A stretch of 64,000 nt of DNA. It comes from an uncultured Candidatus Saccharibacteria bacterium. Its GTDB lineage: Bacteria; Patescibacteriota; Doudnabacteria; UBA920; O2-02-FULL-48-8. The position numbers and the translations under genes are program-made. This document shows, one piece after another, positions 1-64,000 of the stretch (its first letter is position 1; each line of letters starts with the position of its first letter). The stretch is taken from positions 4,898 through 68,897 of the forward strand of contig CAYOPE010000001.1 of assembly GCA_964405805.1 (NCBI GenBank), in the 5' to 3' direction. The notes under the pieces are model-generated. The model made no database searches. It saw nothing but the letters and a program-made list of their open reading frames with translations, and was not told the origin of the DNA.

Positions 1-831
1 GAGCACAAAAAAATTCTCGGCATTGAAAACATTGATAAAGTTATAAATATTGATCAATCACCGATTGGCCGCACTCCGCGGTCCAACCCAGCGACTTACA
101 CTGGTGTCTTTACATATATCCGTGACCTGTTTGCCGCTACCCCGGAGGCGCGCATGCGCGGGTACAAGGCTGGCCGGTTTAGCTTTAATGTCAAAGGCGG
201 CAGATGTGAAGTTTGTGGCGGCGATGGTGTGATAAAAATCGAAATGCATTTTTTGCCAGACGTGTACGTGGCTTGTGAAGAATGTAAAGGCAAGCGCTAT
301 AACAAAGAAGCTCTCGATATCCACTACAAAGGCAAAAATATTTCTGAGGTTCTGGAGATGACAGTGGATGAAGCGCATGTTTTCTTCCGCGCCGTACCCC
401 TCATTGCTCGCAAACTCGAAACACTTTCATTAGTTGGATTGGGTTATATGCACCTGGGTCAGCAGGCAACTACTCTCTCTGGCGGAGAAGCGCAGCGTAT
501 CAAGTTAGCAACTGAGCTTGCTCGTGCTTCCACTGGTCGCACACTCTATATTCTCGATGAACCAACAACTGGTTTGCATTTTGATGACGTAAAAAGATTG
601 ATGGGAGTTTTGTCGCGCTTGGTGGAGAAAGGAAACACAGTGCTAGTCATCGAACACAATCTCGATGTCATCAAGTCTGCGGACTGGGTAATTGACCTTG
701 GGCCTGAAGGTGGCAACAAAGGCGGCGAAGTGGTGGCAGTAGGCACTCCTGAGGAAGTAGCAAAGGTGAAGAGATCTTATACTGGTCAATATTTGGCTAA
801 GGTTTTAAAGTCATCAAAGATAAAAGCATAA
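1..831 (+). CDS. uvrA: Excinuclease ABC subunit A, C-terminal part (5' end outside window)
   Basis: Frame 1 is open from nt 1. Translation carries the UvrA C-terminal zinc finger (CEVCGGDGV...CEECKGKRY), ABC signature LSGGEAQR and Walker [11 protein letters not shown]. Confidence 0.9.
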
Positions 832-840
832 TTTTCTGTT

Positions 841-868
841 GTCACTTTTTTGGCAGCAAAAAAGTGAC
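841..868 (+). terminator. Perfect 11-bp-stem hairpin just after the uvrA stop
   Basis: gtcactttttt-ggcagc-aaaaaagtgac palindrome 10 nt after the stop codon. Confidence 0.45.
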
Positions 869-1089
869 AGAAAAAACTGGCGACACGGCAAAAATTATCC
901 AGAATTCTTAGCTCGCTTGTTCTCACATGCGGTTCAGAAATTGCCTAATCGGCAATTTTTCACCGCCACTGCTCGCGTCGAATTCTGACAAAATTTTTGC
1001 AAGTGTCGCGAAGCTCGAAAACCATCTTTATTCAACATTGACAAATGAGCTCAATTTTGTCATTTTAATATGACCATTAACCGAACTTT

Positions 1090-2448
1090 GTGTTTGATTT
1101 AAGACCTCGGAAACCAAATCTAAAGTACTCAGACAAACTGGCGAAAACTTTGAAGCAGCCCGTAGTACCGGCTTTGAAAGAAGACGAAACAACAGAGGTT
1201 GTTCCAGTTGAGCGAGTCAACCAAACTCAGAAAATTGTTGCTGAGAGCAAATTTAAAACTGAATTAGAAAAAGGTGCAAGCCTTTCAATTGTCAATTTGG
1301 TTCAGAGCTTGATTGATCTGGCTTACAGTCTGCATGTTTCAGACATCCACATTGATCCAGAGCTGGATGCAGTGCGCACCAGGTTTCGTATCGATGGCGT
1401 GCTGCAGGATGCTTCCGTTCTTCCAAAAAATATTCATGCCGAAGTCATTAGTCGTATAAAAATTTTGGCAGGCTTGCGCACTGATGAGCATCAGGTCGCG
1501 CAGGATGGCAGATTTCATATTCAGCTGACTTCTGGCTCAGCTGATGTCCGCGTCTCGATTGCACCGACTTATTATGGTGAAAACGCTGTGTTGCGACTGC
1601 TTTCTGATTCAGCAGAAGAATTCACTTTAGAAAGTCTCGGATTTAGCATTCCGAATCAGACGAAGATCATCAATGCCATTCGCAAACCTTATGGCATGAT
1701 TCTGGCCACAGGCCCGACAGGTAGTGGTAAGACCACGACTCTCTATACTTTGGTCAAGATGCTGAATACAAAAGAGACCTCCATCATCACGGTGGAAGAT
1801 CCGATCGAGTATGCCATCTCTGGCATCAATCAGATAGGCGTGAATAACCGCACTGGTCTAACTTTTGCCAATGGCCTGCGCTCGATTTTGCGTCAGGATC
1901 CGAATATAATTATGGTAGGGGAAATTCGTGACGCGGAAACTGCGGGGATTGCGGTAAATACGGCGCTCACTGGCCACTTATTGCTCTCGACTTTGCATAC
2001 TAACGATGCAGCCACGACTTTGCCCAGACTCCTGGACATGAAAATCGAACCATACTTGATTGCCTCTACTGTAAATGTGGCAATCGGCCAGCGACTAGTG
2101 CGCAAAATTTGCGAGCACTGCAAGCTACGCAAAAAATTGACCACCACTGAATCGCGAAGCTTTGCCGAAGTCCTGCCCATGAAAAAATTTCCAGCCAATG
2201 TCATGGTTTATCAGGGCCAAGGCTGCGAAGAATGTAATTTTTCCGGCTACAGAGGACGAATCGGCATTCACGAAGTGCTGGTGGTGGACAATCCGATTCG
2301 TGAAGCAGTGCTACGTAAAGCTTCTTCTGCAGAACTACGCGATATCGCGATTAGTTCTGGTATGACGACTATGGTCGAGGATGGCTTGGAAAAAGTTTTT
2401 AAGGGTGTGACTACGATTGCCGAAATTTTAAGAATGCTTCATGAATAG
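1090..2448 (+). CDS. pilB: Type IV pilus assembly ATPase (PilB/GspE family)
   Basis: Walker A GPTGSGKTTT, GspE-type Asp/His boxes and a C-terminal tetracysteine CEHC...CEEC. First gene of the pilus operon. Confidence 0.9.
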   Translation: MFDLRPRKPNLKYSDKLAKTLKQPVVPALKEDETTEVVPVERVNQTQKIVAESKFKTELEKGASLSIVNLVQSLIDLAYSLHVSDIHIDPELDAVRTRFRIDGVLQDASVLPKNIHAEVISRIKILAGLRTDEHQVAQDGRFHIQLTSGSADVRVSIAPTYYGENAVLRLLSDSAEEFTLESLGFSIPNQTKIINAIRKPYGMILATGPTGSGKTTTLYTLVKMLNTKETSIITVEDPIEYAISGINQIGVNNRTGLTFANGLRSILRQDPNIIMVGEIRDAETAGIAVNTALTGHLLLSTLHTNDAATTLPRLLDMKIEPYLIASTVNVAIGQRLVRKICEHCKLRKKLTTTESRSFAEVLPMKKFPANVMVYQGQGCEECNFSGYRGRIGIHEVLVVDNPIREAVLRKASSAELRDIAISSGMTTMVEDGLEKVFKGVTTIAEILRMLHE

Positions 2449-3487
2449 AATTACGCTGAAAGATCAGATAATTTTTGTTAAGCGCTTAGCTTTGATTGTC
2501 CGATCCGGAACCCCGCTCCTGCAAGGCTTGCAAATGCTCAACAGTCAAGCCGGCTCGAAAAAAATGGGCAAAATTTTGCCGCAAGTAATATATGATGTGG
2601 AGCATGGACAATATTTGGCAGTTGCGTTGGGCAGATTTAGAAAAATTTTCGGTGAATTTGCTATTAACATCATTGAAATCGGTGAAGTTTCAGGGACACT
2701 GCCGGAAAATCTGGATTATCTGGCAGAAGAACTCAAAAAGAAACAAACTTTGCGCCGCAAAGTCATCGGCGCTATGGTTTATCCGGTATTCATGGTCATT
2801 TCGACTTTTGGCGTCACGATTTTATTGACGATTTATTTGTTTCCGAAAATTTTACCAATTTTTAAGAGTGTGAATTTCAGTTTGCCCATTACTACACGTC
2901 TCCTGATTTTTATCAGCACCCTACTGATCAATCACGGCACGCTTTTTTTGATTCTGGCCATGCTTTTAGTCATCGTTTTTCTGCTGCTCATGAGAATTCC
3001 GCCTGTGAAATATTTGTATCAGAGAATTATGCTTTCTGTACCAGTGCTCGGTAACCTCGTTCAGACTTATAACCTGGCCAATATTTGTCGCACCCTCGGT
3101 CTGCTGCTAAAAAGTAATGTCGCGATCGTGCGCACGACCAAAATTACTTCACGCACGACCAATAATTTGGTTTATCAAACTCATTTGGGCGAGATAGCGG
3201 AGACACTTACTAAAGGCGGCCAGATTTCTGACTATATTCAAATGCATACACAGGTATTTCCGACGATTCTCACGCAAATGGTGACTATTGGTGAGCGCAC
3301 AGGAAACCTCAGTCACACTTTTTTGTACCTGGCCGACATGTATGAAGCTGAAGTGGATGAAACCACGAAAAATTTGTCCACGATTTTAGAGCCTATACTT
3401 CTGGTCCTCATGGGACTTATGGTAGGCTTTGTGGCGATTTCTATAATTACACCGATTTATGGCCTCACGCAGAGACTACACCCGTAA
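2441..3487 (+). CDS. pilC: Type IV pilus inner-membrane platform protein (PilC/GspF family)
   Basis: Two GspF-like repeats with TM segments. 8-nt overlap with the pilB stop. Confidence 0.85.
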   Translation: MNRITLKDQIIFVKRLALIVRSGTPLLQGLQMLNSQAGSKKMGKILPQVIYDVEHGQYLAVALGRFRKIFGEFAINIIEIGEVSGTLPENLDYLAEELKKKQTLRRKVIGAMVYPVFMVISTFGVTILLTIYLFPKILPIFKSVNFSLPITTRLLIFISTLLINHGTLFLILAMLLVIVFLLLMRIPPVKYLYQRIMLSVPVLGNLVQTYNLANICRTLGLLLKSNVAIVRTTKITSRTTNNLVYQTHLGEIAETLTKGGQISDYIQMHTQVFPTILTQMVTIGERTGNLSHTFLYLADMYEAEVDETTKNLSTILEPILLVLMGLMVGFVAISIITPIYGLTQRLHP

Positions 3488-3953
3488 AAATGCAAATGGA
3501 TTCACATTAGTTGAAGTCCTGATTAGCATAGGAATTTTGGGTTTGATTGCCGGTCTCGGTCTTTTTATTAGTTTTGATGTGTATCGACATGGCACTTTCC
3601 ACTCTGAACAAGGCGAGATTGTCAGCATTTTACAAAAAGCCAGAAGTCAGTCCATAAATAATATTGATCAAGTAAGACACGGGGTGCATTTTCAATCCAA
3701 TCCTTTAACTTACATTTTATTTGAATGCCCGTCAGGCACTCCACAATGCTCAAGCTATACTGCAAGTAGTTCAGATGTCTCTGTGACTGCTTCCAATAAC
3801 GTTTCTGTCACCAGTACTTTGCCCATGGATATAATTTTTTCGCAGCTAAGTGGGGATTGTATCAGCTGCGTGAGCGCGCAAACCCTAACTGTGAACAATG
3901 GGCCGAGCACCAACAGCATTACTATTAACAGCGAAGGGCGGATTGATGATTAG
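3459..3953 (+). CDS. Prepilin-type N-terminal cleavage/methylation domain protein (minor pilin-like)
   Basis: N-terminus ...KNANG|FTLVEVLISIGILGLIAG has the class III signal peptide motif G-FTLxE. Overlaps the pilC 3' end; leader is unusually long (14 aa). Confidence 0.6.
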   Translation: MASRRDYTRKNANGFTLVEVLISIGILGLIAGLGLFISFDVYRHGTFHSEQGEIVSILQKARSQSINNIDQVRHGVHFQSNPLTYILFECPSGTPQCSSYTASSSDVSVTASNNVSVTSTLPMDIIFSQLSGDCISCVSAQTLTVNNGPSTNSITINSEGRIDD

Positions 3954-5388
3954 AAATTCTGAAGACGGTGTGGCGACACTAGAAATTTTGATTGCTATGA
4001 CTATCATCATCTTGGCTGTGTCAGCCGTGATCGTCGTAGTGTTTAGTGGTCAGTCGTTTTCTGTTGACTCGCAAACTGATCAAGACGCACTCTATAAAAA
4101 CCAAACTTTACTTGAGACCGCGCGAGCCAATGCTTCAAAATCAGTGAGTTTAGTTTCTAGTCAAACTATTTCTGATCCGTTTTATTCTGGCAATCTTTCT
4201 GCTTCGGATCTAAATGTGGACGTGAGCAAACTGGTGAGCACAGCGCTGAACTGGCATACAGATGTCAGGACCCAGGCCATGGCTTCGGAGACAATTGTGG
4301 TGGATCTGAAAGCGGCACTGGGCAGCAGTGGCTGTAGTAATACGGTATCATCTGGCTGGTCCAATCCTACAATTTTAAATCCTTCGCATACGATTGATAT
4401 TGATCCGGATACATTGACGGGTATGACCTATGCTAACAATGTCGTTTATATTACCGGCAATCATTCTTCTGCGAGCAAGGACGATTTTTATACAGTAGAT
4501 GCATCTGATCCAACTTGGCCGAAGCTATATCCGAACGGACATCTAAACACGGGTCCTGGATTGGCAGCGGTCGTGGTTGCTGGGCATTACGCTTATGTAG
4601 CGAATACGAGCACCACAGCCCAGCTGCAGGTGATAGACGTCACAGATCCAGCTAATCCAGTTTATCTGTCCAGTGCCAACAGACAAGTTGCCAGTACGCA
4701 TTCGAGTGTGGGCAATTCTATTTATTATTACAAAAATACCGTGTATTTAGGGCTCACAGCCCATGGCTCAGAACCGCAGTTTGCGATTTTTGACGTAACG
4801 ACTCCGACGAATCCCATAGCAAAAGGAACATATAACCAAATCGGTCATGATGTAAATTCGATCCGAGTTAAAGACGATTACGCTTATGTTGCCAGCCCAG
4901 CTAATGAGAATATGACAATTTTAAATATTAGCAATCCGAATAGTCCGACCAGGGTCGGTGGTTTTACTCCGACGGCGCTGCCAGACAGTAATGGTGTCGG
5001 TTCAAATTACGGCGAGAGTCTATTTGTGACTGGTAACACAGCGTACCTCGGCAGAACTTATGGCACGAATGAATTTTATGTACTCAATGTAAGTACTCCA
5101 GGAAATGTTTCGGTTTCCAATAGCGCTGACTTTGGAAGCGGGAATCAAACCAGTATTAACGGAGTTATCGTTAGATCGAATTTGGTATTTACTACTACCA
5201 ATTCTGTGTTTCAAGTGCGTCAGCTATCGAATCTTAGTAGCGTATTTGGCTCTTTGACATTATCAAGCACTTCTCCTACAGGTGATTTTAATTGTAATGG
5301 TAATGTTCTGTATGTGGGAGTGCTCGGACCGAGTGGTACAAGCGGCCATGATGTCCTAAAAATTATCGGTCCAGGAGCAGGCCCATGA
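3946..5388 (+). CDS. Large pilin-like protein with LVIVD-type beta-propeller repeats (putative pilus-associated adhesin)
   Basis: Start MIRNSEDGVATLEILIAMTIIIL... is pseudopilin-like (GxxTLEI + hydrophobic helix). Body holds >=5 repeats of YAYVA(N/S)...L.V.DV(S/T).P..P (LVIVD repeat pattern). ATG overlaps the previous stop. Confidence 0.65.
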   Translation: MIRNSEDGVATLEILIAMTIIILAVSAVIVVVFSGQSFSVDSQTDQDALYKNQTLLETARANASKSVSLVSSQTISDPFYSGNLSASDLNVDVSKLVSTALNWHTDVRTQAMASETIVVDLKAALGSSGCSNTVSSGWSNPTILNPSHTIDIDPDTLTGMTYANNVVYITGNHSSASKDDFYTVDASDPTWPKLYPNGHLNTGPGLAAVVVAGHYAYVANTSTTAQLQVIDVTDPANPVYLSSANRQVASTHSSVGNSIYYYKNTVYLGLTAHGSEPQFAIFDVTTPTNPIAKGTYNQIGHDVNSIRVKDDYAYVASPANENMTILNISNPNSPTRVGGFTPTALPDSNGVGSNYGESLFVTGNTAYLGRTYGTNEFYVLNVSTPGNVSVSNSADFGSGNQTSINGVIVRSNLVFTTTNSVFQVRQLSNLSSVFGSLTLSSTSPTGDFNCNGNVLYVGVLGPSGTSGHDVLKIIGPGAGP

Positions 5389-5879
5389 TTGATCAAAGAA
5401 AACAACAAGGTTTTACATTACTAGAGACCGTGGTTTATCTCGGTTTGTTTGCCATAGTCATTGGCGGCGGTATGATTGCCACGTATGAGATCATTCAAAG
5501 TTCAGGCAAGGTGAGTAATCAGGCCATGGTATCAGAAGAGGCGAATTTTTTGCTGTCAAAAATTAATTGGGGGCTATCTGGCGCTACTGCCATTAGCATT
5601 CCATCTTCCACGACATTAGTAGCGACGAAAATCATCAATTCGATTTCCACGAATTTAACTTTTACTCTTTCTGGGAGCAATTTAACCCTGCAACGCGGCG
5701 CCAATACCGCTCAAATCCTAAATTCTAGTAATGTCACAGTGTCGAATTTAAATTTTACAAATATTCCAGCAAGTGGCGGCATTCCGCAAGGTGTTACTAT
5801 GAGTCTCACGATAACTTCGCGAGGATCTGGTGGCGTAGTTAGCCGCGATTTTTCTACTACTAAATATTTACGTCAATGA
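5385..5879 (+). CDS. Prepilin-type N-terminal domain protein (pseudopilin)
   Basis: MIDQRKQQG|FTLLETVVYLGLFAIVIGG; 4-nt overlap with the upstream gene. Confidence 0.6.
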   Translation: MIDQRKQQGFTLLETVVYLGLFAIVIGGGMIATYEIIQSSGKVSNQAMVSEEANFLLSKINWGLSGATAISIPSSTTLVATKIINSISTNLTFTLSGSNLTLQRGANTAQILNSSNVTVSNLNFTNIPASGGIPQGVTMSLTITSRGSGGVVSRDFSTTKYLRQ

Positions 5880-6262
5880 AACAAGAAGGATTTGTCGCAT
5901 TAATTTCTGCCATTGTGATTTCTGTCCTACTTTTAGCCATTACTTTTAGCGTGGGCTTTTCGTATTTCTTTGCGCGATTTAATGTCTTAGATTCTGAATC
6001 CAAACAGCGGAGTCTAGGCTTGGCAGAAGCGTGTCTGGACCAAGGCACTCTAGATCTAATAACTAACACTACTGTGACAAGCCCAGTCACAGTCGGCTCG
6101 GAGCAATGTACCATCGTCTCAGCTGTCTTGGCTAGCAACCAGAACACGGTTGTGGCTACAGCTGTAGTCAACCGCGCTTACACCACAGTAAAAATGGTTA
6201 GTAACGCGACCACTGCTGCGATTATTTCTTGGAAAGAATGTGAAAATACTAGTACTTGCTAA
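5876..6262 (+). CDS. Pilin-like small protein (hydrophobic N-terminal helix after a Gly)
   Basis: MKQEG|FVALISAIVISVLLLAITFS; translationally coupled within the pilus operon. Confidence 0.5.
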   Translation: MKQEGFVALISAIVISVLLLAITFSVGFSYFFARFNVLDSESKQRSLGLAEACLDQGTLDLITNTTVTSPVTVGSEQCTIVSAVLASNQNTVVATAVVNRAYTTVKMVSNATTAAIISWKECENTSTC

Positions 6263-6310
6263 GCGTGTCCAAAGCTGCTATAAATATAATCACTAATTAA
6301 TCAAGGATTT

Positions 6311-6799
6311 ATGTTTAAAAACTTTAAGAAATCCCAAAACGGGTTCACCCTGATTGAAATCTTGGTGGTCATGGGGATCATTGCTGTTTTGGCTGCAATT
6401 GTCGTAATTGCTATCAACCCAGCTAGACAGTTTGCGCAAGCCAGAAACACGCAGCGATCCAGTGATATCAATACCATATTGAATGCCATCGGACAAAACG
6501 TAGCAGACAATAAAGGTACGCTAACTTGCGCGAGTATTGTGACTGCCATACCAGTTTCTCCAACTGCAGCAAACGATATTGGTACTGGAGGAGTCGCAGA
6601 TGTAAACTTGAGCTGTCTTACGCCAACGTACATTGCTGGCGGAGTTCCTATGGATCCTTCAGGCGGAACCGCTGGAGACACTAAGTACACGATCCAGCAG
6701 GATACGGTAGCCAATGGTTCGAGATATATAGTATGTGCACCTAATTCGGCGGAAACTGCAATCGTTCCAACTCCAGCAGTCCTCTGTGTTACTCGTTAA
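6311..6799 (+). CDS. pilA: Type IV pilin (likely major pilin, PilA-like)
   Basis: MFKNFKKSQNG|FTLIEILVVMGIIAVLAAIVVIAINPARQ is a canonical type IVa pilin N-terminus. Last gene before a strong terminator. Confidence 0.75.
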   Translation: MFKNFKKSQNGFTLIEILVVMGIIAVLAAIVVIAINPARQFAQARNTQRSSDINTILNAIGQNVADNKGTLTCASIVTAIPVSPTAANDIGTGGVADVNLSCLTPTYIAGGVPMDPSGGTAGDTKYTIQQDTVANGSRYIVCAPNSAETAIVPTPAVLCVTR

Positions 6800-6810
6800 C
6801 CTGAATTCCC

Positions 6811-6841
6811 AAAACCGCCTTTACACAAGGGCGGTTTTTTG
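6811..6841 (+). terminator. Rho-independent terminator of the pilus operon
   Basis: aaaaccgcc-tttacacaa-gggcggtttttt. Confidence 0.7.
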
Positions 6842-6909
6842 TTAAACTTACTATTATGAAAATTTCGAAAGCCCAAAACAACTGGCACCGTAACCAACTC
6901 TGCTTTGTA

Positions 6910-6993
6910 GAGGTTGGTTAGATTTGTATTGATTTATATTTTACCAACCCCTGCAAAGCAGGGGTTTTTTCTTTGGTGAAAAAAGGAGGAACG
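6910..6993 (+). promoter_or_regulatory. Leader module A: GAGGTTGGTTAG box, CCCCTGC-loop-GCAGGGG hairpin + U-run, then AAGGAGGA RBS
   Basis: The same three-part layout recurs at 8232-8320 upstream of a different operon. TTGGTT-N16-TATATT could be a promoter; the hairpin 6948-6964 is followed by TTTTTT. Confidence 0.4.
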
Positions 6994-7752
6994 ATGACGA
7001 GAGCGCCGCGAAGATTTGTCGTACTGGGCGAGAATGATTGGCGAGGCCAGCCATCAGTTGCATATGGAGTCGTCAGACGACTGGCTTACGAGCAGCGTCG
7101 AGCGTCGCATGGATCTACTTATATAAGAGTATTTTTGTTTGACGTTGGTCGCAGAGGTGATCCTTGGGGAGGGCTAGGGCTTGAGGTCAATGGTCAGGTA
7201 TATCGATTTGGCGCAGGAGTAAATCGTTGGCCTGAATATCACAATGGATACGGCGAGCTGACAGAAGTAGGAAAGATGGCTTTAGCTAGTGGAGTCCCGG
7301 GATTTCTCAAAATGGGTTGCGACTGGCGATGGGTGCAGGATGAGCTTGATCTTACGCACCTGTTTACCCAAGGTCAAATAAATCAAGTCGCACTGAACTA
7401 TGCTGATTTGATGAATGAACTTCTACCGACTCCACGTTTTCAGGCCTGGATTTGGTCTAAGCGACTGGGCACAGAGCTTCTGCCGGGTCACTACAACTGC
7501 ACGACTTTCATTCTAGATCAGTTCCGGAAAGTGGGTAGACCGTTGTCGCAACAGAAAACTCCGCTACCGGCATTTGATGCCCTTCTTCAGTTGAGTAAGG
7601 ACCAGGATCAGGACTTACACGCTTTACTCGCAAAGCAAGAGTCTGAGTTAATGGCCTCGCTATTAGTTTTCGATCCTTACTTAGACTGGGGATTGATTGC
7701 CAAGTTCCAATTAGCCTTACCCCGCAACCTAAGTTTGTCGAGTTTGGTTTAG
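6994..7752 (+). CDS. Hypothetical protein (higher GC than backbone)
   Basis: ATG at 6994 follows RBS AAGGAGGA. 253-aa ORF with ~50% GC; no family recognised. Confidence 0.6.
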   Translation: MTRAPRRFVVLGENDWRGQPSVAYGVVRRLAYEQRRASHGSTYIRVFLFDVGRRGDPWGGLGLEVNGQVYRFGAGVNRWPEYHNGYGELTEVGKMALASGVPGFLKMGCDWRWVQDELDLTHLFTQGQINQVALNYADLMNELLPTPRFQAWIWSKRLGTELLPGHYNCTTFILDQFRKVGRPLSQQKTPLPAFDALLQLSKDQDQDLHALLAKQESELMASLLVFDPYLDWGLIAKFQLALPRNLSLSSLV

Positions 7753-7755
7753 ACT

Positions 7756-7788
7756 CAGGACCAAGATACAAAATCTTGGTCCTTTTTA
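7756..7788 (+). terminator. Rho-independent terminator
   Basis: caggaccaagat-acaaa-atcttggtcct-ttttt. Confidence 0.65.
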
Positions 7789-7793
7789 TAGCC

Positions 7794-7838
7794 TTGACAC
7801 AACAAGGAATATAGTATATCATGCTAGCACGTTAGCAT
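7794..7838 (+). promoter_or_regulatory. Putative sigma70-type promoter (TTGACA-N17-TATCAT) overlapped by CTAG-core palindrome CATGCTAGCACGTTAGCAT
   Basis: Seen directly upstream of the yerC-like gene. The palindrome has 6-bp arms ATGCTA/TAGCAT and a GCTAGC core, similar to the CTAG-containing TrpR operator. Confidence 0.5.
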
Positions 7839-7865
7839 AAGGCCCTTAAAACCCCAGTAAACCCT

Positions 7866-8159
7866 ATGGAATCGAGTAAATGGCAAAATCAGGATACGAC
7901 CAAGCTGTTTGAGGCTGTTTTAAAGCTTCGGACAGTGGACGAGTGCGAGGATTTATTTCGCGATCTGCTGACCTTGGCTGAGATTCGGGAGATGAGCATG
8001 AGGTTTAAAGTAGCTCGGATGCTGGATAAAGGAAACAAGTCATATCTTACTATTGCGAAAGAAGCCAAAATTACTACTGCGACCATTACCCGTATCGCTC
8101 ATTGGTTTAGGCACGGGATGGGAGGGTATAAGTTAGTTATCGATCGTTTAAAAAATTAA
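7866..8159 (+). CDS. yerC: TrpR-like DNA-binding protein, YerC/YecD family
   Basis: LFEAVLKLRTVDECEDLFRDLLTLAEIREMSMRFKVARML...SYLTIAKEAKITTATITRIAHW matches the YerC/YecD TrpR-related HTH family. Confidence 0.8.
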   Translation: MESSKWQNQDTTKLFEAVLKLRTVDECEDLFRDLLTLAEIREMSMRFKVARMLDKGNKSYLTIAKEAKITTATITRIAHWFRHGMGGYKLVIDRLKN

Positions 8160-8178
8160 TTATTTTGATTTATATTAC

Positions 8179-8190
8179 CATGCTAGCATG
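8179..8190. promoter_or_regulatory. Perfect 12-bp palindrome CATGCTAGCATG (second copy of the yerC-associated operator-like site)
   Basis: Shares CATGCTAGCA with the site at 7820-7830. Lies between the yerC stop and the downstream leader module B. Confidence 0.45.
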
Positions 8191-8231
8191 TTATAACAGA
8201 CAATTAGTGAATCATACCAGCCCCTCACTTG

Positions 8232-8320
8232 GAGAGGTTGGTTAGGTATGCTTTTGAATTAAAAGTCTTCCTCATCAGCCCCTGCAAGCAAGCAGGGGTT
8301 TTTCGTTGAAGGAGGAGAGC
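8232..8320 (+). promoter_or_regulatory. Leader module B: GAGAGGTTGGTTAG box, CCCCTGCAAGCAAGCAGGGG hairpin + U-run, GAAGGAGGAG RBS
   Basis: Same architecture as module A (6910-6993). Confidence 0.4.
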
Positions 8321-8506
8321 ATGTTCCAAATGCATGATGGGGGGACAGACGTTGATCCGAAAAAGTACCGAAAGGAAGAATACAGAAATCCGAAGAAACC
8401 GGTAAAAGAATGGCCGGACCATTGGACCCAAGAACAAGAGGATTTTGCTTGGTCTCCTTGTGACTGGGATTCTGATCCTGACGATGGCGAACCAAATGCG
8501 CATTAG
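8321..8506 (+). CDS. Small acidic hypothetical protein
   Basis: ATG 8 nt after GGAGGAG. 61 aa, Asp/Glu/Trp-rich. First ORF of a three-gene GC-rich operon. Confidence 0.4.
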   Translation: MFQMHDGGTDVDPKKYRKEEYRNPKKPVKEWPDHWTQEQEDFAWSPCDWDSDPDDGEPNAH

Positions 8507-8517
8507 GAGGAGGGAGA

Positions 8518-9057
8518 ATGAAAGCGATTGGGTTACCTGAAGGCGGTGGACATGGCAAGGTCCGTGGAAATTTCGTTGTTTATCACAACATCGAAGGCCT
8601 AATCGAAGATCTGTTGCCGGTTTATCTGAAGGATATTTTTCGAAAGAAATATCCAAAACCAAACTGGCGCGGGTTTCAAGAAGCCGAAAAACGTCGAATC
8701 AATCAGAAGGCCAAGGAAATAATCTCAGGTCTTGTCTCCATCAGTTGGCCGTTTAACCATTGGAGCACTGGTGAGCGACAGTTGCCTGACATAAAAATTC
8801 AACTGCCGGGCAAAGGCCTAGCTTCCTTGGAGCGATCCATTCGCATGGCCGTTCGACAAACTCGACGCCGAGAATGGCAGGAAGAAAGTGCAAGATATCG
8901 GCGTTGGGCCAAAGATTTACCTGGTGAGCTACGGCGCATTAGAAAGGAGTACCAAGCGGAATTGTCAGCAATCCGCAAAGAAGGTCAAGTGAAGTTGTCA
9001 ATCCAGGTTCCGTACGTAGGTCCTGCAACTCATTCAGATTGGTACAGTCGACACTAG
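8518..9057 (+). CDS. Hypothetical protein with Arg-rich C-terminal helix
   Basis: RBS GGAGGAGGGAG precedes ATG. 179 aa, no recognisable family. Confidence 0.55.
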   Translation: MKAIGLPEGGGHGKVRGNFVVYHNIEGLIEDLLPVYLKDIFRKKYPKPNWRGFQEAEKRRINQKAKEIISGLVSISWPFNHWSTGERQLPDIKIQLPGKGLASLERSIRMAVRQTRRREWQEESARYRRWAKDLPGELRRIRKEYQAELSAIRKEGQVKLSIQVPYVGPATHSDWYSRH

Positions 9058-9066
9058 GAGGTAGCG

Positions 9067-9606
9067 ATGATTCGAAAGATTCAGATTGGTGTCATGGGAA
9101 GCGCAGCAGATTTGGGTTACACCGAAGCTGTGGCCAAGCTCGCTGAAGAAATCGGCAGGGAAGTGGCGCTGGCGGGTTGCACGCTAGTGTTCGGTGCTGA
9201 GAAAGACTGCGACTCACTCTCCACAGCGGCTGGCCGTGGTGCGCGTTCCGCCGGAGGTCTGACAGTTGGCATCACTTACGGCAAGGGTTTGGCAGTGTTC
9301 GATGATGCTGATATCATCATTGCCACTGGACTCGAGCGCGGCGGTGGCCGGGAATTCGTGTTGGCTCTTTCGTGCGATGCGATCATCGCCATCAGCGGTG
9401 GCAGTGGCACTCTCACCGAAATGGTGATCGCGTATCAAGCCAACATCCCGGTCATCGGCATCTACGGCTGCGGCGGCTGGAGTCAGAAGATGTTCGGGGA
9501 GGCGTTTGATACCCGCCGACCACATCTAGCAATTCGGGGTGCTACCAAAGCGAGGCAAGCGGTGGAGTTGGCATTGGCTGCAATTCAAGCAGCAGTAAAG
9601 ATTTAG
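9067..9606 (+). CDS. LOG/TIGR00725-like Rossmann-fold nucleotide-binding protein (SLOG superfamily)
   Basis: RBS AGGAGG precedes ATG. Contains GIYGCGG, ...AIISGGSGTLTEMVIAY (PGGxGTxxE-like LOG motif) and an N-terminal IGVMGSA glycine loop. Confidence 0.65.
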   Translation: MIRKIQIGVMGSAADLGYTEAVAKLAEEIGREVALAGCTLVFGAEKDCDSLSTAAGRGARSAGGLTVGITYGKGLAVFDDADIIIATGLERGGGREFVLALSCDAIIAISGGSGTLTEMVIAYQANIPVIGIYGCGGWSQKMFGEAFDTRRPHLAIRGATKARQAVELALAAIQAAVKI

Positions 9607-9615
9607 ATTCATTGA

Positions 9616-9650
9616 GATCAGGAGAGCGCGAGCTCTTCTGATCTTTTCGT
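9616..9650 (+). terminator. Rho-independent terminator
   Basis: gatcaggagagc-gcga-gctcttctgatc followed by ttttcgttt. Confidence 0.7.
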
Positions 9651-9805
9651 TTGCCTTGACAATGATATTTAAAAGTAATCCAAGAAGAGTATCATAAAAG
9701 TATACAGATCAGCCAAAACAATCTAGGGTCCGGCTGAGTAAGTCACCCTAGTGGCAGATAGATAGGGAGGGAGTGTCTAAATTCGTTTTCAGAAGGAGGG
9801 ATAGC

Positions 9806-10540
9806 GTGAGACAGTTGTTTGAAAATGTCGCGTCTCGTCCAGCACACGTGGGGCCGAGGAAAGCCTGGATCATCTCGGTCACCACTGTCATCTACGCAGC
9901 GATCGGCGGAGCATTGCTCATCGCTCCGTTGTGGGCGACGAATGTTCTACCCGCCGTCGACAAGGTGCTCGAGTGGGAGGCCCCGCCGAAGCCTCCGGTG
10001 CCGGTCAAGATCAAACGACCGGACAGGCCGAAGAAGGACCCGAAGTCGGGTGGAACCACGTCGAACGATCCGGAGCCACGAGTGCCGACGAAGCCTCCGG
10101 ACGACATCAAACCAGAGCCGCCCGGACCACGACCTGGCCCTCCCGGACCCGGACCGGATCCCTGTCCTGGGTGTCTGGAAGTCGATGTACCGAGAGGACC
10201 GATACCCGAGCCACCACCGCCACCCAAGCCACCGGATCCGCCGAAGCCGGAACCGCCGACGCGGCTACCGCCCAGTGTTAGGCAGCCGGTGAAGATCGCC
10301 GATGTACTGCCAATCTATCCGGATGGAGCGAAGAATGCGCGTGTGCAGGGCGTGGTCATTCTCGAAGCCGTGATCAGCTCGGACGGCAGGGTACAGGATG
10401 TCAAAGTCCTGCGTTCGATCCCGCTGCTCGACAGGGCTGCGATGGATGCAGTTCGGCAGTGGCGGTACACGCCCACACTCCTCAACGGCGTACCAGTGTC
10501 AGTGATCATCACGGTCACGCTCAACTTTACCCTGCAGTAG
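9806..10540 (+). CDS. TonB family protein (N-terminal TM anchor, Pro-rich spacer, TonB C-terminal domain)
   Basis: GTG at 9806 follows AGGAGG. Spacer ...KPPVPVKIKRPDRPKKDP...PEPPPPPKPPDPPKPEPP; C-terminal ...VQGVVILEAVISSDGRVQDVKVLRS...AMDAVRQWRYTP. ~62% GC. Confidence 0.7.
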   Translation: MRQLFENVASRPAHVGPRKAWIISVTTVIYAAIGGALLIAPLWATNVLPAVDKVLEWEAPPKPPVPVKIKRPDRPKKDPKSGGTTSNDPEPRVPTKPPDDIKPEPPGPRPGPPGPGPDPCPGCLEVDVPRGPIPEPPPPPKPPDPPKPEPPTRLPPSVRQPVKIADVLPIYPDGAKNARVQGVVILEAVISSDGRVQDVKVLRSIPLLDRAAMDAVRQWRYTPTLLNGVPVSVIITVTLNFTLQ

Positions 10541-10625
10541 TAAGCAGGGGTCTGCCCGAGGCTCGCTCGCATCTGTGCGACGAGCCCCGGAATTTTTTGC
10601 ACAAAAAAACTGGCCTGTCTGGCCA
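10530..10625. terminator. Cluster of three GC-rich hairpins (bidirectional terminator region)
   Basis: ccctgcagtagtaagcagggg (spans the TonB stop), ggctcgctcgcatctgtgcgacgagcc + TTTTTT, and ctggcctgtctggccag + TTTT. Confidence 0.55.
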
Positions 10626-10635
10626 GCTTTTGAGA

Positions 10636-10881
10636 TTATTGTTTGATATGAAGAGCTTCTTTGATTTGATGCACGTCTTTTTCGAGTTTACCCACACGCT
10701 CAGTGACATCGAGTTTTTCGATGAGGAAATCCTGTTGTGCCTGAAAACCGTCATTGACAATTCGGGCCAATTCATCAACAGCATTTCTAATATCATCTTT
10801 AGTGGACAAAGCCTCTAAATCTTGCTTTGTTGCAAAGGGCTTTAGAGCTTTATCTAAGTATTCTTTAGTTAATTCTGACAT
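10636..10881 (-). CDS. Small coiled-coil hypothetical protein
   Basis: 81-aa ORF with AT-rich backbone composition and heptad-like pattern; no family assigned. Confidence 0.5.
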   Translation of the reverse strand: MSELTKEYLDKALKPFATKQDLEALSTKDDIRNAVDELARIVNDGFQAQQDFLIEKLDVTERVGKLEKDVHQIKEALHIKQ

Positions 10882-10961
10882 GTGTTTGCTTTCTTGCCGC
10901 CATTACTAGTGGTCATATTATTCTAAAACCGCAGAAAAAGTTTGTCAAAGGTAAAAAGAAA

Positions 10962-10998
10962 AGCCGCACCCTGCTGAAAGACAGCAAGGGTGCGGCGT
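10962..10998 (-). terminator. Long hairpin with T-run on the minus strand
   Basis: gccgcaccctgctg-aaaga-cagcaagggtgcggc. On the minus strand it is followed by TTTTCTTTTT, downstream of the 11028-11525 gene. Confidence 0.55.
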
Positions 10999-11027
10999 TT
11001 TCGCGCGGGGTGCGGTTGGCACCGTCG

Positions 11028-11525
11028 TTATTCGGAGTGGCCGTGATTCGGCTCGGGCGAGGGTTTCACGCCCGGAGCGTTAACGCGGTGCTTCTCGCCG
11101 CGAATGTTCACGGGATCGAGTTCGAGCAGGCTCACCTGCATTCCGTCGACCTTGATCTTGTCATCCAGCGCGAGGACAACGAACAGCTGGCATTCCTGAT
11201 CGCTATAGAGATACGTTTCGATCAGCTCGCGGTAGATATCACGGACGGCGCCCAGGGCTCGCTTGAAGTCCTGTCCCGAGCGGCTGTCGTTGACGGAAAC
11301 CTTACTGAGCGTCACTTCGACGCCCCAGGCCCCGGCCCTGTCAGAAGTCGGGATACTGAGATCCGTCATCTGGACATAGTGAGTTGCCGGTCCATAGGAA
11401 GCACGATCGACGTGCAGATGCGGAACCGCGACTCCCTCGCGGAATGCGTCTGCGACGTACGAGCTGTCGAGAGCCACGAGGAAATCCTCGGGCATGCTGG
11501 CCGTTGCAACCGCCTTCAGTTTCAC
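11028..11525 (-). CDS. Hypothetical protein (GC-rich)
   Basis: GTG start 5 nt after AAGGAGG on the minus strand. The opposite-strand ORF lacks an RBS. No family recognised. Confidence 0.6.
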   Translation of the reverse strand: MKLKAVATASMPEDFLVALDSSYVADAFREGVAVPHLHVDRASYGPATHYVQMTDLSIPTSDRAGAWGVEVTLSKVSVNDSRSGQDFKRALGAVRDIYRELIETYLYSDQECQLFVVLALDDKIKVDGMQVSLLELDPVNIRGEKHRVNAPGVKPSPEPNHGHSE

Positions 11526-11667
11526 GATAGCCTCCTTCACAAATGACGCGCGCCTTGTTCAGGCGGCTGCCTAAGATCCAGACACGGTTCGTCGTGCTGG
11601 TAGGACAGTCAATTATAGCTAAATCGGGGTCAGGGGTCAAGGGTAGCTTGAGCCACCTCTCTGTCTC

Positions 11668-11708
11668 CGCCGAAGGCGGAGACATCTCTCCTGGAAGGAG
11701 AGAAATAA
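11668..11708. repeat. Two adjacent short GC hairpins of the CTCC-loop-GGAG family
   Basis: tctccgcc-gaa-ggcggaga and tctctcc-tggaa-ggagaga. The latter recurs almost identically at 26416-26434. Confidence 0.5.
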
Positions 11709-11722
11709 TCGGAAAGTTACTA

Positions 11723-11749
11723 TTGGCACTTGACAGAGGGGAGTGCTAA
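11723..11749. promoter_or_regulatory. CIRCE operator 1 (HrcA binding site)
   Basis: TTGGCACTT-gacagaggg-GAGTGCTAA matches the CIRCE consensus TTAGCACTC-N9-GAGTGCTAA. Confidence 0.9.
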
Positions 11750-11769
11750 TAGTAATATTGAATATACGG

Positions 11770-11796
11770 TTAGCACTCAAAGGCTAAGAGTGCCAG
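11770..11796. promoter_or_regulatory. CIRCE operator 2
   Basis: TTAGCACTC-aaaggctaa-GAGTGCCAG. Confidence 0.9.
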
Positions 11797-11856
11797 TTTT
11801 ACCCCTCATCTGCCCTTCGGGCATCTTCTCCCGCAAGGGGAGAAGAAATAAAGAAT

Positions 11857-12585
11857 ATGGACATTAGACAACAGAAAATTTTAGCGGCAATAGTTAAAGA
11901 ATACTCAGAATCTGCCAATCCTGTAGGATCGAAAGAACTCGTAGATAAATACCACTTCTCTGAGTCCTCAGCTACGATCAGAAATGAGATGGCGAGTCTG
12001 GAGAAAGCAGGGTTTATCATGCAGCCGCACAAATCAGCAGGAAGAGTACCGACTGATAAAGGTTATCGGTACTTTGTAAATGAGCTGATGCGGAGATTTG
12101 AATTGTCAGAAAAAGAGCGCCGAGCGCTGAGGGGCGAGTTGATGAAATTGCAGTCTGCCCATGAGCAGCTAGGCAAATCTATCTCAGGTTTGCTTGCTCA
12201 AGTGTCTGGCCAAGCTGCGTTTGCACTGCTTCCCAATCAATCTTCTGCTACCGGGCTTTCTCATATTATCGGTGACCCAGAGTTTAGTGATCCGAAAACT
12301 ATGAAGCAAGTGGCGCAGGTTCTGGAAAATATTGATAAGTTAGGGCTGAGGGGCGAGGGTAGAGGAGTGAGCGCGGAAGCTATTATTGGCGCTGAGTCCA
12401 AGCTCCCTGTGCCGAAGAATTTAAGTTTAGTTGTCTCAAATGTGAAGATGAAAGATGGCAAGAAAGGTGTCATCGGCATCATCGGCCCGAAACGCATGAG
12501 CTATGCGAAGAACATGTCTTTGATTAGCTATTTAGCGAAATTGATTTCCGGGACTGCGATGTTGTTTTTGATAATTAAGGTTTAG
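11857..12585 (+). CDS. hrcA: Heat-inducible transcription repressor HrcA
   Basis: N-terminal winged helix ...QQKILAAIVKEYSESANPVGSKELVDKYHFSESSATIRNEMASLEKAGFI... First gene downstream of the CIRCE pair. Confidence 0.88.
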   Translation: MDIRQQKILAAIVKEYSESANPVGSKELVDKYHFSESSATIRNEMASLEKAGFIMQPHKSAGRVPTDKGYRYFVNELMRRFELSEKERRALRGELMKLQSAHEQLGKSISGLLAQVSGQAAFALLPNQSSATGLSHIIGDPEFSDPKTMKQVAQVLENIDKLGLRGEGRGVSAEAIIGAESKLPVPKNLSLVVSNVKMKDGKKGVIGIIGPKRMSYAKNMSLISYLAKLISGTAMLFLIIKV

Positions 12586-12672
12586 GATTCCTCCCCTAGA
12601 ATAGGGGAGGTTAGGAGGGGTAGATTCCAGGATCTACCACCCCCAGCCCCTCCTATTCTAGGAAGGGAGAAA
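12586..12672. repeat. 85-nt imperfect-palindromic GC-rich element R1 (supplies the SD for grpE)
   Basis: ggattcctcccctagaataggggaggttaggaggggtagattccaggatctaccacccccagcccctcctattctaggaagggaga. Near-identical copy at 62939-63021; partial copy at 26135-26172. Confidence 0.85.
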
Positions 12673-12679
12673 CTACAAC

Positions 12680-13147
12680 ATGCCAGACGAAATGACCTCC
12701 CCCAGCCCCTCCTTAAAAGGAGGGGAGGAACTCACAAACGAAGAACTGCTCAATAACTGGAAGCGAACAGCGGCGGATTTTGAAAATTTTAAAAAGCGCC
12801 GAGAGAGCGAGACGAAAGAATTGATTGATTATGCCAAAGAAATGACTATGCTGCGTCTCATGCCCAGCTTACAGAGCCTTGAGCAAGTGCTGAAGTATGC
12901 ACCTGACGATGAAAAGTATAAAGACTGGATCGCGGGACTCAAGGCGACTGTCATGCAGCTTGAGAAAACCATGGAAGAGCTGGGCGTGGTGAAGATTCGG
13001 ACCGTGGGCGAGCAGTTTGACCCCACTCATCACGAAGCAGTCGAAGAAAAAGAAGGCGAAAGCGGAAAAATTTTATCCGAAGTGCAGCCAGGATTTAAGT
13101 TAAATAATAAAGTAATTATCCCGGCCAAGGTGATTGTCGGAAAATAA
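12680..13147 (+). CDS. grpE: Nucleotide exchange factor GrpE
   Basis: ...AADFENFKKRRESETKE... and a C-terminal beta domain; between hrcA and dnaK. Confidence 0.88.
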   Translation: MPDEMTSPSPSLKGGEELTNEELLNNWKRTAADFENFKKRRESETKELIDYAKEMTMLRLMPSLQSLEQVLKYAPDDEKYKDWIAGLKATVMQLEKTMEELGVVKIRTVGEQFDPTHHEAVEEKEGESGKILSEVQPGFKLNNKVIIPAKVIVGK

Positions 13148-13223
13148 AACGGACCACGAGACTGTCTGACAGACAACCTCATGGTCCCAGGATCCGGCGC
13201 AGCCAAGAGCGCTTGCGAGGTTT

Positions 13224-13358
13224 CTAGTTACGCCACGACTCGATGGAGTTGATCTCTTCCTGCGATTTGCCGAAGTAGCGAATGTGCTCCCAGAGTAATA
13301 GCAAGTAGAGCAGAGCACCAAGGAAATAGAGGCCGAAGTCCGGCTTGCGAATCTTCAT
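13224..13358 (-). CDS. Possible small membrane protein encoded antisense between grpE and dnaK
   Basis: MKIRKPDFGLYFLGALLYLLLLWEHIRYFGK... with GGAGG 5 nt upstream of ATG on the minus strand. Local GC is higher than the backbone. Low confidence. Confidence 0.3.
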   Translation of the reverse strand: MKIRKPDFGLYFLGALLYLLLLWEHIRYFGKSQEEINSIESWRN

Positions 13359-13457
13359 CAGCTCCTCCGCATTGTTGATTGAACCAAGTTTACACTCATA
13401 ACTTGATTGAGTCAATAATAAAGACCCGGTCATTCGACCGGGCAGGAAGGAATATTT

Positions 13458-15308
13458 ATGCCAAAAATTATAGGAATTGACTTGGGTACATCAAACTCAG
13501 CCGCTTCAGTGATGGAAGCAGGTAAGCCTGTGATCATCCCTTCAGCAGAAGGCCAGACCATGGCTGGAAAAGCTTTTCCATCTTATGTCGCCTTCACGAA
13601 AGATAACCAGCTTCTAGTAGGCGAGCCAGCTCGTCGCCAGGCTGTGACCAATCCTGATGGCACATCGTTTGAATTCAAACGCAAAATGGGTCAGAATTTT
13701 AAATATAAACTTGGCGGCAAAGAATATGCGCCAGAGCAGCTCTCTGCTTTCTTACTTCAGAAAATTAAAAAAGACGCGGAAGCATATCTCGGCGAGCCAG
13801 TGAGCAAGGCTGTGATCACTGTGCCTGCGTATTTCGACGATTCGCAGAGACAAGCTACCAAGAATGCCGGCGAGATTGCAGGCCTGGAAGTCGTGCGTGT
13901 GATCAATGAGCCCACTGCAGCGGCATTTGCCTATGGACTTGATAAATCTGGCAAGGATCAGAAGATTTTGGTATTCGACTTGGGTGGTGGCACGCTGGAT
14001 GTGACGATCATGGACTTCGGCGAGCATGAAGGTCAGGCAACTTTTGAAGTTCTCTCGACTTCAGGGGACACGCAGCTTGGCGGAAAGGACATGGACCAGG
14101 CTTTGATTGATTTTGTGGTCTCGGAATTTAAGCGCGAGACTGGCCTGGATCTCACTAATGACAAAATGGCCATGAATCGAGTACGTGAAGCAGTCGAGAA
14201 AGCGAAGATCGAGCTTTCTACCACTCTGGAAACTGATTTGAACCTGCCGTTTATCTCAGCTGATGCTGGTGGACCGAAACATTTGAATCTGAAACTCACT
14301 CGAGCCAAACTCGAGGAACTCGTAAAGCCGATTGTGGCGCGCATGAAGCATCCAGTAGAGCAGGCTCTGACTGATGCCAAGCTCACACCATCTGATATTG
14401 CCAAGATAATTTTGATCGGCGGTCCAACTCGCATGCCAGTGGTTCAGAAATTTGTGGAAGACTACATCGGCAAGCAGGTAGAGCGCGGCATTGACCCTAT
14501 GGAAGCAGTGGCTAAGGGCGCTGCGGTGCAGGCTGGTGTTCTCTCCGGTGATGTCCAAGGCAAAGAAATTCTTTTGCTGGATGTCACGCCTCTGACTTTG
14601 GGCCTGGAAACCTTGGGCGGTGTTGCTACACCATTGATTGAGCGCAACACCACGATCCCAACTTCCAAGTCGCAGACTTTTTCTACTGCTGCTGACAACC
14701 AAACCTCAGTTGAAATCAATGTGGTCCAAGGCGAACGGCCATTTGTCCATGACAACAAGTCACTTGGCAGATTCCACCTGGATGGAATTCCACCAGCTCC
14801 TCGCGGCGTGCCGCAAGTCGAAGTAACATTTGATATAGATGCGAACGGAATCCTCAAAGTTACAGCGAAAGACAAAGCCACAGGCAAATCTCAGAACATC
14901 ACCATCACTGGATCCAGCAATTTGTCCAAAGAAGAAGTGGAGCGCATGAAAAAAGAAGCTGAAGCGCACGCAGAAGAGGATCGAAAGAACAAAGAAGTCG
15001 TCGAGACTCGTAACCAAGCAGATACTTTGATTTCTGTGTCTGAAAAAACCCTGAAAGATGCAGGTGATAAAGTCGCGGAGGCTGATCGCAAAGATGTGGA
15101 AGTGAAAATCCAGGCTTTGAAAGATGTAAAAGATAAACCAGAGCTGGATGCCATCAAAAAGGCGATGGATGAGCTCTCAGCTGCGATCCAGAAAGTGGGT
15201 GCTGCTATGTATCAAAGTCAGGGTTCAGGGGACAGGGGGCAGGGGGCAGATGCAAGCCCTAAACAAGAAGGGCCAGTGGATGCTGAAGTAGTTGACGAGA
15301 AAAAATAA
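13458..15308 (+). CDS. dnaK: Chaperone DnaK (Hsp70)
   Basis: [18 protein letters not shown] and VILVGGPTRMP-type motifs; 616 aa. Confidence 0.97.
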
Positions 15309-15317
15309 TTAATCGGC

Positions 15318-15395
15318 TACGAAGTACGAAATGGGTACGAAAATACGAAAGGTTATCTCTGTTCGTACTTTCGTAAAGATTCGTAATTTCGTAGA
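15318..15395. repeat. TACGAAA inverted-repeat element, copy 1
   Basis: gtacgaaaatacgaaa...gttcgtactttcgta...attcgtaatttcgtaga. Second copy at 50157-50225. Confidence 0.7.
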
Positions 15396-15403
15396 TAAAT
15401 CCC

Positions 15404-15706
15404 ATGGATAACGAAAAGCAGAATATCAATATTAAGGTCACGGATGAGGTGCTCAAAGGCGCTTACTCAAATCTCGTCTTTGCCTCACATACCAAAGAAG
15501 AATTTATCCTCGACTTTGTCAGTGTCTTCGGCCCACAGGGCGTAGAAGTGGCGAAAATCATCACCAGTCCCGGGCATTTCAAGCGAATTGTCGCGGCCAT
15601 GCAGGACAACCTCAAGCGCTATGAGGAACAATTTGGTAAAATAGAGGTACAGGCACCAGGTAATCAATCTCAAAACACTTCCGAATCTTCGAAATTCGGG
15701 TTCTAA
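15404..15706 (+). CDS. Small hypothetical protein (possibly DUF3467-like)
   Basis: ...GAYSNLVFASHTKEEFILDFVSVFGP... resembles the DUF3467 core as I recall it; the family call is tentative. Confidence 0.45.
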   Translation: MDNEKQNINIKVTDEVLKGAYSNLVFASHTKEEFILDFVSVFGPQGVEVAKIITSPGHFKRIVAAMQDNLKRYEEQFGKIEVQAPGNQSQNTSESSKFGF

Positions 15707-15716
15707 ACCAAAATAA

Positions 15717-16502
15717 ATGGATTCACAATTACTGAAAAGAGTAATGTTGGCATTTTTAGCAGTAGCATGCTTTGCCTTTGCCTGGCAGACGCTTGCTACT
15801 GCTTTAAACCATTATTCAGACTTGTCAGTTTGGATCGCACCAGTGGTGCTGGCTTCACTAGGAAGTGTGTTTCTCTCGCTTCTGGCCATCGTGGGCAGTA
15901 GTAAATGGTTTTTCGTCAGCACGAATCTCGCGGTACTACTCTGTTATGTCGCACTCATGCCTAAAAATTTATATGTAGTAGCTGGGGGCGCTATGTTTTT
16001 CTGTCTAAGCTTTCTGTTTGAGCAGCGCGTGAAGTCTGACGAAAAAAGTCGCGCAGATTTTTCGCTTCACAGAGTCCTGCGCAGTAGTGTTTATGTGATT
16101 CTTTACGCTTTACTGCTTATGATTGGCTTTAATATCTACGCTAGAGCAGCTATTAGTCTTGAAAAAGATCCTAAGCACTTCTATGATCGAGTCGGATACT
16201 ATGCCTCCATCGAACTCGAGCATGTGCCGAGCAACCTAGTCGGACTAAATCCGAAAGATCCGCTGATCAAGGACGCTGTCGCAGGCTTGGTCTCTGAAAC
16301 TTTACAGAAACAAGCCTCGAATTATCAGAAATTTTTACCAGTAGCGTTTGCACTACTAGCAGTAGCATTGCTTCGGACGATTGGAATCATATTTATCTGG
16401 CTGACCATGCTATTTGCTCAGATAATTTTTCGATTTTTATTATTCATCAAATTTTTCCGCATCGAACCTGTGCAGGTTGAGGTCCGTAAGCTCCAGATTT
16501 AA
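15717..16502 (+). CDS. Hypothetical polytopic membrane protein
   Basis: Six or more hydrophobic segments; lies between dnaK and dnaJ. Confidence 0.55.
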   Translation: MDSQLLKRVMLAFLAVACFAFAWQTLATALNHYSDLSVWIAPVVLASLGSVFLSLLAIVGSSKWFFVSTNLAVLLCYVALMPKNLYVVAGGAMFFCLSFLFEQRVKSDEKSRADFSLHRVLRSSVYVILYALLLMIGFNIYARAAISLEKDPKHFYDRVGYYASIELEHVPSNLVGLNPKDPLIKDAVAGLVSETLQKQASNYQKFLPVAFALLAVALLRTIGIIFIWLTMLFAQIIFRFLLFIKFFRIEPVQVEVRKLQI

Positions 16503-16504
16503 CT

Positions 16505-17614
16505 ATGGCAAATGATTATTATCAAACTTTAGGCGTGTCGAAAACTGCCAATGCTGACGAGATCAAGCGGGCGTATCGGAAATTGGCGCACGAGCATCAT
16601 CCGGATAAAAACAAAGGCGATGAAGCTAAGTTTAAAGAGATAAACGAAGCGTATCAGGTGCTGTCCAATCCAGATAAGCGCTCGCAGTATGATCGGTTTG
16701 GTGCAGCAGGTTTTTCCGCCGGAGGCGGACCAGCCTCTGGCTGGAATCCGCAGGATTTTGCAGGTTTTAATGTTGATTTCGAAGACGCGTTCGATATTTT
16801 TTCTGACATGTTTGGCGGAGGCGGTCGAAGAACAAGACGCGAGAGAGGCGTGGACCTCGAAATGGAACTCAATCTTACTTTTGATGAAGCAGTTTTTGGT
16901 GTCGAGAAAGAATTGACTCTGGAAAAAACTGATGCTTGCGAGCACTGCAAAGGATCAGGCGCAGAAGTCGGCAGCAAAATTTCCACTTGCCCGAAATGTC
17001 ATGGCCAGGGACAAATCCGAGTTACTCGCAGGACTATCCTAGGACAGATGCAAACAGTCACGACCTGTGATAAGTGCGATGGATCCGGAAAAGTTCCAGA
17101 AAAAGCTTGTCCGGTCTGTAATGGAAGCGGGCAGAAGAGACGAGTCAAGACTTTGACAGTAAAAATTCCAGCTGGAGTGGAAAATGGCCAGCGTATTAGG
17201 ATTGCAAACGAAGGCGAAGTGGGCTACAAAGGTTCAAATTTTGGCGATTTGTATTTGCGCTTGCATGTCTCTGGCAAAAAAGGCTTTAAGCGTGAGGGTG
17301 CCGATATTTATTCTGAAAGCGGCATCAGTTTTTACCAGGCTGCACTGGGGACTACTATTGATGTGCAGACGGTTGACGGCATTATCAAGATGAAAGTCCC
17401 AGCAGGCACGCAATCAGAGAAAGTTTTCCGCCTGAAAGGCAAAGGAGCTCCAGTTCTGAATAGTTCTGGTCGAGGAGACCATTTTGTCACAGTTCACGTC
17501 ATCACACCCACGAAACTTACCAAGAAAGAAAAAGATTTATTTAAAAAACTCGCTGACGAATCCGGCGAGTCAGTAGAAGTCGACGAAGGCTTCTGGAGTA
17601 GATTTACATCGTGA
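16505..17614 (+). CDS. dnaJ: Chaperone DnaJ
   Basis: J domain with HPD (EHHPDKN), Gly-rich linker and four CxxCxGxG zinc repeats. Confidence 0.95.
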   Translation: MANDYYQTLGVSKTANADEIKRAYRKLAHEHHPDKNKGDEAKFKEINEAYQVLSNPDKRSQYDRFGAAGFSAGGGPASGWNPQDFAGFNVDFEDAFDIFSDMFGGGGRRTRRERGVDLEMELNLTFDEAVFGVEKELTLEKTDACEHCKGSGAEVGSKISTCPKCHGQGQIRVTRRTILGQMQTVTTCDKCDGSGKVPEKACPVCNGSGQKRRVKTLTVKIPAGVENGQRIRIANEGEVGYKGSNFGDLYLRLHVSGKKGFKREGADIYSESGISFYQAALGTTIDVQTVDGIIKMKVPAGTQSEKVFRLKGKGAPVLNSSGRGDHFVTVHVITPTKLTKKEKDLFKKLADESGESVEVDEGFWSRFTS

Positions 17615-18122
17615 GCAAATATATAAAAGGAGTGCTAGGTCTTTATTTGATTTTGTTGCCAATTCTTTTTATTTATGATCGGCAAGTTTTTCGCTTTGGA
17701 TTTTTAGGGACAGACACCAAAGCTTTTTTATTTTCGCAGTTACAATTTTGGTTTTTTATTTAGGTTTGAAATTTTTTCGAATCCAAAATTCGATCAATCT
17801 AAATATTAAAATTATAATTTACGCAATTTTTATTGCGATTGCTGAGGAAGCGATATTCCGAGGAGCGATTCAAGGATATTTACAGACCGAAATGAATATA
17901 GTCAGCGCTATCCTGCTTTCAGCCTTAATTTTTGGACTGGCGCATTTATTTAATGGGGCCAAAGGTTTAACTATTCAAAAATGGAACTGGCGACTCGTGG
18001 GTTTAACTTTTTTGGCAGGTATCCCTTTAGGATTGCTATTTGCATTCACTCAGAGTTTACTGTTACCCGCAATATTACATACGATTTTTATCGTTGGAAT
18101 AAAAAATTTTTCGAGTATATAA
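17611..18122 (+). pseudogene. CPBP (CAAX/Abi) family intramembrane metalloprotease, apparently frameshifted
   Basis: The C-terminal 124-aa ORF (frame 3) has EEAIFRG and FGLAHLFNG motifs. A hydrophobic N-terminal segment VSKYIKGVLGLYLILLPILF... sits in frame 1 upstream. The frames are separated by poly-T tracts around 17727-17760. Confidence 0.5.
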
Positions 18123-18123
18123 A

Positions 18124-18165
18124 AAAATCGGCTGGTCTTGGAATTTGCAGTCTTCCAAAACCAGC
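18124..18165 (-). terminator. 40-nt hairpin terminator, copy 1 of 3 identical copies
   Basis: aaaatcggctggtcttggaatttgcagtcttccaaaaccagc. On the minus strand it is a stem-loop followed by GATTTTT; downstream of the 18191-18958 gene. Confidence 0.65.
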
Positions 18166-18190
18166 GGACAATCAGCTGTGCCGCAGCCGA

Positions 18191-18958
18191 TTAGTGAGTC
18201 CCAGGCGACTTCGTTTTCGGTATTCGACCGCCGAGTTCGAGAATGTGTCCCGCTTGTTCAGTGGTCAATCCGAGGACTGAAGGTTTGAGCTGCTCTGTGG
18301 TCAGCCATTTGTATAGATTTTGAAATGCGTAAGAGAACCTTGCGAGGAGCGTCACGTCATCATTGTTGGTGCTTTTTTCTTCTTGAAGCCAGGCTTGGTA
18401 GGTTTCTGGACCCTTTTTGGCTGCTTCGACCAGCCTGATTTCTTTGAGCTCTTCGTCGTCCGCGATATTCCATTCTCTCTTCAAGTCAACCTGAAGCTCT
18501 TTTTTCAGTTCTTCGATCCTATAGGACAGGTCGCTGTTGCTTTGGGTCCACAGAGGAATCGGATTGTCGTAGCTGAATGCTTCTCGAGGCTCAAACGTGC
18601 AGTGAACGAAGTCCTCATACCTGTCGGCGTATCTCATCCTGATCGTCAACTTTTCGAGTAGAGTTCCACCGTTTTTTTTCCGAAGCCCATTCAGTTCTTG
18701 AGCCGTGGTTTTGAGACTTTCGAACAGGGTCTTGTCTTCGTTCGTTTTTTGTACGAGCACGGACGTCGCGGCATAGCGATCGAAGTACGAACAGATGCTC
18801 TCGCTGAGCGGTTCGGTTCGGACATTCTGTAGAAAGATTGCCAGCCGCGCGATCATCTGCTCACGTTCTTTGTCTTTTCCCTGCGCCGAGGTTGGCACGG
18901 CAGCGAACCCGACGAACAACAGAACCAGCGCGATCAGTCCGATCAGTCGTTTCGTCAT
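18191..18958 (-). CDS. Secreted hypothetical protein, paralog 1 (signal peptide MTKRLIGLIALVLLFVGFAAVPTSAQ)
   Basis: Signal peptide plus a 229-aa mature part. Shares a conserved ICSYFDRY / FCSYYERW motif with the neighbouring paralog. Confidence 0.7.
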   Translation of the reverse strand: MTKRLIGLIALVLLFVGFAAVPTSAQGKDKEREQMIARLAIFLQNVRTEPLSESICSYFDRYAATSVLVQKTNEDKTLFESLKTTAQELNGLRKKNGGTLLEKLTIRMRYADRYEDFVHCTFEPREAFSYDNPIPLWTQSNSDLSYRIEELKKELQVDLKREWNIADDEELKEIRLVEAAKKGPETYQAWLQEEKSTNNDDVTLLARFSYAFQNLYKWLTTEQLKPSVLGLTTEQAGHILELGGRIPKTKSPGTH

Positions 18959-19015
18959 GTCATCCTCCCTTCGGATGTGCAGGAGTTATAGCATGAAGAC
19001 GATGCTTTGGTCAAT
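18881..19015 (-). repeat. 5' module, copy 1: ~137 nt identical to 19722-19857
   Basis: Identical sequence covers the signal-peptide coding region, RBS (GGAGGATGACATG in reverse complement) and ~57 nt of 5' UTR. Confidence 0.85.
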
Positions 19016-19016
19016 A

Positions 19017-19059
19017 AAAATCGGCTGGTCTTGGAATTTGCAGTCTTCCAAAACCAGCC
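19017..19059 (-). terminator. 40-nt hairpin terminator, copy 2
   Basis: Identical to 18124-18165; downstream of the 19074-19799 gene. Confidence 0.65.
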
Positions 19060-19073
19060 GTTGCTGCCTGCTT

Positions 19074-19799
19074 CTATGAGCTGGGTTTTCTGAATCCTGG
19101 CGCGGGCATGCTGTGACATTCCATGATTCGCTCAAGTTCCTGCGGTTTCAATGACCAGATCGATGGCGAAACTTGAAAGCGATGATCAGTCATCAGATAC
19201 CAGATCCAGAATGATTCTTTGCAACCTTTTTCGCCTGACTTCCACTGGTTGCGCACGTTCTGAATGTCTTTTATAGACTGCTGGTACAGGTGATCGTTCA
19301 CTTCTTCGATTGACGGAATGTCTTTTGACGAGTAGCTAAGAGCGCTTTCTTTTATCAGGCGATTGAGTAGCAGCGCTACCTCGTACACATTGTCTGTGTA
19401 CAAGGAAAGATCTTCCACGGTTCCTGGTGAAAGTGGCGTTTGAAATCTGCACGTGATCGGGAGGCCATATCCGTACAGTTCGCGTGGTAGTTTTTTGGCC
19501 AATTCACTAGCGGCTGTGCGCTTTGCCAATTCTGCACCGAGATCAGAAACTCCCACGCTTTTCTGCAATTCCTGGTTGAGATTGAGACGGTCGAACAGAA
19601 CCTCGGCTGCTCGCCATCGTTCGTAATAGCTGCAGAATTCGTTGGTTAGGGGTTGCAGTTCCAGGTTCGCGACGATGTTTTTGAGATACGCCACTTGATC
19701 GAACTTCTCTCCGTTACAGCATTGCGCCGAGGTTGGCACGGCAGCGAACCCGACGAACAACAGAACCAGCGCGATCAGTCCGATCAGTCGTTTCGTCAT
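19074..19799 (-). CDS. Secreted hypothetical protein, paralog 2 (identical signal peptide, divergent mature part)
   Basis: The first 26 aa and upstream DNA are identical to paralog 1; the mature 215 aa have diverged. Confidence 0.7.
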   Translation of the reverse strand: MTKRLIGLIALVLLFVGFAAVPTSAQCCNGEKFDQVAYLKNIVANLELQPLTNEFCSYYERWRAAEVLFDRLNLNQELQKSVGVSDLGAELAKRTAASELAKKLPRELYGYGLPITCRFQTPLSPGTVEDLSLYTDNVYEVALLLNRLIKESALSYSSKDIPSIEEVNDHLYQQSIKDIQNVRNQWKSGEKGCKESFWIWYLMTDHRFQVSPSIWSLKPQELERIMECHSMPAPGFRKPSS

Positions 19800-19876
19800 G
19801 TCATCCTCCCTTCGGATGTGCAGGAGTTATAGCATGAAGACGATACTTTGGTCAAAATTTAATTATAAGCTATAAT

Positions 19877-20526
19877 TGTGGAGGGCGCCCCTCCACATAT
19901 GCAATATCGAGATTATAAACAATTTTTTGAAGGCGGAGTTTATCATATTTATAGTCGCGGCCATAACAAAATGGCAGTTTTTCGAGATACTGAAGACTAT
20001 AAATTTTTCCTGCAGCGCCTAGCGGAAATATTAAGCCTTAAGCCTTCTAAAAGCAGATGGCTGAGACCTTTGCCTAAGGGTTCGTTTACGATTTTATGCT
20101 ATTGCCTGATGCCGAACCATTTCCATTTTATAATTCAGCAAGAAACCAAGCTTCCGGTTTCTAAAATAATAGGGAAGTTGTTGACTAGCTACGGGATTTA
20201 TTTTAATAAAAAGTACCAGCAAGTCGGAACAATATTTCAGGATAGATTTATGTCTAAAGAAATTAATAATGATGAGTATTTAGTTCCTTTATCTGCATAC
20301 ATTCATAAGAATCACGCTAAATTTCTTTCTTGGAGATTTTCCAGTTTGGATGACTATATTAAAGGCGACAAAGAACTAATCGTTGACTCGACTTTGATAC
20401 TAAGTATGTTCAACAAAGATCGTCATCGATATTATAAATACATAAAAAGTTATAATAAAACTAAGGAAGATTTGATTACGGATTTAAAATTCGACGAATA
20501 AACGATGTGGAGGGCGCCCCTCCACA
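19877..20526 (+). mobile_element. REP-flanked RAYT (IS200/IS605-like Y1 transposase) unit
   Basis: Identical 21-bp perfect palindromes TGTGGAGGGCGCCCCTCCACA at 19877-19897 and 20506-20526 bracket the transposase gene. Confidence 0.75.
19899..20501 (+). CDS. REP-associated tyrosine transposase (RAYT / IS200-like TnpA)
   Basis: HuH motif LMPNHFHFII and catalytic Tyr in SAYIHKNH (YIHxNP-like); ~200 aa. Confidence 0.8.
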   Translation: MQYRDYKQFFEGGVYHIYSRGHNKMAVFRDTEDYKFFLQRLAEILSLKPSKSRWLRPLPKGSFTILCYCLMPNHFHFIIQQETKLPVSKIIGKLLTSYGIYFNKKYQQVGTIFQDRFMSKEINNDEYLVPLSAYIHKNHAKFLSWRFSSLDDYIKGDKELIVDSTLILSMFNKDRHRYYKYIKSYNKTKEDLITDLKFDE

Positions 20527-20528
20527 TA

Positions 20529-20572
20529 AAAAATCGGCTGGTCTTGGAATTTGCAGTCTTCCAAAACCAGCC
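20529..20572 (-). repeat. 40-nt hairpin element, copy 3 (abuts the 3' REP)
   Basis: Identical to copies at 18124 and 19017. Confidence 0.6.
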
Positions 20573-20782
20573 GTGGTCAGCCAGAAATTTGAGCGTCCTA
20601 CGTTCGGATTCGTTCGAGCTTTCGCTGCCCTCGCCTGAGAGGTTGATCAAGATTGCTCAAGAGGTGGGTGGGCAGTTCGACAGGCTTGCCGCCGTTTTTG
20701 AATACAAGCCTGCCGTCTCGCCACTCCAATTCTTTCCCTGGGTGGCGCATCTGAGCCCAACGCACCGCGAAGTTGCGGTCTC

Positions 20783-21081
20783 TCATTCAGTCCTCCATGG
20801 CAGGCATCGCATCCAGGCAGCCTGTGGAATTTCGACCCGAACATCCGGGTGTTCTTCGAGGAAGAGCTTCAGGCTTTCGGGAAGAAGCCCTCCTCGCAGG
20901 CGCTCGCCAATGGCTGCGGGTGTGACGTCGCGCAGCAGAATTCCGATCATGGCTTCGAGGCCATGGATTCGCCGCACGTCACAGTCGCACTTTTCGTCGT
21001 GACATTTGTGCGTGATGCTTGTCGCCATTTCACCTCGGATCGCAGACACCACGGCCAGATCGCTTGCAGTGTAGAACATCG
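20783..21081 (-). CDS. Hypothetical protein in GC-rich segment
   Basis: ATG (MFYTASD...) 8 nt after AAGGAGG on the minus strand. Contains HKCHDEKCDC. Confidence 0.4.
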
Positions 21082-21324
21082 CTCCGTTCCTCCTTTGTAC
21101 CAAAAAAGCCGCCTTCTTTCGAAGGCGGCTTAAGATTGGCAAATAAAGTTATCTATGCCAAAAAGTCACCTTCGGCTGAAGGCTTCTTGGCTTTCTTGCT
21201 TTGTGACAGAATTAAATTCATAGATAACGTAAAGATATGTTAGAGGAATTGGTAAGGATTGTCAAACACAGAGTGGGTGGAAACGTCACGCGAACGTGGC
21301 GTCTCCACCCGTATCTGCTCTGCA

Positions 21325-21639
21325 TTACTCAGGTGACCGATACGGGAAGTGTGTTTTGTGCGTCCAGTTGCTGCCCATGGTCTTTTTGTAGAGCAACACG
21401 CCTGTGCCCCACTCAGTGACGAAGACGTCGCTTCGGTACTGCTTACCATCGAAGCAGCCGATCTCCCAGGTCAGCGGCGGGTAGAGTTCGCCGCCGCCGA
21501 TCGGTCGATCCTCGCGACTGCTGTCCACGCACACCACGCGGATCCCATGTTCCTTGAACACGATCTCGTTCGGCGCTGCCAACACCCAGAGAAGGAAACC
21601 AATGAGCGCCACGAGCATTGCTTTCTTCAGAATTTCCAT
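21325..21639 (-). CDS. Hypothetical small secreted protein in GC-rich segment
   Basis: MEILKKAMLVALIGFLLWVLAAP is signal-peptide-like; RBS GAGGTG. Confidence 0.4.
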   Translation of the reverse strand: MEILKKAMLVALIGFLLWVLAAPNEIVFKEHGIRVVCVDSSREDRPIGGGELYPPLTWEIGCFDGKQYRSDVFVTEWGTGVLLYKKTMGSNWTHKTHFPYRSPE

Positions 21640-21830
21640 CGCGCACCTCGCAGAAGAGTTGTAAACTACAGAGCATCTGTTTCCGAGCAATTTCGCCAGG
21701 AATTTGGCAAGTTTGCTACAGACGCAGATAACTATAGTTGATTCTAAATTATCTACTTTCTGGGACTTTTGTCAAATGCCGAGATCTTGAAAAAAATCCC
21801 AAAATCTGTATAATACCTAGGCCCTTATGA

Positions 21831-21905
21831 GGGTGCGTAGCTCAGTGGTAGAGCACCTGCCTTTTAAGCAGAGGGTCGCGCGTTCGATCCGCGCCGCACC
21901 CACCA
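21831..21905 (+). tRNA. tRNA-Lys (anticodon UUU as read)
   Basis: 75-nt cloverleaf: acceptor GGGTGCG/CGCACCC, D-arm GCTCAGTGGTAGAGC, anticodon loop CUUUUAA, T-arm GCGCG-TTCGATC-CGCGC, 3' CCA. Confidence 0.8.
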
Positions 21906-21911
21906 AGAATC

Positions 21912-22385
21912 ATGAATGACGAATCATATTTTTTACGACGAATAATTCAGCCAGGACTTCTGGGGCTCATGGACGGCTCAGTCTCAACCCTTGCCCCATT
22001 GTTTGCTGCTGCCTTTGCCACGCGAAACCCGCATGTGGCTTTTTTGATCGGCACATCTGCTGCCACTGGCGCTGCTATTTCTATGGCCTTTGCCGAAGGC
22101 TTGTCTGACAGTGGGGAGCTCACAGGGCGAGGACAACCAGTCATGCGTGGCTCGATCACGGGCCTGATGACTTTTTTTGGTGGCATTCTTCACACATTAC
22201 CATTTTTACTTCGCGATTTGCATGAGGCATTGTATCTTGCATATTTTATAGTTGGCATTGAGCTGATCTGCATTGCATTTATCCGATACCGATACATGAA
22301 AATGAATTTTTGGTGGTCCATGGTGCAGGTGGTGGTCGGCGGGGTACTAGTTTTTCTGGCAGGTTTCTTGATCGGGAGTAGCTAA
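21912..22385 (+). CDS. VIT1/CCC1 family membrane protein
   Basis: Gly/Ala-rich TM helices ...LMDGSVSTLAPLFAAAFA... typical of the VIT family. Confidence 0.6.
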   Translation: MNDESYFLRRIIQPGLLGLMDGSVSTLAPLFAAAFATRNPHVAFLIGTSAATGAAISMAFAEGLSDSGELTGRGQPVMRGSITGLMTFFGGILHTLPFLLRDLHEALYLAYFIVGIELICIAFIRYRYMKMNFWWSMVQVVVGGVLVFLAGFLIGSS

Positions 22386-23068
22386 TGCTGGAAAGACTTC
22401 AAAAATACATTTCCCAGGCAGGGATAGCCTCGCGCAGACACGCTGAGGAGCTGATTGTGGCTGGAAAAGTTAAGGTTAATGGCCAAGTTGTAAAGCAACT
22501 TGGGACCAAAGTTGATCCTGCGAAAGATCAGGTAGAAGTTGAAGGCAAAAAAATTCGTTTGCAGAAGCTGGTTTACCTTATGATGAACAAGCCGAAGCGG
22601 ACTATGACTACCAGGCACGATCCGCGGGCGCGAAAAACCGTGTTTGAATTGCTGCCACCGAACCTCCGAAACGTGGTCTGGCCAGTGGGCCGACTCGACT
22701 TTGATACCGAAGGACTTTTGCTGTTTACAAACGACGGTGATCTGACACAGATGTTGACTCATCCGTCCAATGAACACGAAAAAGAATACGAAGTTGAGCT
22801 AGACAAAGAATTATCTCCTGGGCGAATTGAGAAGATCGAAACCGGCATGATGATTGATGGCAAAAAAACTGCGCCGAGTACCATTCGTACGAATGGTACT
22901 ACAGTGTATATCACGATTCATGAGGGCATGAATCGGCAGGTCAGGAAAATGTTTGGCAGCCTCGGCTACTCGGTTCGAAACCTCAGGCGCATCCGAATTG
23001 GCAAATTAAAACTGAATGATTTACAATTAGGGCAGTACAAAATTATTGACAGAAAGGATATAATTTAA
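22385..23068 (+). CDS. rRNA pseudouridine synthase (RsuA/RluB family)
   Basis: S4 domain ...ASRRHAEELIVAGKVKVNG... and catalytic VWPVGRLDFDTEGLLLFTNDGDL. Confidence 0.85.
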   Translation: MLERLQKYISQAGIASRRHAEELIVAGKVKVNGQVVKQLGTKVDPAKDQVEVEGKKIRLQKLVYLMMNKPKRTMTTRHDPRARKTVFELLPPNLRNVVWPVGRLDFDTEGLLLFTNDGDLTQMLTHPSNEHEKEYEVELDKELSPGRIEKIETGMMIDGKKTAPSTIRTNGTTVYITIHEGMNRQVRKMFGSLGYSVRNLRRIRIGKLKLNDLQLGQYKIIDRKDII

Positions 23069-23382
23069 TGCCAGAAGGTGAATTTCATGAACGAAGAGAA
23101 GATACATACGATTTGGAATCGGCCAAGCAACACCTGCTCGATATGTATGCGAGACTGGCACCGTTTATAAAGATGGATGAGGAGAAAAACAAAGAGGCTA
23201 GGATGGTGATAAAGGATTTAGAGAAAGTCACAAGCACTCTGGACATTAAGGCAAGATTTGAAAAGATGAAAACACTGCTTCCAGAACTTGAGCAAAGACA
23301 AATGTCCGAAGAAGATCTAAAAGTTCTTGAGGATAATTTAGCAACTCTAGACCGTCTGAGAAAAAAAGCTTCCGGGAAGTAA
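23068..23382 (+). CDS. Hypothetical coiled-coil protein
   Basis: 104-aa ORF translationally coupled to the upstream gene. Confidence 0.45.
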   Translation: MPEGEFHERREDTYDLESAKQHLLDMYARLAPFIKMDEEKNKEARMVIKDLEKVTSTLDIKARFEKMKTLLPELEQRQMSEEDLKVLEDNLATLDRLRKKASGK

Positions 23383-23388
23383 CTTGTA

Positions 23389-24630
23389 ATGCGGAAACAA
23401 ACAACACAAGAAAAAAAACAGATAGTAATACTCGGTGGCGGGTTCGCTGGCGTGCGAGCGGCTTTAGATTTGGATGATTACCTGCATGATGATGAAAATT
23501 ACGAAATCATTCTCATCGATCGGAAAGATTATCAGTGCTATCACGCTGGCCTCTACGAAGCAGCTACCACAGAGCATACTTTAGTAGCTGCGCGCAAAGT
23601 CAAACGGACTGTGGCCATTCCTTTTAGCGATATTTTTCCTCACACGAAAGTGAAAGTCTATAAAGCATATATTGAGCGGATCGATACAGTCAGTGGTAAG
23701 GTCGTGACTGATTCAAAAATTATACCTTATGATTACCTGGTCGTAGCTATGGGTAGCATGGCGGATTTTTATGATATTCCGAATCTCGACAAGTATGGCT
23801 ATACCCTGAAAAATTTGGAAGATGCGATCATGATTCGTAATCGGATCGAGGATTTGGTCATGAAAAATGATCAAGGGCAAATAATTATCGGCGGCGGCGG
23901 GTTTGCTGGAGTAGAATTCGCTTCAGAACTTCATAATTTGCTCAAGCATGAATGCCGAGATCATCAGAAAGACCCGAGCAAGTTTAAAATATTGATTGTC
24001 GAAGGTGGCACGAATTTTCTTCCCGGCCTTTCTGAGAAAGTTTCAGGCATGGTAGCAAGCAGAATGGCAGAGATGGGAGTGGAATCCAAGTTTAGCAGCC
24101 TGATCACTGAAGTAGGGAGTGATTTTGTCATGTTGAACATGAAAGATCGGATGCCTGCTGATCTACTGATCTGGACCGGGGGAGTCAGGTCGTGCGTCCT
24201 GCCAGTCGACTGTGCGCTCGAGCATGATAAAAAAGACCGGACCCTGACTTTGCCATCACTAAACCTGGGTCATTGCACAAATATTTTTATTATCGGCGAC
24301 AATCTCTGCATGGTGGATCCAATGACGAAAAAAATGGTGCCGCAAACTGCCCAGGAAGCAGTTCACCAGGGCAAACTAGCGGCGAAAAATATTTATCGCA
24401 TGATAAAAAACAAAACTCTACTGCCGTATCATCCGACTAGCTTGCGTTATGTCATTCCTGTGGGCGGCAAATTTGCCATCATGTATAGCCCGAACCTGAT
24501 CATTTCTGGCTTCTGGGGCTGGGTGATTCGTAAGGCTGCTGACCTGCGGTATTTCATGTCAGTTCTACCGATCTGGAAAGCTCTGGGCTACTGGCTGTTT
24601 GAAAATAATATTTTTATGAAAAATGATTAA
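23389..24630 (+). CDS. FAD/NAD(P)-binding oxidoreductase (type II NADH dehydrogenase-like)
   Basis: IVILGGGFAGV and a second IIIGGGGFAGVE dinucleotide-binding motif. Confidence 0.75.
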   Translation: MRKQTTQEKKQIVILGGGFAGVRAALDLDDYLHDDENYEIILIDRKDYQCYHAGLYEAATTEHTLVAARKVKRTVAIPFSDIFPHTKVKVYKAYIERIDTVSGKVVTDSKIIPYDYLVVAMGSMADFYDIPNLDKYGYTLKNLEDAIMIRNRIEDLVMKNDQGQIIIGGGGFAGVEFASELHNLLKHECRDHQKDPSKFKILIVEGGTNFLPGLSEKVSGMVASRMAEMGVESKFSSLITEVGSDFVMLNMKDRMPADLLIWTGGVRSCVLPVDCALEHDKKDRTLTLPSLNLGHCTNIFIIGDNLCMVDPMTKKMVPQTAQEAVHQGKLAAKNIYRMIKNKTLLPYHPTSLRYVIPVGGKFAIMYSPNLIISGFWGWVIRKAADLRYFMSVLPIWKALGYWLFENNIFMKND

Positions 24631-24636
24631 ATAATT

Positions 24637-25308
24637 ATGATATTTTCTCATTCAGTATTACCAATTTTAATTCTTTGGTTCGGAGTAGTGGTTTGGCATT
24701 TGATCAGATATCATACTTTCAAGTTCCATAAATTTAGATTTTCTGTAGGCAATCATTACTTAATGATGTCCAGTTTTGTCATAGGTTTACTACTTTATGC
24801 TTATGACATTCATTCGGTTAAGCCCATCATTATGTTTTTTGGATTTGCTTTGGCTGGAATCTCTGGTGTTATTTACGAAGAGTTGTTTGGTAAACATTTC
24901 TTACGAAGACGAGATCGAAAAGTCCACTGGTCTTGGTTTATTACGAGTTTTATCGGTTTAGTAATTTTAATTACCTGGTTTTTTTATTCCCGAGTGGGTA
25001 TTAATTCTATTTATGCCACTTCCATAGCATTTGTATGTATCGCAATATGTATAATTTTTATACGAAGAGATTTAATTTGGGATTCTCTACTAAGCGGAAT
25101 ATTAGTAGCATGTGTTATGTTATTAAGCTATCTAATTTTTTTAACGATTTTTCCTGAAGCGATAAAAAGATGGTGGTTTTTAAACAATATCAGTGGCATT
25201 TTGTTTTTAGGCATACCAATTGAGGAATTACTTTGGGCATTTTCCTGGGGACTCGTAGGCGGTCCAATCTACGAATTTATGGTGGGATTAAAATTTAAGA
25301 AGAGATAA
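24637..25308 (+). CDS. Hypothetical membrane protein
   Basis: Multiple TM helices; no family assigned. Confidence 0.5.
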   Translation: MIFSHSVLPILILWFGVVVWHLIRYHTFKFHKFRFSVGNHYLMMSSFVIGLLLYAYDIHSVKPIIMFFGFALAGISGVIYEELFGKHFLRRRDRKVHWSWFITSFIGLVILITWFFYSRVGINSIYATSIAFVCIAICIIFIRRDLIWDSLLSGILVACVMLLSYLIFLTIFPEAIKRWWFLNNISGILFLGIPIEELLWAFSWGLVGGPIYEFMVGLKFKKR

Positions 25309-25352
25309 ACCGGCCTTTTTTGTTTTGTCCAAATTTGATAGAATGAGTCACT

Positions 25353-26435
25353 ATGAACCGAGGTTTCTGGGATAAACTAAAAAAACCGATAATGGCTCTC
25401 GCGCCCATGGCGGATGTGACGGATGCGGTTTTCAGGCAGATAATCGCCAAGTACGGCAAGCCTGCCCGCCATGCCTCGGACGAGGCTCATCAACAAGGTG
25501 TGGCAGGCGGGCCTGACGTATTTTTTACAGAATTCGTGTCCACGGACGGGCTTATGTCAGAAGGACGCAAGCGATTGCTGGTGGATTTTTGGTATGGCGA
25601 AAACGAGCATCCGATAGTGGCGCAGATTTTCGGATCCGTACCAGAAAAATTTGAGCAAGTAGCGAAGATGATCGTGGAGCTGGGGTTTGACGGCGTGGAT
25701 ATAAACATGGGCTGCCCAGTAAAAAAAGTGCTCAATCAGAATTCCTGCTCAGCCCTGATCCGAACGCCGAAGCTGGCGCAAGAAATCGTGGAAGCGACCA
25801 AGCGCGGTGCTGGCAATCTGCCAGTATCCATAAAAACCCGAATTGGATTTAACAAAATTGACATTGAGAACTGGATCCCAACGCTTCTTCAGACGAAGCC
25901 AGCGGCACTGACTGTGCATTTGCGCACTGTGAAAGAAATGTCTTTGGTCCCAGCTCACTGGGAGCTCATGCCGAGGATTGTGGAGCTTGTAAATCAGCAG
26001 GCTCCGGAAGATCGCCCTCTGATTCTGGGCAATGGAGATGTGAAGACGGTGACAGAAGCCGAAGAAAAATGCGCGCAGACAGGTGCGGACGGGGTGATGA
26101 TAGGGCGAGGGATCTTTGGCAACCCGTGGCTTTTCTCCTCCCCTAGAATAGGGGAGGTTGGGAGGGGTAGAACCTATACTCCGTCAGTATCCGAAAAACT
26201 TCGAGTCATGATTGAGCACACGAAACTGTTTGAAGAGAAATTTAAAGGCTTAAAAAATTTTGACATCATGAAAAAGCACTACAAAGCCTATGTCAACGGC
26301 TTTGATGGCGCGAAGGAACTGCGCACGAAATTGATGGAAGCGAAAACGGCTGCTGAAGTAGAAAGTTTAGTTCAAGAATTTCTAGTTGCCACCTCTCTGC
26401 CGCTGCGCGGCATCTCTCCTGGGAGGAGAGAATAA
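25353..26435 (+). CDS. dus: tRNA-dihydrouridine synthase
   Basis: ALAPMADVTD...MGCP...IGRG motifs. Carries an in-frame 36-nt copy of the R1/R2 repeat (26135-26172, peptide SSPRIGEVGRGR). Confidence 0.88.
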   Translation: MNRGFWDKLKKPIMALAPMADVTDAVFRQIIAKYGKPARHASDEAHQQGVAGGPDVFFTEFVSTDGLMSEGRKRLLVDFWYGENEHPIVAQIFGSVPEKFEQVAKMIVELGFDGVDINMGCPVKKVLNQNSCSALIRTPKLAQEIVEATKRGAGNLPVSIKTRIGFNKIDIENWIPTLLQTKPAALTVHLRTVKEMSLVPAHWELMPRIVELVNQQAPEDRPLILGNGDVKTVTEAEEKCAQTGADGVMIGRGIFGNPWLFSSPRIGEVGRGRTYTPSVSEKLRVMIEHTKLFEEKFKGLKNFDIMKKHYKAYVNGFDGAKELRTKLMEAKTAAEVESLVQEFLVATSLPLRGISPGRRE

Positions 26436-26544
26436 TCTGAAAGTGACTATCGCAATGCTGAACTCGTTTCAGCATCTCAAATAAGATCCTGAAACCCGCC
26501 TGACCGGACGGGCAGGTAAATTCAGGATTGCTGGTTATGTGAGA

Positions 26545-26586
26545 CCTCCTCTTAATCTCCTCCTTAAAAGGAGGAGAGATAACTGC
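26545..26586. repeat. 42-nt GC-rich palindromic repeat, copy 1 (exact second copy at 58004-58045)
   Basis: cctcctcttaatctcctccttaaaaggaggagagataactgc; contains the hairpin ctcctcc-ttaaaa-ggaggag. Confidence 0.85.
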
Positions 26587-26650
26587 AGTTAAAAACCCCT
26601 CCCTGCCTGCCGGCAGGCAGGCTTTCAAGGAGGGGCAGGGGAGGTCTCTA
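26583..26650. repeat. gcagttaaa-CCCCTCC...AAGGAGGGG-N-AGGGGAGGT repeat, copy with internal palindrome insertion
   Basis: Related to 57604-57643; here interrupted by gcctgccggcaggc. Confidence 0.6.
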
Positions 26651-26833
26651 TGCCGCTTGGTCTAGGGGAGAATCTTCAAGCTGGGATTGGAGTTTTTCGT
26701 ATTCTAGATGTAGCTCTGCCAAATCTGCGCCGGTATTTTTTTCGCCTGCTTCAATACGAGAAATTTGCTGATGAAGCTCTTGCATTCTACTTTTTATTTG
26801 TTCGCGGTTGTAACCAATTTCAGGTGTAGCCAT
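26648..26833 (-). CDS. Possible small coiled-coil protein downstream of topA
   Basis: MATPEIGYNREQIKSRMQELHQQISRIEAGEK...; no clear RBS. Confidence 0.3.
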   Translation of the reverse strand: MATPEIGYNREQIKSRMQELHQQISRIEAGEKNTGADLAELHLEYEKLQSQLEDSPLDQAA

Positions 26834-26864
26834 GTTGTTTAGATTAATTATGTTTATTATATTC

Positions 26865-29096
26865 TTAAACTTTAGCTTCAGCAACCTCTCGCTCGTAGTC
26901 GCATTCTTTGTTACTGCACTTCAGTGTGCCGTTTTTGGTTTCCATGAGTAGGTCGCCGGACTTTGGGCACTTCTCACCAGTAGGCTTGCCATTCATGAGG
27001 AATTTACATTTCGGATACTTGGAACAAGAATAGAAAATGCCACGCTTGGATCGGCGTTCTACGAGTTCTCCTTCGCCGCAGGAAGGACAGGTAACTCCAG
27101 TTCCTTTTTGAATTTTTTTGATATTTTTACATTCTGGGTAACCGGAGCATCCGAGGAAAGATCCGAAACGTCCGAATTTGACCACCATGGGTCGGCCGCA
27201 GACATCGCAGATCTCGCCAGAGTTTTCGTCAATGATTTTCTGTTCTTCTGGCATGGGCCGAGTGTATTTGCACTCTGGATAATTGCTGCAAGCGATGAAT
27301 TTACCAAATCTACCGAATTTGATTTGCAACTGATGTCCTGAGAGCGGACATTTTTCGTCGAGAACTTCGACATGCTTTTCTACTTCTTTTTCTTTGGTCT
27401 TGAGATTGTCATGGAATGGGCCATAAAATTCGCGGATAACTGGTACCCACTTTTTATCGCCATTAGCAATTTCATCTAGCTGCTCTTCCATGCCTGCTGT
27501 AAATTGCAAATCCACAACTTTTGGGAAATGTTCGACTAAAATGTCATTGACGATAAAACCCATTTCAGTGGGATGGAATTTTTTATCAATTTTATTTACA
27601 TAATCGCGTTCTTGAATCGTGGTAATGGTTGGCGCGTAAGTAGAAGGACGACCGATACCATGTTCTTCCAGAGCTTTAATAAGTGAAGCATCAGTGTAGC
27701 GAGCTGGTGGCTGAGTGAAATGCTGCTTAGGAATAGTTTTGACGATTTTTGGCTTATCGCCTTTGGCTAATTCTGGCAGGAGTCCTTCCTCTTCAGCTTC
27801 TTCTTCATCAGTTCCTTCCAGATAAACTTTCATAAAGCCATCGAATTTGATGACTTGGCCTGTGGCGCGGAAAATATACTTTTTTGTTTGCCCTGGAATC
27901 TCGATGTCTACGCTTGTGGCATCAAAAACTGCTTCAGGCATTTGTGTGGCGATCGTGCGTTTCCAGATCAATTCATAAAGTCGCATCTGATTTTTGTCCA
28001 AATGCTCCTTCACGCTCTCTGGGTCGCGAGTCAGATCAGTTGGGCGCACAGCTTCGTGCGCTTCCTGCGCGTTTTTCTGCTTGGATGAGTATTTGCGAGG
28101 CTGGTCTAGTAAATATTCCTTACCATATTTTTCTAAAATCGCATCTTTGGCAGATCCCAGCGCTTGCTCCGAAAGATTAACTGAGTCCGTACGCATGTAA
28201 GTGATAAGCCCTGTTGACTCGCCATCACCCAGCTCCACGCCTTCGTAGAGCTGCTGGGCATACATCATGGTTTGCTTGGCAGAGAAGCCCAGTTTGCGTG
28301 CTGCTTCCTGCTGCAGAGTCGAGGTTGTGAAGGGAGCAGCTGGTGATCGGCGAACTTCTTTTTTCGTAACTTCTGTGACTTCTGCAGGTCTGTTGGCGAC
28401 GTCAGCAACGATTTTTTTTGCAGCTTCTTCGGTTTTGATAGCAAGCTTATCAACTGTTTTGCCATCAATTTTCGCCAGTCTGCCTAGGAAGTTTGAATCT
28501 TTATGAAAAGTAGTTTCAATGCTCCAGTATTCCTGGGGTTTGAATTTCTGAATTTCTCGCTCGCGTTCGACGATTAGTCGCACTGCCACTGATTGTACCC
28601 GACCAGCAGACAAGCCGCGTTTGACTTTTTTCCATAAGAAAGGCGAGAGCTCGTAGCCGACAAGTCTATCGAGCACGCGGCGGGCTTGCTGCGCATCTAC
28701 CAAATTGAGATCAAGCTCGCGCGGGTTTTCCAGAGCCTCTTGAATTGCAGTTTTCGTAATTTCGTGAAAAGCAATGCGTTTGAGTTCCTTTTTTTTCAAA
28801 TCCAAAGCAGAGATCAGGTGCCAGGCAATAGCCTCACCTTCGCGGTCCTCATCAGTTGCCAGAATTATCTCTGGTGCTTCTTTGGCAAGCTTCTTCAGTT
28901 CTGCCACTCGTTTCTTTGACTTCGGCGGTACTACATATGTCGGCTCGAAATCATGCTCAATATCTATGCCCATCTTGCTTGTCGGCAGGTCGCGGAGATG
29001 ACCGAAAGAAGCCTCGACTTTATACTTTCCATCGAGGAAGCGTGAGATAGTTTTGGCTTTAGTTGGAGACTCTACTATGACTAAAGATTTCGTCAT
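26865..29096 (-). CDS. topA: DNA topoisomerase I
   Basis: TOPRIM domain (IVESPTKAKTI), active-site region ...GLITYMRTDS... and four C-terminal C4 zinc ribbons. Confidence 0.95.
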   Translation of the reverse strand: MTKSLVIVESPTKAKTISRFLDGKYKVEASFGHLRDLPTSKMGIDIEHDFEPTYVVPPKSKKRVAELKKLAKEAPEIILATDEDREGEAIAWHLISALDLKKKELKRIAFHEITKTAIQEALENPRELDLNLVDAQQARRVLDRLVGYELSPFLWKKVKRGLSAGRVQSVAVRLIVEREREIQKFKPQEYWSIETTFHKDSNFLGRLAKIDGKTVDKLAIKTEEAAKKIVADVANRPAEVTEVTKKEVRRSPAAPFTTSTLQQEAARKLGFSAKQTMMYAQQLYEGVELGDGESTGLITYMRTDSVNLSEQALGSAKDAILEKYGKEYLLDQPRKYSSKQKNAQEAHEAVRPTDLTRDPESVKEHLDKNQMRLYELIWKRTIATQMPEAVFDATSVDIEIPGQTKKYIFRATGQVIKFDGFMKVYLEGTDEEEAEEEGLLPELAKGDKPKIVKTIPKQHFTQPPARYTDASLIKALEEHGIGRPSTYAPTITTIQERDYVNKIDKKFHPTEMGFIVNDILVEHFPKVVDLQFTAGMEEQLDEIANGDKKWVPVIREFYGPFHDNLKTKEKEVEKHVEVLDEKCPLSGHQLQIKFGRFGKFIACSNYPECKYTRPMPEEQKIIDENSGEICDVCGRPMVVKFGRFGSFLGCSGYPECKNIKKIQKGTGVTCPSCGEGELVERRSKRGIFYSCSKYPKCKFLMNGKPTGEKCPKSGDLLMETKNGTLKCSNKECDYEREVAEAKV

Positions 29097-29100
29097 AGTC

Positions 29101-30147
29101 CTAATTGTGATTGAAAATAATTGGATCTGTCAAGCCCATCTTCTTTAAAATCGCTGAAGTTTCATCAGGATTGGCCCATCGCGGGCAGCAGTAATCCTCA
29201 ATGATCACAGGCTTAAGCTCAATTTTTTGGATTTGATCTTTGTGATAACTTATTGAAAGCGTTAAACCCTCTTTTGTTTCCTGACTAAACATTTGGTCAA
29301 AGACAAAGTTACCGAGACTATAAAAAATCCATTTGCCTTGGTACTGCTCTACCGTCTGGATCCAGTGCGGATGCTCGCCGATGACCAGATCTGCCCCAGC
29401 ATCGATAGCGGTATGGGCAAATTTGATTTGCGCCTCAGTGGGCTTGCGAGTGTACTCAATGCCAGCGTGCATATTGACTATCACGATATTTGCGCCATGA
29501 CTTTTTAGCCCCAAAATATCTTGTTTCAGCTTTGATAGATCATTAAAGTTGCAAACTTCTGGGCTAGAACTTTTGCCACCATCATTGAGCGCTGTATAAG
29601 AGTAGGCGAGGAAACCGAATTTAGTATTATTTTTTGTGACGATTTGTCCATCATGACAGTCTGAGCCTGTGCCGATCGGCACAATGTTATTTTGGGCAAG
29701 TAAGTTTAGTGTAAAATCAATGCCTTTTTGGCCTTGGTCAAAAGCGTGATTGTTGGCAGTTGATAAAACATCCAGTCCGGCAAAGGTGAGACCTTGCACG
29801 GACTTAGGATCGGCATTGAAAACCAGGCTCCCGTCTACGAAGTGATGACCAGTATCATTAAATGGTGATTCGAGATTGGCAAAAGCAATGTCTGCGTTTT
29901 TAATAAAATCAGCAACTTTTTGAAACGGCAAAGTAAAGTCATTTGCTTCTGTCATTTTCCGGTCCACATTTCGAGAAAGCATGATGTCACCAGCGAAAAA
30001 CAAGGTTGTAGGTTTGAGGTTTGAGATGTGAGTAGTAGCGTGCCGATTCATCGGCTCACTGAGCTTGGATGGCATAAGAAAAAAGACACAAGCAGCAGCT
30101 GCAAGTAAAATAATTAAGACAAAAGTAATTCTAGCGGACTTTGACAT
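29101..30147 (-). CDS. CapA family protein (poly-gamma-glutamate synthesis / metallophosphatase-like)
   Basis: N-terminal TM, FAGDIMLSR...NLE...GEHPHW calcineurin-like motifs. Confidence 0.8.
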   Translation of the reverse strand: MSKSARITFVLIILLAAAACVFFLMPSKLSEPMNRHATTHISNLKPTTLFFAGDIMLSRNVDRKMTEANDFTLPFQKVADFIKNADIAFANLESPFNDTGHHFVDGSLVFNADPKSVQGLTFAGLDVLSTANNHAFDQGQKGIDFTLNLLAQNNIVPIGTGSDCHDGQIVTKNNTKFGFLAYSYTALNDGGKSSSPEVCNFNDLSKLKQDILGLKSHGANIVIVNMHAGIEYTRKPTEAQIKFAHTAIDAGADLVIGEHPHWIQTVEQYQGKWIFYSLGNFVFDQMFSQETKEGLTLSISYHKDQIQKIELKPVIIEDYCCPRWANPDETSAILKKMGLTDPIIFNHN

Positions 30148-31276
30148 AAATCCCTGCGCCTAAATTTTTCACGCGACCTTTCATCTCAAGCATGGTCAGA
30201 CTTGCATTCACAGTCTGCGCTGGCATGGAGACATTTTTAATCAGATCGTTAATGTGAATGCCGTCGCGATTGAGGTGAACTAAGATTTTTTCTTCTTCAG
30301 AAGTGGCCTCAGTGACTATTACCTGCTCAGTTTGAGCGGAATCAATATTTAATTCTTCTAGAATATCAAAAGCCGAATTGACTAGCTTAGCGCCTTTTTT
30401 GATGAGTTGATTGGTCCCTCTTGAGACTTCAGAAAAAATTGAACCTGGCACTGCAAACACTTCCCGATTTTGTTCGAGCGCAAAGTTTGCAGTAATCAGC
30501 GCTCCTGATTCAGCATCTGCTTCGATGACCAGAGTGCCAAGCGAGAGCCCTGAGATGATCCGGTTGCGGATCGGGAAGTTTTGCTTGATAGTACCAAAGC
30601 CCAGAGGGTATTCAGAGACCAGGCAGCCAGCTTCAATAATTTTTTGGGCAAGACTGTAGTTGGTGCGAGGAGAGATGCTGGCGTTGTCCAGGTCTGAAGC
30701 CAGGACTGCGATGGGCACTCCGTCATTTTCTACAGCAGAATTTAGTGCCACAGCATCTACTCCAAATGCAAGACCTGAAAAAATTGCCAAATTGCTATCC
30801 ACTAGGCCGGTCACAATCTCTTCTGTGGCCTGTTTTCCGTAATTCGTCATCTTGCGAGTGCCGACCACTCCAATGCCGAGTTTGTTAAGGGCCTTTTTGT
30901 CTCCTCTTATATATAATAGTGGGGGAGCAGCATGGATTTCTTTCAGTAGTTTGGGATATGTGCTTTCAGAAAAGAGGATTGTCTCGATCTGGCGCCGCGC
31001 CAGCTCGGCAAAAGATTGCTCTGGCTTGATTTTCGGTTTATTTGCTATAATTTGGTTAATAGTTTTTGCAGCTAGTCCGGCATCTATGTATTGGCCATCA
31101 CGGCCGATCCAAGCCTGATAAAAGCTGCCGAAATGATTAAACAGTTTCTGCATGCTCATAGCGCCGATCTCTGGAATGAGGTTGAAAGCGTTAGCAAAAA
31201 TTTTATCTTCTAGGTTCATATGTGTGAGGCCTGCCTCTACCTGTCGGTAGACAGGTGCCGGCAGGCAGGTTGACAT
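30131..31276 (-). CDS. dprA: DNA processing protein DprA (Smf)
   Basis: Rossmann-like core GIGVVGTRK...GVDAVALNSA... and a C-terminal winged helix. The dprA-topA linkage is conserved in many bacteria. Confidence 0.88.
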   Translation of the reverse strand: MSTCLPAPVYRQVEAGLTHMNLEDKIFANAFNLIPEIGAMSMQKLFNHFGSFYQAWIGRDGQYIDAGLAAKTINQIIANKPKIKPEQSFAELARRQIETILFSESTYPKLLKEIHAAPPLLYIRGDKKALNKLGIGVVGTRKMTNYGKQATEEIVTGLVDSNLAIFSGLAFGVDAVALNSAVENDGVPIAVLASDLDNASISPRTNYSLAQKIIEAGCLVSEYPLGFGTIKQNFPIRNRIISGLSLGTLVIEADAESGALITANFALEQNREVFAVPGSIFSEVSRGTNQLIKKGAKLVNSAFDILEELNIDSAQTEQVIVTEATSEEEKILVHLNRDGIHINDLIKNVSMPAQTVNASLTMLEMKGRVKNLGAGIYVKVR

Positions 31277-31504
31277 GGGGAGGTTTTTTTGTTAGAATTC
31301 AGAGTTCTTTACCAAATCATAGCATGTTTAGTGTTCTTGATCCTACCTGCAAGCGGCGAAAGTAGACAGCATCCCTCCTATTGTCTGCAAGTAACCACAA
31401 GTTGAGGCTGAAACGGTTTTCCGTTTTTGGTCTAGCGCTTCGTAGGTAGGGTTAAGATCGTTAAGAATTTTGCGGAGGAAACTTTTTTACCCATGGAGGT
31501 GGGT

Positions 31505-31726
31505 ATGGCCAAGGACGGCCCGTCGATTGGAAAAATGGCAGCATCGGCTCTGTGTCTCGCCATCTTCGTTTCTGCGACTGTGCGCGTCGTGGACAACCCG
31601 GCGATCAAGGAAGTGGTTTTTCACTCGGTGAAGCTGGCTCTGATCGGAGTCGGCCTGCTGAGCACTCTTGCCACTTGTTTTGTGGCCGTGGTGCTGGGTT
31701 GGCACTGGAACTCTGAAAGGAATTAG
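31505..31726 (+). CDS. Small two-TM hypothetical protein (GC-rich island)
   Basis: ATG 5 nt after GGAGGTG. MAKDGPSIGKMAASALCLAIFV...GVGLLSTLATCFVAVVLGW. Confidence 0.35.
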   Translation: MAKDGPSIGKMAASALCLAIFVSATVRVVDNPAIKEVVFHSVKLALIGVGLLSTLATCFVAVVLGWHWNSERN

Positions 31727-32019
31727 GAAATGGCAGAAAACCAATCCGACCTCAAGGTCGGTTCGCGGATAGATCCTGAAGTTGGAAGCTCCGGAGGTAC
31801 CGGAGCGCAGCATCGCGGACAACTAAATACGGAGTCGTCGGAATGATCACAAGAGGTCCTCGTCTCGTGAAGAGAAGCGAAGAGTCATCGCATCCTGCCG
31901 CGGCCCAGCAATCCATGCTCGCCGCACCCAACCCCGTTGAACCCCCGCAAGCCCTAACCCCGAAGACAGCGCAGGAAGCGAGAGTCGCTTTCGCGCAGCT
32001 GTTCAAATAGAGGTGAACC

Positions 32020-32238
32020 ATGATTGGAACACACTCTATTCGGGAAATCCCCAGACTCAAGCCGTTGGCTTCGGATTCTCCAATCCGGCTCCTCGAGAGC
32101 GACAAGCGGCTTACGATAAAGGAAGTCGACCATCTGATCGGCATTCTGCGGACAATGTCCGAGGCCGAGCTGCGACAAGTCCTACTCGTGTGTGAGCAGC
32201 GACTGGCCGCGGTGACTGGCACGAAGTTCCAGTCATAG
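32020..32238 (+). CDS. Small hypothetical protein (GC-rich island)
   Basis: RBS AGAGGTGA precedes ATG; 72 aa. Confidence 0.35.
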   Translation: MIGTHSIREIPRLKPLASDSPIRLLESDKRLTIKEVDHLIGILRTMSEAELRQVLLVCEQRLAAVTGTKFQS

Positions 32239-32594
32239 GCGGATCATGGCAATCAGAGAAGAGAAACGGAGATCGGATGGTTCGCTTCGCTCATCGATCG
32301 GTAGGCATAGAGCGAAGAGGCTGACCAATCTTCGAAAAACAGGCAACCGCGTTCCGGAGAAGAAGCCGCCATGGCTCGAGCGGCCGTACCAAACACCAGC
32401 CTTCGAGCCGCCTCGGCAGATCCTCCGTACAGACGACTGAAGACCACCTCCCACCCGCCCCGCACCCAGCCGGGGCAAGTACCGTCGAGACCGACGCACC
32501 TGCGTCAATCGACTGGTAGGCCGCAAGGCCACAAGAATTTGAAAAGACCCAGCGTTCGTATGCACGACGTTGGGTCTTTCTCATTTATAAATGC

Positions 32595-33134
32595 TTATCC
32601 GTTGAACTTTGACTGCGCAATGTCTAGTCCTTCAGTTTGGAGGATTTCGATAGCGGCTTTGGTTTTTTCGAGAACTTCTTTGACGATTTGTTCTTCGTCT
32701 GAAGAAAATTTTTGTAATACATAAGCATCGCCAGGCATTTGTCCACGCGTTTGAGGATTGTCGATCCCAAGTCTGATGCGGATGAAATCTTGAGTGCCTA
32801 ATTCATCAATTACTGATTGCACCCCGTTGTGGCCTGCGCCTGAAGCACTTTTTTGAATCCGGATAGCTGCAAGTGGCAGATCCAACTCATCATGAACTAC
32901 CACTAGCTCTGCGTCTGGATAAAATTTCAGAATTTCTTTCACAGCCTCACCTGATTTGTTCATAAAAGTTTGTGGTCTGGCTAAAATCACATCATCAAGC
33001 TTGATAAATTCACAATTATATTTGTTTTCCCACTTTTCGCCATTGGCCAGCAAGTCTAAACAGCGAAAACCCAGATTGTGTCTGGTGTTTTCGTATTGTT
33101 TTCCGGGATTACCAAGGCCTACTATGAGCATCAT
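32595..33134 (-). CDS. pth: Peptidyl-tRNA hydrolase
   Basis: MMLIVGLGNPGKQYENTRHNLGF... is a canonical Pth N-terminus. Confidence 0.9.
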   Translation of the reverse strand: MMLIVGLGNPGKQYENTRHNLGFRCLDLLANGEKWENKYNCEFIKLDDVILARPQTFMNKSGEAVKEILKFYPDAELVVVHDELDLPLAAIRIQKSASGAGHNGVQSVIDELGTQDFIRIRLGIDNPQTRGQMPGDAYVLQKFSSDEEQIVKEVLEKTKAAIEILQTEGLDIAQSKFNG

Positions 33135-34450
33135 ACTTTTCTAGCATATTTAATTTGTATGGGCGTGCCTTCAAAACCAAATTTGAGGCGGAATTGTTTT
33201 TCAAACCACTTTTTCCATGCCTCAGCGATGGCGGCTGGAAAATTTACGGTCATTTTAAAAGTCGGAGGGTTAGTCGCAATTTGTTTTAGGTTATAAATTT
33301 TTGGAGCTCTTTGGTCCTCAATCTTACCAGGCATGTGCTCAGTGATAATTTTTTCCAAAAATTGATCAAGGTCATCCTGGTCAGCTTGTTTTTGTGCCGC
33401 TTGCGCGGCACCCTGAGCAAATTTTAGCAGTAAATCCAGACCTTGAGAAGTCTTTGCTGAAGTAAACAGCACTGGCACAAACCACATTTGAGGCAGATAG
33501 TCGGGCAGGACATCGAGTAAGCGATCTTGATCGTCTTTTTTGACCTGATCGATTTTGTTTAGAAGTATAACCACTGCTTTACCAGCTTCGAGGATAGCTC
33601 TGGCAATGGTTTGATCCTGCACTGTGATCTCAGAAGTGGCATCAAGTACAAACAGGGCTACATCAGTTTGACTAATTGTCCTAATCGACTGGAAAGCAGC
33701 TGCGGCTTCCACATCGCTGTCCTGATCCCATTTCTTTTTGATACCAGCGGTATCGAGTAAAATAAATTTTTGTCCATTTGACTCGAAAGGAACCTCAACT
33801 GTTGATCTCGTGGTTCCGGCTTTGTCATGCACCAGGAGCCGTTCTTGTTTGAGCAGAGCATTGATCAGGGATGATTTGCCCACATTTGGTTTACCGACAA
33901 AGGCAATTTTAAGCCCTTGTTCGTTAGGTTTGAGGTTTGAGGTTTGAGGTTTGAGCCGCTTGACCACTTCGTCCAGGATGTCGCCAATGCCTGAGCCGTT
34001 GATGGAAGACATGAGATAAGGCTTGCCAAGGCCCAGTTTTTGGTATGCTTCACCAGCACTCAGTGTTTTGGCATTGCGCGTATCAATTTTATTTACTCCC
34101 AAAACCACTGGTTTGCCACTTTGCGAAAGTTGGGAAGCGATCTGCAGATCTTTGGAACTCGGTATAGTCTGACCATCAACGAGTAATAGGATGAGATCTG
34201 CTTCTTCTTTGGCGATCGCCGTTTGCTTCTGAACATTTTTCTCTAGTTCTGAGTCAGGACGATGGACAATTCCTGCTGTGTCGATGAGATAGAATGATAA
34301 ATCGTTCCAAGCAGTCAGCCCATACGCTCGATCTCTGGTTGTGCCGGCTTCCGGATATGTTAAAGCAGTCCTTCTTTCTAGGACTTTGTTAAAAAAAGTC
34401 GATTTGCCAGAATTGGGAAGCCCGATGATGGCGACGAGTGGAATTTTCAT
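33131..34450 (-). CDS. der: Ribosome-associated GTPase Der/EngA (tandem GTPase domains + KH-like)
   Basis: Two G1 motifs GLPNSGKST and GKPNVGKSS with DTAG motifs. Linker carries the gtttgagg x3 repeat. Confidence 0.9.
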   Translation of the reverse strand: MKIPLVAIIGLPNSGKSTFFNKVLERRTALTYPEAGTTRDRAYGLTAWNDLSFYLIDTAGIVHRPDSELEKNVQKQTAIAKEEADLILLLVDGQTIPSSKDLQIASQLSQSGKPVVLGVNKIDTRNAKTLSAGEAYQKLGLGKPYLMSSINGSGIGDILDEVVKRLKPQTSNLKPNEQGLKIAFVGKPNVGKSSLINALLKQERLLVHDKAGTTRSTVEVPFESNGQKFILLDTAGIKKKWDQDSDVEAAAAFQSIRTISQTDVALFVLDATSEITVQDQTIARAILEAGKAVVILLNKIDQVKKDDQDRLLDVLPDYLPQMWFVPVLFTSAKTSQGLDLLLKFAQGAAQAAQKQADQDDLDQFLEKIITEHMPGKIEDQRAPKIYNLKQIATNPPTFKMTVNFPAAIAEAWKKWFEKQFRLKFGFEGTPIQIKYARKV

Positions 34451-35847
34451 AATGCGTCTTTACCAAGTATGATTACAAAGTCAGCAAAGGAGCCAGAGTA
34501 CGGCACGTCTGAGACAGTGAAGTTATAATGAGACTTTAAATAATCCAAAGTTTTAGGTTTGGTGCCGTGAGAATTGTCATAAAGAATCGTTTGGCTATAG
34601 GGCACTTTGCCTTTGAAGCTCGTGAAATTCACAGTCAGACCAAGCTCTGAAAGTTTACTGAAAGTCGTGGCAGCCAGTCCGGTTTTGCTCGTGGAATTCT
34701 GTGCTTCGATGTCTGCATTTTCTTTTTTCAGTTTCGCCAGCTCAGGGGCCTTTACTAGAAATTCGTGGATATCGGTCAAGGTTTTTCCTTCACAAGGCTC
34801 AACTACATACATGCGTGTAGGTTCTTCTGATAAAGCAGGTTCTGCGACTTTAGTGGCAGTCGTGGCATGAGTTTGTAGATCGACTAAGCCTGCACAAATC
34901 AGATCATCTTGCGGCTCTAGCGAAAAAGAATAGATATTGTCACTACTGATCTGTTTGGCCAAATCAGCAAGCCTTTTGAGTTCATAAGGCTCAAGATTGG
35001 TTCGGAAATTTTCCGTAAAATCTTTGAGAAGATTATTAATCGTGGAAAGGCCGGTAAGATTTAGTTGTAGGATCTTGTTTTTCATAGCTACCAAGATTTT
35101 TTTCTGGCGCTCTGAGCGAGCAAAGTCTGATCCTTCGTTGTTTTCTTCAGAATGCCTGCTACGAGCAAAGATCAGAGCGGTCTTTCCGTCCATGTGCTGC
35201 GGGCCTTTCACAAATGTCACAGGCGCGAGATAACCAGTTGTATCATATGGATAGTCATTAGGGAAGGTCGCATCAGTAAAACTTCTATCTACTGTCACAT
35301 CCACACCGCCTAGATCGTTTACTGCTTGGACGAATCCTCTAAAGTCAATCACGGCATAATATGGAATCCGTAAGCCAGTAATTTTTTCTGCTACATCAAT
35401 CGCTGCATCTCCTGCAGTATTCGGATCATCGCGGAAGGCATAAGCGTAGGCAGCGTTAACTTTGTTGTACCCGTATTTGGGTAGCTCCAAGGCAAAGTCT
35501 CTTGGGATTGAAATTAATGTTACTTCATTTGATTTAGTATCAATACTTGCGACAATCATAGTGTCGGTGAGATGCTCACCCTGATGACCCGCCCCACCGA
35601 TACCAAGCAGTAGAACATTGACAGTGCCCTGAGATTCACCCACTAATTCTTTATCTGAACTTAAAAACAAGCTGCTTACACGAGTGAAGATATTTCCATT
35701 TTTACCAGTGAAAATTTTGTTGGTTCTACCGATCATGTTTAAAACGAACCAGGCGCCCATGCCAAGAACTAATAAAACTAGAGTTACTAGAATAACTTTT
35801 TTTTCGCATAGCCTACTAATTATACGTTTTTTAGCCCTTGTTTTCAA
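34447..35847 (-). CDS. LytR-CpsA-Psr (LCP) family cell-envelope protein
   Basis: N-terminal TM, then NVLLLGIGGAGHQGEHLTDTMIVASID...TLISIPRD LCP catalytic region. Confidence 0.85.
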   Translation of the reverse strand: MKTRAKKRIISRLCEKKVILVTLVLLVLGMGAWFVLNMIGRTNKIFTGKNGNIFTRVSSLFLSSDKELVGESQGTVNVLLLGIGGAGHQGEHLTDTMIVASIDTKSNEVTLISIPRDFALELPKYGYNKVNAAYAYAFRDDPNTAGDAAIDVAEKITGLRIPYYAVIDFRGFVQAVNDLGGVDVTVDRSFTDATFPNDYPYDTTGYLAPVTFVKGPQHMDGKTALIFARSRHSEENNEGSDFARSERQKKILVAMKNKILQLNLTGLSTINNLLKDFTENFRTNLEPYELKRLADLAKQISSDNIYSFSLEPQDDLICAGLVDLQTHATTATKVAEPALSEEPTRMYVVEPCEGKTLTDIHEFLVKAPELAKLKKENADIEAQNSTSKTGLAATTFSKLSELGLTVNFTSFKGKVPYSQTILYDNSHGTKPKTLDYLKSHYNFTVSDVPYSGSFADFVIILGKDAL

Positions 35848-35882
35848 TCCCGGATATCTGTTAAGCTAGTAAAGCACTTAAA

Positions 35883-35957
35883 AGGGCGGTTAGCTCAGCG
35901 GTAGAGCATTGCATTCACATTGCAGGGGCCACAGGTTCGAATCCTGTACCGCCCACC
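35883..35957 (+). tRNA. tRNA-Val (anticodon CAC as read)
   Basis: 75-nt cloverleaf: acceptor GGGCGGT/ACCGCCC, anticodon stem TTGCA/TGCAG with loop UUCACAU, T-loop TTCGAAT, 3' CCA. Confidence 0.8.
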
Positions 35958-35969
35958 AGGGAAATTTCT

Positions 35970-36599
35970 ATGATTGAACCAGAAAATCAAGATCGAAGTA
36001 ATAATGTTTTTGGAGGCTTTGCCTCAGGATTGCTTTTGCTTTGGGATTTTTTGAAAATTGTGATAATTGCCCTAGTTATCATCGTCCCGATTCGGTACTT
36101 TGTATTCCAGCCTTTCATCGTTTCTGGCTCTTCCATGGAACCCAATTTTCAAAACGGCCAATACCTGATTATCGATGAATTAACTTATAATTTTAAACAG
36201 CCGCAACGAGGACAGGTTGTGGTCATGCATTATCCACGTAACCCGAAAGAATTTTTTATCAAACGAATCGTCGGTTTACCTGGTGAGAAAATTCAGATTG
36301 ATAATGGCAAGGTTACAATTTATAACGATGAACATCCCCAAGGTGTTATCATTAGCGAGCCTTACCTACCAAATCAAGGTTTGACTTTTCCGCAAGATAC
36401 TTCAGTAGTGGGAGGAAATAAAATTTTGACTTTGGGATCGGACGAGTATTTTATGTTAGGCGACAACAGGCTTGCTTCTTCTGACTCCCGGACCTGGGGT
36501 GTTCTGGCGCGAAAGTATATGGTTGGAAGAGTTTGGCTAAGAGTTCTGCCAATTAGTGAATTTGGAGTGTTTAATCATTTACCAGCTTATAGCTTTTAG
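35970..36599 (+). CDS. lepB: Signal peptidase I
   Basis: S26 motifs VSGSSMEPN (Ser box), KRIVGLPGE (Lys box) and GDNRLASSDSR. Confidence 0.85.
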   Translation: MIEPENQDRSNNVFGGFASGLLLLWDFLKIVIIALVIIVPIRYFVFQPFIVSGSSMEPNFQNGQYLIIDELTYNFKQPQRGQVVVMHYPRNPKEFFIKRIVGLPGEKIQIDNGKVTIYNDEHPQGVIISEPYLPNQGLTFPQDTSVVGGNKILTLGSDEYFMLGDNRLASSDSRTWGVLARKYMVGRVWLRVLPISEFGVFNHLPAYSF

Positions 36600-36712
36600 T
36601 ATTAATAACGAAAAAAATTAGGTGCGCAGGTTGAATCCAGGGTTATATCAAGCAGTCCTCAACCGAGCACGAATTTTTTTCGAGAGGAGTAATAAGTCGA
36701 CCATAGCGTATT

Positions 36713-38032
36713 TTGCAAAGCAAAATTGCGAAGGTTCGACCAATTACGACAATGGGGCGGCCAAGAAAACTCACACCCACAATTGAAAAGGCGCCACCGA
36801 AATTAGCCGGAGCCAATGATTTACTACCAGAGCACCATCTGTCCTGGGAAGTGTTTTTAGAAAAATTGACTCATACCGCTCATAATTTCGGTTACAGCAA
36901 AATCGAAACTCCGATTTTCGAGGACGCTCGACTGTTTAGCTTCTGGTCACAGGGAAAAGACCAGCTTTTGACCACGCAAGATGCGAAGGGCGGTGCGATT
37001 GCGGCCAAGCCAACCAATATTTTTAGCTTGGTGCGTGCTTATCTCGAGTATCATTTTCCAGAGCGAGAAAAAGTCAGTAAGTGGTATTATCATTCGCCAG
37101 TCAACTGGGTCAGTCCCACGCACGAAATCAAACAAACTGAAGAGTATGGTTTTCAAGTTTTCGGCGCTTTTGCCCCGATCGCTGATGCTCAGATGATCAA
37201 TTTGTTGCAACGTTTATTTTCTGATCTGGGGCTGAAAAATTTGTCTTTAGAAATAAACAACATTGGCTGCATCGAGTGTCAGCCAGCTTATGCTGAGCAG
37301 CTGAAAAATTATTTTAAAGACAAAAAATACGATTTGTGTGAAAATTGTTTGGATTATCTAGAAAACAATCAGCCGCTTCAAATTTTGGCATGCACGAATT
37401 TATCTTGTCATACGGTAGCCTCAGAAGCTCCAACTTTGATTGATTTTTTGTGTGAAAATTGTCGTAAACATTTCATTGGAGTTTTGGAAGGTTTAGATGA
37501 ATTGGGTCTTGTGTACAATTTGAATCCGAAAGTGATCGGTAAACCGTGGTCTCGAAAAACTGTTTTCGAAATCCGATTTCGTGGCGAAACTGGCGATGCG
37601 GTGCTAGGCAGTGGCGGCCATGCGGACGATCTGATTCAAAGTTTGGGAGGACTACCGACTACAGCGCTAGGATTTTCTGGCACGATAGACATGATCATGT
37701 CTTCTTTCGAGCTGGCTAATGTCAAATTTAGTACCAAGCAGCAAGTCGATGTGTTTTTGGTCCCCCTAGGTGACCTAGCTGCGAAAAAAACTCTCAGATT
37801 GTTTACTGAGCTTTGGAATCAGAACATCATGGCTTCAGAATTTTCAGGACCGGGATCGATAAAAACTCAGCTGAAGCTAGCTGAATCGAACAAAGTTAGT
37901 ATTGCTTTGATCATTGGACAAAAAGAAGCACGGGAAGGTACTGTCATCCTCCGTGATGTCCGCTCAGGCATGCAGGAGCTGTTTACTTACGAGCGAATCA
38001 TTGAGGAAGTGAAGAAGCGGCTTGGCAAATAG
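36713..38032 (+). CDS. Histidyl-tRNA synthetase-like paralog with degenerate catalytic motifs and a Cys-rich insertion
   Basis: HisRS-like class II core (GYSKIETPIFE...; motif 3 reduced to GSGGHADDL) and an anticodon-binding-like C-terminus. Motif 2 Arg/Gln residues are absent. Insertion CIEC...CENC...C...C...CENC. The canonical hisS is at 56363. Confidence 0.65.
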   Translation: MQSKIAKVRPITTMGRPRKLTPTIEKAPPKLAGANDLLPEHHLSWEVFLEKLTHTAHNFGYSKIETPIFEDARLFSFWSQGKDQLLTTQDAKGGAIAAKPTNIFSLVRAYLEYHFPEREKVSKWYYHSPVNWVSPTHEIKQTEEYGFQVFGAFAPIADAQMINLLQRLFSDLGLKNLSLEINNIGCIECQPAYAEQLKNYFKDKKYDLCENCLDYLENNQPLQILACTNLSCHTVASEAPTLIDFLCENCRKHFIGVLEGLDELGLVYNLNPKVIGKPWSRKTVFEIRFRGETGDAVLGSGGHADDLIQSLGGLPTTALGFSGTIDMIMSSFELANVKFSTKQQVDVFLVPLGDLAAKKTLRLFTELWNQNIMASEFSGPGSIKTQLKLAESNKVSIALIIGQKEAREGTVILRDVRSGMQELFTYERIIEEVKKRLGK

Positions 38033-38065
38033 TCCAAAATGTGTTATATATAGTGTGAAAGAGAG

Positions 38066-38314
38066 GTGAGTTTTTTGGTAGAAGTGAAAAGAAAAGAGAA
38101 TGAATCGTTTGAATCCCTGCTTCGGCGCTTTAATCGCAAGATTCAGCAAAGCGGTGTTTTGGTTCGTGCTCGCAAGATCAGATTTTTCGTGCCGAGCAAG
38201 TCTCGAAATCTACTTCGTGAAGATGCGGCTCGTAGAGCTGTCAATCGCGAGAAGCGTGAAGAATTGAAAAAACTCGGCAAGCTGCCGACCAAAACCACAT
38301 TCAGGCGACGCTAG
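38066..38314 (+). CDS. rpsU: 30S ribosomal protein S21
   Basis: ...ENESFESLLRRFNRKIQQSGVLVRARKIRFF...KSR... is the bS21 pattern. Confidence 0.8.
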   Translation: MSFLVEVKRKENESFESLLRRFNRKIQQSGVLVRARKIRFFVPSKSRNLLREDAARRAVNREKREELKKLGKLPTKTTFRRR

Positions 38315-38351
38315 GTCGCTCGGATGACTGCAAAAAATGACGGTCTAAAAT

Positions 38352-38384
38352 TTACTAGGCATAAATTTTAGACCTAAGTCATCG
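38352..38384 (+). terminator. 12-bp-stem hairpin after rpsU
   Basis: ggtctaaaattt-actaggcat-aaattttagacc. Confidence 0.45.
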
Positions 38385-38458
38385 GCCTCGTTGCGGCGAA
38401 GCAACTTCGGCCTCTGAATTCATTTTTATGCAGCATCCTCGCTTAAGAAAAAAATTGT

Positions 38459-38896
38459 ATGCTTTTAGAACAAATTGATCAAGATCTCACGGCTGCTTTG
38501 AAAGCCAAAAATGAAGTTGTAGTCACATCGCTTCGCAATTTGAAGGCTGCGATAAAAAATTTGGAGTTGGAGAAAAATAAACCACTTACTGACGAAGATG
38601 TCTCAGGCGTGATGGCGAAGAAAGTTAAGCAGCACAAAGATTCGATCGAGAGTTTCAAAGCAGGCAATAGGCCTGACTTGGTAGCCATAGAAGAAGCACA
38701 AATGCAAGTACTTGTCGCTTACCTGCCGAAACAAATGGGTGAAGCTGAACTCACGGCGATTGTGAAAGAAGTTATCGCAAGTCTCAGCGCCCAAGCATCT
38801 GATTTCGGCAAAGTCATGAAAGAAGTAGTAGGTAAGGTCAAAGGCCGCGCAGACGGCAATATGATTTCTAAAATCGTCAAAGAAAATTTAAAATAA
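38459..38896 (+). CDS. GatB/YqeY domain protein
   Basis: ...LTAALKAKNEVVVTSLRNLKAAIKN... is the YqeY family pattern. Confidence 0.8.
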   Translation: MLLEQIDQDLTAALKAKNEVVVTSLRNLKAAIKNLELEKNKPLTDEDVSGVMAKKVKQHKDSIESFKAGNRPDLVAIEEAQMQVLVAYLPKQMGEAELTAIVKEVIASLSAQASDFGKVMKEVVGKVKGRADGNMISKIVKENLK

Positions 38897-38998
38897 ACCC
38901 CCACACCAAAGGGGAATGAATATTTGAAATATGTTTAAAAATAAAAAAATTAATATGCTCCCACGAATAAAGTTAGAGCATTTGGTGTGGGGGTAAAC

Positions 38999-40246
38999 AT
39001 GGCGCGCGAACAAATATTTGTGGGCCTCGATATCGGATCATCCATGATCCGAGTGGTGGTCGGAAAGCAAGAATCAGAGCTAGGCACACCTAGTATTATT
39101 GGCGTTGGCGAAGCCACCTCTGCTGGCATTCGTAGAGGCGTGATTGTCGACATTGACGAAGCCGTATCCTCGATCTCAGAAGCGCTAGAAAAAGCCGAAC
39201 GCATGACTGGACTGACTATCGACCATGCTGTGGTCTCTGTCGGAGGTGCGCAAATCACGTCCCAGGAAAGCCACGGCGTGATTGCTGTGGCTCGGGCTGA
39301 TGGGGAGATTACCGAAAACGATGTTGTGAGAGTCGTCGACGCTTCGCAAGCCATTTCCATTCCAGCAAATAGAGAAATTCTCCATGTCATCCCGAAAAAT
39401 TTCACAGTGGATGGTCAGACTGGAATCAAAGATCCAGTGGGCATGTCAGGAATTCGCCTGGAAGTCGACAGCCAGATCATTCAGGCCTCAGTGCCATTTA
39501 TAAAAAACCTGACCAAGTGCATCATGCAGGCAGGACTTGAGATTGATGACTTGGTTTTATCACCTCTTGCCGCTGCTCAAGCAGTTTTGAGTAAAAAGCA
39601 AAAAGAATTAGGCGTGGGATTAGTTGATCTCGGCGGCGGGACCACTGGTCTGATCGTTTTTGAAGAAGGCGATCTGGTTTCTTCCACGATTTTGCCAGTA
39701 GGCAGCATGCATATCACGAATGATTTAGCTATCGGCCTTCGCACTTCTGTGGATGCTGCGGAAAAAATCAAGCTCCAGTACGGCCAGGCCGAGATGCGGG
39801 AAGTGAAAAAAGATTTGGATGTGGATTTGGCCAAAATCGACAGGCAAGAAGAAGGAAAGGTGTCAGTTAAGCACATCGCTGAGATCATTGAGGCGCGTTT
39901 GGAAGAGACTTTTGAGCTTGTAAATAAAGAATTGAAGAAAATCAACAAAGACGGCCAGCTGCCAGCTGGAATTGTCTTGACAGGTGGTGGCGCAAAACTT
40001 CCCGGTGTGGTAGAATTAGCCAAAAAGCAGTTGCGTTTACCAGTAGTCAGTGGTCTTCCGGGTTCAGTGACTACTGTCATTGACCGAGTCGATGACCCAT
40101 CGTTTGCTACAGCAGTAGGTTTGGTCCTCTGGGCCAATGAATTTTTACTCGGCAGCAGTCGCACTGTAAATAAATTTGCTCGCAAGGTCCTAGAAAACGA
40201 TACAGTGAACAATTTACGGAAATGGTTTAAGAGTTTTCTCCCATGA
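38999..40246 (+). CDS. ftsA: Cell division protein FtsA
   Basis: Actin-fold motifs [15 protein letters not shown] and [17 protein letters not shown], plus a C-terminal amphipathic tail. Confidence 0.9.
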
Positions 40247-41385
40247 AATTAAGATCCCAACAAGTGAGTCCCAAAATTCAAACTTTTGCTCGAATTAAAG
40301 TTATCGGCGTGGGCGGCTCAGGCCACAATGCCATCCATCGCATGATGGAAACCGGTATTCATGGTGTGGAATTTGTCGCTATCAACACTGATGCACAAGC
40401 GCTTCACAATTCCGAAGCTGATTATAAAATTCATATCGGAAAAACTTTGACTCGTGGTCTTGGCGCTGGTATGAATCCAGACATTGGTCGTGCTGCAGCA
40501 GAAGAATCCAAAGATGAGATCCTAGATGTCATTCGGAACGCTGACATGGTCTTTATCACTTGTGGTCTTGGTGGTGGTACTGGTACTGGCGCTGCTCCAG
40601 TCGTGGCCGAGCTTGCGAAGAAGACTGGCATTCTGACCGTAGGTGTAGTCACCAGGCCATTTGCTTTTGAGGGTCTGAAGCGAAAAGAGATTGCTGAGAA
40701 GGGCCTAGATCAGCTCAAGCAGCATGTCGATACCATAATCGTCATTCCGAATGATCGAATTTTACAAATTATTGATAAAAAAACTTCGCTTCTTGATGCT
40801 TTCCGTACTGTGGATGATGTTCTGCACCAAGGTGTGGCTGGAATTTCGGATTTGATCACTACACCTGGCATGATCAATGTTGACTTTGCTGATGTGAAGG
40901 CAGTCATGCAGAATGCAGGCTCAGCACTTATGGGCATTGGCCGCGGCACTGGCGAAAATCGAGCCATGGATGCAGCCAGAGCAGCAATTGATTCGCCATT
41001 ACTCGAACTTTCTATTGACGGGGCACGTGGAGTCCTCTTTAACATCACTAGCGGCAAGGATTTGAGCATGTATGAGGTGGAAGAAGCCGCGAAATTTATT
41101 ACCAAATCAGTGGATCCAGATGCAAAAATTATTTTTGGCGCAGTTATCGACGATGAGATGGACGAAGAAGTGAAGATTACTGTGGTCGCCACAGGTTTTT
41201 CCGCCGGAGGCGGATCCGCCTATGGCGGAGATGATACATATAAACGACGGGAAGAACCCATGAAGACTGAAGTGAAGAAGCCGGTGTTTGCACCGAAAGT
41301 CATTGAAGAAGAACCAGAGCATCACGACACTTCAGATCAAGACGAACTCGAGATCCCAGCGTTTATACGAAAGAAGATTAAATAG
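40243..41385 (+). CDS. ftsZ: Cell division protein FtsZ
   Basis: Tubulin signature [14 protein letters not shown]-terminal conserved peptide [12 protein letters not shown]. Confidence 0.97.
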
Positions 41386-41469
41386 TCACGTATCACGTAA
41401 CAAAACCACGTTCAGGCGTGGTTTTTTGATTTTCGACTTTATGCTATGCTACGGCTAACATAAACACTC

Positions 41470-42135
41470 ATGGCCAAACAAAAACCAGGCCAGAGGAGGA
41501 AAATGAAGACTTATAGCAACGTCGTTCTTGTCGATCACCCAGTGGCGCATGATGCGCTACGGATTCTGCGCGACAAGAACACCGAGCCTGCTGCTTTTCG
41601 AGCAGCAGCGATGCGCATCAGCCTGATCCTGGCTGCAGAGGCTCTCCGGGAGGCTCCGACTGAAGAGAGAGTCGTGCAAACCCCGCTGGCGGAAGCAGCT
41701 GCTCAGAGCCTCAAAGACATCGTGGTCGTGCCAGTGTTGCGCGCAGGTCTCGGCATGCTCGACGCCGTCTTGCAGCTGGCGCCAAACGCCCACGTCGGTC
41801 ACATCGGATTGCAGCGAGACGAAGTGACGGCCGTGGCGTCGCAGTACTACCTGAAACTACCGCCAAATCTCGAGAGCTCTCTCGTTCTGCTGGTTGACCC
41901 CATGCTCGCCACCGGCGGCAGCGCTGTGGCAGCAGTTGATCTTCTGAAACTCGCAGGAGCCACGAACATCAGGATGATCTGCATCGTGGCGGCTCCTGAG
42001 GGCATCGCACTCATGACCGAGAAGCATTCGGATGTCACGATCTATACGCCTGCAGTGGACAGTCATCTGAACGACCAAAAGTACATCGTGCCGGGTCTCG
42101 GTGACTTCGGCGACCGACTCTACGGCACATTCTAG
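41470..42135 (+). CDS. upp: Uracil phosphoribosyltransferase (GC-rich island)
   Basis: PVLRAGLGM and VLLVDPMLATGGSAVAAVDLLK PRPP-binding motif, C-terminal YIVPGLGDFGDRLYGT. ~60% GC. Confidence 0.88.
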   Translation: MAKQKPGQRRKMKTYSNVVLVDHPVAHDALRILRDKNTEPAAFRAAAMRISLILAAEALREAPTEERVVQTPLAEAAAQSLKDIVVVPVLRAGLGMLDAVLQLAPNAHVGHIGLQRDEVTAVASQYYLKLPPNLESSLVLLVDPMLATGGSAVAAVDLLKLAGATNIRMICIVAAPEGIALMTEKHSDVTIYTPAVDSHLNDQKYIVPGLGDFGDRLYGTF

Positions 42136-42322
42136 AACTAAAAGCACAAGGGCCGATCAATAGTGGTCGGCTCGAGGAAGTGTGGTTCACAGCAGCCACG
42201 CTTTTCTTTTTGCTTTTTTTCTATTTTATAATTATAGTAACCGCAACGGAAACCTGTCTGCCGACAGGCAGGCGAAAGTTTTCAGGGTGCTATCAGCACC
42301 TTTACAGAAAGGTTGGAGGAAG

Positions 42323-43822
42323 ATGGACAAGCTTAACGCGGTCGAAGTTGGTCAGCATATGGCAAATATTGGCGTCATGGGTGATGCCTGCGGCGGAGTT
42401 CAGATCGACATCGCCGTGGCCTATCGTCAGACGCCGGAAGGACTGGTCGAAGGAACGACATGCGACCATGACTGCACGAACAACGAAGGCTGTGGCAATT
42501 ACGACTGCCCGGCTCACTACAGCGCTCCTGGAAACAGAGGTTTGAAAATCACGAGCATGGCGCCGGCTGATGTCATGCTGGACCGGATCACCAACGCTGT
42601 CTGGGGAGTACGCCGGGCCGTGGAGCGGTTTCTGGAAGTTGATTACCACGGCTTCTGTTACACGTCTGAGATTCGTGACGAAGTCGTGAAAGGTGTGATC
42701 GAGAGCCGGCTGCGCATGGGCAAGGTCATCGTGAATGTCTTTGGCGGCGAGCCGCTTCTCTACCCGCACTTCCTTCAGCTCGAAGGGGCGCTGATGGACC
42801 GCGGTTACACGTTGAACGTCACGACCACGGGGGACAAATGGCTCGATCCGAAGTTCGCCAAGGCCATGGAAGACATCGAGCCCACTGTGCTGGCATTGAG
42901 CCTGGATGATCTGACGATTCCGGAACTCCGGCGCCTCTCGAAGCTCACGCCCGAGCAGATCAAGCAGGAATGGAAAGCTCTCAGGGCGAAAAACCCCAAG
43001 CATGGGCAGGCGCTCAAAGCCCTCGAAGCCGTTTACGTCTTCGCGTACTACAAGGAACGTGGCGGCTATCCCAAGGGCAAGAAGCTCCTGGCCAACGCGG
43101 TGGTCCACAAAGGCAACCTGTCTCACATTCGCGACATGTTCGAGGTCGTGGCTGAAGTCGCTCCGGGGATCGTGTTCAATCCGTACGCAGGTCAGGCTGC
43201 GTTCGACCACGATGAAACAACCGGCCTGCGGCGTCGTGGAGAATTCGGCGCCGACGAAGTCCAGCAGTTCTCGGATTTCGTGGACTGGTCGATTTCGGAA
43301 AGCAAGCGGCCGGATGGTGTGATCGTCAAACGTTTGCCGCACTGGCTCCTGCATCGGGCAGCACTCGATGTTCACGAAGGTAAGACACGGGAGCAGTCCG
43401 ACGCCATCGCTGGGTGGAACTCCTGGCGCTGTCACAATCACGTGGGCGCGGGATTCTTCATGCAAGTCGGTCGATCACCGAAAGTGCGGATACCGAATCA
43501 GCCGCAGGTGATTTCGATTCAGGGCCTGCACGGAAAGACCGGCAGTAACGGCCAAGTCTATCCGGGCGGGCATCTGGGGTGCTTCTGGGATCCGACGACC
43601 GTAACCCAGGACGGACAGTACCACGACCAGATGGAGGTCATGGATTACCTGCACTACGGCATGAAATCTCTCGCGCAGAAGTCTGCTGATCCCTGTCCCG
43701 GATGCCGAATGCCGCGGCTTGACTCACTCCATCTCGTGATCCTCGAGGCAGGGATTCCGACTGACGATCCGACGCTGAAGAACCGGTATCTGAATCTGCG
43801 TCGAGAGCACGCCGGGTTCTAA
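42323..43822 (+). CDS. Hypothetical Cys-rich protein, possibly a divergent radical-SAM-type enzyme
   Basis: ATG after GGAGG. N-terminal cluster CDHDC-x5-C-x4-C, then VNVFGGEPLL (radical-SAM-like glycine motif) and LNVTTTGD ~22 aa later. C-terminal cysteines CPGC. The Cys spacing is not the canonical CX3CX2C. Confidence 0.45.
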   Translation: MDKLNAVEVGQHMANIGVMGDACGGVQIDIAVAYRQTPEGLVEGTTCDHDCTNNEGCGNYDCPAHYSAPGNRGLKITSMAPADVMLDRITNAVWGVRRAVERFLEVDYHGFCYTSEIRDEVVKGVIESRLRMGKVIVNVFGGEPLLYPHFLQLEGALMDRGYTLNVTTTGDKWLDPKFAKAMEDIEPTVLALSLDDLTIPELRRLSKLTPEQIKQEWKALRAKNPKHGQALKALEAVYVFAYYKERGGYPKGKKLLANAVVHKGNLSHIRDMFEVVAEVAPGIVFNPYAGQAAFDHDETTGLRRRGEFGADEVQQFSDFVDWSISESKRPDGVIVKRLPHWLLHRAALDVHEGKTREQSDAIAGWNSWRCHNHVGAGFFMQVGRSPKVRIPNQPQVISIQGLHGKTGSNGQVYPGGHLGCFWDPTTVTQDGQYHDQMEVMDYLHYGMKSLAQKSADPCPGCRMPRLDSLHLVILEAGIPTDDPTLKNRYLNLRREHAGF

Positions 43823-43852
43823 ACGTAAATGGAGGACGGATGAAGAGACTGG

Positions 43853-43890
43853 CGGGTGCGCGTAGCGATTACGCGCCCCGCCTTTTTTCA
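43853..43890 (+). terminator. GC-rich rho-independent terminator
   Basis: ggcgggtgcgcgtagcgattacgcgccccgcc-tttttt. Confidence 0.7.
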
Positions 43891-43958
43891 TTTGCTAGTT
43901 TTTGTTTGTGGACGCTATAATGCATAAGTCAACCGAGACTCCGAGTTGGAGTTCTCAC

Positions 43959-44456
43959 ATCAACGGAGGTTTGCCTATGTGTCCCGAAAGTCTCGCGCAT
44001 CTCGCACGAGGAACGGCCGAGGTCGGTGATCAAGTCGTCGCCAAGGACTTCAAGCACCAGGGCAGCAGTCACACGTTCACGATGTACGCGCGCACGGACA
44101 ACCCGACGTGTCCGGTCTGTCTGCCGAACGGCGCCACGATCTGCTTCAAGGATCCGTCGAGGCGGGTTCGCCGGCTCGCGGAAGTCACAGACGGTCCGGT
44201 CGTGGCCACACTCGCCAACGGCGCGTTCTACGAGAGCACGTTCGCATTCGCGAACGGCGCGACGGCCACGCTGTCGGAGATCCGCGGTGCGGTCTTCAAC
44301 GTCATTCCCGCCATCGCCACGAGCGACGAGATCAACGAGGAGGCGCGGCGCATCTTCACTGAACTCAGCCCGGAACTCGATCCGGTGCTCGCTCAGGCCG
44401 CGGCGACGGCACGCATCGCCCGAACCCAGTCGCGCGGCCAGACGGTCGCGGCGTAG
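43959..44456 (+). CDS. Hypothetical protein (GC-rich island)
   Basis: ATG 8 nt after GGAGG. The alternative frame 44026-44820 is Arg/Ser low-complexity and judged spurious. Confidence 0.5.
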   Translation: MNGGLPMCPESLAHLARGTAEVGDQVVAKDFKHQGSSHTFTMYARTDNPTCPVCLPNGATICFKDPSRRVRRLAEVTDGPVVATLANGAFYESTFAFANGATATLSEIRGAVFNVIPAIATSDEINEEARRIFTELSPELDPVLAQAAATARIARTQSRGQTVAA

Positions 44457-44620
44457 CACGTCGCGTTCGACGCCGACACAACCAAGCGACGCAGGAAGCG
44501 TCGGGGCGGTTCACCACCAGGTGATCCGCTCTTTTCATTTGTCAGAAAATGCATGCGTTTGGTATCCTATAGTATCAAGCGCAGGGCTTGGTAATGTTTT
44601 CAGTCTGAAACGGAGGAGAG

Positions 44621-46102
44621 ATGATCCCAAGATATACGAATTCTCGGATCCAGGCTATCTGGTCGGATCAGAACAAGACCAGGCTCTGGGATTGCAGCGA
44701 ACTCGCTGCGGTCCAGGCTTCGGAAGAGCTTGGCGAATTTCCTGCCGGCGTGTATCAGAAGATTGCCGCATCGCTCGCAGCACATCCTGTGGATCTCGAG
44801 TGGTGGCTTGCGAAAGATAAAGAAATCCATCACGACCTCAATGCCTACCTCGAAGAGCGGCTGCGGTTCATCGTCAAGAACCTACAGATCTACTTTCATC
44901 GCTACATGACCTCGTTCGACACGGAGGAGCCGGCGTTCGGCCGAATGCTTCGTGACTCAGTCGACGTGGTACTCGAAATGTGTGCTGAACTCGATCTGAT
45001 TCTGGCTTCGCTGGCGCGCAGATACCAGTACACGGTCATGATCGGACGCAGTCATCAGCAAGGCGGCGATCTGCAGACTTTCGGCAAAAGGGTCTGCACG
45101 TGGCTACGAGATCTTCGTACTGCCGCCCAGATTCTGGGCGATGTATCGGTCGATCTCAAGTACTCGAAGATGTCAGGGGCCATGGGTAACTATGGTCTGT
45201 TCAAACCAGAAGTCGAGCGCCGAGCACTCGCGATTCTCGGCTTCGAGCCGTACGTCGGTGCCACACAGATTATGCCGCGGGTGCTTTACGTGCCAGTGGC
45301 TGCTGCGCTTTCGGGTTTGGTCTCGACTATTTCGAAAATCGGCAATGACATCCGCCTCGGCGCGCGCAGTCCGAAGCCCATCTGCCAGGAACCGTTCAAG
45401 AAAAAACAGAAGGGTTCGTCGGCCATGCCGCACAAGAAGAATCCGATTCGCTGCGAACAGCTGGAAGGCATGGCCAGGGTTGCCCGTGGCTTCCTATCGA
45501 TGAACGCCGAAAACGTGCAGACTGACGAGGAGCGCGCCATCGAACAGTCCTCAGTGGAACGAATCGCATGGCCGGACCTGTTTCATGTCACTTGTCAGGC
45601 TCTGGATGTGCTGACCCAGGTCACGTCCGGGTTGAAAGTCTATCCCGATAACATGCTCTGGGAACTCGTCCAATCGCGTGGTTGCTACGCGGCGTCACAG
45701 GCCAAAGAAGTCCTAAAGACCATGGGCGAGGAGCTGTGGAATGACGCTGAGGAGCCGTACCGAATAGTCCAACTGGCTGCGTTCAACGTCTTTGAACCCA
45801 GCCAGAAAGCAAAGCGCATGCGCGAATTCCCGGAAACCTCGTTTGCTTTCGCCGAAAATTTCCTGATGGCGCCACACTCGTTCGAAACCGAGTGTGTCAC
45901 CATCCAGGAGGTGATCGTGCGCGGGCGGCTGCGGGTATCTGATGAGCTCGACGCGGACGAAGCAGTGGTGCAGCGCTGGAATCGCATTCTGGATTCGATT
46001 TTCGCGGACGAACGGAATCGCGACCAGTGGACGGAAATTTTTCGTCCAGCAGTACTTCTGGCTCACGAGTCCGCGATCTTCGCAGCGCTCTTGGGCGAGT
46101 AG
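44621..46102 (+). CDS. purB: Adenylosuccinate lyase (fumarate lyase family)
   Basis: N-terminus MIPRYTNSRIQAIWSDQNK... and the fumarate-lyase signature GSSAMPHKKNP. Confidence 0.85.
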   Translation: MIPRYTNSRIQAIWSDQNKTRLWDCSELAAVQASEELGEFPAGVYQKIAASLAAHPVDLEWWLAKDKEIHHDLNAYLEERLRFIVKNLQIYFHRYMTSFDTEEPAFGRMLRDSVDVVLEMCAELDLILASLARRYQYTVMIGRSHQQGGDLQTFGKRVCTWLRDLRTAAQILGDVSVDLKYSKMSGAMGNYGLFKPEVERRALAILGFEPYVGATQIMPRVLYVPVAAALSGLVSTISKIGNDIRLGARSPKPICQEPFKKKQKGSSAMPHKKNPIRCEQLEGMARVARGFLSMNAENVQTDEERAIEQSSVERIAWPDLFHVTCQALDVLTQVTSGLKVYPDNMLWELVQSRGCYAASQAKEVLKTMGEELWNDAEEPYRIVQLAAFNVFEPSQKAKRMREFPETSFAFAENFLMAPHSFETECVTIQEVIVRGRLRVSDELDADEAVVQRWNRILDSIFADERNRDQWTEIFRPAVLLAHESAIFAALLGE

Positions 46103-46201
46103 AATTCGGGTTTTGAGTTCGGGCGGGTTGCGCTTGCAGCCCGCCCTTTTTCTATAGTATGATGTCCTATCTAGTTCCCTTCGTTCTGAGAGGAGGATTG
46201 T

Positions 46202-46798
46202 GTGACCGAAGCTGTGATCTTTGACTGCTGCGAAGTACTCTTAACCGGAGTTAAGGGTTGCTACGAGCAGTTCGGAAAACTGCTCGGAACCGATCCTGCG
46301 ACTGTGAAGTCTCGCCTCATGTGCGACATGGCTATGCGTCTGTTTTCCGGCCAGGCCACAGAAGAGGAGTATTGGACTGATGTCATCCGGCGTTCAGGCT
46401 GGACTCACGATAGTAAAGTCTTGGGCAAGCAGCTGCGCCGAAGCTTTCGAGAGATCCCAGGTACACGCAATCTCATCCGAGCCATGCGACGACAGGGATA
46501 CAAAACCGGTCTGCTTTCAGTGCACGCCCGCGAGTGGGTCGAGTACTGTCAGAGGCGCTTTCGTCATCACTGTCTGTTTGATGTGGTGCACTACTCGTAC
46601 CAGTTCCAACCGTCCAAACCGCATCCAGAATCGTTTGTGAATCTGGCTGCGGCACTGGGCGTCAGTATCACCAACTGCGTGGTCGTGGATGACCGCGCTG
46701 AAAATATCATTGCGGCCAGGACCCTGGGTGCCCAAGGGGTGATTTTCGAAACTGCTGAGCAGACAGAAGCAGAACTGTTTTCCCTGCTCAGACTCTAA
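46202..46798 (+). CDS. HAD-superfamily hydrolase-like protein
   Basis: GTG after GAGGAGG. AVIFDCCEVLL (motif I-like, second Asp replaced) and VVVDDRAENI (motif IV). Confidence 0.55.
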   Translation: MTEAVIFDCCEVLLTGVKGCYEQFGKLLGTDPATVKSRLMCDMAMRLFSGQATEEEYWTDVIRRSGWTHDSKVLGKQLRRSFREIPGTRNLIRAMRRQGYKTGLLSVHAREWVEYCQRRFRHHCLFDVVHYSYQFQPSKPHPESFVNLAAALGVSITNCVVVDDRAENIIAARTLGAQGVIFETAEQTEAELFSLLRL

Positions 46799-46815
46799 CT
46801 GACGAGGAGTGTGAC

Positions 46816-48114
46816 ATGACGACTAAGTTTGTTCGAGGCGAGAAGGTGGCCGAAGGCAAGACCAAGGTGATTTACGCAGACGAGAACGACCCGACCGGCG
46901 CCATCGTCTTTTCCAAGGACGATCTGACAGCCGGCGACGGCAAGCGGCACGAGGTCTTCGATGGCTTCGGCGCACTGTCGAATCTGACGACGATCAACAC
47001 ATTCAGCCTGCTCCGCGCCTGCGGCATCCCGGTGGCGTTTCGCGAGAAGATCGATGACAGGACGCTCTCAGCGGATCTGACAGACATGATTCCGCTCGAA
47101 GTGGTGACGCGTCGCGAGGCGCACGGCTCGTTCCTCAAGCGCCATCCGTACCTGAAGCGCGACCACTACTTCCCGCGCCTCGTCTTCGAGCTGTTCCTGA
47201 AGACATCGGGAAAGAAGTGGAAGGAACACAATCTGCTCTGCGACGATCCTTACATGGACTACACGTCGCGACAGGAGCAGGGTTTGGTCGGGTTGTTCTT
47301 GCCCGATCAGCCCCTCTGGTCGCAGCCTTCACCTATGCATGTGGTGAACAGTTCTGAGATCGAAGGGTTTGAGCGCCTGCAGGAGATCGAGGAGATCACC
47401 AGAAAGGTCACCCTCGTCCTGGACAAGGCGCTGCAGATGGTCGGGATCAGGTTCGCGGACATGAAGATCGAGTTCGGAATCACGAAAGATGGCCGACTCG
47501 TGGTCTCAGACGTGATCGACAGTTCGTCGTGGCGGATCGTGGGACCGGACGGGAAGTACATCGACAAACAGCTGTTTCGAGACGGAGCCGAGGTTCCAGT
47601 CATGGCGCAGGTTTTCGCCCGAGGGCTCGAGATCACAAGCCGGTTTCAGGTGCCACCGAAGCAGCAGATCGTCATCTGGACCGGCTCACCGAAGGACGAG
47701 GTCTCGAAGTTCAAAGAGTGGTTGGAGAGTCATCCTCTGCCAATCCAAGTCGTGTATGTGGCCCTGTCCGCGCACAAGCAGCCTGTCCTGGCCGTTCAGA
47801 AGCTCCAGCAGCTCGTGCAGATGACGCCGGACACAGTGGTGGTGGCGTTCATCGGCCGATCCAACGGCGCCGGCCCCACGCTCTCCGGTGCAGTCAGTGT
47901 GCCTGTCCTGACTGTGCCGGCGGACTTCCAGAAAATGCCGGAAGATGTCTGGTCGAGTTTGCGCACACCGAGTGACGTGCCAGTCTCGACCATGCTGGAA
48001 CCCGGGAATGCCCTGCTTCAGGCGGTCCAGATCTTGGCGATGCGCAATCCGCAGCTATATATGGAGCTGCGTCATCGACAGGAAGATCGCCTGAGCAACT
48101 TCGCGCTGCTGTAG
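46816..48114 (+). CDS. purC: Bifunctional PurC-PurE fusion (SAICAR synthetase N-terminal, AIR carboxylase/PurE-like C-terminal)
   Basis: N-terminal ...GEKVAEGKTKVIYADENDP...VFSKDDLTAGDG... is PurC-like. The C-terminal 150 aa (LSAHKQP, GRSNGAGPTLSG, VPVLTVP, NALLQAVQILA) parallel PurE motifs (SAHRTP, AGGAAHLPG, VPVIGVP). Confidence 0.7.
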   Translation: MTTKFVRGEKVAEGKTKVIYADENDPTGAIVFSKDDLTAGDGKRHEVFDGFGALSNLTTINTFSLLRACGIPVAFREKIDDRTLSADLTDMIPLEVVTRREAHGSFLKRHPYLKRDHYFPRLVFELFLKTSGKKWKEHNLLCDDPYMDYTSRQEQGLVGLFLPDQPLWSQPSPMHVVNSSEIEGFERLQEIEEITRKVTLVLDKALQMVGIRFADMKIEFGITKDGRLVVSDVIDSSSWRIVGPDGKYIDKQLFRDGAEVPVMAQVFARGLEITSRFQVPPKQQIVIWTGSPKDEVSKFKEWLESHPLPIQVVYVALSAHKQPVLAVQKLQQLVQMTPDTVVVAFIGRSNGAGPTLSGAVSVPVLTVPADFQKMPEDVWSSLRTPSDVPVSTMLEPGNALLQAVQILAMRNPQLYMELRHRQEDRLSNFALL

Positions 48115-48204
48115 AGCAGTTCGACGACGGGCGCGCGAAAGTCACGGGCGGGGGCGATTGTTTATCAGGTTCTTCTGAACCTGACAAGCTTCGCTCCCGA
48201 TTTT

Positions 48205-49365
48205 TTATTTTGTTTCTACGAGATCCCACACATATTTCGCGGCGTTGATGGGTTTGCCGATGAGGGGATCGTGGTGAAGCTGGATGAATGGCGCGCCATT
48301 GCACTCAATGATCCCGCATTTTTGCTCTTTGTAAGATTTAGTGATGTCAGGAATGATAAAATCAAAGCCGAGAATTGATACATCCAGAAGCTGGCCAGCT
48401 TTCGCCAGCATCTCTTTCGTCTCTGGATGTGTCTCATCAGTGCAGTCATAAGAAGTGCCGCCATAATTGACGCCAATTTTTTCAGAAAGTGCCACAGTCT
48501 GATCTTTGGCCAAAATTAAATCCATACCGAGACTATTGCGCTGCATGAAATACGGATTGACTTTTATCTCTTTTACTTTGTCCGGTCTCTGGGCATCTTT
48601 GATTTTGATGAGTTCTGCGATAGTGTGAATGCCATCACCAGTGACCTGAGGCGAGGAGCCGCCTAGGACTCCGACTAGTTTGCCTCCGATCACAGTACCA
48701 CGCTGCACATCGCCATAGAGATGTTCTTCGATGATAACCCAGTGGCAGACTTGCTTGGAAATTTTAAAAGCTTTTTCCAAATCGTCTTTGGTGTAGACCA
48801 TGGTCGTGGTGTGTCGGCCGCGGGAGCCAGCACGCGGCTTGACGATAAGAGGCTTTTCGAGGGCATCAAATGTTTTGAGGGCTTGAGATACTCTAGTAAA
48901 TGACCCACCAGCAGCCACAGGGAAGTGATATTCGAGTAATTTTTTCTTCAGAAGATATTTATCATCAATCCAAGTTAGGTTTGAGGTAGCGACTTTTTCT
49001 GATCTTGGCAGATTCATAAAATAATGCCAGCGGTTTTGGAGCTTTACTCGATACAGATCTATGGATTTGCCAAATGGCTTGAGTTCCTCGATCTGAAGTC
49101 CTCTGGCGAGCGCTTCTTCCCATAGGACACGCGCACGATCATAAGGAATATTTTTTATATCGCGATTGATTTGAATGAGTCCGAGTGGTTTCAGAACATG
49201 AAAAACAGAAATGCCGATCCATTCGCCAAGTTTGTCCATGATTTGGCCCAACCGACTCTGGACCAAGGTCCGCCTGATCGGGCTAAACAGAATATCTATG
49301 GATTCATAGAATTTGTGAGTCCTGTGCGGTATGGGGTTATTCCCACAGTAAAGGCAGGTTTGCAT
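48205..49365 (-). CDS. ATP-grasp domain protein (cyanophycin-synthetase-N-terminal-like / amino-acid ligase)
   Basis: ATP-grasp core (...KPRAGSRGRH..., GGTSYDCTDETHPE...ILGFDFIIPDITKS). Start placed at MQTCLYCGN because the upstream 78 nt of the longer ORF translate a palindromic repeat. Confidence 0.65.
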   Translation of the reverse strand: MQTCLYCGNNPIPHRTHKFYESIDILFSPIRRTLVQSRLGQIMDKLGEWIGISVFHVLKPLGLIQINRDIKNIPYDRARVLWEEALARGLQIEELKPFGKSIDLYRVKLQNRWHYFMNLPRSEKVATSNLTWIDDKYLLKKKLLEYHFPVAAGGSFTRVSQALKTFDALEKPLIVKPRAGSRGRHTTTMVYTKDDLEKAFKISKQVCHWVIIEEHLYGDVQRGTVIGGKLVGVLGGSSPQVTGDGIHTIAELIKIKDAQRPDKVKEIKVNPYFMQRNSLGMDLILAKDQTVALSEKIGVNYGGTSYDCTDETHPETKEMLAKAGQLLDVSILGFDFIIPDITKSYKEQKCGIIECNGAPFIQLHHDPLIGKPINAAKYVWDLVETK

Positions 49366-49402
49366 GAGTGAATTATACCCCTCACCCGGCGCTTCGCGCC
49401 AC

Positions 49403-49426
49403 CCTCTCCCGGAAGCGGGAGAGGGA
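49403..49426. repeat. Perfect hairpin ccctctccc-ggaa-gcgggagaggg (CTCC/GGAG hairpin family)
   Basis: Same family as 11668-11708, 55227-55248, 55631-55649 and others. Confidence 0.6.
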
Positions 49427-49566
49427 AAATCTGAATTTGACAAACTAAATTCTCAGAAGACACTTTTGTTGATAAGTTTTTCTAGATGTAGAGCGGTAAA
49501 GCAAAATCTATCGAAAAAGTGGGTTTTGACAGGTTTCTATATATAGCGATATATTAACTATGGTTA

Positions 49567-49582
49567 ACACAAGATATTGTGT
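49567..49582. promoter_or_regulatory. NrdR box
   Basis: ACACAAGATATTGTGT is a perfect 16-bp palindrome matching the NrdR-box consensus acaCwAtATaTwGtgt, ~130 nt upstream of nrdR. A degenerate partner (tatatagcgatatat) lies ~30 bp upstream. Confidence 0.6.
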
Positions 49583-49710
49583 TTCCGAAGGCTTAAGGCT
49601 TAGCCTGAGACAAAAAATCAAACAAAAAAGCTTAAGATTGGTTCATTTTACATAGTATCGAGAGGCTTGATGAAGCGTTTTCGCCTATTTTTTTTCGTTC
49701 TCAAAAATCC

Positions 49711-50154
49711 ATGCGTTGCCCTAATTGTTCGAATGAAGACACAAAAGTTTTAGACTCTCGCCCCATCTCTGATGGGATGGCTATTCGGAGGCGCCGGGAA
49801 TGTACGAAATGTGGGGCTAGGTTCTCCACTCACGAGGAAATGGAACTGCTGGATCTGACTGTGGTCAAGCGTGATGGCAGCACCCAGGCCTATATGAGAG
49901 AGAAAATCGAGAATGGGATCAGAAAAGCTTTTGAGAAAAGGCCTCTGAGCCACGATGATTTCCATGCTTTGATCGTCGGCATCGAGCAGGACATCCAGAA
50001 AACCGGAAAAAGTCAGGTCGCGACCAAAGAAATCGGCAACATCGTCATGAAGCGCATAAAAAGTCGGGATCAAGTCGCTTACATCCGGTTTGCAAGTGTG
50101 TATCGCAAGTTTGCAGACGTAGAAGAGTTTGTCAGAGAAGCAAAAAAACTATAA
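49711..50154 (+). CDS. nrdR: Transcriptional repressor NrdR
   Basis: Zn ribbon MRCPNCSNEDTKVLDSR...CTKCGARF followed by an ATP-cone. Confidence 0.9.
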   Translation: MRCPNCSNEDTKVLDSRPISDGMAIRRRRECTKCGARFSTHEEMELLDLTVVKRDGSTQAYMREKIENGIRKAFEKRPLSHDDFHALIVGIEQDIQKTGKSQVATKEIGNIVMKRIKSRDQVAYIRFASVYRKFADVEEFVREAKKL

Positions 50155-50156
50155 TC

Positions 50157-50225
50157 TACGAAATTACGAAATAGTACGAAAATACGAAATGTTCGTACTT
50201 TCGTAGAAAATTCGTACTTCGTAGA
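50157..50225. repeat. TACGAAA inverted-repeat element, copy 2
   Basis: gtacgaaaatacgaaatgttcgtactttcgtagaaaattcgtacttcgtaga, between nrdR and nrdJ; compare 15318-15395. Confidence 0.7.
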
Positions 50226-50254
50226 TAGTAACAAGAATTAACTAAGAACAAACC

Positions 50255-52909
50255 ATGCAACCAAAAGAAAACCTACAAGAAAGAAAAGTAAATGCACTCG
50301 CTGAGCTTGGCGAAAAGATTTTCCTCGATCGCTACGCCATTAAGGACGCGAAAAAGGAAAGTCTCAGTGTAGGTGATACTGCGGTGGTATGTGTGAACCT
50401 AAAAACCGGGCAGCGTGAGATCGGGGTACTGGAAAAAATCGACAGAGAAGCACGCGAAGTAGTAGTCAAGCTTCGTGATGGCACTCTCGAAACTCGATCT
50501 ATTGATCATGTGGACAAGCCATTGGAAACTATGCCAGAACAGATGTTTGAACGCATTGCCAAACACATTGCATCAGTTGAAAACACAGATGAATTGAAAC
50601 AAGAATGGGAAGGACGATTTCGCGAGCTCATGAATGACTGGAAATACGTGCCAGCAGGAAGAATTTTTACAGGCGCAGGCACTGGCCAGAATCTGACTTT
50701 TTATAATTGTTACGTCATACCTTCCCCGCGCGATTCGCGAGGTGGAATTTTCGAGACCCTGGGCCAAATGGCGGAAATCATGTCACGCGGCGGCGGGGTA
50801 GGAATCAATGTCTCGACACTGCGTCCTCGCTACGCTTATGTGAAAGGCGTGAATGGCCGTTCTTCTGGCTCTGTGTCCTGGGCATCACTTTATTCATTTG
50901 TCACTGGGCTCATTGAGCAGGGCGGATCCAGACGCGGAGCGCTGATGTTGATTTTAAACGTCTGGCATCCTGATGTCGTGGATTTTATCAATTCGAAAAA
51001 AGAAGCCGGCAAGATTACGAATGCGAATATTTCTGTAGGAATCACAGATGATTTCATGACTGCGGTGAAGAATGACCAGCCGTGGGATCTAGTTTTTCCA
51101 GACACTTCAGATCCGATGTACCGCGATCGCTGGGATGGAAACATCGGTCGCTGGAAGGAAATTGGTGGTAAAGTCATCAAGCACAAGACGGTTCGTGCCA
51201 AAGACATTTGGGAAAATATTATTTCCTCTGCATGGTCTTCTGCTGAGCCTGGCATGTATTTTATTGATCGAGCGAATTACTACTCCAATTCTCACTATTT
51301 CGCAGATCTGCCATGCACGAATCCTTGTGGCGAGCAGCCGCTGCCTGCCTGGGGCGTGTGTAACCTCGGTCACATCAACCTTGCCAAGCACGTGGATTAC
51401 AGTAAAAAAGATGTGGACTGGAATAAATTAAAGAGAACTGTGCAGGATGCAGTCAGATTTCAGGACAATGTCATTGATGCGACACCTTATTTCTTTGATG
51501 AAAATTATCAGCAGCAAATGAGTGAGCGCAGAGTTGGCATGGGCACGATTGGTCTTGCTGAAATGCTGATTCATTTGGGACTCCGTTATGGTTCTCCTCA
51601 AGGAGTTGAGTTTATCGATAAACTTTACCAGTTTATTTCTATCACAGCCTACGAAACTTCAGTTGATCTCGCTCGTGAAAAGGGTGCGTTTAGTAAATTC
51701 GAAGTTGATAAGTTTTTGCAATCAGGCTTCATGCAGCGAATGCCAGAATACATTCGCCATCTCGTGCGCCAATACGGAATTCGAAACGTAACTATTTTGA
51801 CACAAGCACCGACTGGGACTGTGGGAACAATGGTAGGAACATCCACAGGCATCGAGCCGTTCTTCTCTTGGACATATTTCAGAAAATCTCGACTCGGTGT
51901 GCATCAGGAGCACATCAAACTTGCCAAAGACTGGCTGGATGCGCATCCAGGCGAATCTCTGCCTGACTATTACGTCACAGCTATGGAACTGACTCCAGAA
52001 GAGCACGTGCGTGTGCAGGCTGCTGTGCAGCGCTGGACTGATAGCGCTATCTCAAAAACTGTAAATGCGCCAGAAAACTATACTGTGGAGCAAACTGCGA
52101 AACTCTATGAGTTGCTGTATGATTTGGGAGCTAAAGGCGGGACGATTTACAGAGATGGCTCACGTGATGAACAGATCTTGGCTGTAGATCATAAAAAATT
52201 GGGCAAAGATGCGGCTGAACAAGTGGAGAATGGTAAAGCTGTGATCAAACAGGAACAGCCTGTTCAACCAATACCAACTCCTGAACCTGCCCCAGCACCT
52301 CAAATGCCACCGCAGCCTCAGATGAACTCAATCCAACCCCGCAAGCGACCAGATGTCATGCAAGGATCGACTTATAAAGTCGCGACAGCTTATGGTAATC
52401 TTTATGTCACGGTCAATGAAGACGAGTATGGACCATTTGAAGTTTTCTCGCAGCTTGGCAAGGCTGGTGGCTTCTTCGGCGCTCAGACTGAAGCGATTTG
52501 TCGCATGATTTCTCTGGCACTGCGCTCAGGAATTAGTTTGCCTACAGTTGTCGAGCAGCTCAAAGGCATCCGCGGTCCGGATCCCATGTTCCACAATGGT
52601 GAGCGCATTTTGTCGCTCCCAGATGCGATTGCAAATGTCCTAGAAAATCACATTAAGCGCGGACAGAAAGAACTCCAGCTGGATTTTTCAAAGATAGAAA
52701 AGTCTTCCTTCGCTAAAGCTTCGGAGGACAAGCAACCCGTCTTTCAAGCAGTAACCAAAGAAGTTCATTCTACCGGTTCCGCGTTTGTCACCACACAGAA
52801 GGCAGTTGCTGACTTTGGCGATGCGCCAGTGTGTATGGTTTGTAGCAACATGCTTCGCATGGCAGAAGGTTGCATGAAATGTGAGTACTGCGGGTGGAGT
52901 AAATGCTGA
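50255..52909 (+). CDS. nrdJ: Class II (adenosylcobalamin-dependent) ribonucleotide reductase
   Basis: Active-site NPCGEQPLPAWGVCNLGHINL and a C-terminal Cys-rich tail CMVCSN...CMKCEYCGWSKC; 884 aa. Confidence 0.88.
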   Translation: MQPKENLQERKVNALAELGEKIFLDRYAIKDAKKESLSVGDTAVVCVNLKTGQREIGVLEKIDREAREVVVKLRDGTLETRSIDHVDKPLETMPEQMFERIAKHIASVENTDELKQEWEGRFRELMNDWKYVPAGRIFTGAGTGQNLTFYNCYVIPSPRDSRGGIFETLGQMAEIMSRGGGVGINVSTLRPRYAYVKGVNGRSSGSVSWASLYSFVTGLIEQGGSRRGALMLILNVWHPDVVDFINSKKEAGKITNANISVGITDDFMTAVKNDQPWDLVFPDTSDPMYRDRWDGNIGRWKEIGGKVIKHKTVRAKDIWENIISSAWSSAEPGMYFIDRANYYSNSHYFADLPCTNPCGEQPLPAWGVCNLGHINLAKHVDYSKKDVDWNKLKRTVQDAVRFQDNVIDATPYFFDENYQQQMSERRVGMGTIGLAEMLIHLGLRYGSPQGVEFIDKLYQFISITAYETSVDLAREKGAFSKFEVDKFLQSGFMQRMPEYIRHLVRQYGIRNVTILTQAPTGTVGTMVGTSTGIEPFFSWTYFRKSRLGVHQEHIKLAKDWLDAHPGESLPDYYVTAMELTPEEHVRVQAAVQRWTDSAISKTVNAPENYTVEQTAKLYELLYDLGAKGGTIYRDGSRDEQILAVDHKKLGKDAAEQVENGKAVIKQEQPVQPIPTPEPAPAPQMPPQPQMNSIQPRKRPDVMQGSTYKVATAYGNLYVTVNEDEYGPFEVFSQLGKAGGFFGAQTEAICRMISLALRSGISLPTVVEQLKGIRGPDPMFHNGERILSLPDAIANVLENHIKRGQKELQLDFSKIEKSSFAKASEDKQPVFQAVTKEVHSTGSAFVTTQKAVADFGDAPVCMVCSNMLRMAEGCMKCEYCGWSKC

Positions 52910-53145
52910 TGGATTTTTTAGATGAACAGAAACAAGCTGGTCCAAGGGCTCCTAGTAAAGAGAGAAGAAGAGAGGAGCGACCAAAAAATAATCCTAAAGA
53001 AGATCTAGGCTACAGAATTAAAGGATTGGAAGCAGCAAAAATGGAGCCTGGTATGAGTCCGGCAGATCTAGCGGCACTGGATCGAAGCATTGAGGCGCTG
53101 AAAAAGAAACAAGCAGAAAAAAATCAACCGAAACAAGAAGATTAA
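52903..53145 (+). CDS. Small basic hypothetical protein, translationally coupled to nrdJ
   Basis: 80-aa Lys/Arg/Glu-rich ORF overlapping the nrdJ stop by 7 nt. Confidence 0.4.
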   Translation: MLMDFLDEQKQAGPRAPSKERRREERPKNNPKEDLGYRIKGLEAAKMEPGMSPADLAALDRSIEALKKKQAEKNQPKQED

Positions 53146-53148
53146 AAG

Positions 53149-53177
53149 ATGGGCGGTCCGCCGTCAGCGGACCGCCT
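53149..53177 (+). terminator. Rho-independent terminator
   Basis: ggcggtccgc-cgtca-gcggaccgcc followed by ttaaaaattt. Confidence 0.55.
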
Positions 53178-53186
53178 TAAAAATTT

Positions 53187-53639
53187 ATGGACTGTGTATT
53201 TTGTAAAATTGTTAGTGACGAGTTTGATTCCGCAAAGATCTGGGAAGATGAAAACTATCTGGCGATTTTGGACGTGAATCCCAATGTCCGAGGCATGACT
53301 TTAGTAATGCCCAAAAAGCATTTTGATTCTGATTTGTTTGATATGCCAGAGCAAGATTATAGTGATTTTTTGATTGCAACACGCAAAGTAGCTAAGCTTT
53401 TAGAAAAAAGTCTAGAAGTAAAGCGGGTTGCTCTTGTACTTGAAGGCATGGGTATCAATCATTTGCACGCAAAGTTGTATCCCTTGCATGGTCTTGATGA
53501 AAAATTCCAAGAGATGTGGGCGAGGGACCGTGTGTACTTTGATAAATACGAAGGCTATATCACGACGCAACTTGGTCCCAAGAAAGAATTGGCTGAACTA
53601 AAGCAATTAGCCGAAGAGATTAAGAAAAATGTCGGCTAA
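53187..53639 (+). CDS. HIT family protein
   Basis: MDCVFCKIV... and histidine triad region INHLHAKL. Confidence 0.75.
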   Translation: MDCVFCKIVSDEFDSAKIWEDENYLAILDVNPNVRGMTLVMPKKHFDSDLFDMPEQDYSDFLIATRKVAKLLEKSLEVKRVALVLEGMGINHLHAKLYPLHGLDEKFQEMWARDRVYFDKYEGYITTQLGPKKELAELKQLAEEIKKNVG

Positions 53640-54162
53640 AAAAGGTTTAACCATAATTTACATTGGCGATGGGAAGGGGAAGACCTCTGCGGCGGCGGGG
53701 TTGGCTGTGCGCGCTGCGGGCACAGGATTTAAAGTTTTGTATTTGCAGTTTGTGAAAGGCGACTGGCCGAGCGGTGAGCGAGAAGTTCTGTCGAAACTGA
53801 AAAATGTGGAAGCGAAACTCATGGGCAGAGGATTTGTAGGAATCCTCGGAGATCGTAAACCGATTGAGGAACATATAAAAGCTGCGAAGAATGCGATGAA
53901 AGAGTCGATCAAAGCTCTGAAATCAAAAAAGTATGATCTGGTGATCCTGGATGAAGCGATTTCCGCCATTGAATCTGATTTGCTGACTATTGCTGATGTG
54001 GAAAAAATTATCAAATCCAAGCCAGCCGAAGTTCATCTATGCCTCACAGGCCACAAGCGGATAAAAAAATTGATTGACTTGGCAGATCTGGTCACAGAGA
54101 TGAAGATGATTAAGCACCCATACTATCAGGGGATACTAGCACAACGAGGCATTGACTATTGA
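53629..54162 (+). CDS. cobO: Cob(I)alamin adenosyltransferase (CobO/CobA/BtuR family)
   Basis: GLTIIYIGDGKGKTSAAAGLAVRAAGTGFKVLYLQFVKG is the family P-loop region. Confidence 0.8.
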   Translation: MSAKKGLTIIYIGDGKGKTSAAAGLAVRAAGTGFKVLYLQFVKGDWPSGEREVLSKLKNVEAKLMGRGFVGILGDRKPIEEHIKAAKNAMKESIKALKSKKYDLVILDEAISAIESDLLTIADVEKIIKSKPAEVHLCLTGHKRIKKLIDLADLVTEMKMIKHPYYQGILAQRGIDY

Positions 54163-54205
54163 TAATACTCTGCTAATATTTGGGGGCGCTTAATTTAATA
54201 AATCT

Positions 54206-54661
54206 ATGACAAACCTAGGCAGAAAGATTGAAATATTTATAATCGTGGTCATTATTGCGGTGATTGGCATTGTCTACGCGTTTAGAAAGCCAGCGATTGC
54301 ACCGACCACAAACACAGAACCGAGCCAAAATACTCAGCAACAAGAAGAACAGCCAGTCTCGTCAGGCATGCCAGTGCCGGGAAGTGACGTGCAAGACAAA
54401 GTCGTGGTCACGGCTAATGTCATTGAGTACCGAGGAGTGGATGGGAAAAACGCTCTTGAGCTTCTGCAAGCTTCGCATCGCGTGGACCTAAAGCATTATT
54501 CTTTTGGGGACTTAGTCACAGGAATTGATGGAATTACTCCTGACGCTAGTCACTTCTGGGCTCTCTACGTGAACGGTCAATTTTCCCAAGTCGGTGCATC
54601 TGCTTATATCACGAAATCTTCTGACACGATCAGATGGCAAATAGATGAGGTAAAAAATTAG
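54206..54661 (+). CDS. Membrane-anchored DUF4430-like protein (putative corrinoid-binding, transcobalamin-like)
   Basis: N-terminal TM, Gln-rich linker, ~90-aa C-terminal domain. The family call rests on my recollection of the DUF4430 pattern plus the B12 gene context. Confidence 0.45.
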   Translation: MTNLGRKIEIFIIVVIIAVIGIVYAFRKPAIAPTTNTEPSQNTQQQEEQPVSSGMPVPGSDVQDKVVVTANVIEYRGVDGKNALELLQASHRVDLKHYSFGDLVTGIDGITPDASHFWALYVNGQFSQVGASAYITKSSDTIRWQIDEVKN

Positions 54662-54727
54662 TAATTAATCTGCGCAATGCTGAACTTGATTCAGCATCTC
54701 AAATAGAGATCCTGACTTTCGTCAGGA

Positions 54728-55264
54728 TTGCGTATCGGCAATATGGCTTATTTCTTAGTTTTTTTTGGGGCACTACTTAGAGTCATTCCACATGCGGCGA
54801 ATTTCGTGCCTATTGGCGCTATCGCTCTTTTTGGCGGTGTGTATCTCAGAAAGCGTGAAGCGCTTGTGCTGCCGCTTGCTGCCATGATTTTGTCAGATAT
54901 TTTTATTGGCTTTGATTCGCTCGAGTCGAGATTGACTATTTACGGATGTTTTTTGCTCAGTGGTTTGATCGGACTGACGATTCGTAACCACAAAAGTATT
55001 TGGACAGTAGTCGGCGGAAGCTTGCTTGGCTCGACGTTATTTTATTTGATCACAAACTTTGTCTGGGTTTATTCTACAAAAATGTATCCGCACACCTGGG
55101 CAGGCCAAATGGCGTCTTACACCAATGCCTTACCGTTTTTCCGAAACACAGTCATGAGTGATTTGTTTTACGTCGGAGTTTTGTTTGGAAGCTATGAATT
55201 AGTTAGACATTTTCAAAATAAAACTTCCCTCTCCTTTGAAGGAGAGGGATCGAGGGAGAGGTAG
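54728..55264 (+). CDS. Small polytopic membrane protein, possibly an ECF-transporter S-component-like (CbrT-like) protein
   Basis: ~6 TM helices in 178 aa, adjacent to cobO and DUF4430. The 3' end overlaps a GGAG hairpin repeat. Confidence 0.4.
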   Translation: MRIGNMAYFLVFFGALLRVIPHAANFVPIGAIALFGGVYLRKREALVLPLAAMILSDIFIGFDSLESRLTIYGCFLLSGLIGLTIRNHKSIWTVVGGSLLGSTLFYLITNFVWVYSTKMYPHTWAGQMASYTNALPFFRNTVMSDLFYVGVLFGSYELVRHFQNKTSLSFEGEGSRER

Positions 55265-55267
55265 ATT

Positions 55268-55612
55268 ATGGTCAAATTGTCTCGAGTTATGGTGGCTCGT
55301 AGTAAAGATTTAAGATCGAGGCAAACTCAGTGGGAAGAGATTCTCTGGGACCATTTAAGAGCTAATCATTTTGCCGTTAAGTTTAAAAGACAAGTAGTAA
55401 TTGGCGCATATATTTTCGATTTTGGCGCCAAAAGAAAAAAGTTATTGATAGAACTAGATGGAGCCGGGCATCGCGGTAAGGGAAAGATTGCAGATGAAGA
55501 AAAGATAAAATATGCCCTATCAAGAGGTTTTACTGTTCTGAAGTTTTGGAACAGTGAGATTGAAAGATCGCTAGATAAGGTTTTAGAAGAAATTTTTCAA
55601 AAGATACAGTAG
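55268..55612 (+). CDS. DUF559 (Vsr-like endonuclease fold) protein, paralog 1
   Basis: ...FKRQVVIGAYIFDFGAKRKKLLIELDGAGHRGK...GFTVLKFWNSEI matches the DUF559 pattern. Confidence 0.8.
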   Translation: MVKLSRVMVARSKDLRSRQTQWEEILWDHLRANHFAVKFKRQVVIGAYIFDFGAKRKKLLIELDGAGHRGKGKIADEEKIKYALSRGFTVLKFWNSEIERSLDKVLEEIFQKIQ

Positions 55613-55675
55613 CACCCTCTCTCCCAACCTCTCTCCCTGAAAGGGAGAGAGGAGTTCTAAACGGTAGATATTTTT

Positions 55676-55894
55676 ATGATCATAAAAGTTCATGTAAGAA
55701 CCCATGCCCACGAAGAGAAGATTGAAGAGGTGGGCGTGGATGAGTATAAACTCTGGACCACAGCGATCCCTGAGAATGGCGAGGCCAATGAGGCTGTGAT
55801 CGACATGCTGGCGGATTTTTTTGATACTTCGCCTTCGAAGATCAGGATAATTTCTGGAAACAAAAGCACGCATAAGTTGATAGAAATCGAGTAA
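55676..55894 (+). CDS. DUF167 (YggU family) protein
   Basis: ...KLWTTAIPENGEANEAVIDMLADFF...SGNKSTHKLIEI is the UPF0235 pattern. Confidence 0.7.
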   Translation: MIIKVHVRTHAHEEKIEEVGVDEYKLWTTAIPENGEANEAVIDMLADFFDTSPSKIRIISGNKSTHKLIEIE

Positions 55895-55958
55895 GCTCCC
55901 GTTGACTGGGAGCTGTTTTTTTGCTATGCTGATTGGCCACAAAGGCAGGAGGATTTCC

Positions 55959-56240
55959 ATGGCTCAGATTTCGGCAAAGGTCAGGGCGCAGGACAGTCCG
56001 GAAACGGCCCGCACGGTGTTGGACGAGCTCGAGGGCACGATGCGATTGTATCGATCGATGACCCTTACCGTGCTGGGCAGGATTTCTCTGGTGATGGCCG
56101 GAGAGATCCACCGAGAAACAGCGGATCGACTCGCGGAGAAAGGGAACGACCCAGTGGTGATTACCCGGATCGAGTCGCTCGACCACTTGCTCGTGACAGT
56201 CCGGTGCAGCGCCGCGGAAGTGACGCTGCTCAAGGAGTAA
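55959..56240 (+). CDS. Hypothetical protein in a small GC-rich cassette
   Basis: ATG after GGCAGGAGGAT; followed by GC-rich terminator 56272-56304. Confidence 0.45.
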   Translation: MAQISAKVRAQDSPETARTVLDELEGTMRLYRSMTLTVLGRISLVMAGEIHRETADRLAEKGNDPVVITRIESLDHLLVTVRCSAAEVTLLKE

Positions 56241-56271
56241 CCAACAAGCTCGATTCGTCGGCTCGACTTCA

Positions 56272-56304
56272 CAGGCGGGGGCGCGTGTCGCTCCCGCCTT
56301 TTTT
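56272..56304 (+). terminator. GC-rich rho-independent terminator
   Basis: ggcgggggcgcgtgtcgctcccgcc-tttttttatt. Confidence 0.7.
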
Positions 56305-56362
56305 TATTGTCAAAAAACTGGTAAACTTAAAGAGATCCTAAAACAAGTTCAGGATTACGAAT

Positions 56363-57601
56363 ATGGCAAAAGAAATACCTCAGGTACTCAAGGGCTTTCG
56401 GGACTATCTGCCGCAGGAGCAGGCTGCTCGAAAGAAAATAATTGCGAAAATCTCTGAAGCTTTCGAGCGTTTCGGGTTTTTGCCTTTGGATACGCCAGCT
56501 CTGGAGCCATACGAATTATTTAAAGGCAAAATCGGCGAAGACGAAAAATTAATTTATAAATTTCAAGATCTCGGTGATCGTGAAGTAGCGTTGCGCTATG
56601 ATTTAACAGTCCCACTAGTGCGCGTGGTTTCTGAGTATCAGGATTTGCCGAAACCGTTTAAACGATACCAGATCGCCAATGTCTGGCGCGCTGACAAACC
56701 ACAAAAGGGAAGATACCGAGAATTCACGCAGTGCGACATAGATATCGTGGGCAGTAACTCGAAAATCGCAGACGCGGAAATCATCGCAGCTATGCTTGCG
56801 GCCTACAATAGTCTGGAGATGGGAAATTTTACTGTAAAAGTCAATGACCGCGAGCTAGTAAATCAGGTTTTAAGTGGGCTTGATGTGCCCAAAGAAAAAG
56901 TGGCTGGGTTTATCCGCATCATGGATAAGGTTGCTAAGATTGGTGAAGAGAAAGCATCAGCTATGCTGGTCGAAGCTGGATTTGAAAAAGAAATTCTGAA
57001 GAAATACTCGGAAGCTTGGGAAAGTTCTAGCAAATCATACTTCGACCAATTGCAAAAGCTACTTAGTGGCATGGGCGTGCCGAATATAGTTTTCGATAAA
57101 TACCTCATGCGCGGACAAGACTACTACACTGGCATCATTTTCGAATTTGAAATGAAAGAAAAACCAGAATTTGGCTCGCTCGGCGGCGGCGGTAGGTATG
57201 ATAAAATGTTTGGTCAGGTCACTGGCACTGACATGCCGGCAGTGGGAGGATCGATCGGCTTTGATCGGATGTTTGCGGCCCTTCAGGAAATGGGAGTGAT
57301 CGCCCCTCAGACTGCTGCTGAAGTGATTGTCTTTAATTTGGATGAAAAATTGACTGCAGAATATCTAAATATCGTAACCAATCTTCGAAACGCAGGAATC
57401 GATACTGAATTTTATTATGATGCCGTGAAAATTGATAAGCAATTTAAATATGCAGAGAGCAAAAACATGCAGGTCGCAGTGATCTTTGGCGAAAAAGAAG
57501 CAGGAATGCGCAAAGTCAACCTGAAAAATTTGCAAGAAAAAGAACAGCGGACCGTGGACATGGATGATTTGGTGACAGAAGTGAAGAGCATGCTCTGGTA
57601 A
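56363..57601 (+). CDS. hisS: Histidine--tRNA ligase (canonical)
   Basis: Motif 1/2/3 intact (...RYDLTVPLVR..., RYQIANVWRADKPQKGRYREFTQCD, GGGGRYD) and an anticodon-binding domain. Confidence 0.95.
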   Translation: MAKEIPQVLKGFRDYLPQEQAARKKIIAKISEAFERFGFLPLDTPALEPYELFKGKIGEDEKLIYKFQDLGDREVALRYDLTVPLVRVVSEYQDLPKPFKRYQIANVWRADKPQKGRYREFTQCDIDIVGSNSKIADAEIIAAMLAAYNSLEMGNFTVKVNDRELVNQVLSGLDVPKEKVAGFIRIMDKVAKIGEEKASAMLVEAGFEKEILKKYSEAWESSSKSYFDQLQKLLSGMGVPNIVFDKYLMRGQDYYTGIIFEFEMKEKPEFGSLGGGGRYDKMFGQVTGTDMPAVGGSIGFDRMFAALQEMGVIAPQTAAEVIVFNLDEKLTAEYLNIVTNLRNAGIDTEFYYDAVKIDKQFKYAESKNMQVAVIFGEKEAGMRKVNLKNLQEKEQRTVDMDDLVTEVKSMLW

Positions 57602-57650
57602 CCCGCAGTTAAACCCCTCCTTTTAAGGAGGGGTAGGGGAGGTAGAGTTT

Positions 57651-58058
57651 ATGCATCGTACAATAGGTTTTCGAAAAACTATCCCGATCAGAAGACAGCT
57701 CCGCAGAAACCTCACTGCTCCTGAAAAAGTATTCTGGGAACAAATTGCAAACCGACAGTTTCAAGACCTAAAGTTTGTAAAACAACATGGTATCGGTCCC
57801 TATATCGTAGACTTTTGTTGCCGAGCTTTAATGCTGATTATAGAAATAGATGGCGATAGTCATGCTACAAACTTTGGGATATCTCAAGACAAAGTCAGAA
57901 CCGGATATTTAGAAAACCTAGGCTACAAGATTATTCGCTATAATAACCACGATGTCATCAATAACCTCGATGGAGTGTTCCAAGATCTGAAAAGCAAAAC
58001 CGACCTCCTCTTAATCTCCTCCTTAAAAGGAGGAGAGATAACTGCGCGGGAGTCCTAA
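57651..58058 (+). CDS. DUF559 (Vsr-like endonuclease fold) protein, paralog 2
   Basis: ...KFVKQHGIGPYIVDFCCRALMLIIEIDGDSH...GYKIIRYNNHDV. The C-terminal 14 codons translate the 42-nt repeat (58004-58045). Confidence 0.8.
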   Translation: MHRTIGFRKTIPIRRQLRRNLTAPEKVFWEQIANRQFQDLKFVKQHGIGPYIVDFCCRALMLIIEIDGDSHATNFGISQDKVRTGYLENLGYKIIRYNNHDVINNLDGVFQDLKSKTDLLLISSLKGGEITARES

Positions 58059-58059
58059 T

Positions 58060-59544
58060 ATGAATCTAACCAAATCCAAAATTTTTTTGATCCTTTGCTT
58101 GGGCTTCATTGTGGGCATTGCGATCGGGCGATTCATAAGTTATCAAATCATGGCTGTGTGTGCCATGATTTTTATAATTGTTGCCACAGTCAATTGGCCA
58201 AATAGAATTGCTGCGGTTGTGGGAATAGCCGGGCTTGTTTTATTGCTCGGCGCTGTTAGATTTAAGACGAATTTCGCGCAGAATGATCTTGCGGCATATT
58301 ATAACCAGAAAGCCGAAGTGATTGGTGTGATCAGTGAAGAACCAGACGAACGGTCAGACAAAGTTTATCTGACTTTGGGCGATCTTGAGATCAATGGAGC
58401 GAAAAAACAGTCGAAAATTTTGCTAACTGTGAATTTGTATCCCAAATACGAGTATGGCCAGAAGCTGAAGTTCACAGCCAAGATCACTGAGCCAAAAGAA
58501 TATACAGATTTTTCCTACAAAAATTATTTATCGCGCTTTGGCATTGACGCAGTCGTGTATTTGCCGAAAATCGAAGTTGTGGACGGCCAGTTTGGTAATT
58601 CTATCAAGCTTGGCATCTTGCGTTTGAAGCAGAAATTTGTGAAAGCCCTCGGCAATGTCCTACCAGAACCACAGAACGCATTTCTTGGCGGCTTGCTTTT
58701 GGGAGCCAAAAGGCAAATCCCGAAAGAGCTGTCAGATCAATTTAGTAAAACAGGCACGTCACATATTGTCGCTATCTCTGGCTACAACATCACGATCATT
58801 GCCGGCGGCATCGAATGGCTACTGGCTTGGTTTGGCGTGCGAAAAAGGATTTCATTTGGCATTGCGATCATAGCGATCGTCGGCTTTGTAGTTATGACTG
58901 GCGCTTCTGCTTCTGCGGTGCGCGCGGGCATCATGGGCATTTTACTTTTACTGTCTCTGAATGTCGGCAGAGTAAGTGTGGCAGCGAATGCATTAGCATT
59001 TACCGCAGTGGTCATGCTTCTGATCAATCCGCAAATTCTGGCTTTTGATGTGGGCTTTCAGTTGTCATTTGCTGCGCTGATAGGAATTATCTATTTAGTG
59101 CCACTGATTGAACCGTATTTTTTGTGGCTGCCAAATTTTCTAAGCGCTCGGCAATATTTTTTAGCGACTCTCGCTGCCCAAATTTTTACTTTGCCGATCC
59201 TGGTCTATAATTTCGGCCAGCTTTCACTCGTCTCACTGCTCCCAAACATTCTAGTCCTACCCACAGTGCCAGCTGCCATGCTGTTTGGATTTATCACGGG
59301 ACTCATGGCTATGATTTGGGCCAAGCTTGCGTACTGGGCAGCCGGGATTACGTGGTTGATCCTGACTTACATTCTGAAAGTTATTGGATTTTTTGCGCAT
59401 CTGTCATTTGCCTCAGTCTCGATTCACGTCAATTTTTGGTGGGTCGTCTGTTATTACTTGCTTTTGAGTCTAATTTTTGTTAAACTTAGTAGGCAAAAGG
59501 AGGCCGACGCGCTAGCGTTGGCAAAACACGAAAATGAGTTTTAA
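58060..59544 (+). CDS. comEC: ComEC/Rec2 family DNA internalization channel (no C-terminal beta-lactamase domain)
   Basis: Competence domain ...[16 protein letters not shown]... with 10+ TM segments. Confidence 0.85.
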
Positions 59545-60184
59545 TAAAATTTTAACAGGATTGATAGTTATCGGTGTCGTGGTCGCTGGCTACTTCTATT
59601 TTAAGACCAACAAAGTCCAAATGCCGAATCCTCAGACCTTAACTACAAATAATCAAGAAACTACCACAGAAAATAATCCGCCAGCGAATCCGAACGCGCC
59701 TGTGGCTGTGTTTGATGTCAAAGATTTCGGCACTTTCGAAATCACACTCAATGCCAAAGCCGCACCGAAGACTGTAGCGAATTTCGTCAAGCTTGCGCAG
59801 CAAGGATTTTACAATGGCCTGACTTTTCATCGTATTGTCGAAGGTTTCATGATCCAGGGCGGGGACCCGAAAGGTGATGGCACTGGCGGACCTGGCTACA
59901 CTGTGCCAGCTGAGATTGGACTCAAGCATACTCTTGGCGCGATCGCCATGGCGCGTACTGGTGATCAGGTCAATCCGACCAAAGCTTCTTCTGGCAGTCA
60001 ATTTTATATCACACTTGCTCCGCAGCCGAGTCTGGATGGTCAGTACACTGTGTTTGGCTATGTCACTTCTGGCATGGAAGTAGTCTCGAAGATCGGCCTG
60101 ACCCCTACTGATGTCAGTCCGCAAACCGGCGAACAGTCGACTCCGATTACTCCTGTGATAATTAATAAGATTACGATTAAATAG
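59534..60184 (+). CDS. ppiB: Peptidyl-prolyl cis-trans isomerase, cyclophilin type
   Basis: [15 protein letters not shown]...GGPGY is the cyclophilin signature; N-terminal TM anchor. Confidence 0.9.
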
Positions 60185-60187
60185 CTC

Positions 60188-61255
60188 ATGGATAAAACTG
60201 AATTTCCGATTTTTAAGACCAAGATTGCTGGAGTTGATCAAAAATTCGATTTAAATAATGTTGCGAGCAGGAAAGAATATTTTCAAGCCAAGGTCGGCAC
60301 TGAGATTGCGAAACTAAAAAAGTTTTTGGACAAGACCGCCTTTGTTTCTTTTTTGATTGGTAAGAAAAATTCAGGAAAAGGCACGTATTCGAAGATGTTT
60401 AAGGAGATGGTGAATCCAGAGAAAGTGGGGCATCTGTCTGTGGGCGATTTGGTGCGCGATATTCATCAAGCTTTAGAAAGTACTCCGGAAGCCAAAGAAA
60501 AATTACTCGAATTTCTGAAAGATAATTATCGGGGCTTTCATAATTTGGAGGAAATTTTGGATTTGATCTCAGGCCGAAGCCAATCAACTCTCATTTCTTC
60601 AGAGTTAATTTTGGCTTTAATCAAATACGAAATTGGCAAGCGGCCGAAGCAAGCACTATTTATCGATGGCTTCCCTCGAGCTTTTGACCAAATCAGCTAC
60701 TCTTTATTTTTAAAAGAAATTATTGGTTACACTCACGAACCAGATTTTTTGGCTTTTATTAGTGTGGCCAATTCTGTGATAGATGAACGCATAAAATACC
60801 GCGTGATTTGTCCGATTTGTAAAACTCCTCGCAATACTAAATTGCTGGCCACACACAAAGCAGGTTATGATGAGAAAACTAAAGAATTTTATCTAATTTG
60901 CGATGATCATAACGAGCGCATGGTGCCCAAAGAAGGTGATGAACTAGGAATTGAGCCCATTCGCGAGAGATTAGAAGTGGATAATCAGATTTTCCAGCAA
61001 CTTTTGAAGCTCACTGGCGTGCCCAAAGTGTATCTTCGAAATTCGATCCCAGTAGCTGTGGCCAAAGAGTACGTGGATGATTATGAAATTACCCCAGAAT
61101 ACTATTATGAGAAAGACGCAGCCACAGGAGAGGTAAAAATTTTGCAGCGACCATGGACGATCAAAGATGACGATGGCGTGGAATCCTACAGTTTGCTACC
61201 ACAGGCCGTGGTAGTAGCTCTCATAAAGCAAACAGCACAGATCTTGGGTTTGTAA
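60188..61255 (+). CDS. Extended adenylate-kinase-like P-loop protein
   Basis: P-loop IGKKNSGKGT, LSVGDLVRD (AMP-binding-like) and an LID-like zinc knuckle CPICKTPRN...CDDHNERMVPKEGDE. 355 aa versus ~215 for canonical Adk. Confidence 0.45.
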   Translation: MDKTEFPIFKTKIAGVDQKFDLNNVASRKEYFQAKVGTEIAKLKKFLDKTAFVSFLIGKKNSGKGTYSKMFKEMVNPEKVGHLSVGDLVRDIHQALESTPEAKEKLLEFLKDNYRGFHNLEEILDLISGRSQSTLISSELILALIKYEIGKRPKQALFIDGFPRAFDQISYSLFLKEIIGYTHEPDFLAFISVANSVIDERIKYRVICPICKTPRNTKLLATHKAGYDEKTKEFYLICDDHNERMVPKEGDELGIEPIRERLEVDNQIFQQLLKLTGVPKVYLRNSIPVAVAKEYVDDYEITPEYYYEKDAATGEVKILQRPWTIKDDDGVESYSLLPQAVVVALIKQTAQILGL

Positions 61256-61352
61256 AATCTTGAGCAGTCCTGAGAAATCAGAGCTGTTTTTGTTTTGACA
61301 CAGGTTGCGTTTCGCGATAATATAAATAGCCGATTTCGGCAGGAGGATACCT

Positions 61353-61628
61353 ATGGCACGGATACAGCGAGACCCCCAGCGCAGCACGATCATCTTGGCG
61401 ACAGTTGTCGTCAAGGGTGGCAAGGGCCGACAGGCTGTGGCCTTCAACGTCGGGTCAGAAGACATCGAGAAAGCCAAGAAGGAACTCGCGGCCGCGGCTG
61501 ACGCGGACGGCAACATGCTCTGTCTCAGCGAAATTCCGATTTGGACCGGTGACGCGGTTGCCTCGTATCGTGAAGTCGTTGGTCGCTTGGTCACCAAGCA
61601 CGTCGTGGCCAAGCAGTCGGCCGCATAA
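61353..61628 (+). CDS. Hypothetical protein (GC-rich cassette gene 1)
   Basis: ATG after GGCAGGAGGAT, the same RBS context as 55959. Confidence 0.4.
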   Translation: MARIQRDPQRSTIILATVVVKGGKGRQAVAFNVGSEDIEKAKKELAAAADADGNMLCLSEIPIWTGDAVASYREVVGRLVTKHVVAKQSAA

Positions 61629-61641
61629 CGAAGGAGGTCTC

Positions 61642-61947
61642 ATGCACTTTGTGGCCATCGTGAGCTTCAATCTGCCGCACAGAACCGGGGTTGGAGTCAG
61701 TCACACCAAGGCTTTCCTGGCAGAAAGCCGTCCGATTGCGCAGTTCTTCGTCGAGCAGTTCGCCAGACTGCTTCGGGAAAAGGAGGGGTCAGTCACTCAT
61801 TTTTCTGTGGTCGGTGCTGTCCACGAGCTGATCCCTATCGACAGCACTACTGATGTGCCGGCTCTGGTCCAGAGAATTGTGGACGAGCTCGTGGAGGAAC
61901 GCCGGAAAGAGGTTGCGAGATCACGTCAGGAATACCTGCGCGACTGA
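61642..61947 (+). CDS. Hypothetical protein (GC-rich cassette gene 2)
   Basis: ATG after GAAGGAGG; ends before GC-rich terminator 61960-61996. Confidence 0.4.
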   Translation: MHFVAIVSFNLPHRTGVGVSHTKAFLAESRPIAQFFVEQFARLLREKEGSVTHFSVVGAVHELIPIDSTTDVPALVQRIVDELVEERRKEVARSRQEYLRD

Positions 61948-61959
61948 TACTCCGAGTTT

Positions 61960-61996
61960 CCAAGAGGCGGGACGCCTTGCGTCCCGCCCTTTTCTT
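61960..61996 (+). terminator. GC-rich rho-independent terminator
   Basis: ggcgggacgccttgcgtcccgcc-cttttcttttg. Confidence 0.7.
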
Positions 61997-62021
61997 TTGC
62001 CAATTTTGCTATAATAGACCC

Positions 62022-62939
62022 ATGCCTGAATTACCTGAGGTCGAAACCGTGGTTTCTGAACTGCGGTCGAAGCTGAGAAATAAGAAAATAAAAGAAGTCA
62101 GGGTGCTGCTGCCGAAAATGGTCGCAATCGGTCCGCATACTTTACCCAATCTGAGACGGACCGATTCGCAGACAGCAGCAGACTTTGCGCGGACACTGCG
62201 GAATCAGAAAATTTCTGGTGTTTCTCGTCGTGCTAAAATGATTATCATTGATCTTGCAGGTAAGTACGCCATCTTGGTCCATCTTAAGATGACGGGCCAA
62301 CTGATTTTTTTCGACAAAAAACATTTGGACAAGCAAATCAAGCTTTTGAATATTGAAAACACGAAAGCGGTCCACCTGCCTGCCAAGTCCACGCATGTAA
62401 TTTTTGATTTTGCGGATGGATCGAAACTTTTTTACAATGACTTTCGGCAGTTTGGGTATCTGAAATTGGTCACAGATAAAGAATTGTCACAGGTTTCGGA
62501 GCTGCAAGGCTATGGACCAGAGCCTTTGGCCGCAAATTTCACGTACGTGAAATTTGCTGAACTGCTGAAGAAGAGATCCAACGCGCTGATCAAGCCGTGG
62601 CTTATGGATCCCACGATCATCGCAGGCATCGGCAACATTTATTCTGACGAAATTCTGTATTTTGCCAAAGTCCGGCCAGACAGACGAGTGAAAAGTTTGT
62701 CTGGGACTGAGAAAAAATTGGTTTTCAAAGGCATAAAAAAGATTTTGCAGGATGCAGTAAATCATTACGGCTCATCAGTCGGGGACTTTGTCAGACCCTC
62801 AGGCGACTGGGGCACGTATGGTCTTCTTCATAAGGTTTACGGCCGCGCCGGGGAAAAGTGTAAAAGATGTGGTACTATAATAAAGAGCATGAAATTTAAT
62901 GGCAGGACGGGTTGCTACTGCCCGCGAGAACAGAGGTAG
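62022..62939 (+). CDS. mutM: Formamidopyrimidine-DNA glycosylase
   Basis: MPELPEVETVV N-terminus (catalytic Pro2/Glu3), H2TH region, C-terminal zinc finger CKRCG...CYCP. Confidence 0.9.
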   Translation: MPELPEVETVVSELRSKLRNKKIKEVRVLLPKMVAIGPHTLPNLRRTDSQTAADFARTLRNQKISGVSRRAKMIIIDLAGKYAILVHLKMTGQLIFFDKKHLDKQIKLLNIENTKAVHLPAKSTHVIFDFADGSKLFYNDFRQFGYLKLVTDKELSQVSELQGYGPEPLAANFTYVKFAELLKKRSNALIKPWLMDPTIIAGIGNIYSDEILYFAKVRPDRRVKSLSGTEKKLVFKGIKKILQDAVNHYGSSVGDFVRPSGDWGTYGLLHKVYGRAGEKCKRCGTIIKSMKFNGRTGCYCPREQR

Positions 62940-63021
62940 GTTCCTCCCCTAGAATAGGGGAGGTTAGGAGGGGTAGATTCCAGGATCTACCACCCCCAGC
63001 CCCTCCTATTCTAGGAGGGGA
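62939..63021. repeat. 85-nt palindromic GC-rich element R2 (supplies the SD for the 63031 ORF)
   Basis: Differs from R1 (12586-12672) at only 2-3 positions. Confidence 0.85.
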
Positions 63022-63030
63022 GAAAAAACC

Positions 63031-63375
63031 ATGCAAGATGATAAATGGGAAGCGCTAAAAGAAGAATTGAAACGCAAGTTCAAAGTCGAAGATCAGCACT
63101 TTGAAGATTTGATTACGTCCACTGCGGATGGGCCAGTTATTTCTGGCAAGGTCGAAGTGATTATCTTCGAAACTCCCATGGGTAAGATCAAACTTGTGCG
63201 TGAAAGCAAACCCGTGGTCCTGGGCAAAAAAGAATTCTACAGTCATCAGCAGGGAAAAGCCGCCAGGACTGAGTACCAATTTTCAGACACAGAATTTTCT
63301 CACAAGATCAAAGCATATAAATTAGATGATGAAGACGAATGGAAGGAGATGGATGCTGCAGCATTTGGAAATTAA
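63031..63375 (+). CDS. Hypothetical protein
   Basis: ATG 8 nt after GGAGGGGAGA, which is contributed by repeat R2. Confidence 0.5.
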   Translation: MQDDKWEALKEELKRKFKVEDQHFEDLITSTADGPVISGKVEVIIFETPMGKIKLVRESKPVVLGKKEFYSHQQGKAARTEYQFSDTEFSHKIKAYKLDDEDEWKEMDAAAFGN

Positions 63376-64000
63376 GGAAAATCAGAAACAAAAGTTAGCA
63401 GAGGCGATTGTTTCAACTCTAGTTTTTTTCAGTTTGTATAATTTACCTCTCTCTTCGCGTCGCGTTTTTGAACTACTGCTCGGAACTAGATCTACGCAAG
63501 CAGAAGTCGATGAGATGTTGAATTTTTTGGCAGTAAATAATCTCATTTTCACTCAGAATGGTTTGTTTGCGCTGAAAAAATGGGACGCAGCAGTATATAA
63601 TGCCAATCAACTAGAGCTCACGAAAAAATGGCAGAAGATTGATCGCTATTTTTCTTGGCTTGCGGTTCTACCATTTGTCCGCCAGATCTCAGTGATCAAT
63701 AGCTTGGCCCTAGGCACGGCTGACAGCGACTCAGACATTGATTTTTTGGTCATCACTAATCCTGGTCGGCTGTACTTTGTGCGATCAATCATCATTGTCC
63801 TGTTTCGCTTGCTCGGGGTTTACAAAACACGACAAAAAATCAAAGACAGATTTTGTTTTGGCTTTTTTGTCTCAGAGAGAAAACAAGATCTACACGAGCT
63901 ATTGTTGAAACCTCAAGATCCGTATTTGGTTTTCTGGCTGGCAAACATGCGACCGATACTTGGTCGGCAAGCATACGAGCACTTTATGCAAGAAAATGCT
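63353..64000 (+). CDS. Nucleotidyltransferase-domain protein (3' end outside window)
   Basis: ORF open to the window end; ...NSLALGTADSDSDIDFLVIT... is a minimal nucleotidyltransferase (GS-x9-DxD) motif. Confidence 0.5.
   Translation, partial: MLQHLEIKENQKQKLAEAIVSTLVFFSLYNLPLSSRRVFELLLGTRSTQAEVDEMLNFLAVNNLIFTQNGLFALKKWDAAVYNANQLELTKKWQKIDRYFSWLAVLPFVRQISVINSLALGTADSDSDIDFLVITNPGRLYFVRSIIIVLFRLLGVYKTRQKIKDRFCFGFFVSERKQDLHELLLKPQDPYLVFWLANMRPILGRQAYEHFMQENA

Follow-up and report, generated by a model that had tools for sequence, protein, structure and literature searches.

The gene at positions 46816 to 48114 of the analysed DNA (a stretch of 64,000 nucleotides, hereafter called the window) encodes an intact two-domain protein, in which a SAICAR synthetase (PurC) is followed by an AIR carboxylase (PurE), as in animal PAICS. 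We consider a bacterial PAICS-type enzyme of de novo purine synthesis, encoded in an exchanged slot of a CPR genome, to be the best explanation as a whole, with a probability of roughly 0.85. This reading draws on the architecture of the protein, its homology, its conserved catalytic residues, the operons in which its relatives are found elsewhere, and the variability of the slot. In this scenario, the class II PurE domain would form CAIR directly from AIR and CO2, needing neither ATP nor N5-CAIR nor PurK, the SAICAR synthetase domain would ligate CAIR and aspartate, using ATP, and a neighbouring PurB-like lyase would convert SAICAR to AICAR. The gene itself would belong to a cassette that is foreign in composition and exchanged horizontally, and close relatives have split purE and purC, purC alone, or nothing at this position.

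A fusion of PurC and PurE at this place had been proposed in an initial annotation made from the sequence alone, and it is borne out by a single intact ORF carrying both Pfam domains. The gene and its parts are as follows.

46816..48114, plus strand: PAICS-type bifunctional ORF, uninterrupted, 432 aa plus stop (ORF listing, Pfam, Bombyx and human PAICS matches)
46804..46809, plus strand: Shine-Dalgarno sequence GAGGAG, 6 nt before the ATG of the fusion gene, read from the sequence
46816..47640, plus strand: SAICAR synthetase (PurC) domain, residues about 1-275, with an insertion after K129
47665..48111, plus strand: predicted class II PurE (AIR carboxylase) domain, residues about 284-432

In a Pfam search of the ORF, SAICAR_synt (PF01259) was found with E 1.4e-34 (120 bits versus a cutoff of 20), with its best stretch at residues 11-131 and a second stretch further towards the C-terminus, and AIRC (PF00731) was found at residues 285-424 with E 2.1e-17 (63 bits versus a cutoff of 30). 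The ORF thus bears SAICAR_synt at the N-terminus and AIRC at the C-terminus of one polypeptide, which is what defines the PAICS architecture. The alignment of the C-terminal region to PurE, on which the initial annotation had made its proposal depend, is therefore significant, and all three motifs that it had pointed out (LSAHKQP, GRSNGAGPTLSG and VPVLTVP) occur in the ORF translation. An independent contig from a Logan assembly, L001, encodes the identical protein.

A survey of metagenomes for similar fusions, which had been suggested as a further check, was carried out as a word-indexed protein search and gave 1798 matches; all 120 that were listed have both domains in this architecture. A frameshift or gene-calling artefact is ruled out, since both Pfam domains are present in each of the 120 listed homologs and the identical protein is found on an independent contig. 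Most of the 120 listed are about 50% identical to the window protein and come from Verrucomicrobiota, while the nearest is 73% identical. When one genome per GTDB species was scanned, at least 520 genomes were found to encode a relative, among them Verrucomicrobiota, Tepidisphaerales, Xanthobacteraceae/Pseudolabrys and numerous lineages of CPR bacteria (Paceibacterota, Saccharibacteria, Gracilibacteria, and Vogel-, Kaiser-, Giovannoni- and Staskawiczbacteria). An exhaustive search of representatives at 50% identity gave 307 clusters at E <= 1e-30, some of which are stand-alone PurC of the same subtype. The matches listed in the word-indexed search already bear the JGI name 'phosphoribosylaminoimidazole carboxylase / phosphoribosylaminoimidazole-succinocarboxamide synthase'. 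The rarity of such a bacterial fusion, which the initial annotation had implied, is thus contradicted by at least 520 bacterial species genomes encoding a relative, the bifunctional character of which is already recorded by automatic annotation. No description of bacterial PAICS-type fusions and no biochemical data on them were found in the literature searched, and the family, while known to databases, is apparently absent from the experimental literature. Judged by these alignments, the window protein is to be regarded as a fairly divergent member of a little-studied but widespread bacterial PAICS-type family, and not as a one-off.

The likeness to the animal enzyme extends over the whole protein. 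Among solved structures searched with phmmer, Bombyx PAICS (4ja0, E 4.2e-53) and human PAICS (2h31, E 2.7e-46) were matched over both domains, whereas the best stand-alone matches were weaker (E 4.5e-21 for PurC and E 6.8e-7 for PurE). BLASTP aligned residues 8-419 with residues 10-403 of human PAICS (33% identity, E 1e-53), the human query being 92.7% identical to protein P0380 and consistent with the phmmer alignment. An AlphaFold2 monomer model built with 13 homologs had a pLDDT of 83.9 and a pTM of 0.86. When this model was searched with Foldseek, human PAICS 6yb8 (E 1e-31, 434 columns) and Bombyx 4ja0 came first and were followed by stand-alone PurC structures; among PurE structures, the class II PurE from Treponema denticola ranked first (TM 0.78, rmsd 2.6 Å). 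All three methods thus indicate full-length homology to animal PAICS, beyond that of the separate domains, and the domain order claimed in the initial annotation holds, as the window protein is collinear with Bombyx and human PAICS from end to end. By analogy with the animal enzyme, the protein might be expected to assemble into an octamer.

Residue lists for the active sites of human PAICS (PMC9376930) were carried over to the window protein by phmmer, BLASTP and three-way alignments. For the SAICAR synthetase half, the human list of residues binding ATP, Mg, CAIR and Asp comprises G16-K19, T40-G42, E97, K131, D133, D137, K191, E193, D207, D212-R215, K228 and R232. In the phmmer and BLASTP alignments, the matching residues of the window protein are G14-K15-T16-K17, T38-A39-G40, E95 and K129, and M216-K217-x-E219, D232, S238-W239-R240, K251 and R255 are kept as well. 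Two positions depart from the human enzyme: N43 is D41 in the window, and D212 is S237, a serine that the window protein shares with its three nearest relatives, the other aligned bacterial homologs having aspartate. After K129 there is an insertion of 12-13 residues (SGKKWKEHNLLC), kept in 13/13 aligned bacterial homologs, in which W135, H138, L140, D143 and D144 are invariant; residues 131-140 within it were modelled at a low confidence (pLDDT 57). HMMER and BLASTP place the counterparts of human D133 and D137 differently, and because of this insertion the counterparts of D133 and of the Mg-binding D137 are ambiguous; D144 of the invariant D143-D144-P145 is likely the equivalent of D137. On TIGR00081, the purC equivalog model, the protein scored 87.9 bits versus a cutoff of 189.9. 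The score below cutoff and the fusion to PurE together rule out a canonical stand-alone PurC.

The fusion gene is the last of a GC-rich block of genes, the relevant features of which are listed below.

41470..48114, plus strand: GC-rich variable slot of 6.6 kb, between ftsZ and the ATP-grasp/nrdR genes
44621..46102, plus strand: PurB-like adenylosuccinate/SAICAR lyase, 493 aa, Pfam Lyase_1, SSAMPHKKNP signature; the next enzyme of the pathway
46121..46146, plus strand: strong terminator-like hairpin after purB, 11 pairs of which 9 are GC, followed by a T-run (pattern scan)
46202..46798, plus strand: HAD-IA family hydrolase, Pfam Hydrolase and HAD_2, NCBIfam HAD-SF-IA-v3 above cutoff

The order of genes in the slot is Upp, a radical-SAM-like gene, an unknown 184-aa ORF, the PurB-like lyase, the HAD hydrolase and the fusion gene. 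The lyase matched TIGR00928 with E 2.7e-85 and 286.8 bits, which is under the cutoff of 326.2. The HAD hydrolase ends 17 nt 5' of the fusion gene, and the two are probably on one transcript; it is missing between purB and the fusion gene in the related loci L003 and L004. Elsewhere the window holds type IV pilus genes, FtsA/FtsZ, LytR, NrdR with class II RNR, and DnaK/DnaJ. Its FtsZ is 75-87% identical to NCBI proteins labelled Candidatus Doudnabacteria, and on this identity we take the host to be a Doudnabacteria-like CPR bacterium. Beyond the PurB-like lyase and the fusion gene, no further purine-pathway gene was found in the 64 kb of the window, purK included. The adjacent ATP-grasp gene was considered as a hidden PurK and rejected: it is cyanophycin-synthetase/GshAB-like (cyanophycin-synthetase-like match at E 2.7e-51, versus E 0.076 for PF02222) and is kept at 73-74% identity in relatives without PurE.

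This isolation leads to the alternative that we take most seriously, while still considering it improbable. The trio of PurB, HAD and PAICS-type genes might be a partial or salvage module, converting imported AIR or its riboside to AICAR, or might make a modified nucleotide, in a symbiont without the other steps. Such an idea would agree with the lack of any other pur gene within 64 kb, as well as with reports that CPR bacteria are often without complete nucleotide synthesis (PMC8407418). It would also fit the slot of the relatives, which has only late pyrimidine steps (PyrD/F/E) plus PurE/PurC, the HAD phosphatase inserted beside the fusion gene, and the replacement of D212 by serine in the window's subclade. 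However, other CPR genomes have the fused gene beside purM/L and purH, and in other prokaryotes it lies within complete operons. The L091 operon reads PurH-PAICS-PurM-PurS-PurQ-PurL-GuaB-GuaA and the L093 operon reads PurL-PurQ-PurM-PAICS-PurF/N-PurD-PurH; neither contains purK or another purE or purC. In 145 ORFs located no more than 6 kb from the gene at 15 CPR loci, Pfam found AIRS/AIRS_C five times, Lyase_1 five times (four of them with ASL_C too) and AICARFT_IMPCHas with MGS four times, and purB adjoins the fusion gene in the window, in L003 and L004 and at six CPR loci. These recurrent pathway families, together with the pur operons elsewhere, support an ordinary function in the de novo synthesis of purines.

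The initial annotation had left two possibilities for the C-terminal domain, namely that it is class II or that it is inactive. The first of them stands. In human PAICS, H303 is the general base and is reported to be universally conserved in PurE (PMC9376930). Its counterpart in the window is H320, within S318-A319-H320-K321 (human S301-K304, K321 being K304), and G290-S291 and D294 correspond to human G273-S274 and D277, and G347-R348-S349-N350-G351 to human G330-G334. In a three-way alignment with human AIRc and E. coli PurE (the human reference being 92.7% identical to P0380), the window protein shares SAHK, GRSNGxGP and DVWSSLRxPS with the human domain, whereas the class I PurE of E. coli has SAHR, AGGAAHLPG and SLYSIVQMPR at the same sites. 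On TIGR01162, the class I purE equivalog, the protein scored 62.8 bits versus a cutoff of 149.6, and both phmmer and Foldseek matched class I PurE structures to the domain less well than the class II one. Motifs and score together rule out a class I PurE (N5-CAIR mutase, EC 5.4.99.18), and the domain is, as far as its sequence tells, a class II AIR carboxylase (EC 4.1.1.21). As its SAHK and GRSNGxGP signatures are those of class II and the catalytic histidine is kept, it is predicted to be active as an AIR carboxylase and to be independent of PurK.

No support was found for the second possibility, inactivity. A PurE-like domain that is catalytically dead or merely structural (for example, an oligomerisation scaffold), with only the PurC half at work, might be suspected from the mere 63 bits obtained on Pfam AIRC and the shortfall on TIGR01162, and from two departures from the human enzyme, S276 to K293 and L335 to A352. 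The low scores, however, reflect the divergence of class II from models dominated by class I. Moreover, in 13 diverse homologs the catalytic histidine, SAHK, GRSNG, GS..D and the DVWSSLRxPS block do not vary, and the AIRc catalytic residues as a whole are invariant or nearly so, with the exception of S276 to K293. The domain also folds confidently and superposes on the T. denticola class II enzyme, and the fused gene is the sole PurE in the otherwise complete L091 and L093 operons. A dead domain thus seems very unlikely to us.

It needs to be mentioned that some observations count against the favored explanation, namely the lack of further purine-pathway genes in the 64 kb, the substitutions D212 to S237, S276 to K293 and N43 to D41, the ambiguous counterpart of the Mg-binding D137, and purC and purE equivalog scores that are far below the cutoffs.

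The composition of the slot differs from that of its surroundings. Its GC content is 57.4% versus 45.7% outside, and GC3 is 0.60-0.78 versus 0.41-0.53 in the flanking genes. No flanking repeats or integrase marks were found at its ends. In relatives, the core genes (FtsA, FtsZ, HisRS, RNR, NrdR, ATP-grasp) of which are 70-91% identical to those of the window, the contents between ftsZ and nrdR differ, as given below.

L089: one small ORF only (an empty slot)
L085: PIN-Upp-rSAM and toxin-antitoxin genes, no pur genes, then ATP-grasp-NrdR
L090: Upp-478aa-Amidohydro_2-PaaX_M-PurB, then a stand-alone PurC and ATP-grasp
ERZ27297570 contig: PyrD-PyrF-240aa, a stand-alone PurE (165 aa) and a stand-alone PurC (349 aa)
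L088: FtsZ-PyrD-PyrF-...-PAICS-type gene, just 49% identical to that of the window
L003: PyrF-PyrE-PurB-PAICS-NrdR, the NrdR being 80% identical to that of the window

Slot genes common to several genomes are only 26-50% identical, and in each genome their GC content is above that of the flanks; the PAICS-type gene has a higher GC content than its flanks in 13 of 14 CPR loci. A mis-assembly, or a binning chimera that brought a block from a GC-richer organism, foreign to the CPR genome, might be proposed to explain the abrupt step of about 12 GC points at both ends of the block, and the independent contig L001 spans only the part from the unknown ORF to the fusion gene, stopping 5 bp past the stop codon of the latter. 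On the other hand, the same neighbourhoods are present on independent contigs of the relatives L003, L088, L090 and L085, all of these genomes have slot genes rich in GC, and the composition of the PAICS-type gene at CPR loci in general follows the same trend. We thus give little credence to a chimera.

The split purE and purC of the ERZ27297570 contig and the lone purC of L090 occupy the same position as the fused gene (5' of the ATP-grasp gene and nrdR), and presumably serve the same role in the pathway. It might be supposed that the fused gene arose from such a pair by a local read-through. This was rejected: the separate genes of the ERZ27297570 contig are in the opposite order, purE then purC, and the stand-alone PurC of the slot (ERZ27297570 and L090) is of a different, longer type of 327-349 aa, and tblastn found no similarity between the one in L090 and the window protein at E <= 1e-3. 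The opposite order and the different type of PurC argue that the fused gene is a replacement and not a local fusion. We read the slot as a recombination or transfer hot spot, in which the fused gene would replace split purE and purC. More generally, CPR bacteria seem to exchange one state of these genes (fused, split or absent) for another at this hot spot, which lies between ftsZ and nrdR. No donor of more than about 51% identity was found beyond the clade to which the window belongs, so that horizontal acquisition of the slot cassette is inferred solely from its composition and from synteny that is patchy. The radical-SAM-like gene of the slot is a separate matter. Such a gene has been linked to purC in archaea (PMC3261824), and a link of this kind was considered and rejected here, as the gene accompanies upp, and L085 has it while lacking both purC and purE.

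The origin of the fused architecture was approached with family trees, which were built by distance methods and include few eukaryotes. The window protein falls in a small, long-branched subclade together with P0002/L004 and P0003/L003 (NJ bootstrap 100/100). In a first NJ tree of 80-odd loci, human and Bombyx PAICS lay outside all bacterial sequences. A further NJ tree had a broader sampling, drawn from the representatives at 50% identity (92 sequences, all full-length); in it, human PAICS, the sponge protein P0361 (Oscarella) and the animal-like P0356 group with three prokaryotic proteins, P0384, P0362 and P0340, and this group is split from all other bacterial members in 100/100 NJ bootstrap replicates. 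P0384 comes from a PurH-PAICS-PurM-PurS-PurQ-PurL operon, P0362 from a PurL-PurQ-PurM-PAICS-PurF/N-PurD-PurH operon, and P0340 from Woykebacteria/Microgenomates. Rooting each domain tree with a distant outgroup (E. coli PurC or PurE) was unstable, and the animal branch was the root in only 6% of replicates. One could imagine that the fused architecture is an old prokaryotic invention and that the enzyme of animals arose inside the prokaryotic radiation, but we regard this as doubtful, and the trees are suggestive rather than decisive as to a prokaryotic origin of the architecture.

PAICS is described as the animal solution to this part of the pathway, whereas bacteria are described as using PurK, class I PurE and a PurC of its own (PMC9376930, PMC3261824, PMC10484210), and this difference underlies efforts to target PurE and PurK with antimicrobials. 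A large and uncharacterised bacterial set of PAICS-type proteins, of which the window protein is one example, means that animals and bacteria do not divide cleanly in this respect. PAICS catalysis and channelling could become more tractable if a small bacterial homolog were taken as the model, and a variable, GC-rich cassette for nucleotide synthesis may tell how reduced CPR symbionts gain and replace biosynthetic steps. What is added here is thus an 'animal' PAICS architecture that is widespread in prokaryotes and a variable nucleotide-synthesis slot in a CPR lineage, and not a new kind of system.

When the window protein is set beside known systems, the E. coli-type route, with PurK, class I PurE and a separate PurC, would share with it the net chemistry from AIR to SAICAR and has the same domain folds. 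However, that route requires the ATP-dependent PurK and an N5-CAIR mutase, its SAHR and AGGAAHLPG motifs are replaced in the window protein, and the latter is below the cutoffs of both the purC and the purE equivalog models. Treponema denticola PurE (3RG8/3RGG), a bacterial class II AIR carboxylase, is the best stand-alone PurE match in both sequence and fold; it is nevertheless a single domain of 159 aa, not fused to PurC, and only about 24% identical to the window protein. Animal PAICS (human 2H31/6YB8, Bombyx mori 4JA0) has the same order, SAICARs and then class II AIRc, a comparable length (425 aa versus 432 aa), and collinear sequence at 33% identity, with the AIRc catalytic motifs and most SAICARs ligand residues in common. 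It differs in lacking the insertion of 12-13 residues after K129, in a C-terminal tail of about 20 residues that the human enzyme has and the window protein does not, and in human D212 and S276, which are serine and lysine in the window; the window protein is, moreover, prokaryotic and encoded beside purB in a bacterial gene cluster. Verrucomicrobiota, Xanthobacteraceae and CPR bacteria encode PAICS-type proteins, known from database annotation only, that have both the architecture and the family-specific insertion. They are 45-51% identical to the window protein (59-73% for the three closest metagenomic relatives listed), and the window's subclade is set apart from the others by serine in place of their aspartate at the position of human D212.

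We found that the interval between ftsZ and nrdR in Doudnabacteria-like genomes is a hypervariable, GC-rich nucleotide-metabolism cassette (window 41470-48114, and the same slot in the relatives L085, L088, L089, L090 and L003). In L089 the slot is empty but for one small ORF, while the others hold varying mixes of Upp, PyrD/F/E, PurB, PurC, PurE or the fused PAICS-type gene. Slot genes common to different genomes share merely 26-50% identity, whereas the flanking core genes share 70-91%. The following genes of the slot and of its nrdR side need to be mentioned here.

42182-43822, gene for a radical-SAM-like protein (NCBI start at about 42323)
43902-44456, putative ORF of 184 aa (TTG start, 63% GC)
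48205-49443 (-), ATP-grasp ligase gene, similar to cyanophycin synthetase or GshAB in their ATP-grasp part (E 2.7e-51)
50255-54162, TSCPD-domain ribonucleotide reductase of class II (B12-type), then a HIT protein, then CobA/BtuR corrinoid adenosyltransferase

The radical-SAM-like protein has just 8 homologs among 5.8 billion proteins, and its cysteine motif is CxxxC-x10-C, not CxxxCxxC; GGEP and NLTTTG motifs and four additional invariant cysteines are also present. Its gene is adjoined by upp every time, that is in the window, in L085 and probably in L090. The putative 184-aa ORF gave no match when compared with Pfam and NCBIfam, and other frames at this position hold long ORFs which overlap it; in the independent Logan assembly contig L001 it is annotated as a gene. 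On the nrdR side, the ATP-grasp gene is kept beside nrdR in L085 and L090, irrespective of slot content. We considered it as a candidate PurK and rejected this on account of the resemblance listed. The order of class II reductase, HIT and CobA/BtuR genes recurs in L089.

L089 also has both of the HisRS-like genes found in the window.

36713-38032, HisRS-like gene 1 (Pfam model, E 3e-17)
56363-57601, HisRS-like gene 2 (Pfam model, E 1.5e-40)

The match of the first copy is far weaker than that of the second, and one of the two may be a paralog with a different role. Elsewhere in the window, an ORF for an IS200-like Y1 transposase lies at 19878-20501, and at 23389-25308 a gene of the pyridine-nucleotide disulphide oxidoreductase family precedes one with a lycopene-cyclase domain; the two may be a carotenoid-type pair in a CPR genome.

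In another GC-rich patch (about 54% GC at 10-12 kb), the ORF at 9773-10540 encodes a TonB C-terminal domain (E 2e-22), which is unexpected in this host because CPR bacteria are thought to be without an outer membrane.

As to PAICS-type genes themselves, in 13 of 14 CPR loci (L015, L027, L032-L036, L045, L046, L053, L060, L078, L079 and L082) they lie 4-13 GC points above their own 10-kb flanks, L033 being the sole exception. Repeated transfer from GC-richer donors might explain this, as might a composition bias specific to the gene. Two further prokaryotic loci carry such a gene inside a complete purine operon without purK.

L091 8001-9275, PAICS-type gene
L093 2951-4192, PAICS-type gene

At 45% identity to human PAICS, the product of the L091 gene is the nearest prokaryotic relative of animal PAICS among those seen here.

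Follow-up and report, generated by a model that had tools for sequence, protein, structure and literature searches.

A likely cofactor supply cluster for B12-dependent ribonucleotide reductase, with a probable importer of the uncharacterised DUF6580 family, in a Doudnabacteria-like CPR bacterium

The closest described system is the Lactobacillus nrdJ-cbrS-cbrT-pduO cluster with its ECF-CbrT transporter, which reportedly goes back to a prediction made by Rodionov in 2009. This cluster has been studied experimentally in L. delbrueckii, and Lactobacillus CbrT depends on an ECF module whose genes lie outside the cluster (Santos et al., 2018; PMC5997447). A solitary variant is known as well: BtuM of Thiobacillus denitrificans is an S-component-like B12 transporter and decyanase with an invariant, essential cysteine (Cys80) that ligates cobalt; btuM and btuR co-localize, and the system is proposed to work by metabolic trapping (Rempel et al., 2018; PMC6072759). 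Furthermore, bacterial DUF4430 (SLBB) surface proteins have been described as secreted or membrane-anchored beta-grasp domains that are homologous to the beta domain of transcobalamin, frequently with an alpha/alpha toroid in the same polypeptide or in a neighboring gene; they are found in organisms lacking B12 synthesis, are predicted to be B12 scavengers, and their operons are reported to usually include CbiO/CbiQ genes (Burroughs et al., 2007; PMC1796856).

The window, i.e., the whole 64-kb stretch of DNA analyzed here, contains a cluster of the type already known from Lactobacillus, in a CPR variant with a transporter of another family and with NrdR boxes replacing the riboswitch. Along the + strand, a promoter-like site with NrdR boxes is followed by nrdR, nrdJ, a small ORF, a HIT family gene, cobO, a DUF4430 gene and the gene for a six-helix membrane protein (Table 1). 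All genes listed in the first-pass annotation, among them a CobO adenosyltransferase downstream of nrdJ in the same orientation, were recovered in place on the + strand, each with family support, and NrdR, NrdJ, CobO, DUF4430 and DUF6580 all score above the curated family cutoffs. NrdR matches TIGR00244 (182.4 bits vs. a cutoff of 124.65, E 4.8e-54) along with PF22811 and PF03477; CobO matches PF02572 (198 bits vs. 25.7, E 1.5e-58) and TIGR00708 (173.4 bits vs. 167.75). NrdJ matches TIGR02504 (587.1 bits vs. 399.95), PF02867 (E 3e-119) and PF12637 and, by the equivalog model, is a predicted AdoCbl-dependent class II enzyme. The small ORF, which was missing from the earlier gene list, has no match in family-profile searches, and its homologs are found at the equivalent position in 8 related loci. 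The HIT protein was considered as a pathway member, but this is not supported, given that among the related loci it appears at this place only in L001, a contig of the same organism, and is absent there in all others.

Table 1. Features of the cluster, with positions in the window
Feature	Position	Strand	Remarks
Promoter-like site	49526..49555	+	TTGACA, 18-nt spacer, TATATT; consensus match only
Weak second NrdR box TTTCTATATATAGCGA	49534..49549	+	Within promoter spacer, 33 bp 5' of strong box
Strong NrdR box ACACAAGATATTGTGT	49567..49582	+	Directly 3' of the -10 hexamer
nrdR	49711..50154	+	Zn-ribbon and ATP-cone repressor
Long TACGAAA-repeat hairpin between nrdR and nrdJ	50153..50230	+	No U-tail
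nrdJ	50255..52909	+	Class II (adenosylcobalamin-dependent) ribonucleotide reductase; C-terminal TSCPD domain, Cys-rich tail
Lys/Glu-rich 80-aa ORF	52903..53145	+	Overlaps nrdJ stop
GC-rich palindromic hairpin between small ORF and HIT	53152..53176	.	T-tract on + strand weak
HIT family protein	53187..53639	+	PF01230, E 1e-10; 3' end overlaps cobO start by 11 nt
cobO/btuR, ATP:cob(I)alamin adenosyltransferase	53629..54162	+	
DUF4430 protein	54206..54661	+	N-terminal membrane anchor, disordered linker, extracytoplasmic domain
DUF6580 six-helix membrane protein	54743..55264	+	Alternative TTG start at 54728

The parallel with the Lactobacillus cluster is one of logic and of gene order and covers the class II reductase, the small DUF4430 protein, the six-helix membrane protein with the S-component fold, the cobalamin adenosyltransferase and the setting of B12 auxotrophy; in locus L082, the cbrS position is itself occupied by a DUF4430 gene, and the DUF4430 protein of the window can, by position, be regarded as the CbrS equivalent. 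The two clusters differ in several respects. The membrane protein of the window belongs to DUF6580 rather than to ECF_trnsprt (PF12822/PF07155) and shows only marginal similarity to CbrT; the adenosyltransferase is of the CobO type and is encoded upstream, whereas that of Lactobacillus is of the PduO type; the reductase is of the NrdJ_Z type with a TSCPD tail, whereas the L082 enzyme is RTPR-like; and nrdR and its boxes are part of the cluster.

The gene context of DUF6580 was surveyed in 80 loci at the GTDB species level. A DUF4430 gene is located immediately 5' of the DUF6580 gene in 58 of these, and CobO and NrdJ are each encoded upstream in 33 (either one in 43); in L052 and L064, a PduO-type adenosyltransferase is encoded 3' of DUF6580, and in L058 and L080, TonB-dependent receptors adjoin it. 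Alpha/alpha-toroid proteins are encoded in a quarter of the loci (20 of the 80), and among the 15 toroid proteins inspected, 9 also contain DUF4430 and 4 match Pfam Cobalamin_bind, one of them above the threshold. The window DUF4430 protein and the toroid-DUF4430 proteins of the related loci match the published description of the transcobalamin-like SLBB proteins (PMC1796856), with the difference that the latter are reported to be linked mainly to CbiO/CbiQ-like genes, whereas DUF6580 is the constant companion in the CPR loci, with no CbiO/CbiQ gene nearby. An apparent N-terminal extension of DUF6580 in P0330 looks like a gene-call run-on and was set aside.

A cobalamin-class riboswitch is present directly 5' of the DUF6580 operon in 11 of the 38 loci scanned, 8 from CPR and 3 from Bacteroidota/Ignavibacteriales; in the latter three, the neighbor of DUF6580 is either a TonB-dependent receptor or a binding protein of the BtuF type, with no ATPase. 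The extended B12-box pattern also flagged Bacteroidota/Ignavibacteriales loci, and a scan with the simple GCCACTG B12-box was uninformative. No riboswitch was found in nine loci that share the architecture of the window, and in the window itself the Rfam cobalamin clan yields no hit at the gathering threshold or, over positions 49300-55400, with the cutoff relaxed to E<=5, in agreement with the initial impression that none is obvious. Because the window and these nine loci have no riboswitch, the link of the window operon to B12 rests on context and homology. It could still be argued that the genes are neighbors only because a small genome is tightly packed, and that neither membrane protein has anything to do with nrdJ and cobO. 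Genes for HIT, DUF559, NUDIX, HAD and methyltransferase proteins interrupt the cluster at different places in the relatives, so unrelated genes do land in it. However, the DUF4430-DUF6580 pair and its linkage to cobO, pduO or nrdJ are retained at DUF6580 identities as low as about 45% and across many CPR classes, P0350 naturally joins DUF6580 via an additional transmembrane helix to DUF4430 in one fusion protein, and the riboswitch control of the homologs is an independent link to B12; we strongly disfavor incidental packing and consider it very improbable.

The first-pass annotation described the two membrane proteins as DUF4430-like and ECF-S-like and called for a check against protein families; this check identified PF14478 in the first (49.5 bits vs. 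a cutoff of 23.8) and PF20221, i.e., DUF6580, in the second (165.8 bits vs. a gathering score of 27). In a fold search, the structure model of the DUF4430 protein matches only a DUF4430 structure and the beta domains of cobalamin carriers; in line with the guess, the modeled domain is a beta-grasp fold like that of transcobalamin's B12-binding beta domain. The crystallized DUF4430 protein is annotated only as 'putative metal binding protein'.

That annotation, together with the fact that CbrT and BtuM handle cobinamide too, leaves room for a different cargo of the DUF4430-DUF6580 pair, such as cobinamide or another incomplete corrinoid, a lower ligand, cobalt or an unrelated vitamin. We consider this improbable, given that the neighbors are an adenosyltransferase and an AdoCbl-dependent enzyme rather than corrinoid-remodeling or cobalt-insertion genes, and that homologous operons come with cobalamin/AdoCbl riboswitches, transcobalamin-like proteins, a BtuB-like receptor and a BtuF-like protein. 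A CPR genome, moreover, is unlikely to encode the means to finish a corrinoid.

In the public annotation, the last gene begins with the ATG at 54743, yielding a protein of 173 aa, and this is probably the actual start rather than the TTG at 54728. The structure model shows the six-helix fold of ECF S-components, which bears out the ECF-S-like guess, with the solitary B12 transporter BtuM (PDB 8ovv) as the top match in both fold-search methods. At the sequence level, direct PDB searches with both membrane proteins returned nothing significant, and the DUF6580 protein of the window has no match to the named S-component families (PF12822, PF07155 and others) at E<=0.1. The family is large, with 5,732 cluster representatives (50% identity) matching the family profile at E<=1e-3, and its distribution is mainly in CPR. 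A search of the available literature found no paper mentioning DUF6580/PF20221 and none on ECF or B12 transporters in CPR.

As in the BtuM system, DUF6580 is a small six-helix protein with an adenosyltransferase of the BtuR/CobO type encoded near it (in the window, cobO is two genes 5' of DUF6580), and its Bacteroidota/Ignavibacteriales members are encoded beside TonB-dependent receptors just as btuM is beside btuB. DUF6580 was nevertheless rejected as a member of BtuM, since the cysteine that defines the latter is absent: the counterpart of Cys80 is missing from all 82 aligned DUF6580 sequences, where no column has Cys in >=30% of the sequences. A different set of residues is invariant in the family (R13, H17, N20, P44, D52, F100, N105, Y115, P131 and F132), and without the cobalt-ligating cysteine any binding chemistry must differ from that of BtuM. 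In addition, sequence searches gave no BtuM match, DUF6580 usually comes with an extracytoplasmic binder that BtuM lacks, and it is distributed mainly in CPR rather than in Proteobacteria.

The similarity to CbrT raises the alternative that DUF6580 is a highly diverged CbrT-type S-component that uses a common ECF module (EcfA/A'/T) from another part of the genome, in which case uptake would be ATP-driven instead of proceeding by facilitated diffusion with trapping. In an hmmsearch of the PDB with the family profile, the best match is CbrT (6fnp_A; marginal E 0.064, helices 1-3), and an hhalign comparison with CbrT gives 59.6% probability and E 8.9e-5 over 64 columns, using N-terminal fragments of CbrT that cover half of the protein; the motifs IPxPN[FV]xP[IV] and M..S[DN]..[IL]GF are common to both. 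A single family member (P0250) also weakly matches ECF-ribofla_trS (PF07155; E 0.003, below the model cutoff), and the nrdJ-DUF4430-cbrT-pduO cluster of Lactobacillus is laid out alike, with its module encoded elsewhere. Given that bacterial DUF4430 operons are often reported with CbiO/CbiQ (PMC1796856), an ECF module elsewhere in this genome is possible. Against this alternative, the 64-kb window contains neither an ABC ATPase gene nor a CbiQ-type gene, and no ECF ATPase or CbiQ-like gene adjoins DUF6580 in the 80 loci, the one adjacent ABC gene, in L070, being an exporter-type half-transporter; the riboswitch operons of Bacteroidota/Ignavibacteriales pair DUF6580 with a receptor or binding protein and no ATPase; and BtuM ranks first in both fold searches. 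Taken together, we regard this alternative as rather unlikely.

NrdR operators are 16-bp palindromes with the consensus acaCwAtATaTwGtgt that lie 5' of nrd genes, usually in tandem, and the NrdR regulon, with such boxes upstream of nrd operons, was reportedly delineated by Rodionov and Gelfand in 2005. The box noted earlier 5' of nrdR-nrdJ is indeed present and differs from the consensus at 1 position, being the only site with <=3 mismatches in the window; it had been described as a perfect palindrome, but is symmetric at 14 of 16 positions, with 2 central mismatches against its own reverse complement. The weak second box retains an intact core, CTATATATAG, with 5 mismatches in the flanks. Both overlap the promoter-like site, which is the top sigma-70-like match (11 of 12 positions) in a scan of 49300-56400. 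A box 5' of nrdR was found in 22 of 29 related loci, and tandem boxes with the same 33-bp spacing recur in L004, L022 and L026. This arrangement, a near-consensus palindrome and a second box about three helical turns away that overlap the promoter of an nrd operon, is that of the NrdR regulon; the differences are the weakness of the second box and the possible continuation of the operon into cofactor-acquisition genes. Because the two boxes overlap the promoter, the state of the nucleotide pool would govern the expression of at least nrdR-nrdJ. With transcriptional read-through, the same NrdR control would extend to the uptake genes, with no riboswitch-mediated response to B12.

Such read-through could be interrupted by two hairpins. 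The one between nrdR and nrdJ (-29.5 kcal/mol, z-score -6.2) was considered as an nrdJ-specific regulator, but this role was rejected because the element occurs a second time, behind dnaK at 15318-15388, and only some relatives carry one; it looks like a REP-like element. The hairpin between the small ORF and the HIT gene is possibly a partial terminator.

We consider it likely that the locus is a compact cofactor supply chain for the B12-dependent reductase, as the first-pass annotation proposed; this reading draws on the gene order conserved in CPR, the riboswitches that precede homologous DUF6580 operons and the analogous Lactobacillus cluster. The membrane-anchored DUF4430 protein would capture the corrinoid outside the cell via its transcobalamin-beta-like domain and pass it to the adjacent DUF6580 protein, which would move it across the membrane; CobO would then adenosylate it, and the resulting AdoCbl would load NrdJ. 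By analogy with BtuM, energy coupling would most likely follow the pattern of a solitary S-component-like carrier, where the imported cofactor is trapped in the cell through its adenosylation and its binding to the enzyme. More tentatively, and with appreciable doubt, we suggest that DUF6580 constitutes, apart from CbrT and BtuM, a third cobalamin transporter family with the S-component fold that may function without a dedicated ABC module and with DUF4430, alone or with a toroid, as an obligate extracytoplasmic partner, and that, in clusters of the Doudnabacteria type, B12 acquisition may answer to the dNTP-sensing repressor NrdR instead of a B12 riboswitch. If so, DUF6580 would be a binding-protein-assisted solitary S-component.

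CPR bacteria depend for most of their cofactors on other cells. Among prokaryotes that require B12, a large fraction has no known uptake system for it (PMC6072759; PMC5997447). A cluster that combines a ribonucleotide reductase with its B12 supply is not new, and in this respect the gain is incremental rather than conceptual. Full two-domain transcobalamin-like proteins are common beside DUF6580 in CPR, which bears on the origin of animal B12 carriers. Several independent lines connect DUF6580 with B12, namely the neighbor genes, riboswitches in two distant phyla, the fusion protein and the fold, and the likely B12 importer of this locus belongs to this uncharacterised family. The locus and its relatives thus provide a concrete, testable candidate family of B12 importers that comprises about 5,700 clusters at 50% identity.

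The cobalamin cluster singled out in the first-pass annotation is confirmed: all of the claimed genes are present on the plus strand, and the identities of NrdR, NrdJ and CobO are backed by the respective family models (see the table). The closest homologues (74% identity) are found in Candidatus Doudnabacteria MAGs, and the window therefore derives from a CPR/Patescibacteria genome. The 80-aa ORF is conserved: 8 related loci encode a homologue in the corresponding place.

Features of the cobalamin cluster region, 49526-55264
Feature	Position	Strand	Evidence and remarks
Promoter-like site	from 49526	+	start of the cluster region
nrdR	49711-50154	+	TIGR00244, 182 bits
nrdR-nrdJ spacer	100 bp	+	contains a long hairpin
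nrdJ	50255-52909	+	TIGR02504, 587 bits; ribonucleotide-reductase barrel and TSCPD domain
80-aa Lys/Glu-rich ORF	52903-53145	+	overlaps the nrdJ stop; no family match
HIT protein	53187-53639	+	
cobO	53629-54162	+	PF02572, E 1.5e-58; TIGR00708 above cutoff; start overlaps the HIT end by 11 nt
DUF4430 protein	54206-54661	+	
DUF6580 protein	54743-55264	+	

A DUF559 gene (Vsr-like endonuclease fold; 55268-55612) begins 3 bp after the DUF6580 gene, another lies at 57651-58058, and further ones (protein cluster c17) are found in the related loci L003, L012, L015, L020, L025 and L062 of other genomes; their position in and around the cluster varies between genomes, which suggests that they are mobile or selfish insertions. 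Elsewhere in the window, a single ORF (46816-48114) encodes a SAICAR synthetase (PurC) domain together with an AIR carboxylase (PurE) domain; for an ATP-grasp protein encoded divergently from nrdR (48205-49443, minus strand), the match to cyanophycin synthetase and GshAB-type ligases is confined to their central part; and the products of two adjacent paralogous minus-strand genes (18191-18958 and 19074-19799) share the same signal-like sequence at the N terminus (MTKRLIGLIALVLLFVGFAAVPTSAQ).

The strong NrdR box (ACACAAGATATTGTGT, 49567-49582) has one mismatch to the consensus and is the sole site in the 64 kb with three or fewer, but it is not the perfect palindrome originally described, its symmetry being broken at two central positions. 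Located 33 bp upstream is a weak second box (TTTCTATATATAGCGA, 49534-49549) with an intact core (CTATATATAG), and clear tandem boxes with the same spacing are present in L004, L022 and L026. In 22 of 29 related loci, nrdR has a box upstream; no upstream sequence is available for three of the other seven. The best promoter-like match of the region, TTGACA-18 nt-TATATT (49526-49555, 11 of 12 positions), contains the weak box within its spacer and is followed, just downstream of the -10 hexamer, by the strong box, an arrangement usual for repressors. Co-transcription of the cluster from this NrdR-controlled promoter is plausible; neighboring genes overlap by at most 11 nt or are at most 100 bp apart, and hairpins at 50153-50230 and 53152-53176 could attenuate read-through. 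A palindromic element of TACGAAA/TTTCGTA repeats is present in two copies (15318-15388 and 50157-50218), the first directly following the dnaK stop codon and the second the nrdR stop codon; similar repeat hairpins occur only sporadically in the nrdR-nrdJ spacer of related loci, and the element looks like a REP-like intergenic element. In the CPR loci L027, L030, L033, L050 and L066, a small NrdH/glutaredoxin-like gene (~82 aa, c19), not found in the cluster of the window, precedes nrdR-nrdJ at a distance of a few genes.

The membrane protein belongs to PF20221 (DUF6580; 166 bits), a family of 5,732 clusters (50% identity) at E<=1e-3 and 3,733 at E<=1e-10, which NCBI labels 'putative transport protein' and nothing more; a literature search found no paper that mentions it. 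The modelled structure agrees with the earlier 'ECF-S-like' label at the level of the fold, and its top structural match is BtuM. The hallmark of BtuM is an invariant cobalt-ligating cysteine (PMC6072759); an alignment of 82 DUF6580 proteins shows no conserved cysteine whatsoever (the invariant residues are R13, H17, N20, P44, D52, F100, N105, Y115, P131 and F132); membership in BtuM is accordingly rejected. At the sequence level, the best PDB match of the DUF6580 profile is 6fnp_A, the ECF-CbrT entry (E 0.064, helices 1-3), and profile-profile comparison with N-terminal fragments of CbrT-like proteins (PF12822/PF07155) gives 59.6% probability, with the motifs IPxPN[FV]xP[IV] and M..S[DN]..[IL]GF in common. 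This similarity is no more than suggestive, and a CbrT-like mode of transport, dependent on an ECF module, is conceivable for DUF6580 but rather unlikely. A BtuM-like mode without such a module is favored because BtuM is the top structural match, no module was found in any context examined (a CbiO/CbiQ-type module adjoins DUF6580 in none of the 80 loci analyzed), and the Bacteroidota and Ignavibacteriales operons lack an ATPase.

These 80 loci are the best of 314 relatives detected in a scan in which each GTDB species was represented by one genome, and come from many CPR classes, two Bacteroidota and one Ignavibacteriales. DUF4430 is encoded immediately before DUF6580 in 58 of them and further upstream in 8 more, and divergent copies occur in some loci. 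CobO and NrdJ each lie upstream, in the same orientation, in 33 (either one in 43); a PduO-type adenosyltransferase is encoded downstream in L052 and L064. Furthermore, in P0350 (337 aa, a metagenomic cluster representative), DUF6580, a seventh transmembrane helix and DUF4430 are naturally fused into one protein. The sole adjoining ABC gene (L070:2298-4019), directly upstream of DUF4430-DUF6580, encodes an exporter-fold half-transporter (ABC_membrane and ABC_tran). B12 import by exporter-fold ABC proteins is exemplified by mycobacterial BacA, and by analogy, the L070 protein might provide a second B12 route.

The DUF4430-like assignment also holds, the protein passing the Pfam threshold. In its predicted structure, a helix at the N terminus (residues 4-26) and a disordered linker are followed by a confidently modelled beta-rich domain (pLDDT >94, residues 70-150), and the fold matches a DUF4430 crystal structure, haptocorrin, intrinsic factor, the isolated transcobalamin beta domain and bovine transcobalamin. 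Secreted alpha/alpha-toroid proteins adjoin DUF6580 in 20 of the 80 loci; 9 of the 15 examined have a DUF4430 domain as well, which in L045 (5124-6938), L054 (5107-6984) and L067 (5414-6997) follows the toroid, as in transcobalamin, and four of the 15 match the Pfam family 'Eukaryotic cobalamin-binding protein', one above the gathering score (L047:4794-7517). The secreted CPR proteins that combine a toroid with DUF4430, those of L045, L054, L067 and L047 among them, have the two-domain transcobalamin architecture.

In eight loci (L003, L004, L010, L011, L017, L019, L021 (6989-7585) and L024), a CYTH-domain protein is encoded between cobO and DUF4430, a place comparable to that of HIT in the window. 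This protein may serve to clear triphosphate, the by-product of CobA-type adenosyltransferases, given that CYTH enzymes are triphosphatases. In Saccharimonadales, ~410-aa proteins without an identified family (c85) are encoded immediately upstream of DUF4430-DUF6580 (L014:5008-7544, with two copies, and L023:6287-7552).

Cobalamin-clan riboswitches directly precede the DUF6580 operon in 11 of the 38 loci scanned. In L053, one aptamer lies directly before a DUF6580 gene and another before a BtuF-like binding protein and a second DUF6580 gene; in L058, the order is aptamer, TonB-dependent receptor, DUF6580; and in L080, one aptamer precedes DUF6580 and another a TonB-dependent receptor and a DUF5074 beta-propeller (80-87 bits in these three loci, against a gathering score of 31.5). 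The CPR loci carry AdoCbl (L054, L067, L041), AdoCbl-II (L064, L052, L038, L033) or Cobalamin (L036) aptamers. By contrast, none was detected in nine loci sharing the architecture of the window or, even at E<=5, in the window itself, as had been noted from the sequence. This suggests two regulatory styles: in one, uptake operons are under riboswitch control and often include full transcobalamin-like proteins; in the other, that of Doudnabacteria-type clusters, NrdR boxes are present and the cluster is fused behind nrdR-nrdJ.

The logic of capture, import, adenosylation and delivery to NrdJ is already established given the precedents of the Lactobacillus delbrueckii cluster nrdJ-cbrS-cbrT-pduO, described with ECF-CbrT (PMC5997447), of btuM, which co-localizes with btuR and for which toppling and metabolic trapping have been proposed (PMC6072759), and of the bacterial transcobalamin-like SLBB proteins, often toroid-fused and predicted to scavenge B12 in non-producers (Burroughs et al., 2007; PMC1796856). 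The CbrT-like gene locus L082 (class II RNR, DUF4430 of 130 aa, ECF_trnsprt, PduO) matches the L. delbrueckii order, which places DUF4430 at the cbrS position. Unlike these known clusters, that of the window employs an uncharacterized transporter family, DUF6580, and a CobO-type adenosyltransferase, and includes nrdR with its operator. Alongside the gene identities and folds established here, the conserved linkage, the DUF6580-DUF4430 fusion and the riboswitch control of homologues support the supply-chain interpretation, in which the DUF4430 protein would bind corrinoid outside the cell, DUF6580 would carry it across the membrane, and CobO would trap it as AdoCbl for NrdJ. The main outcome is a well-supported, testable function prediction for DUF6580, along with its predicted partnership with transcobalamin-like binders in CPR bacteria.
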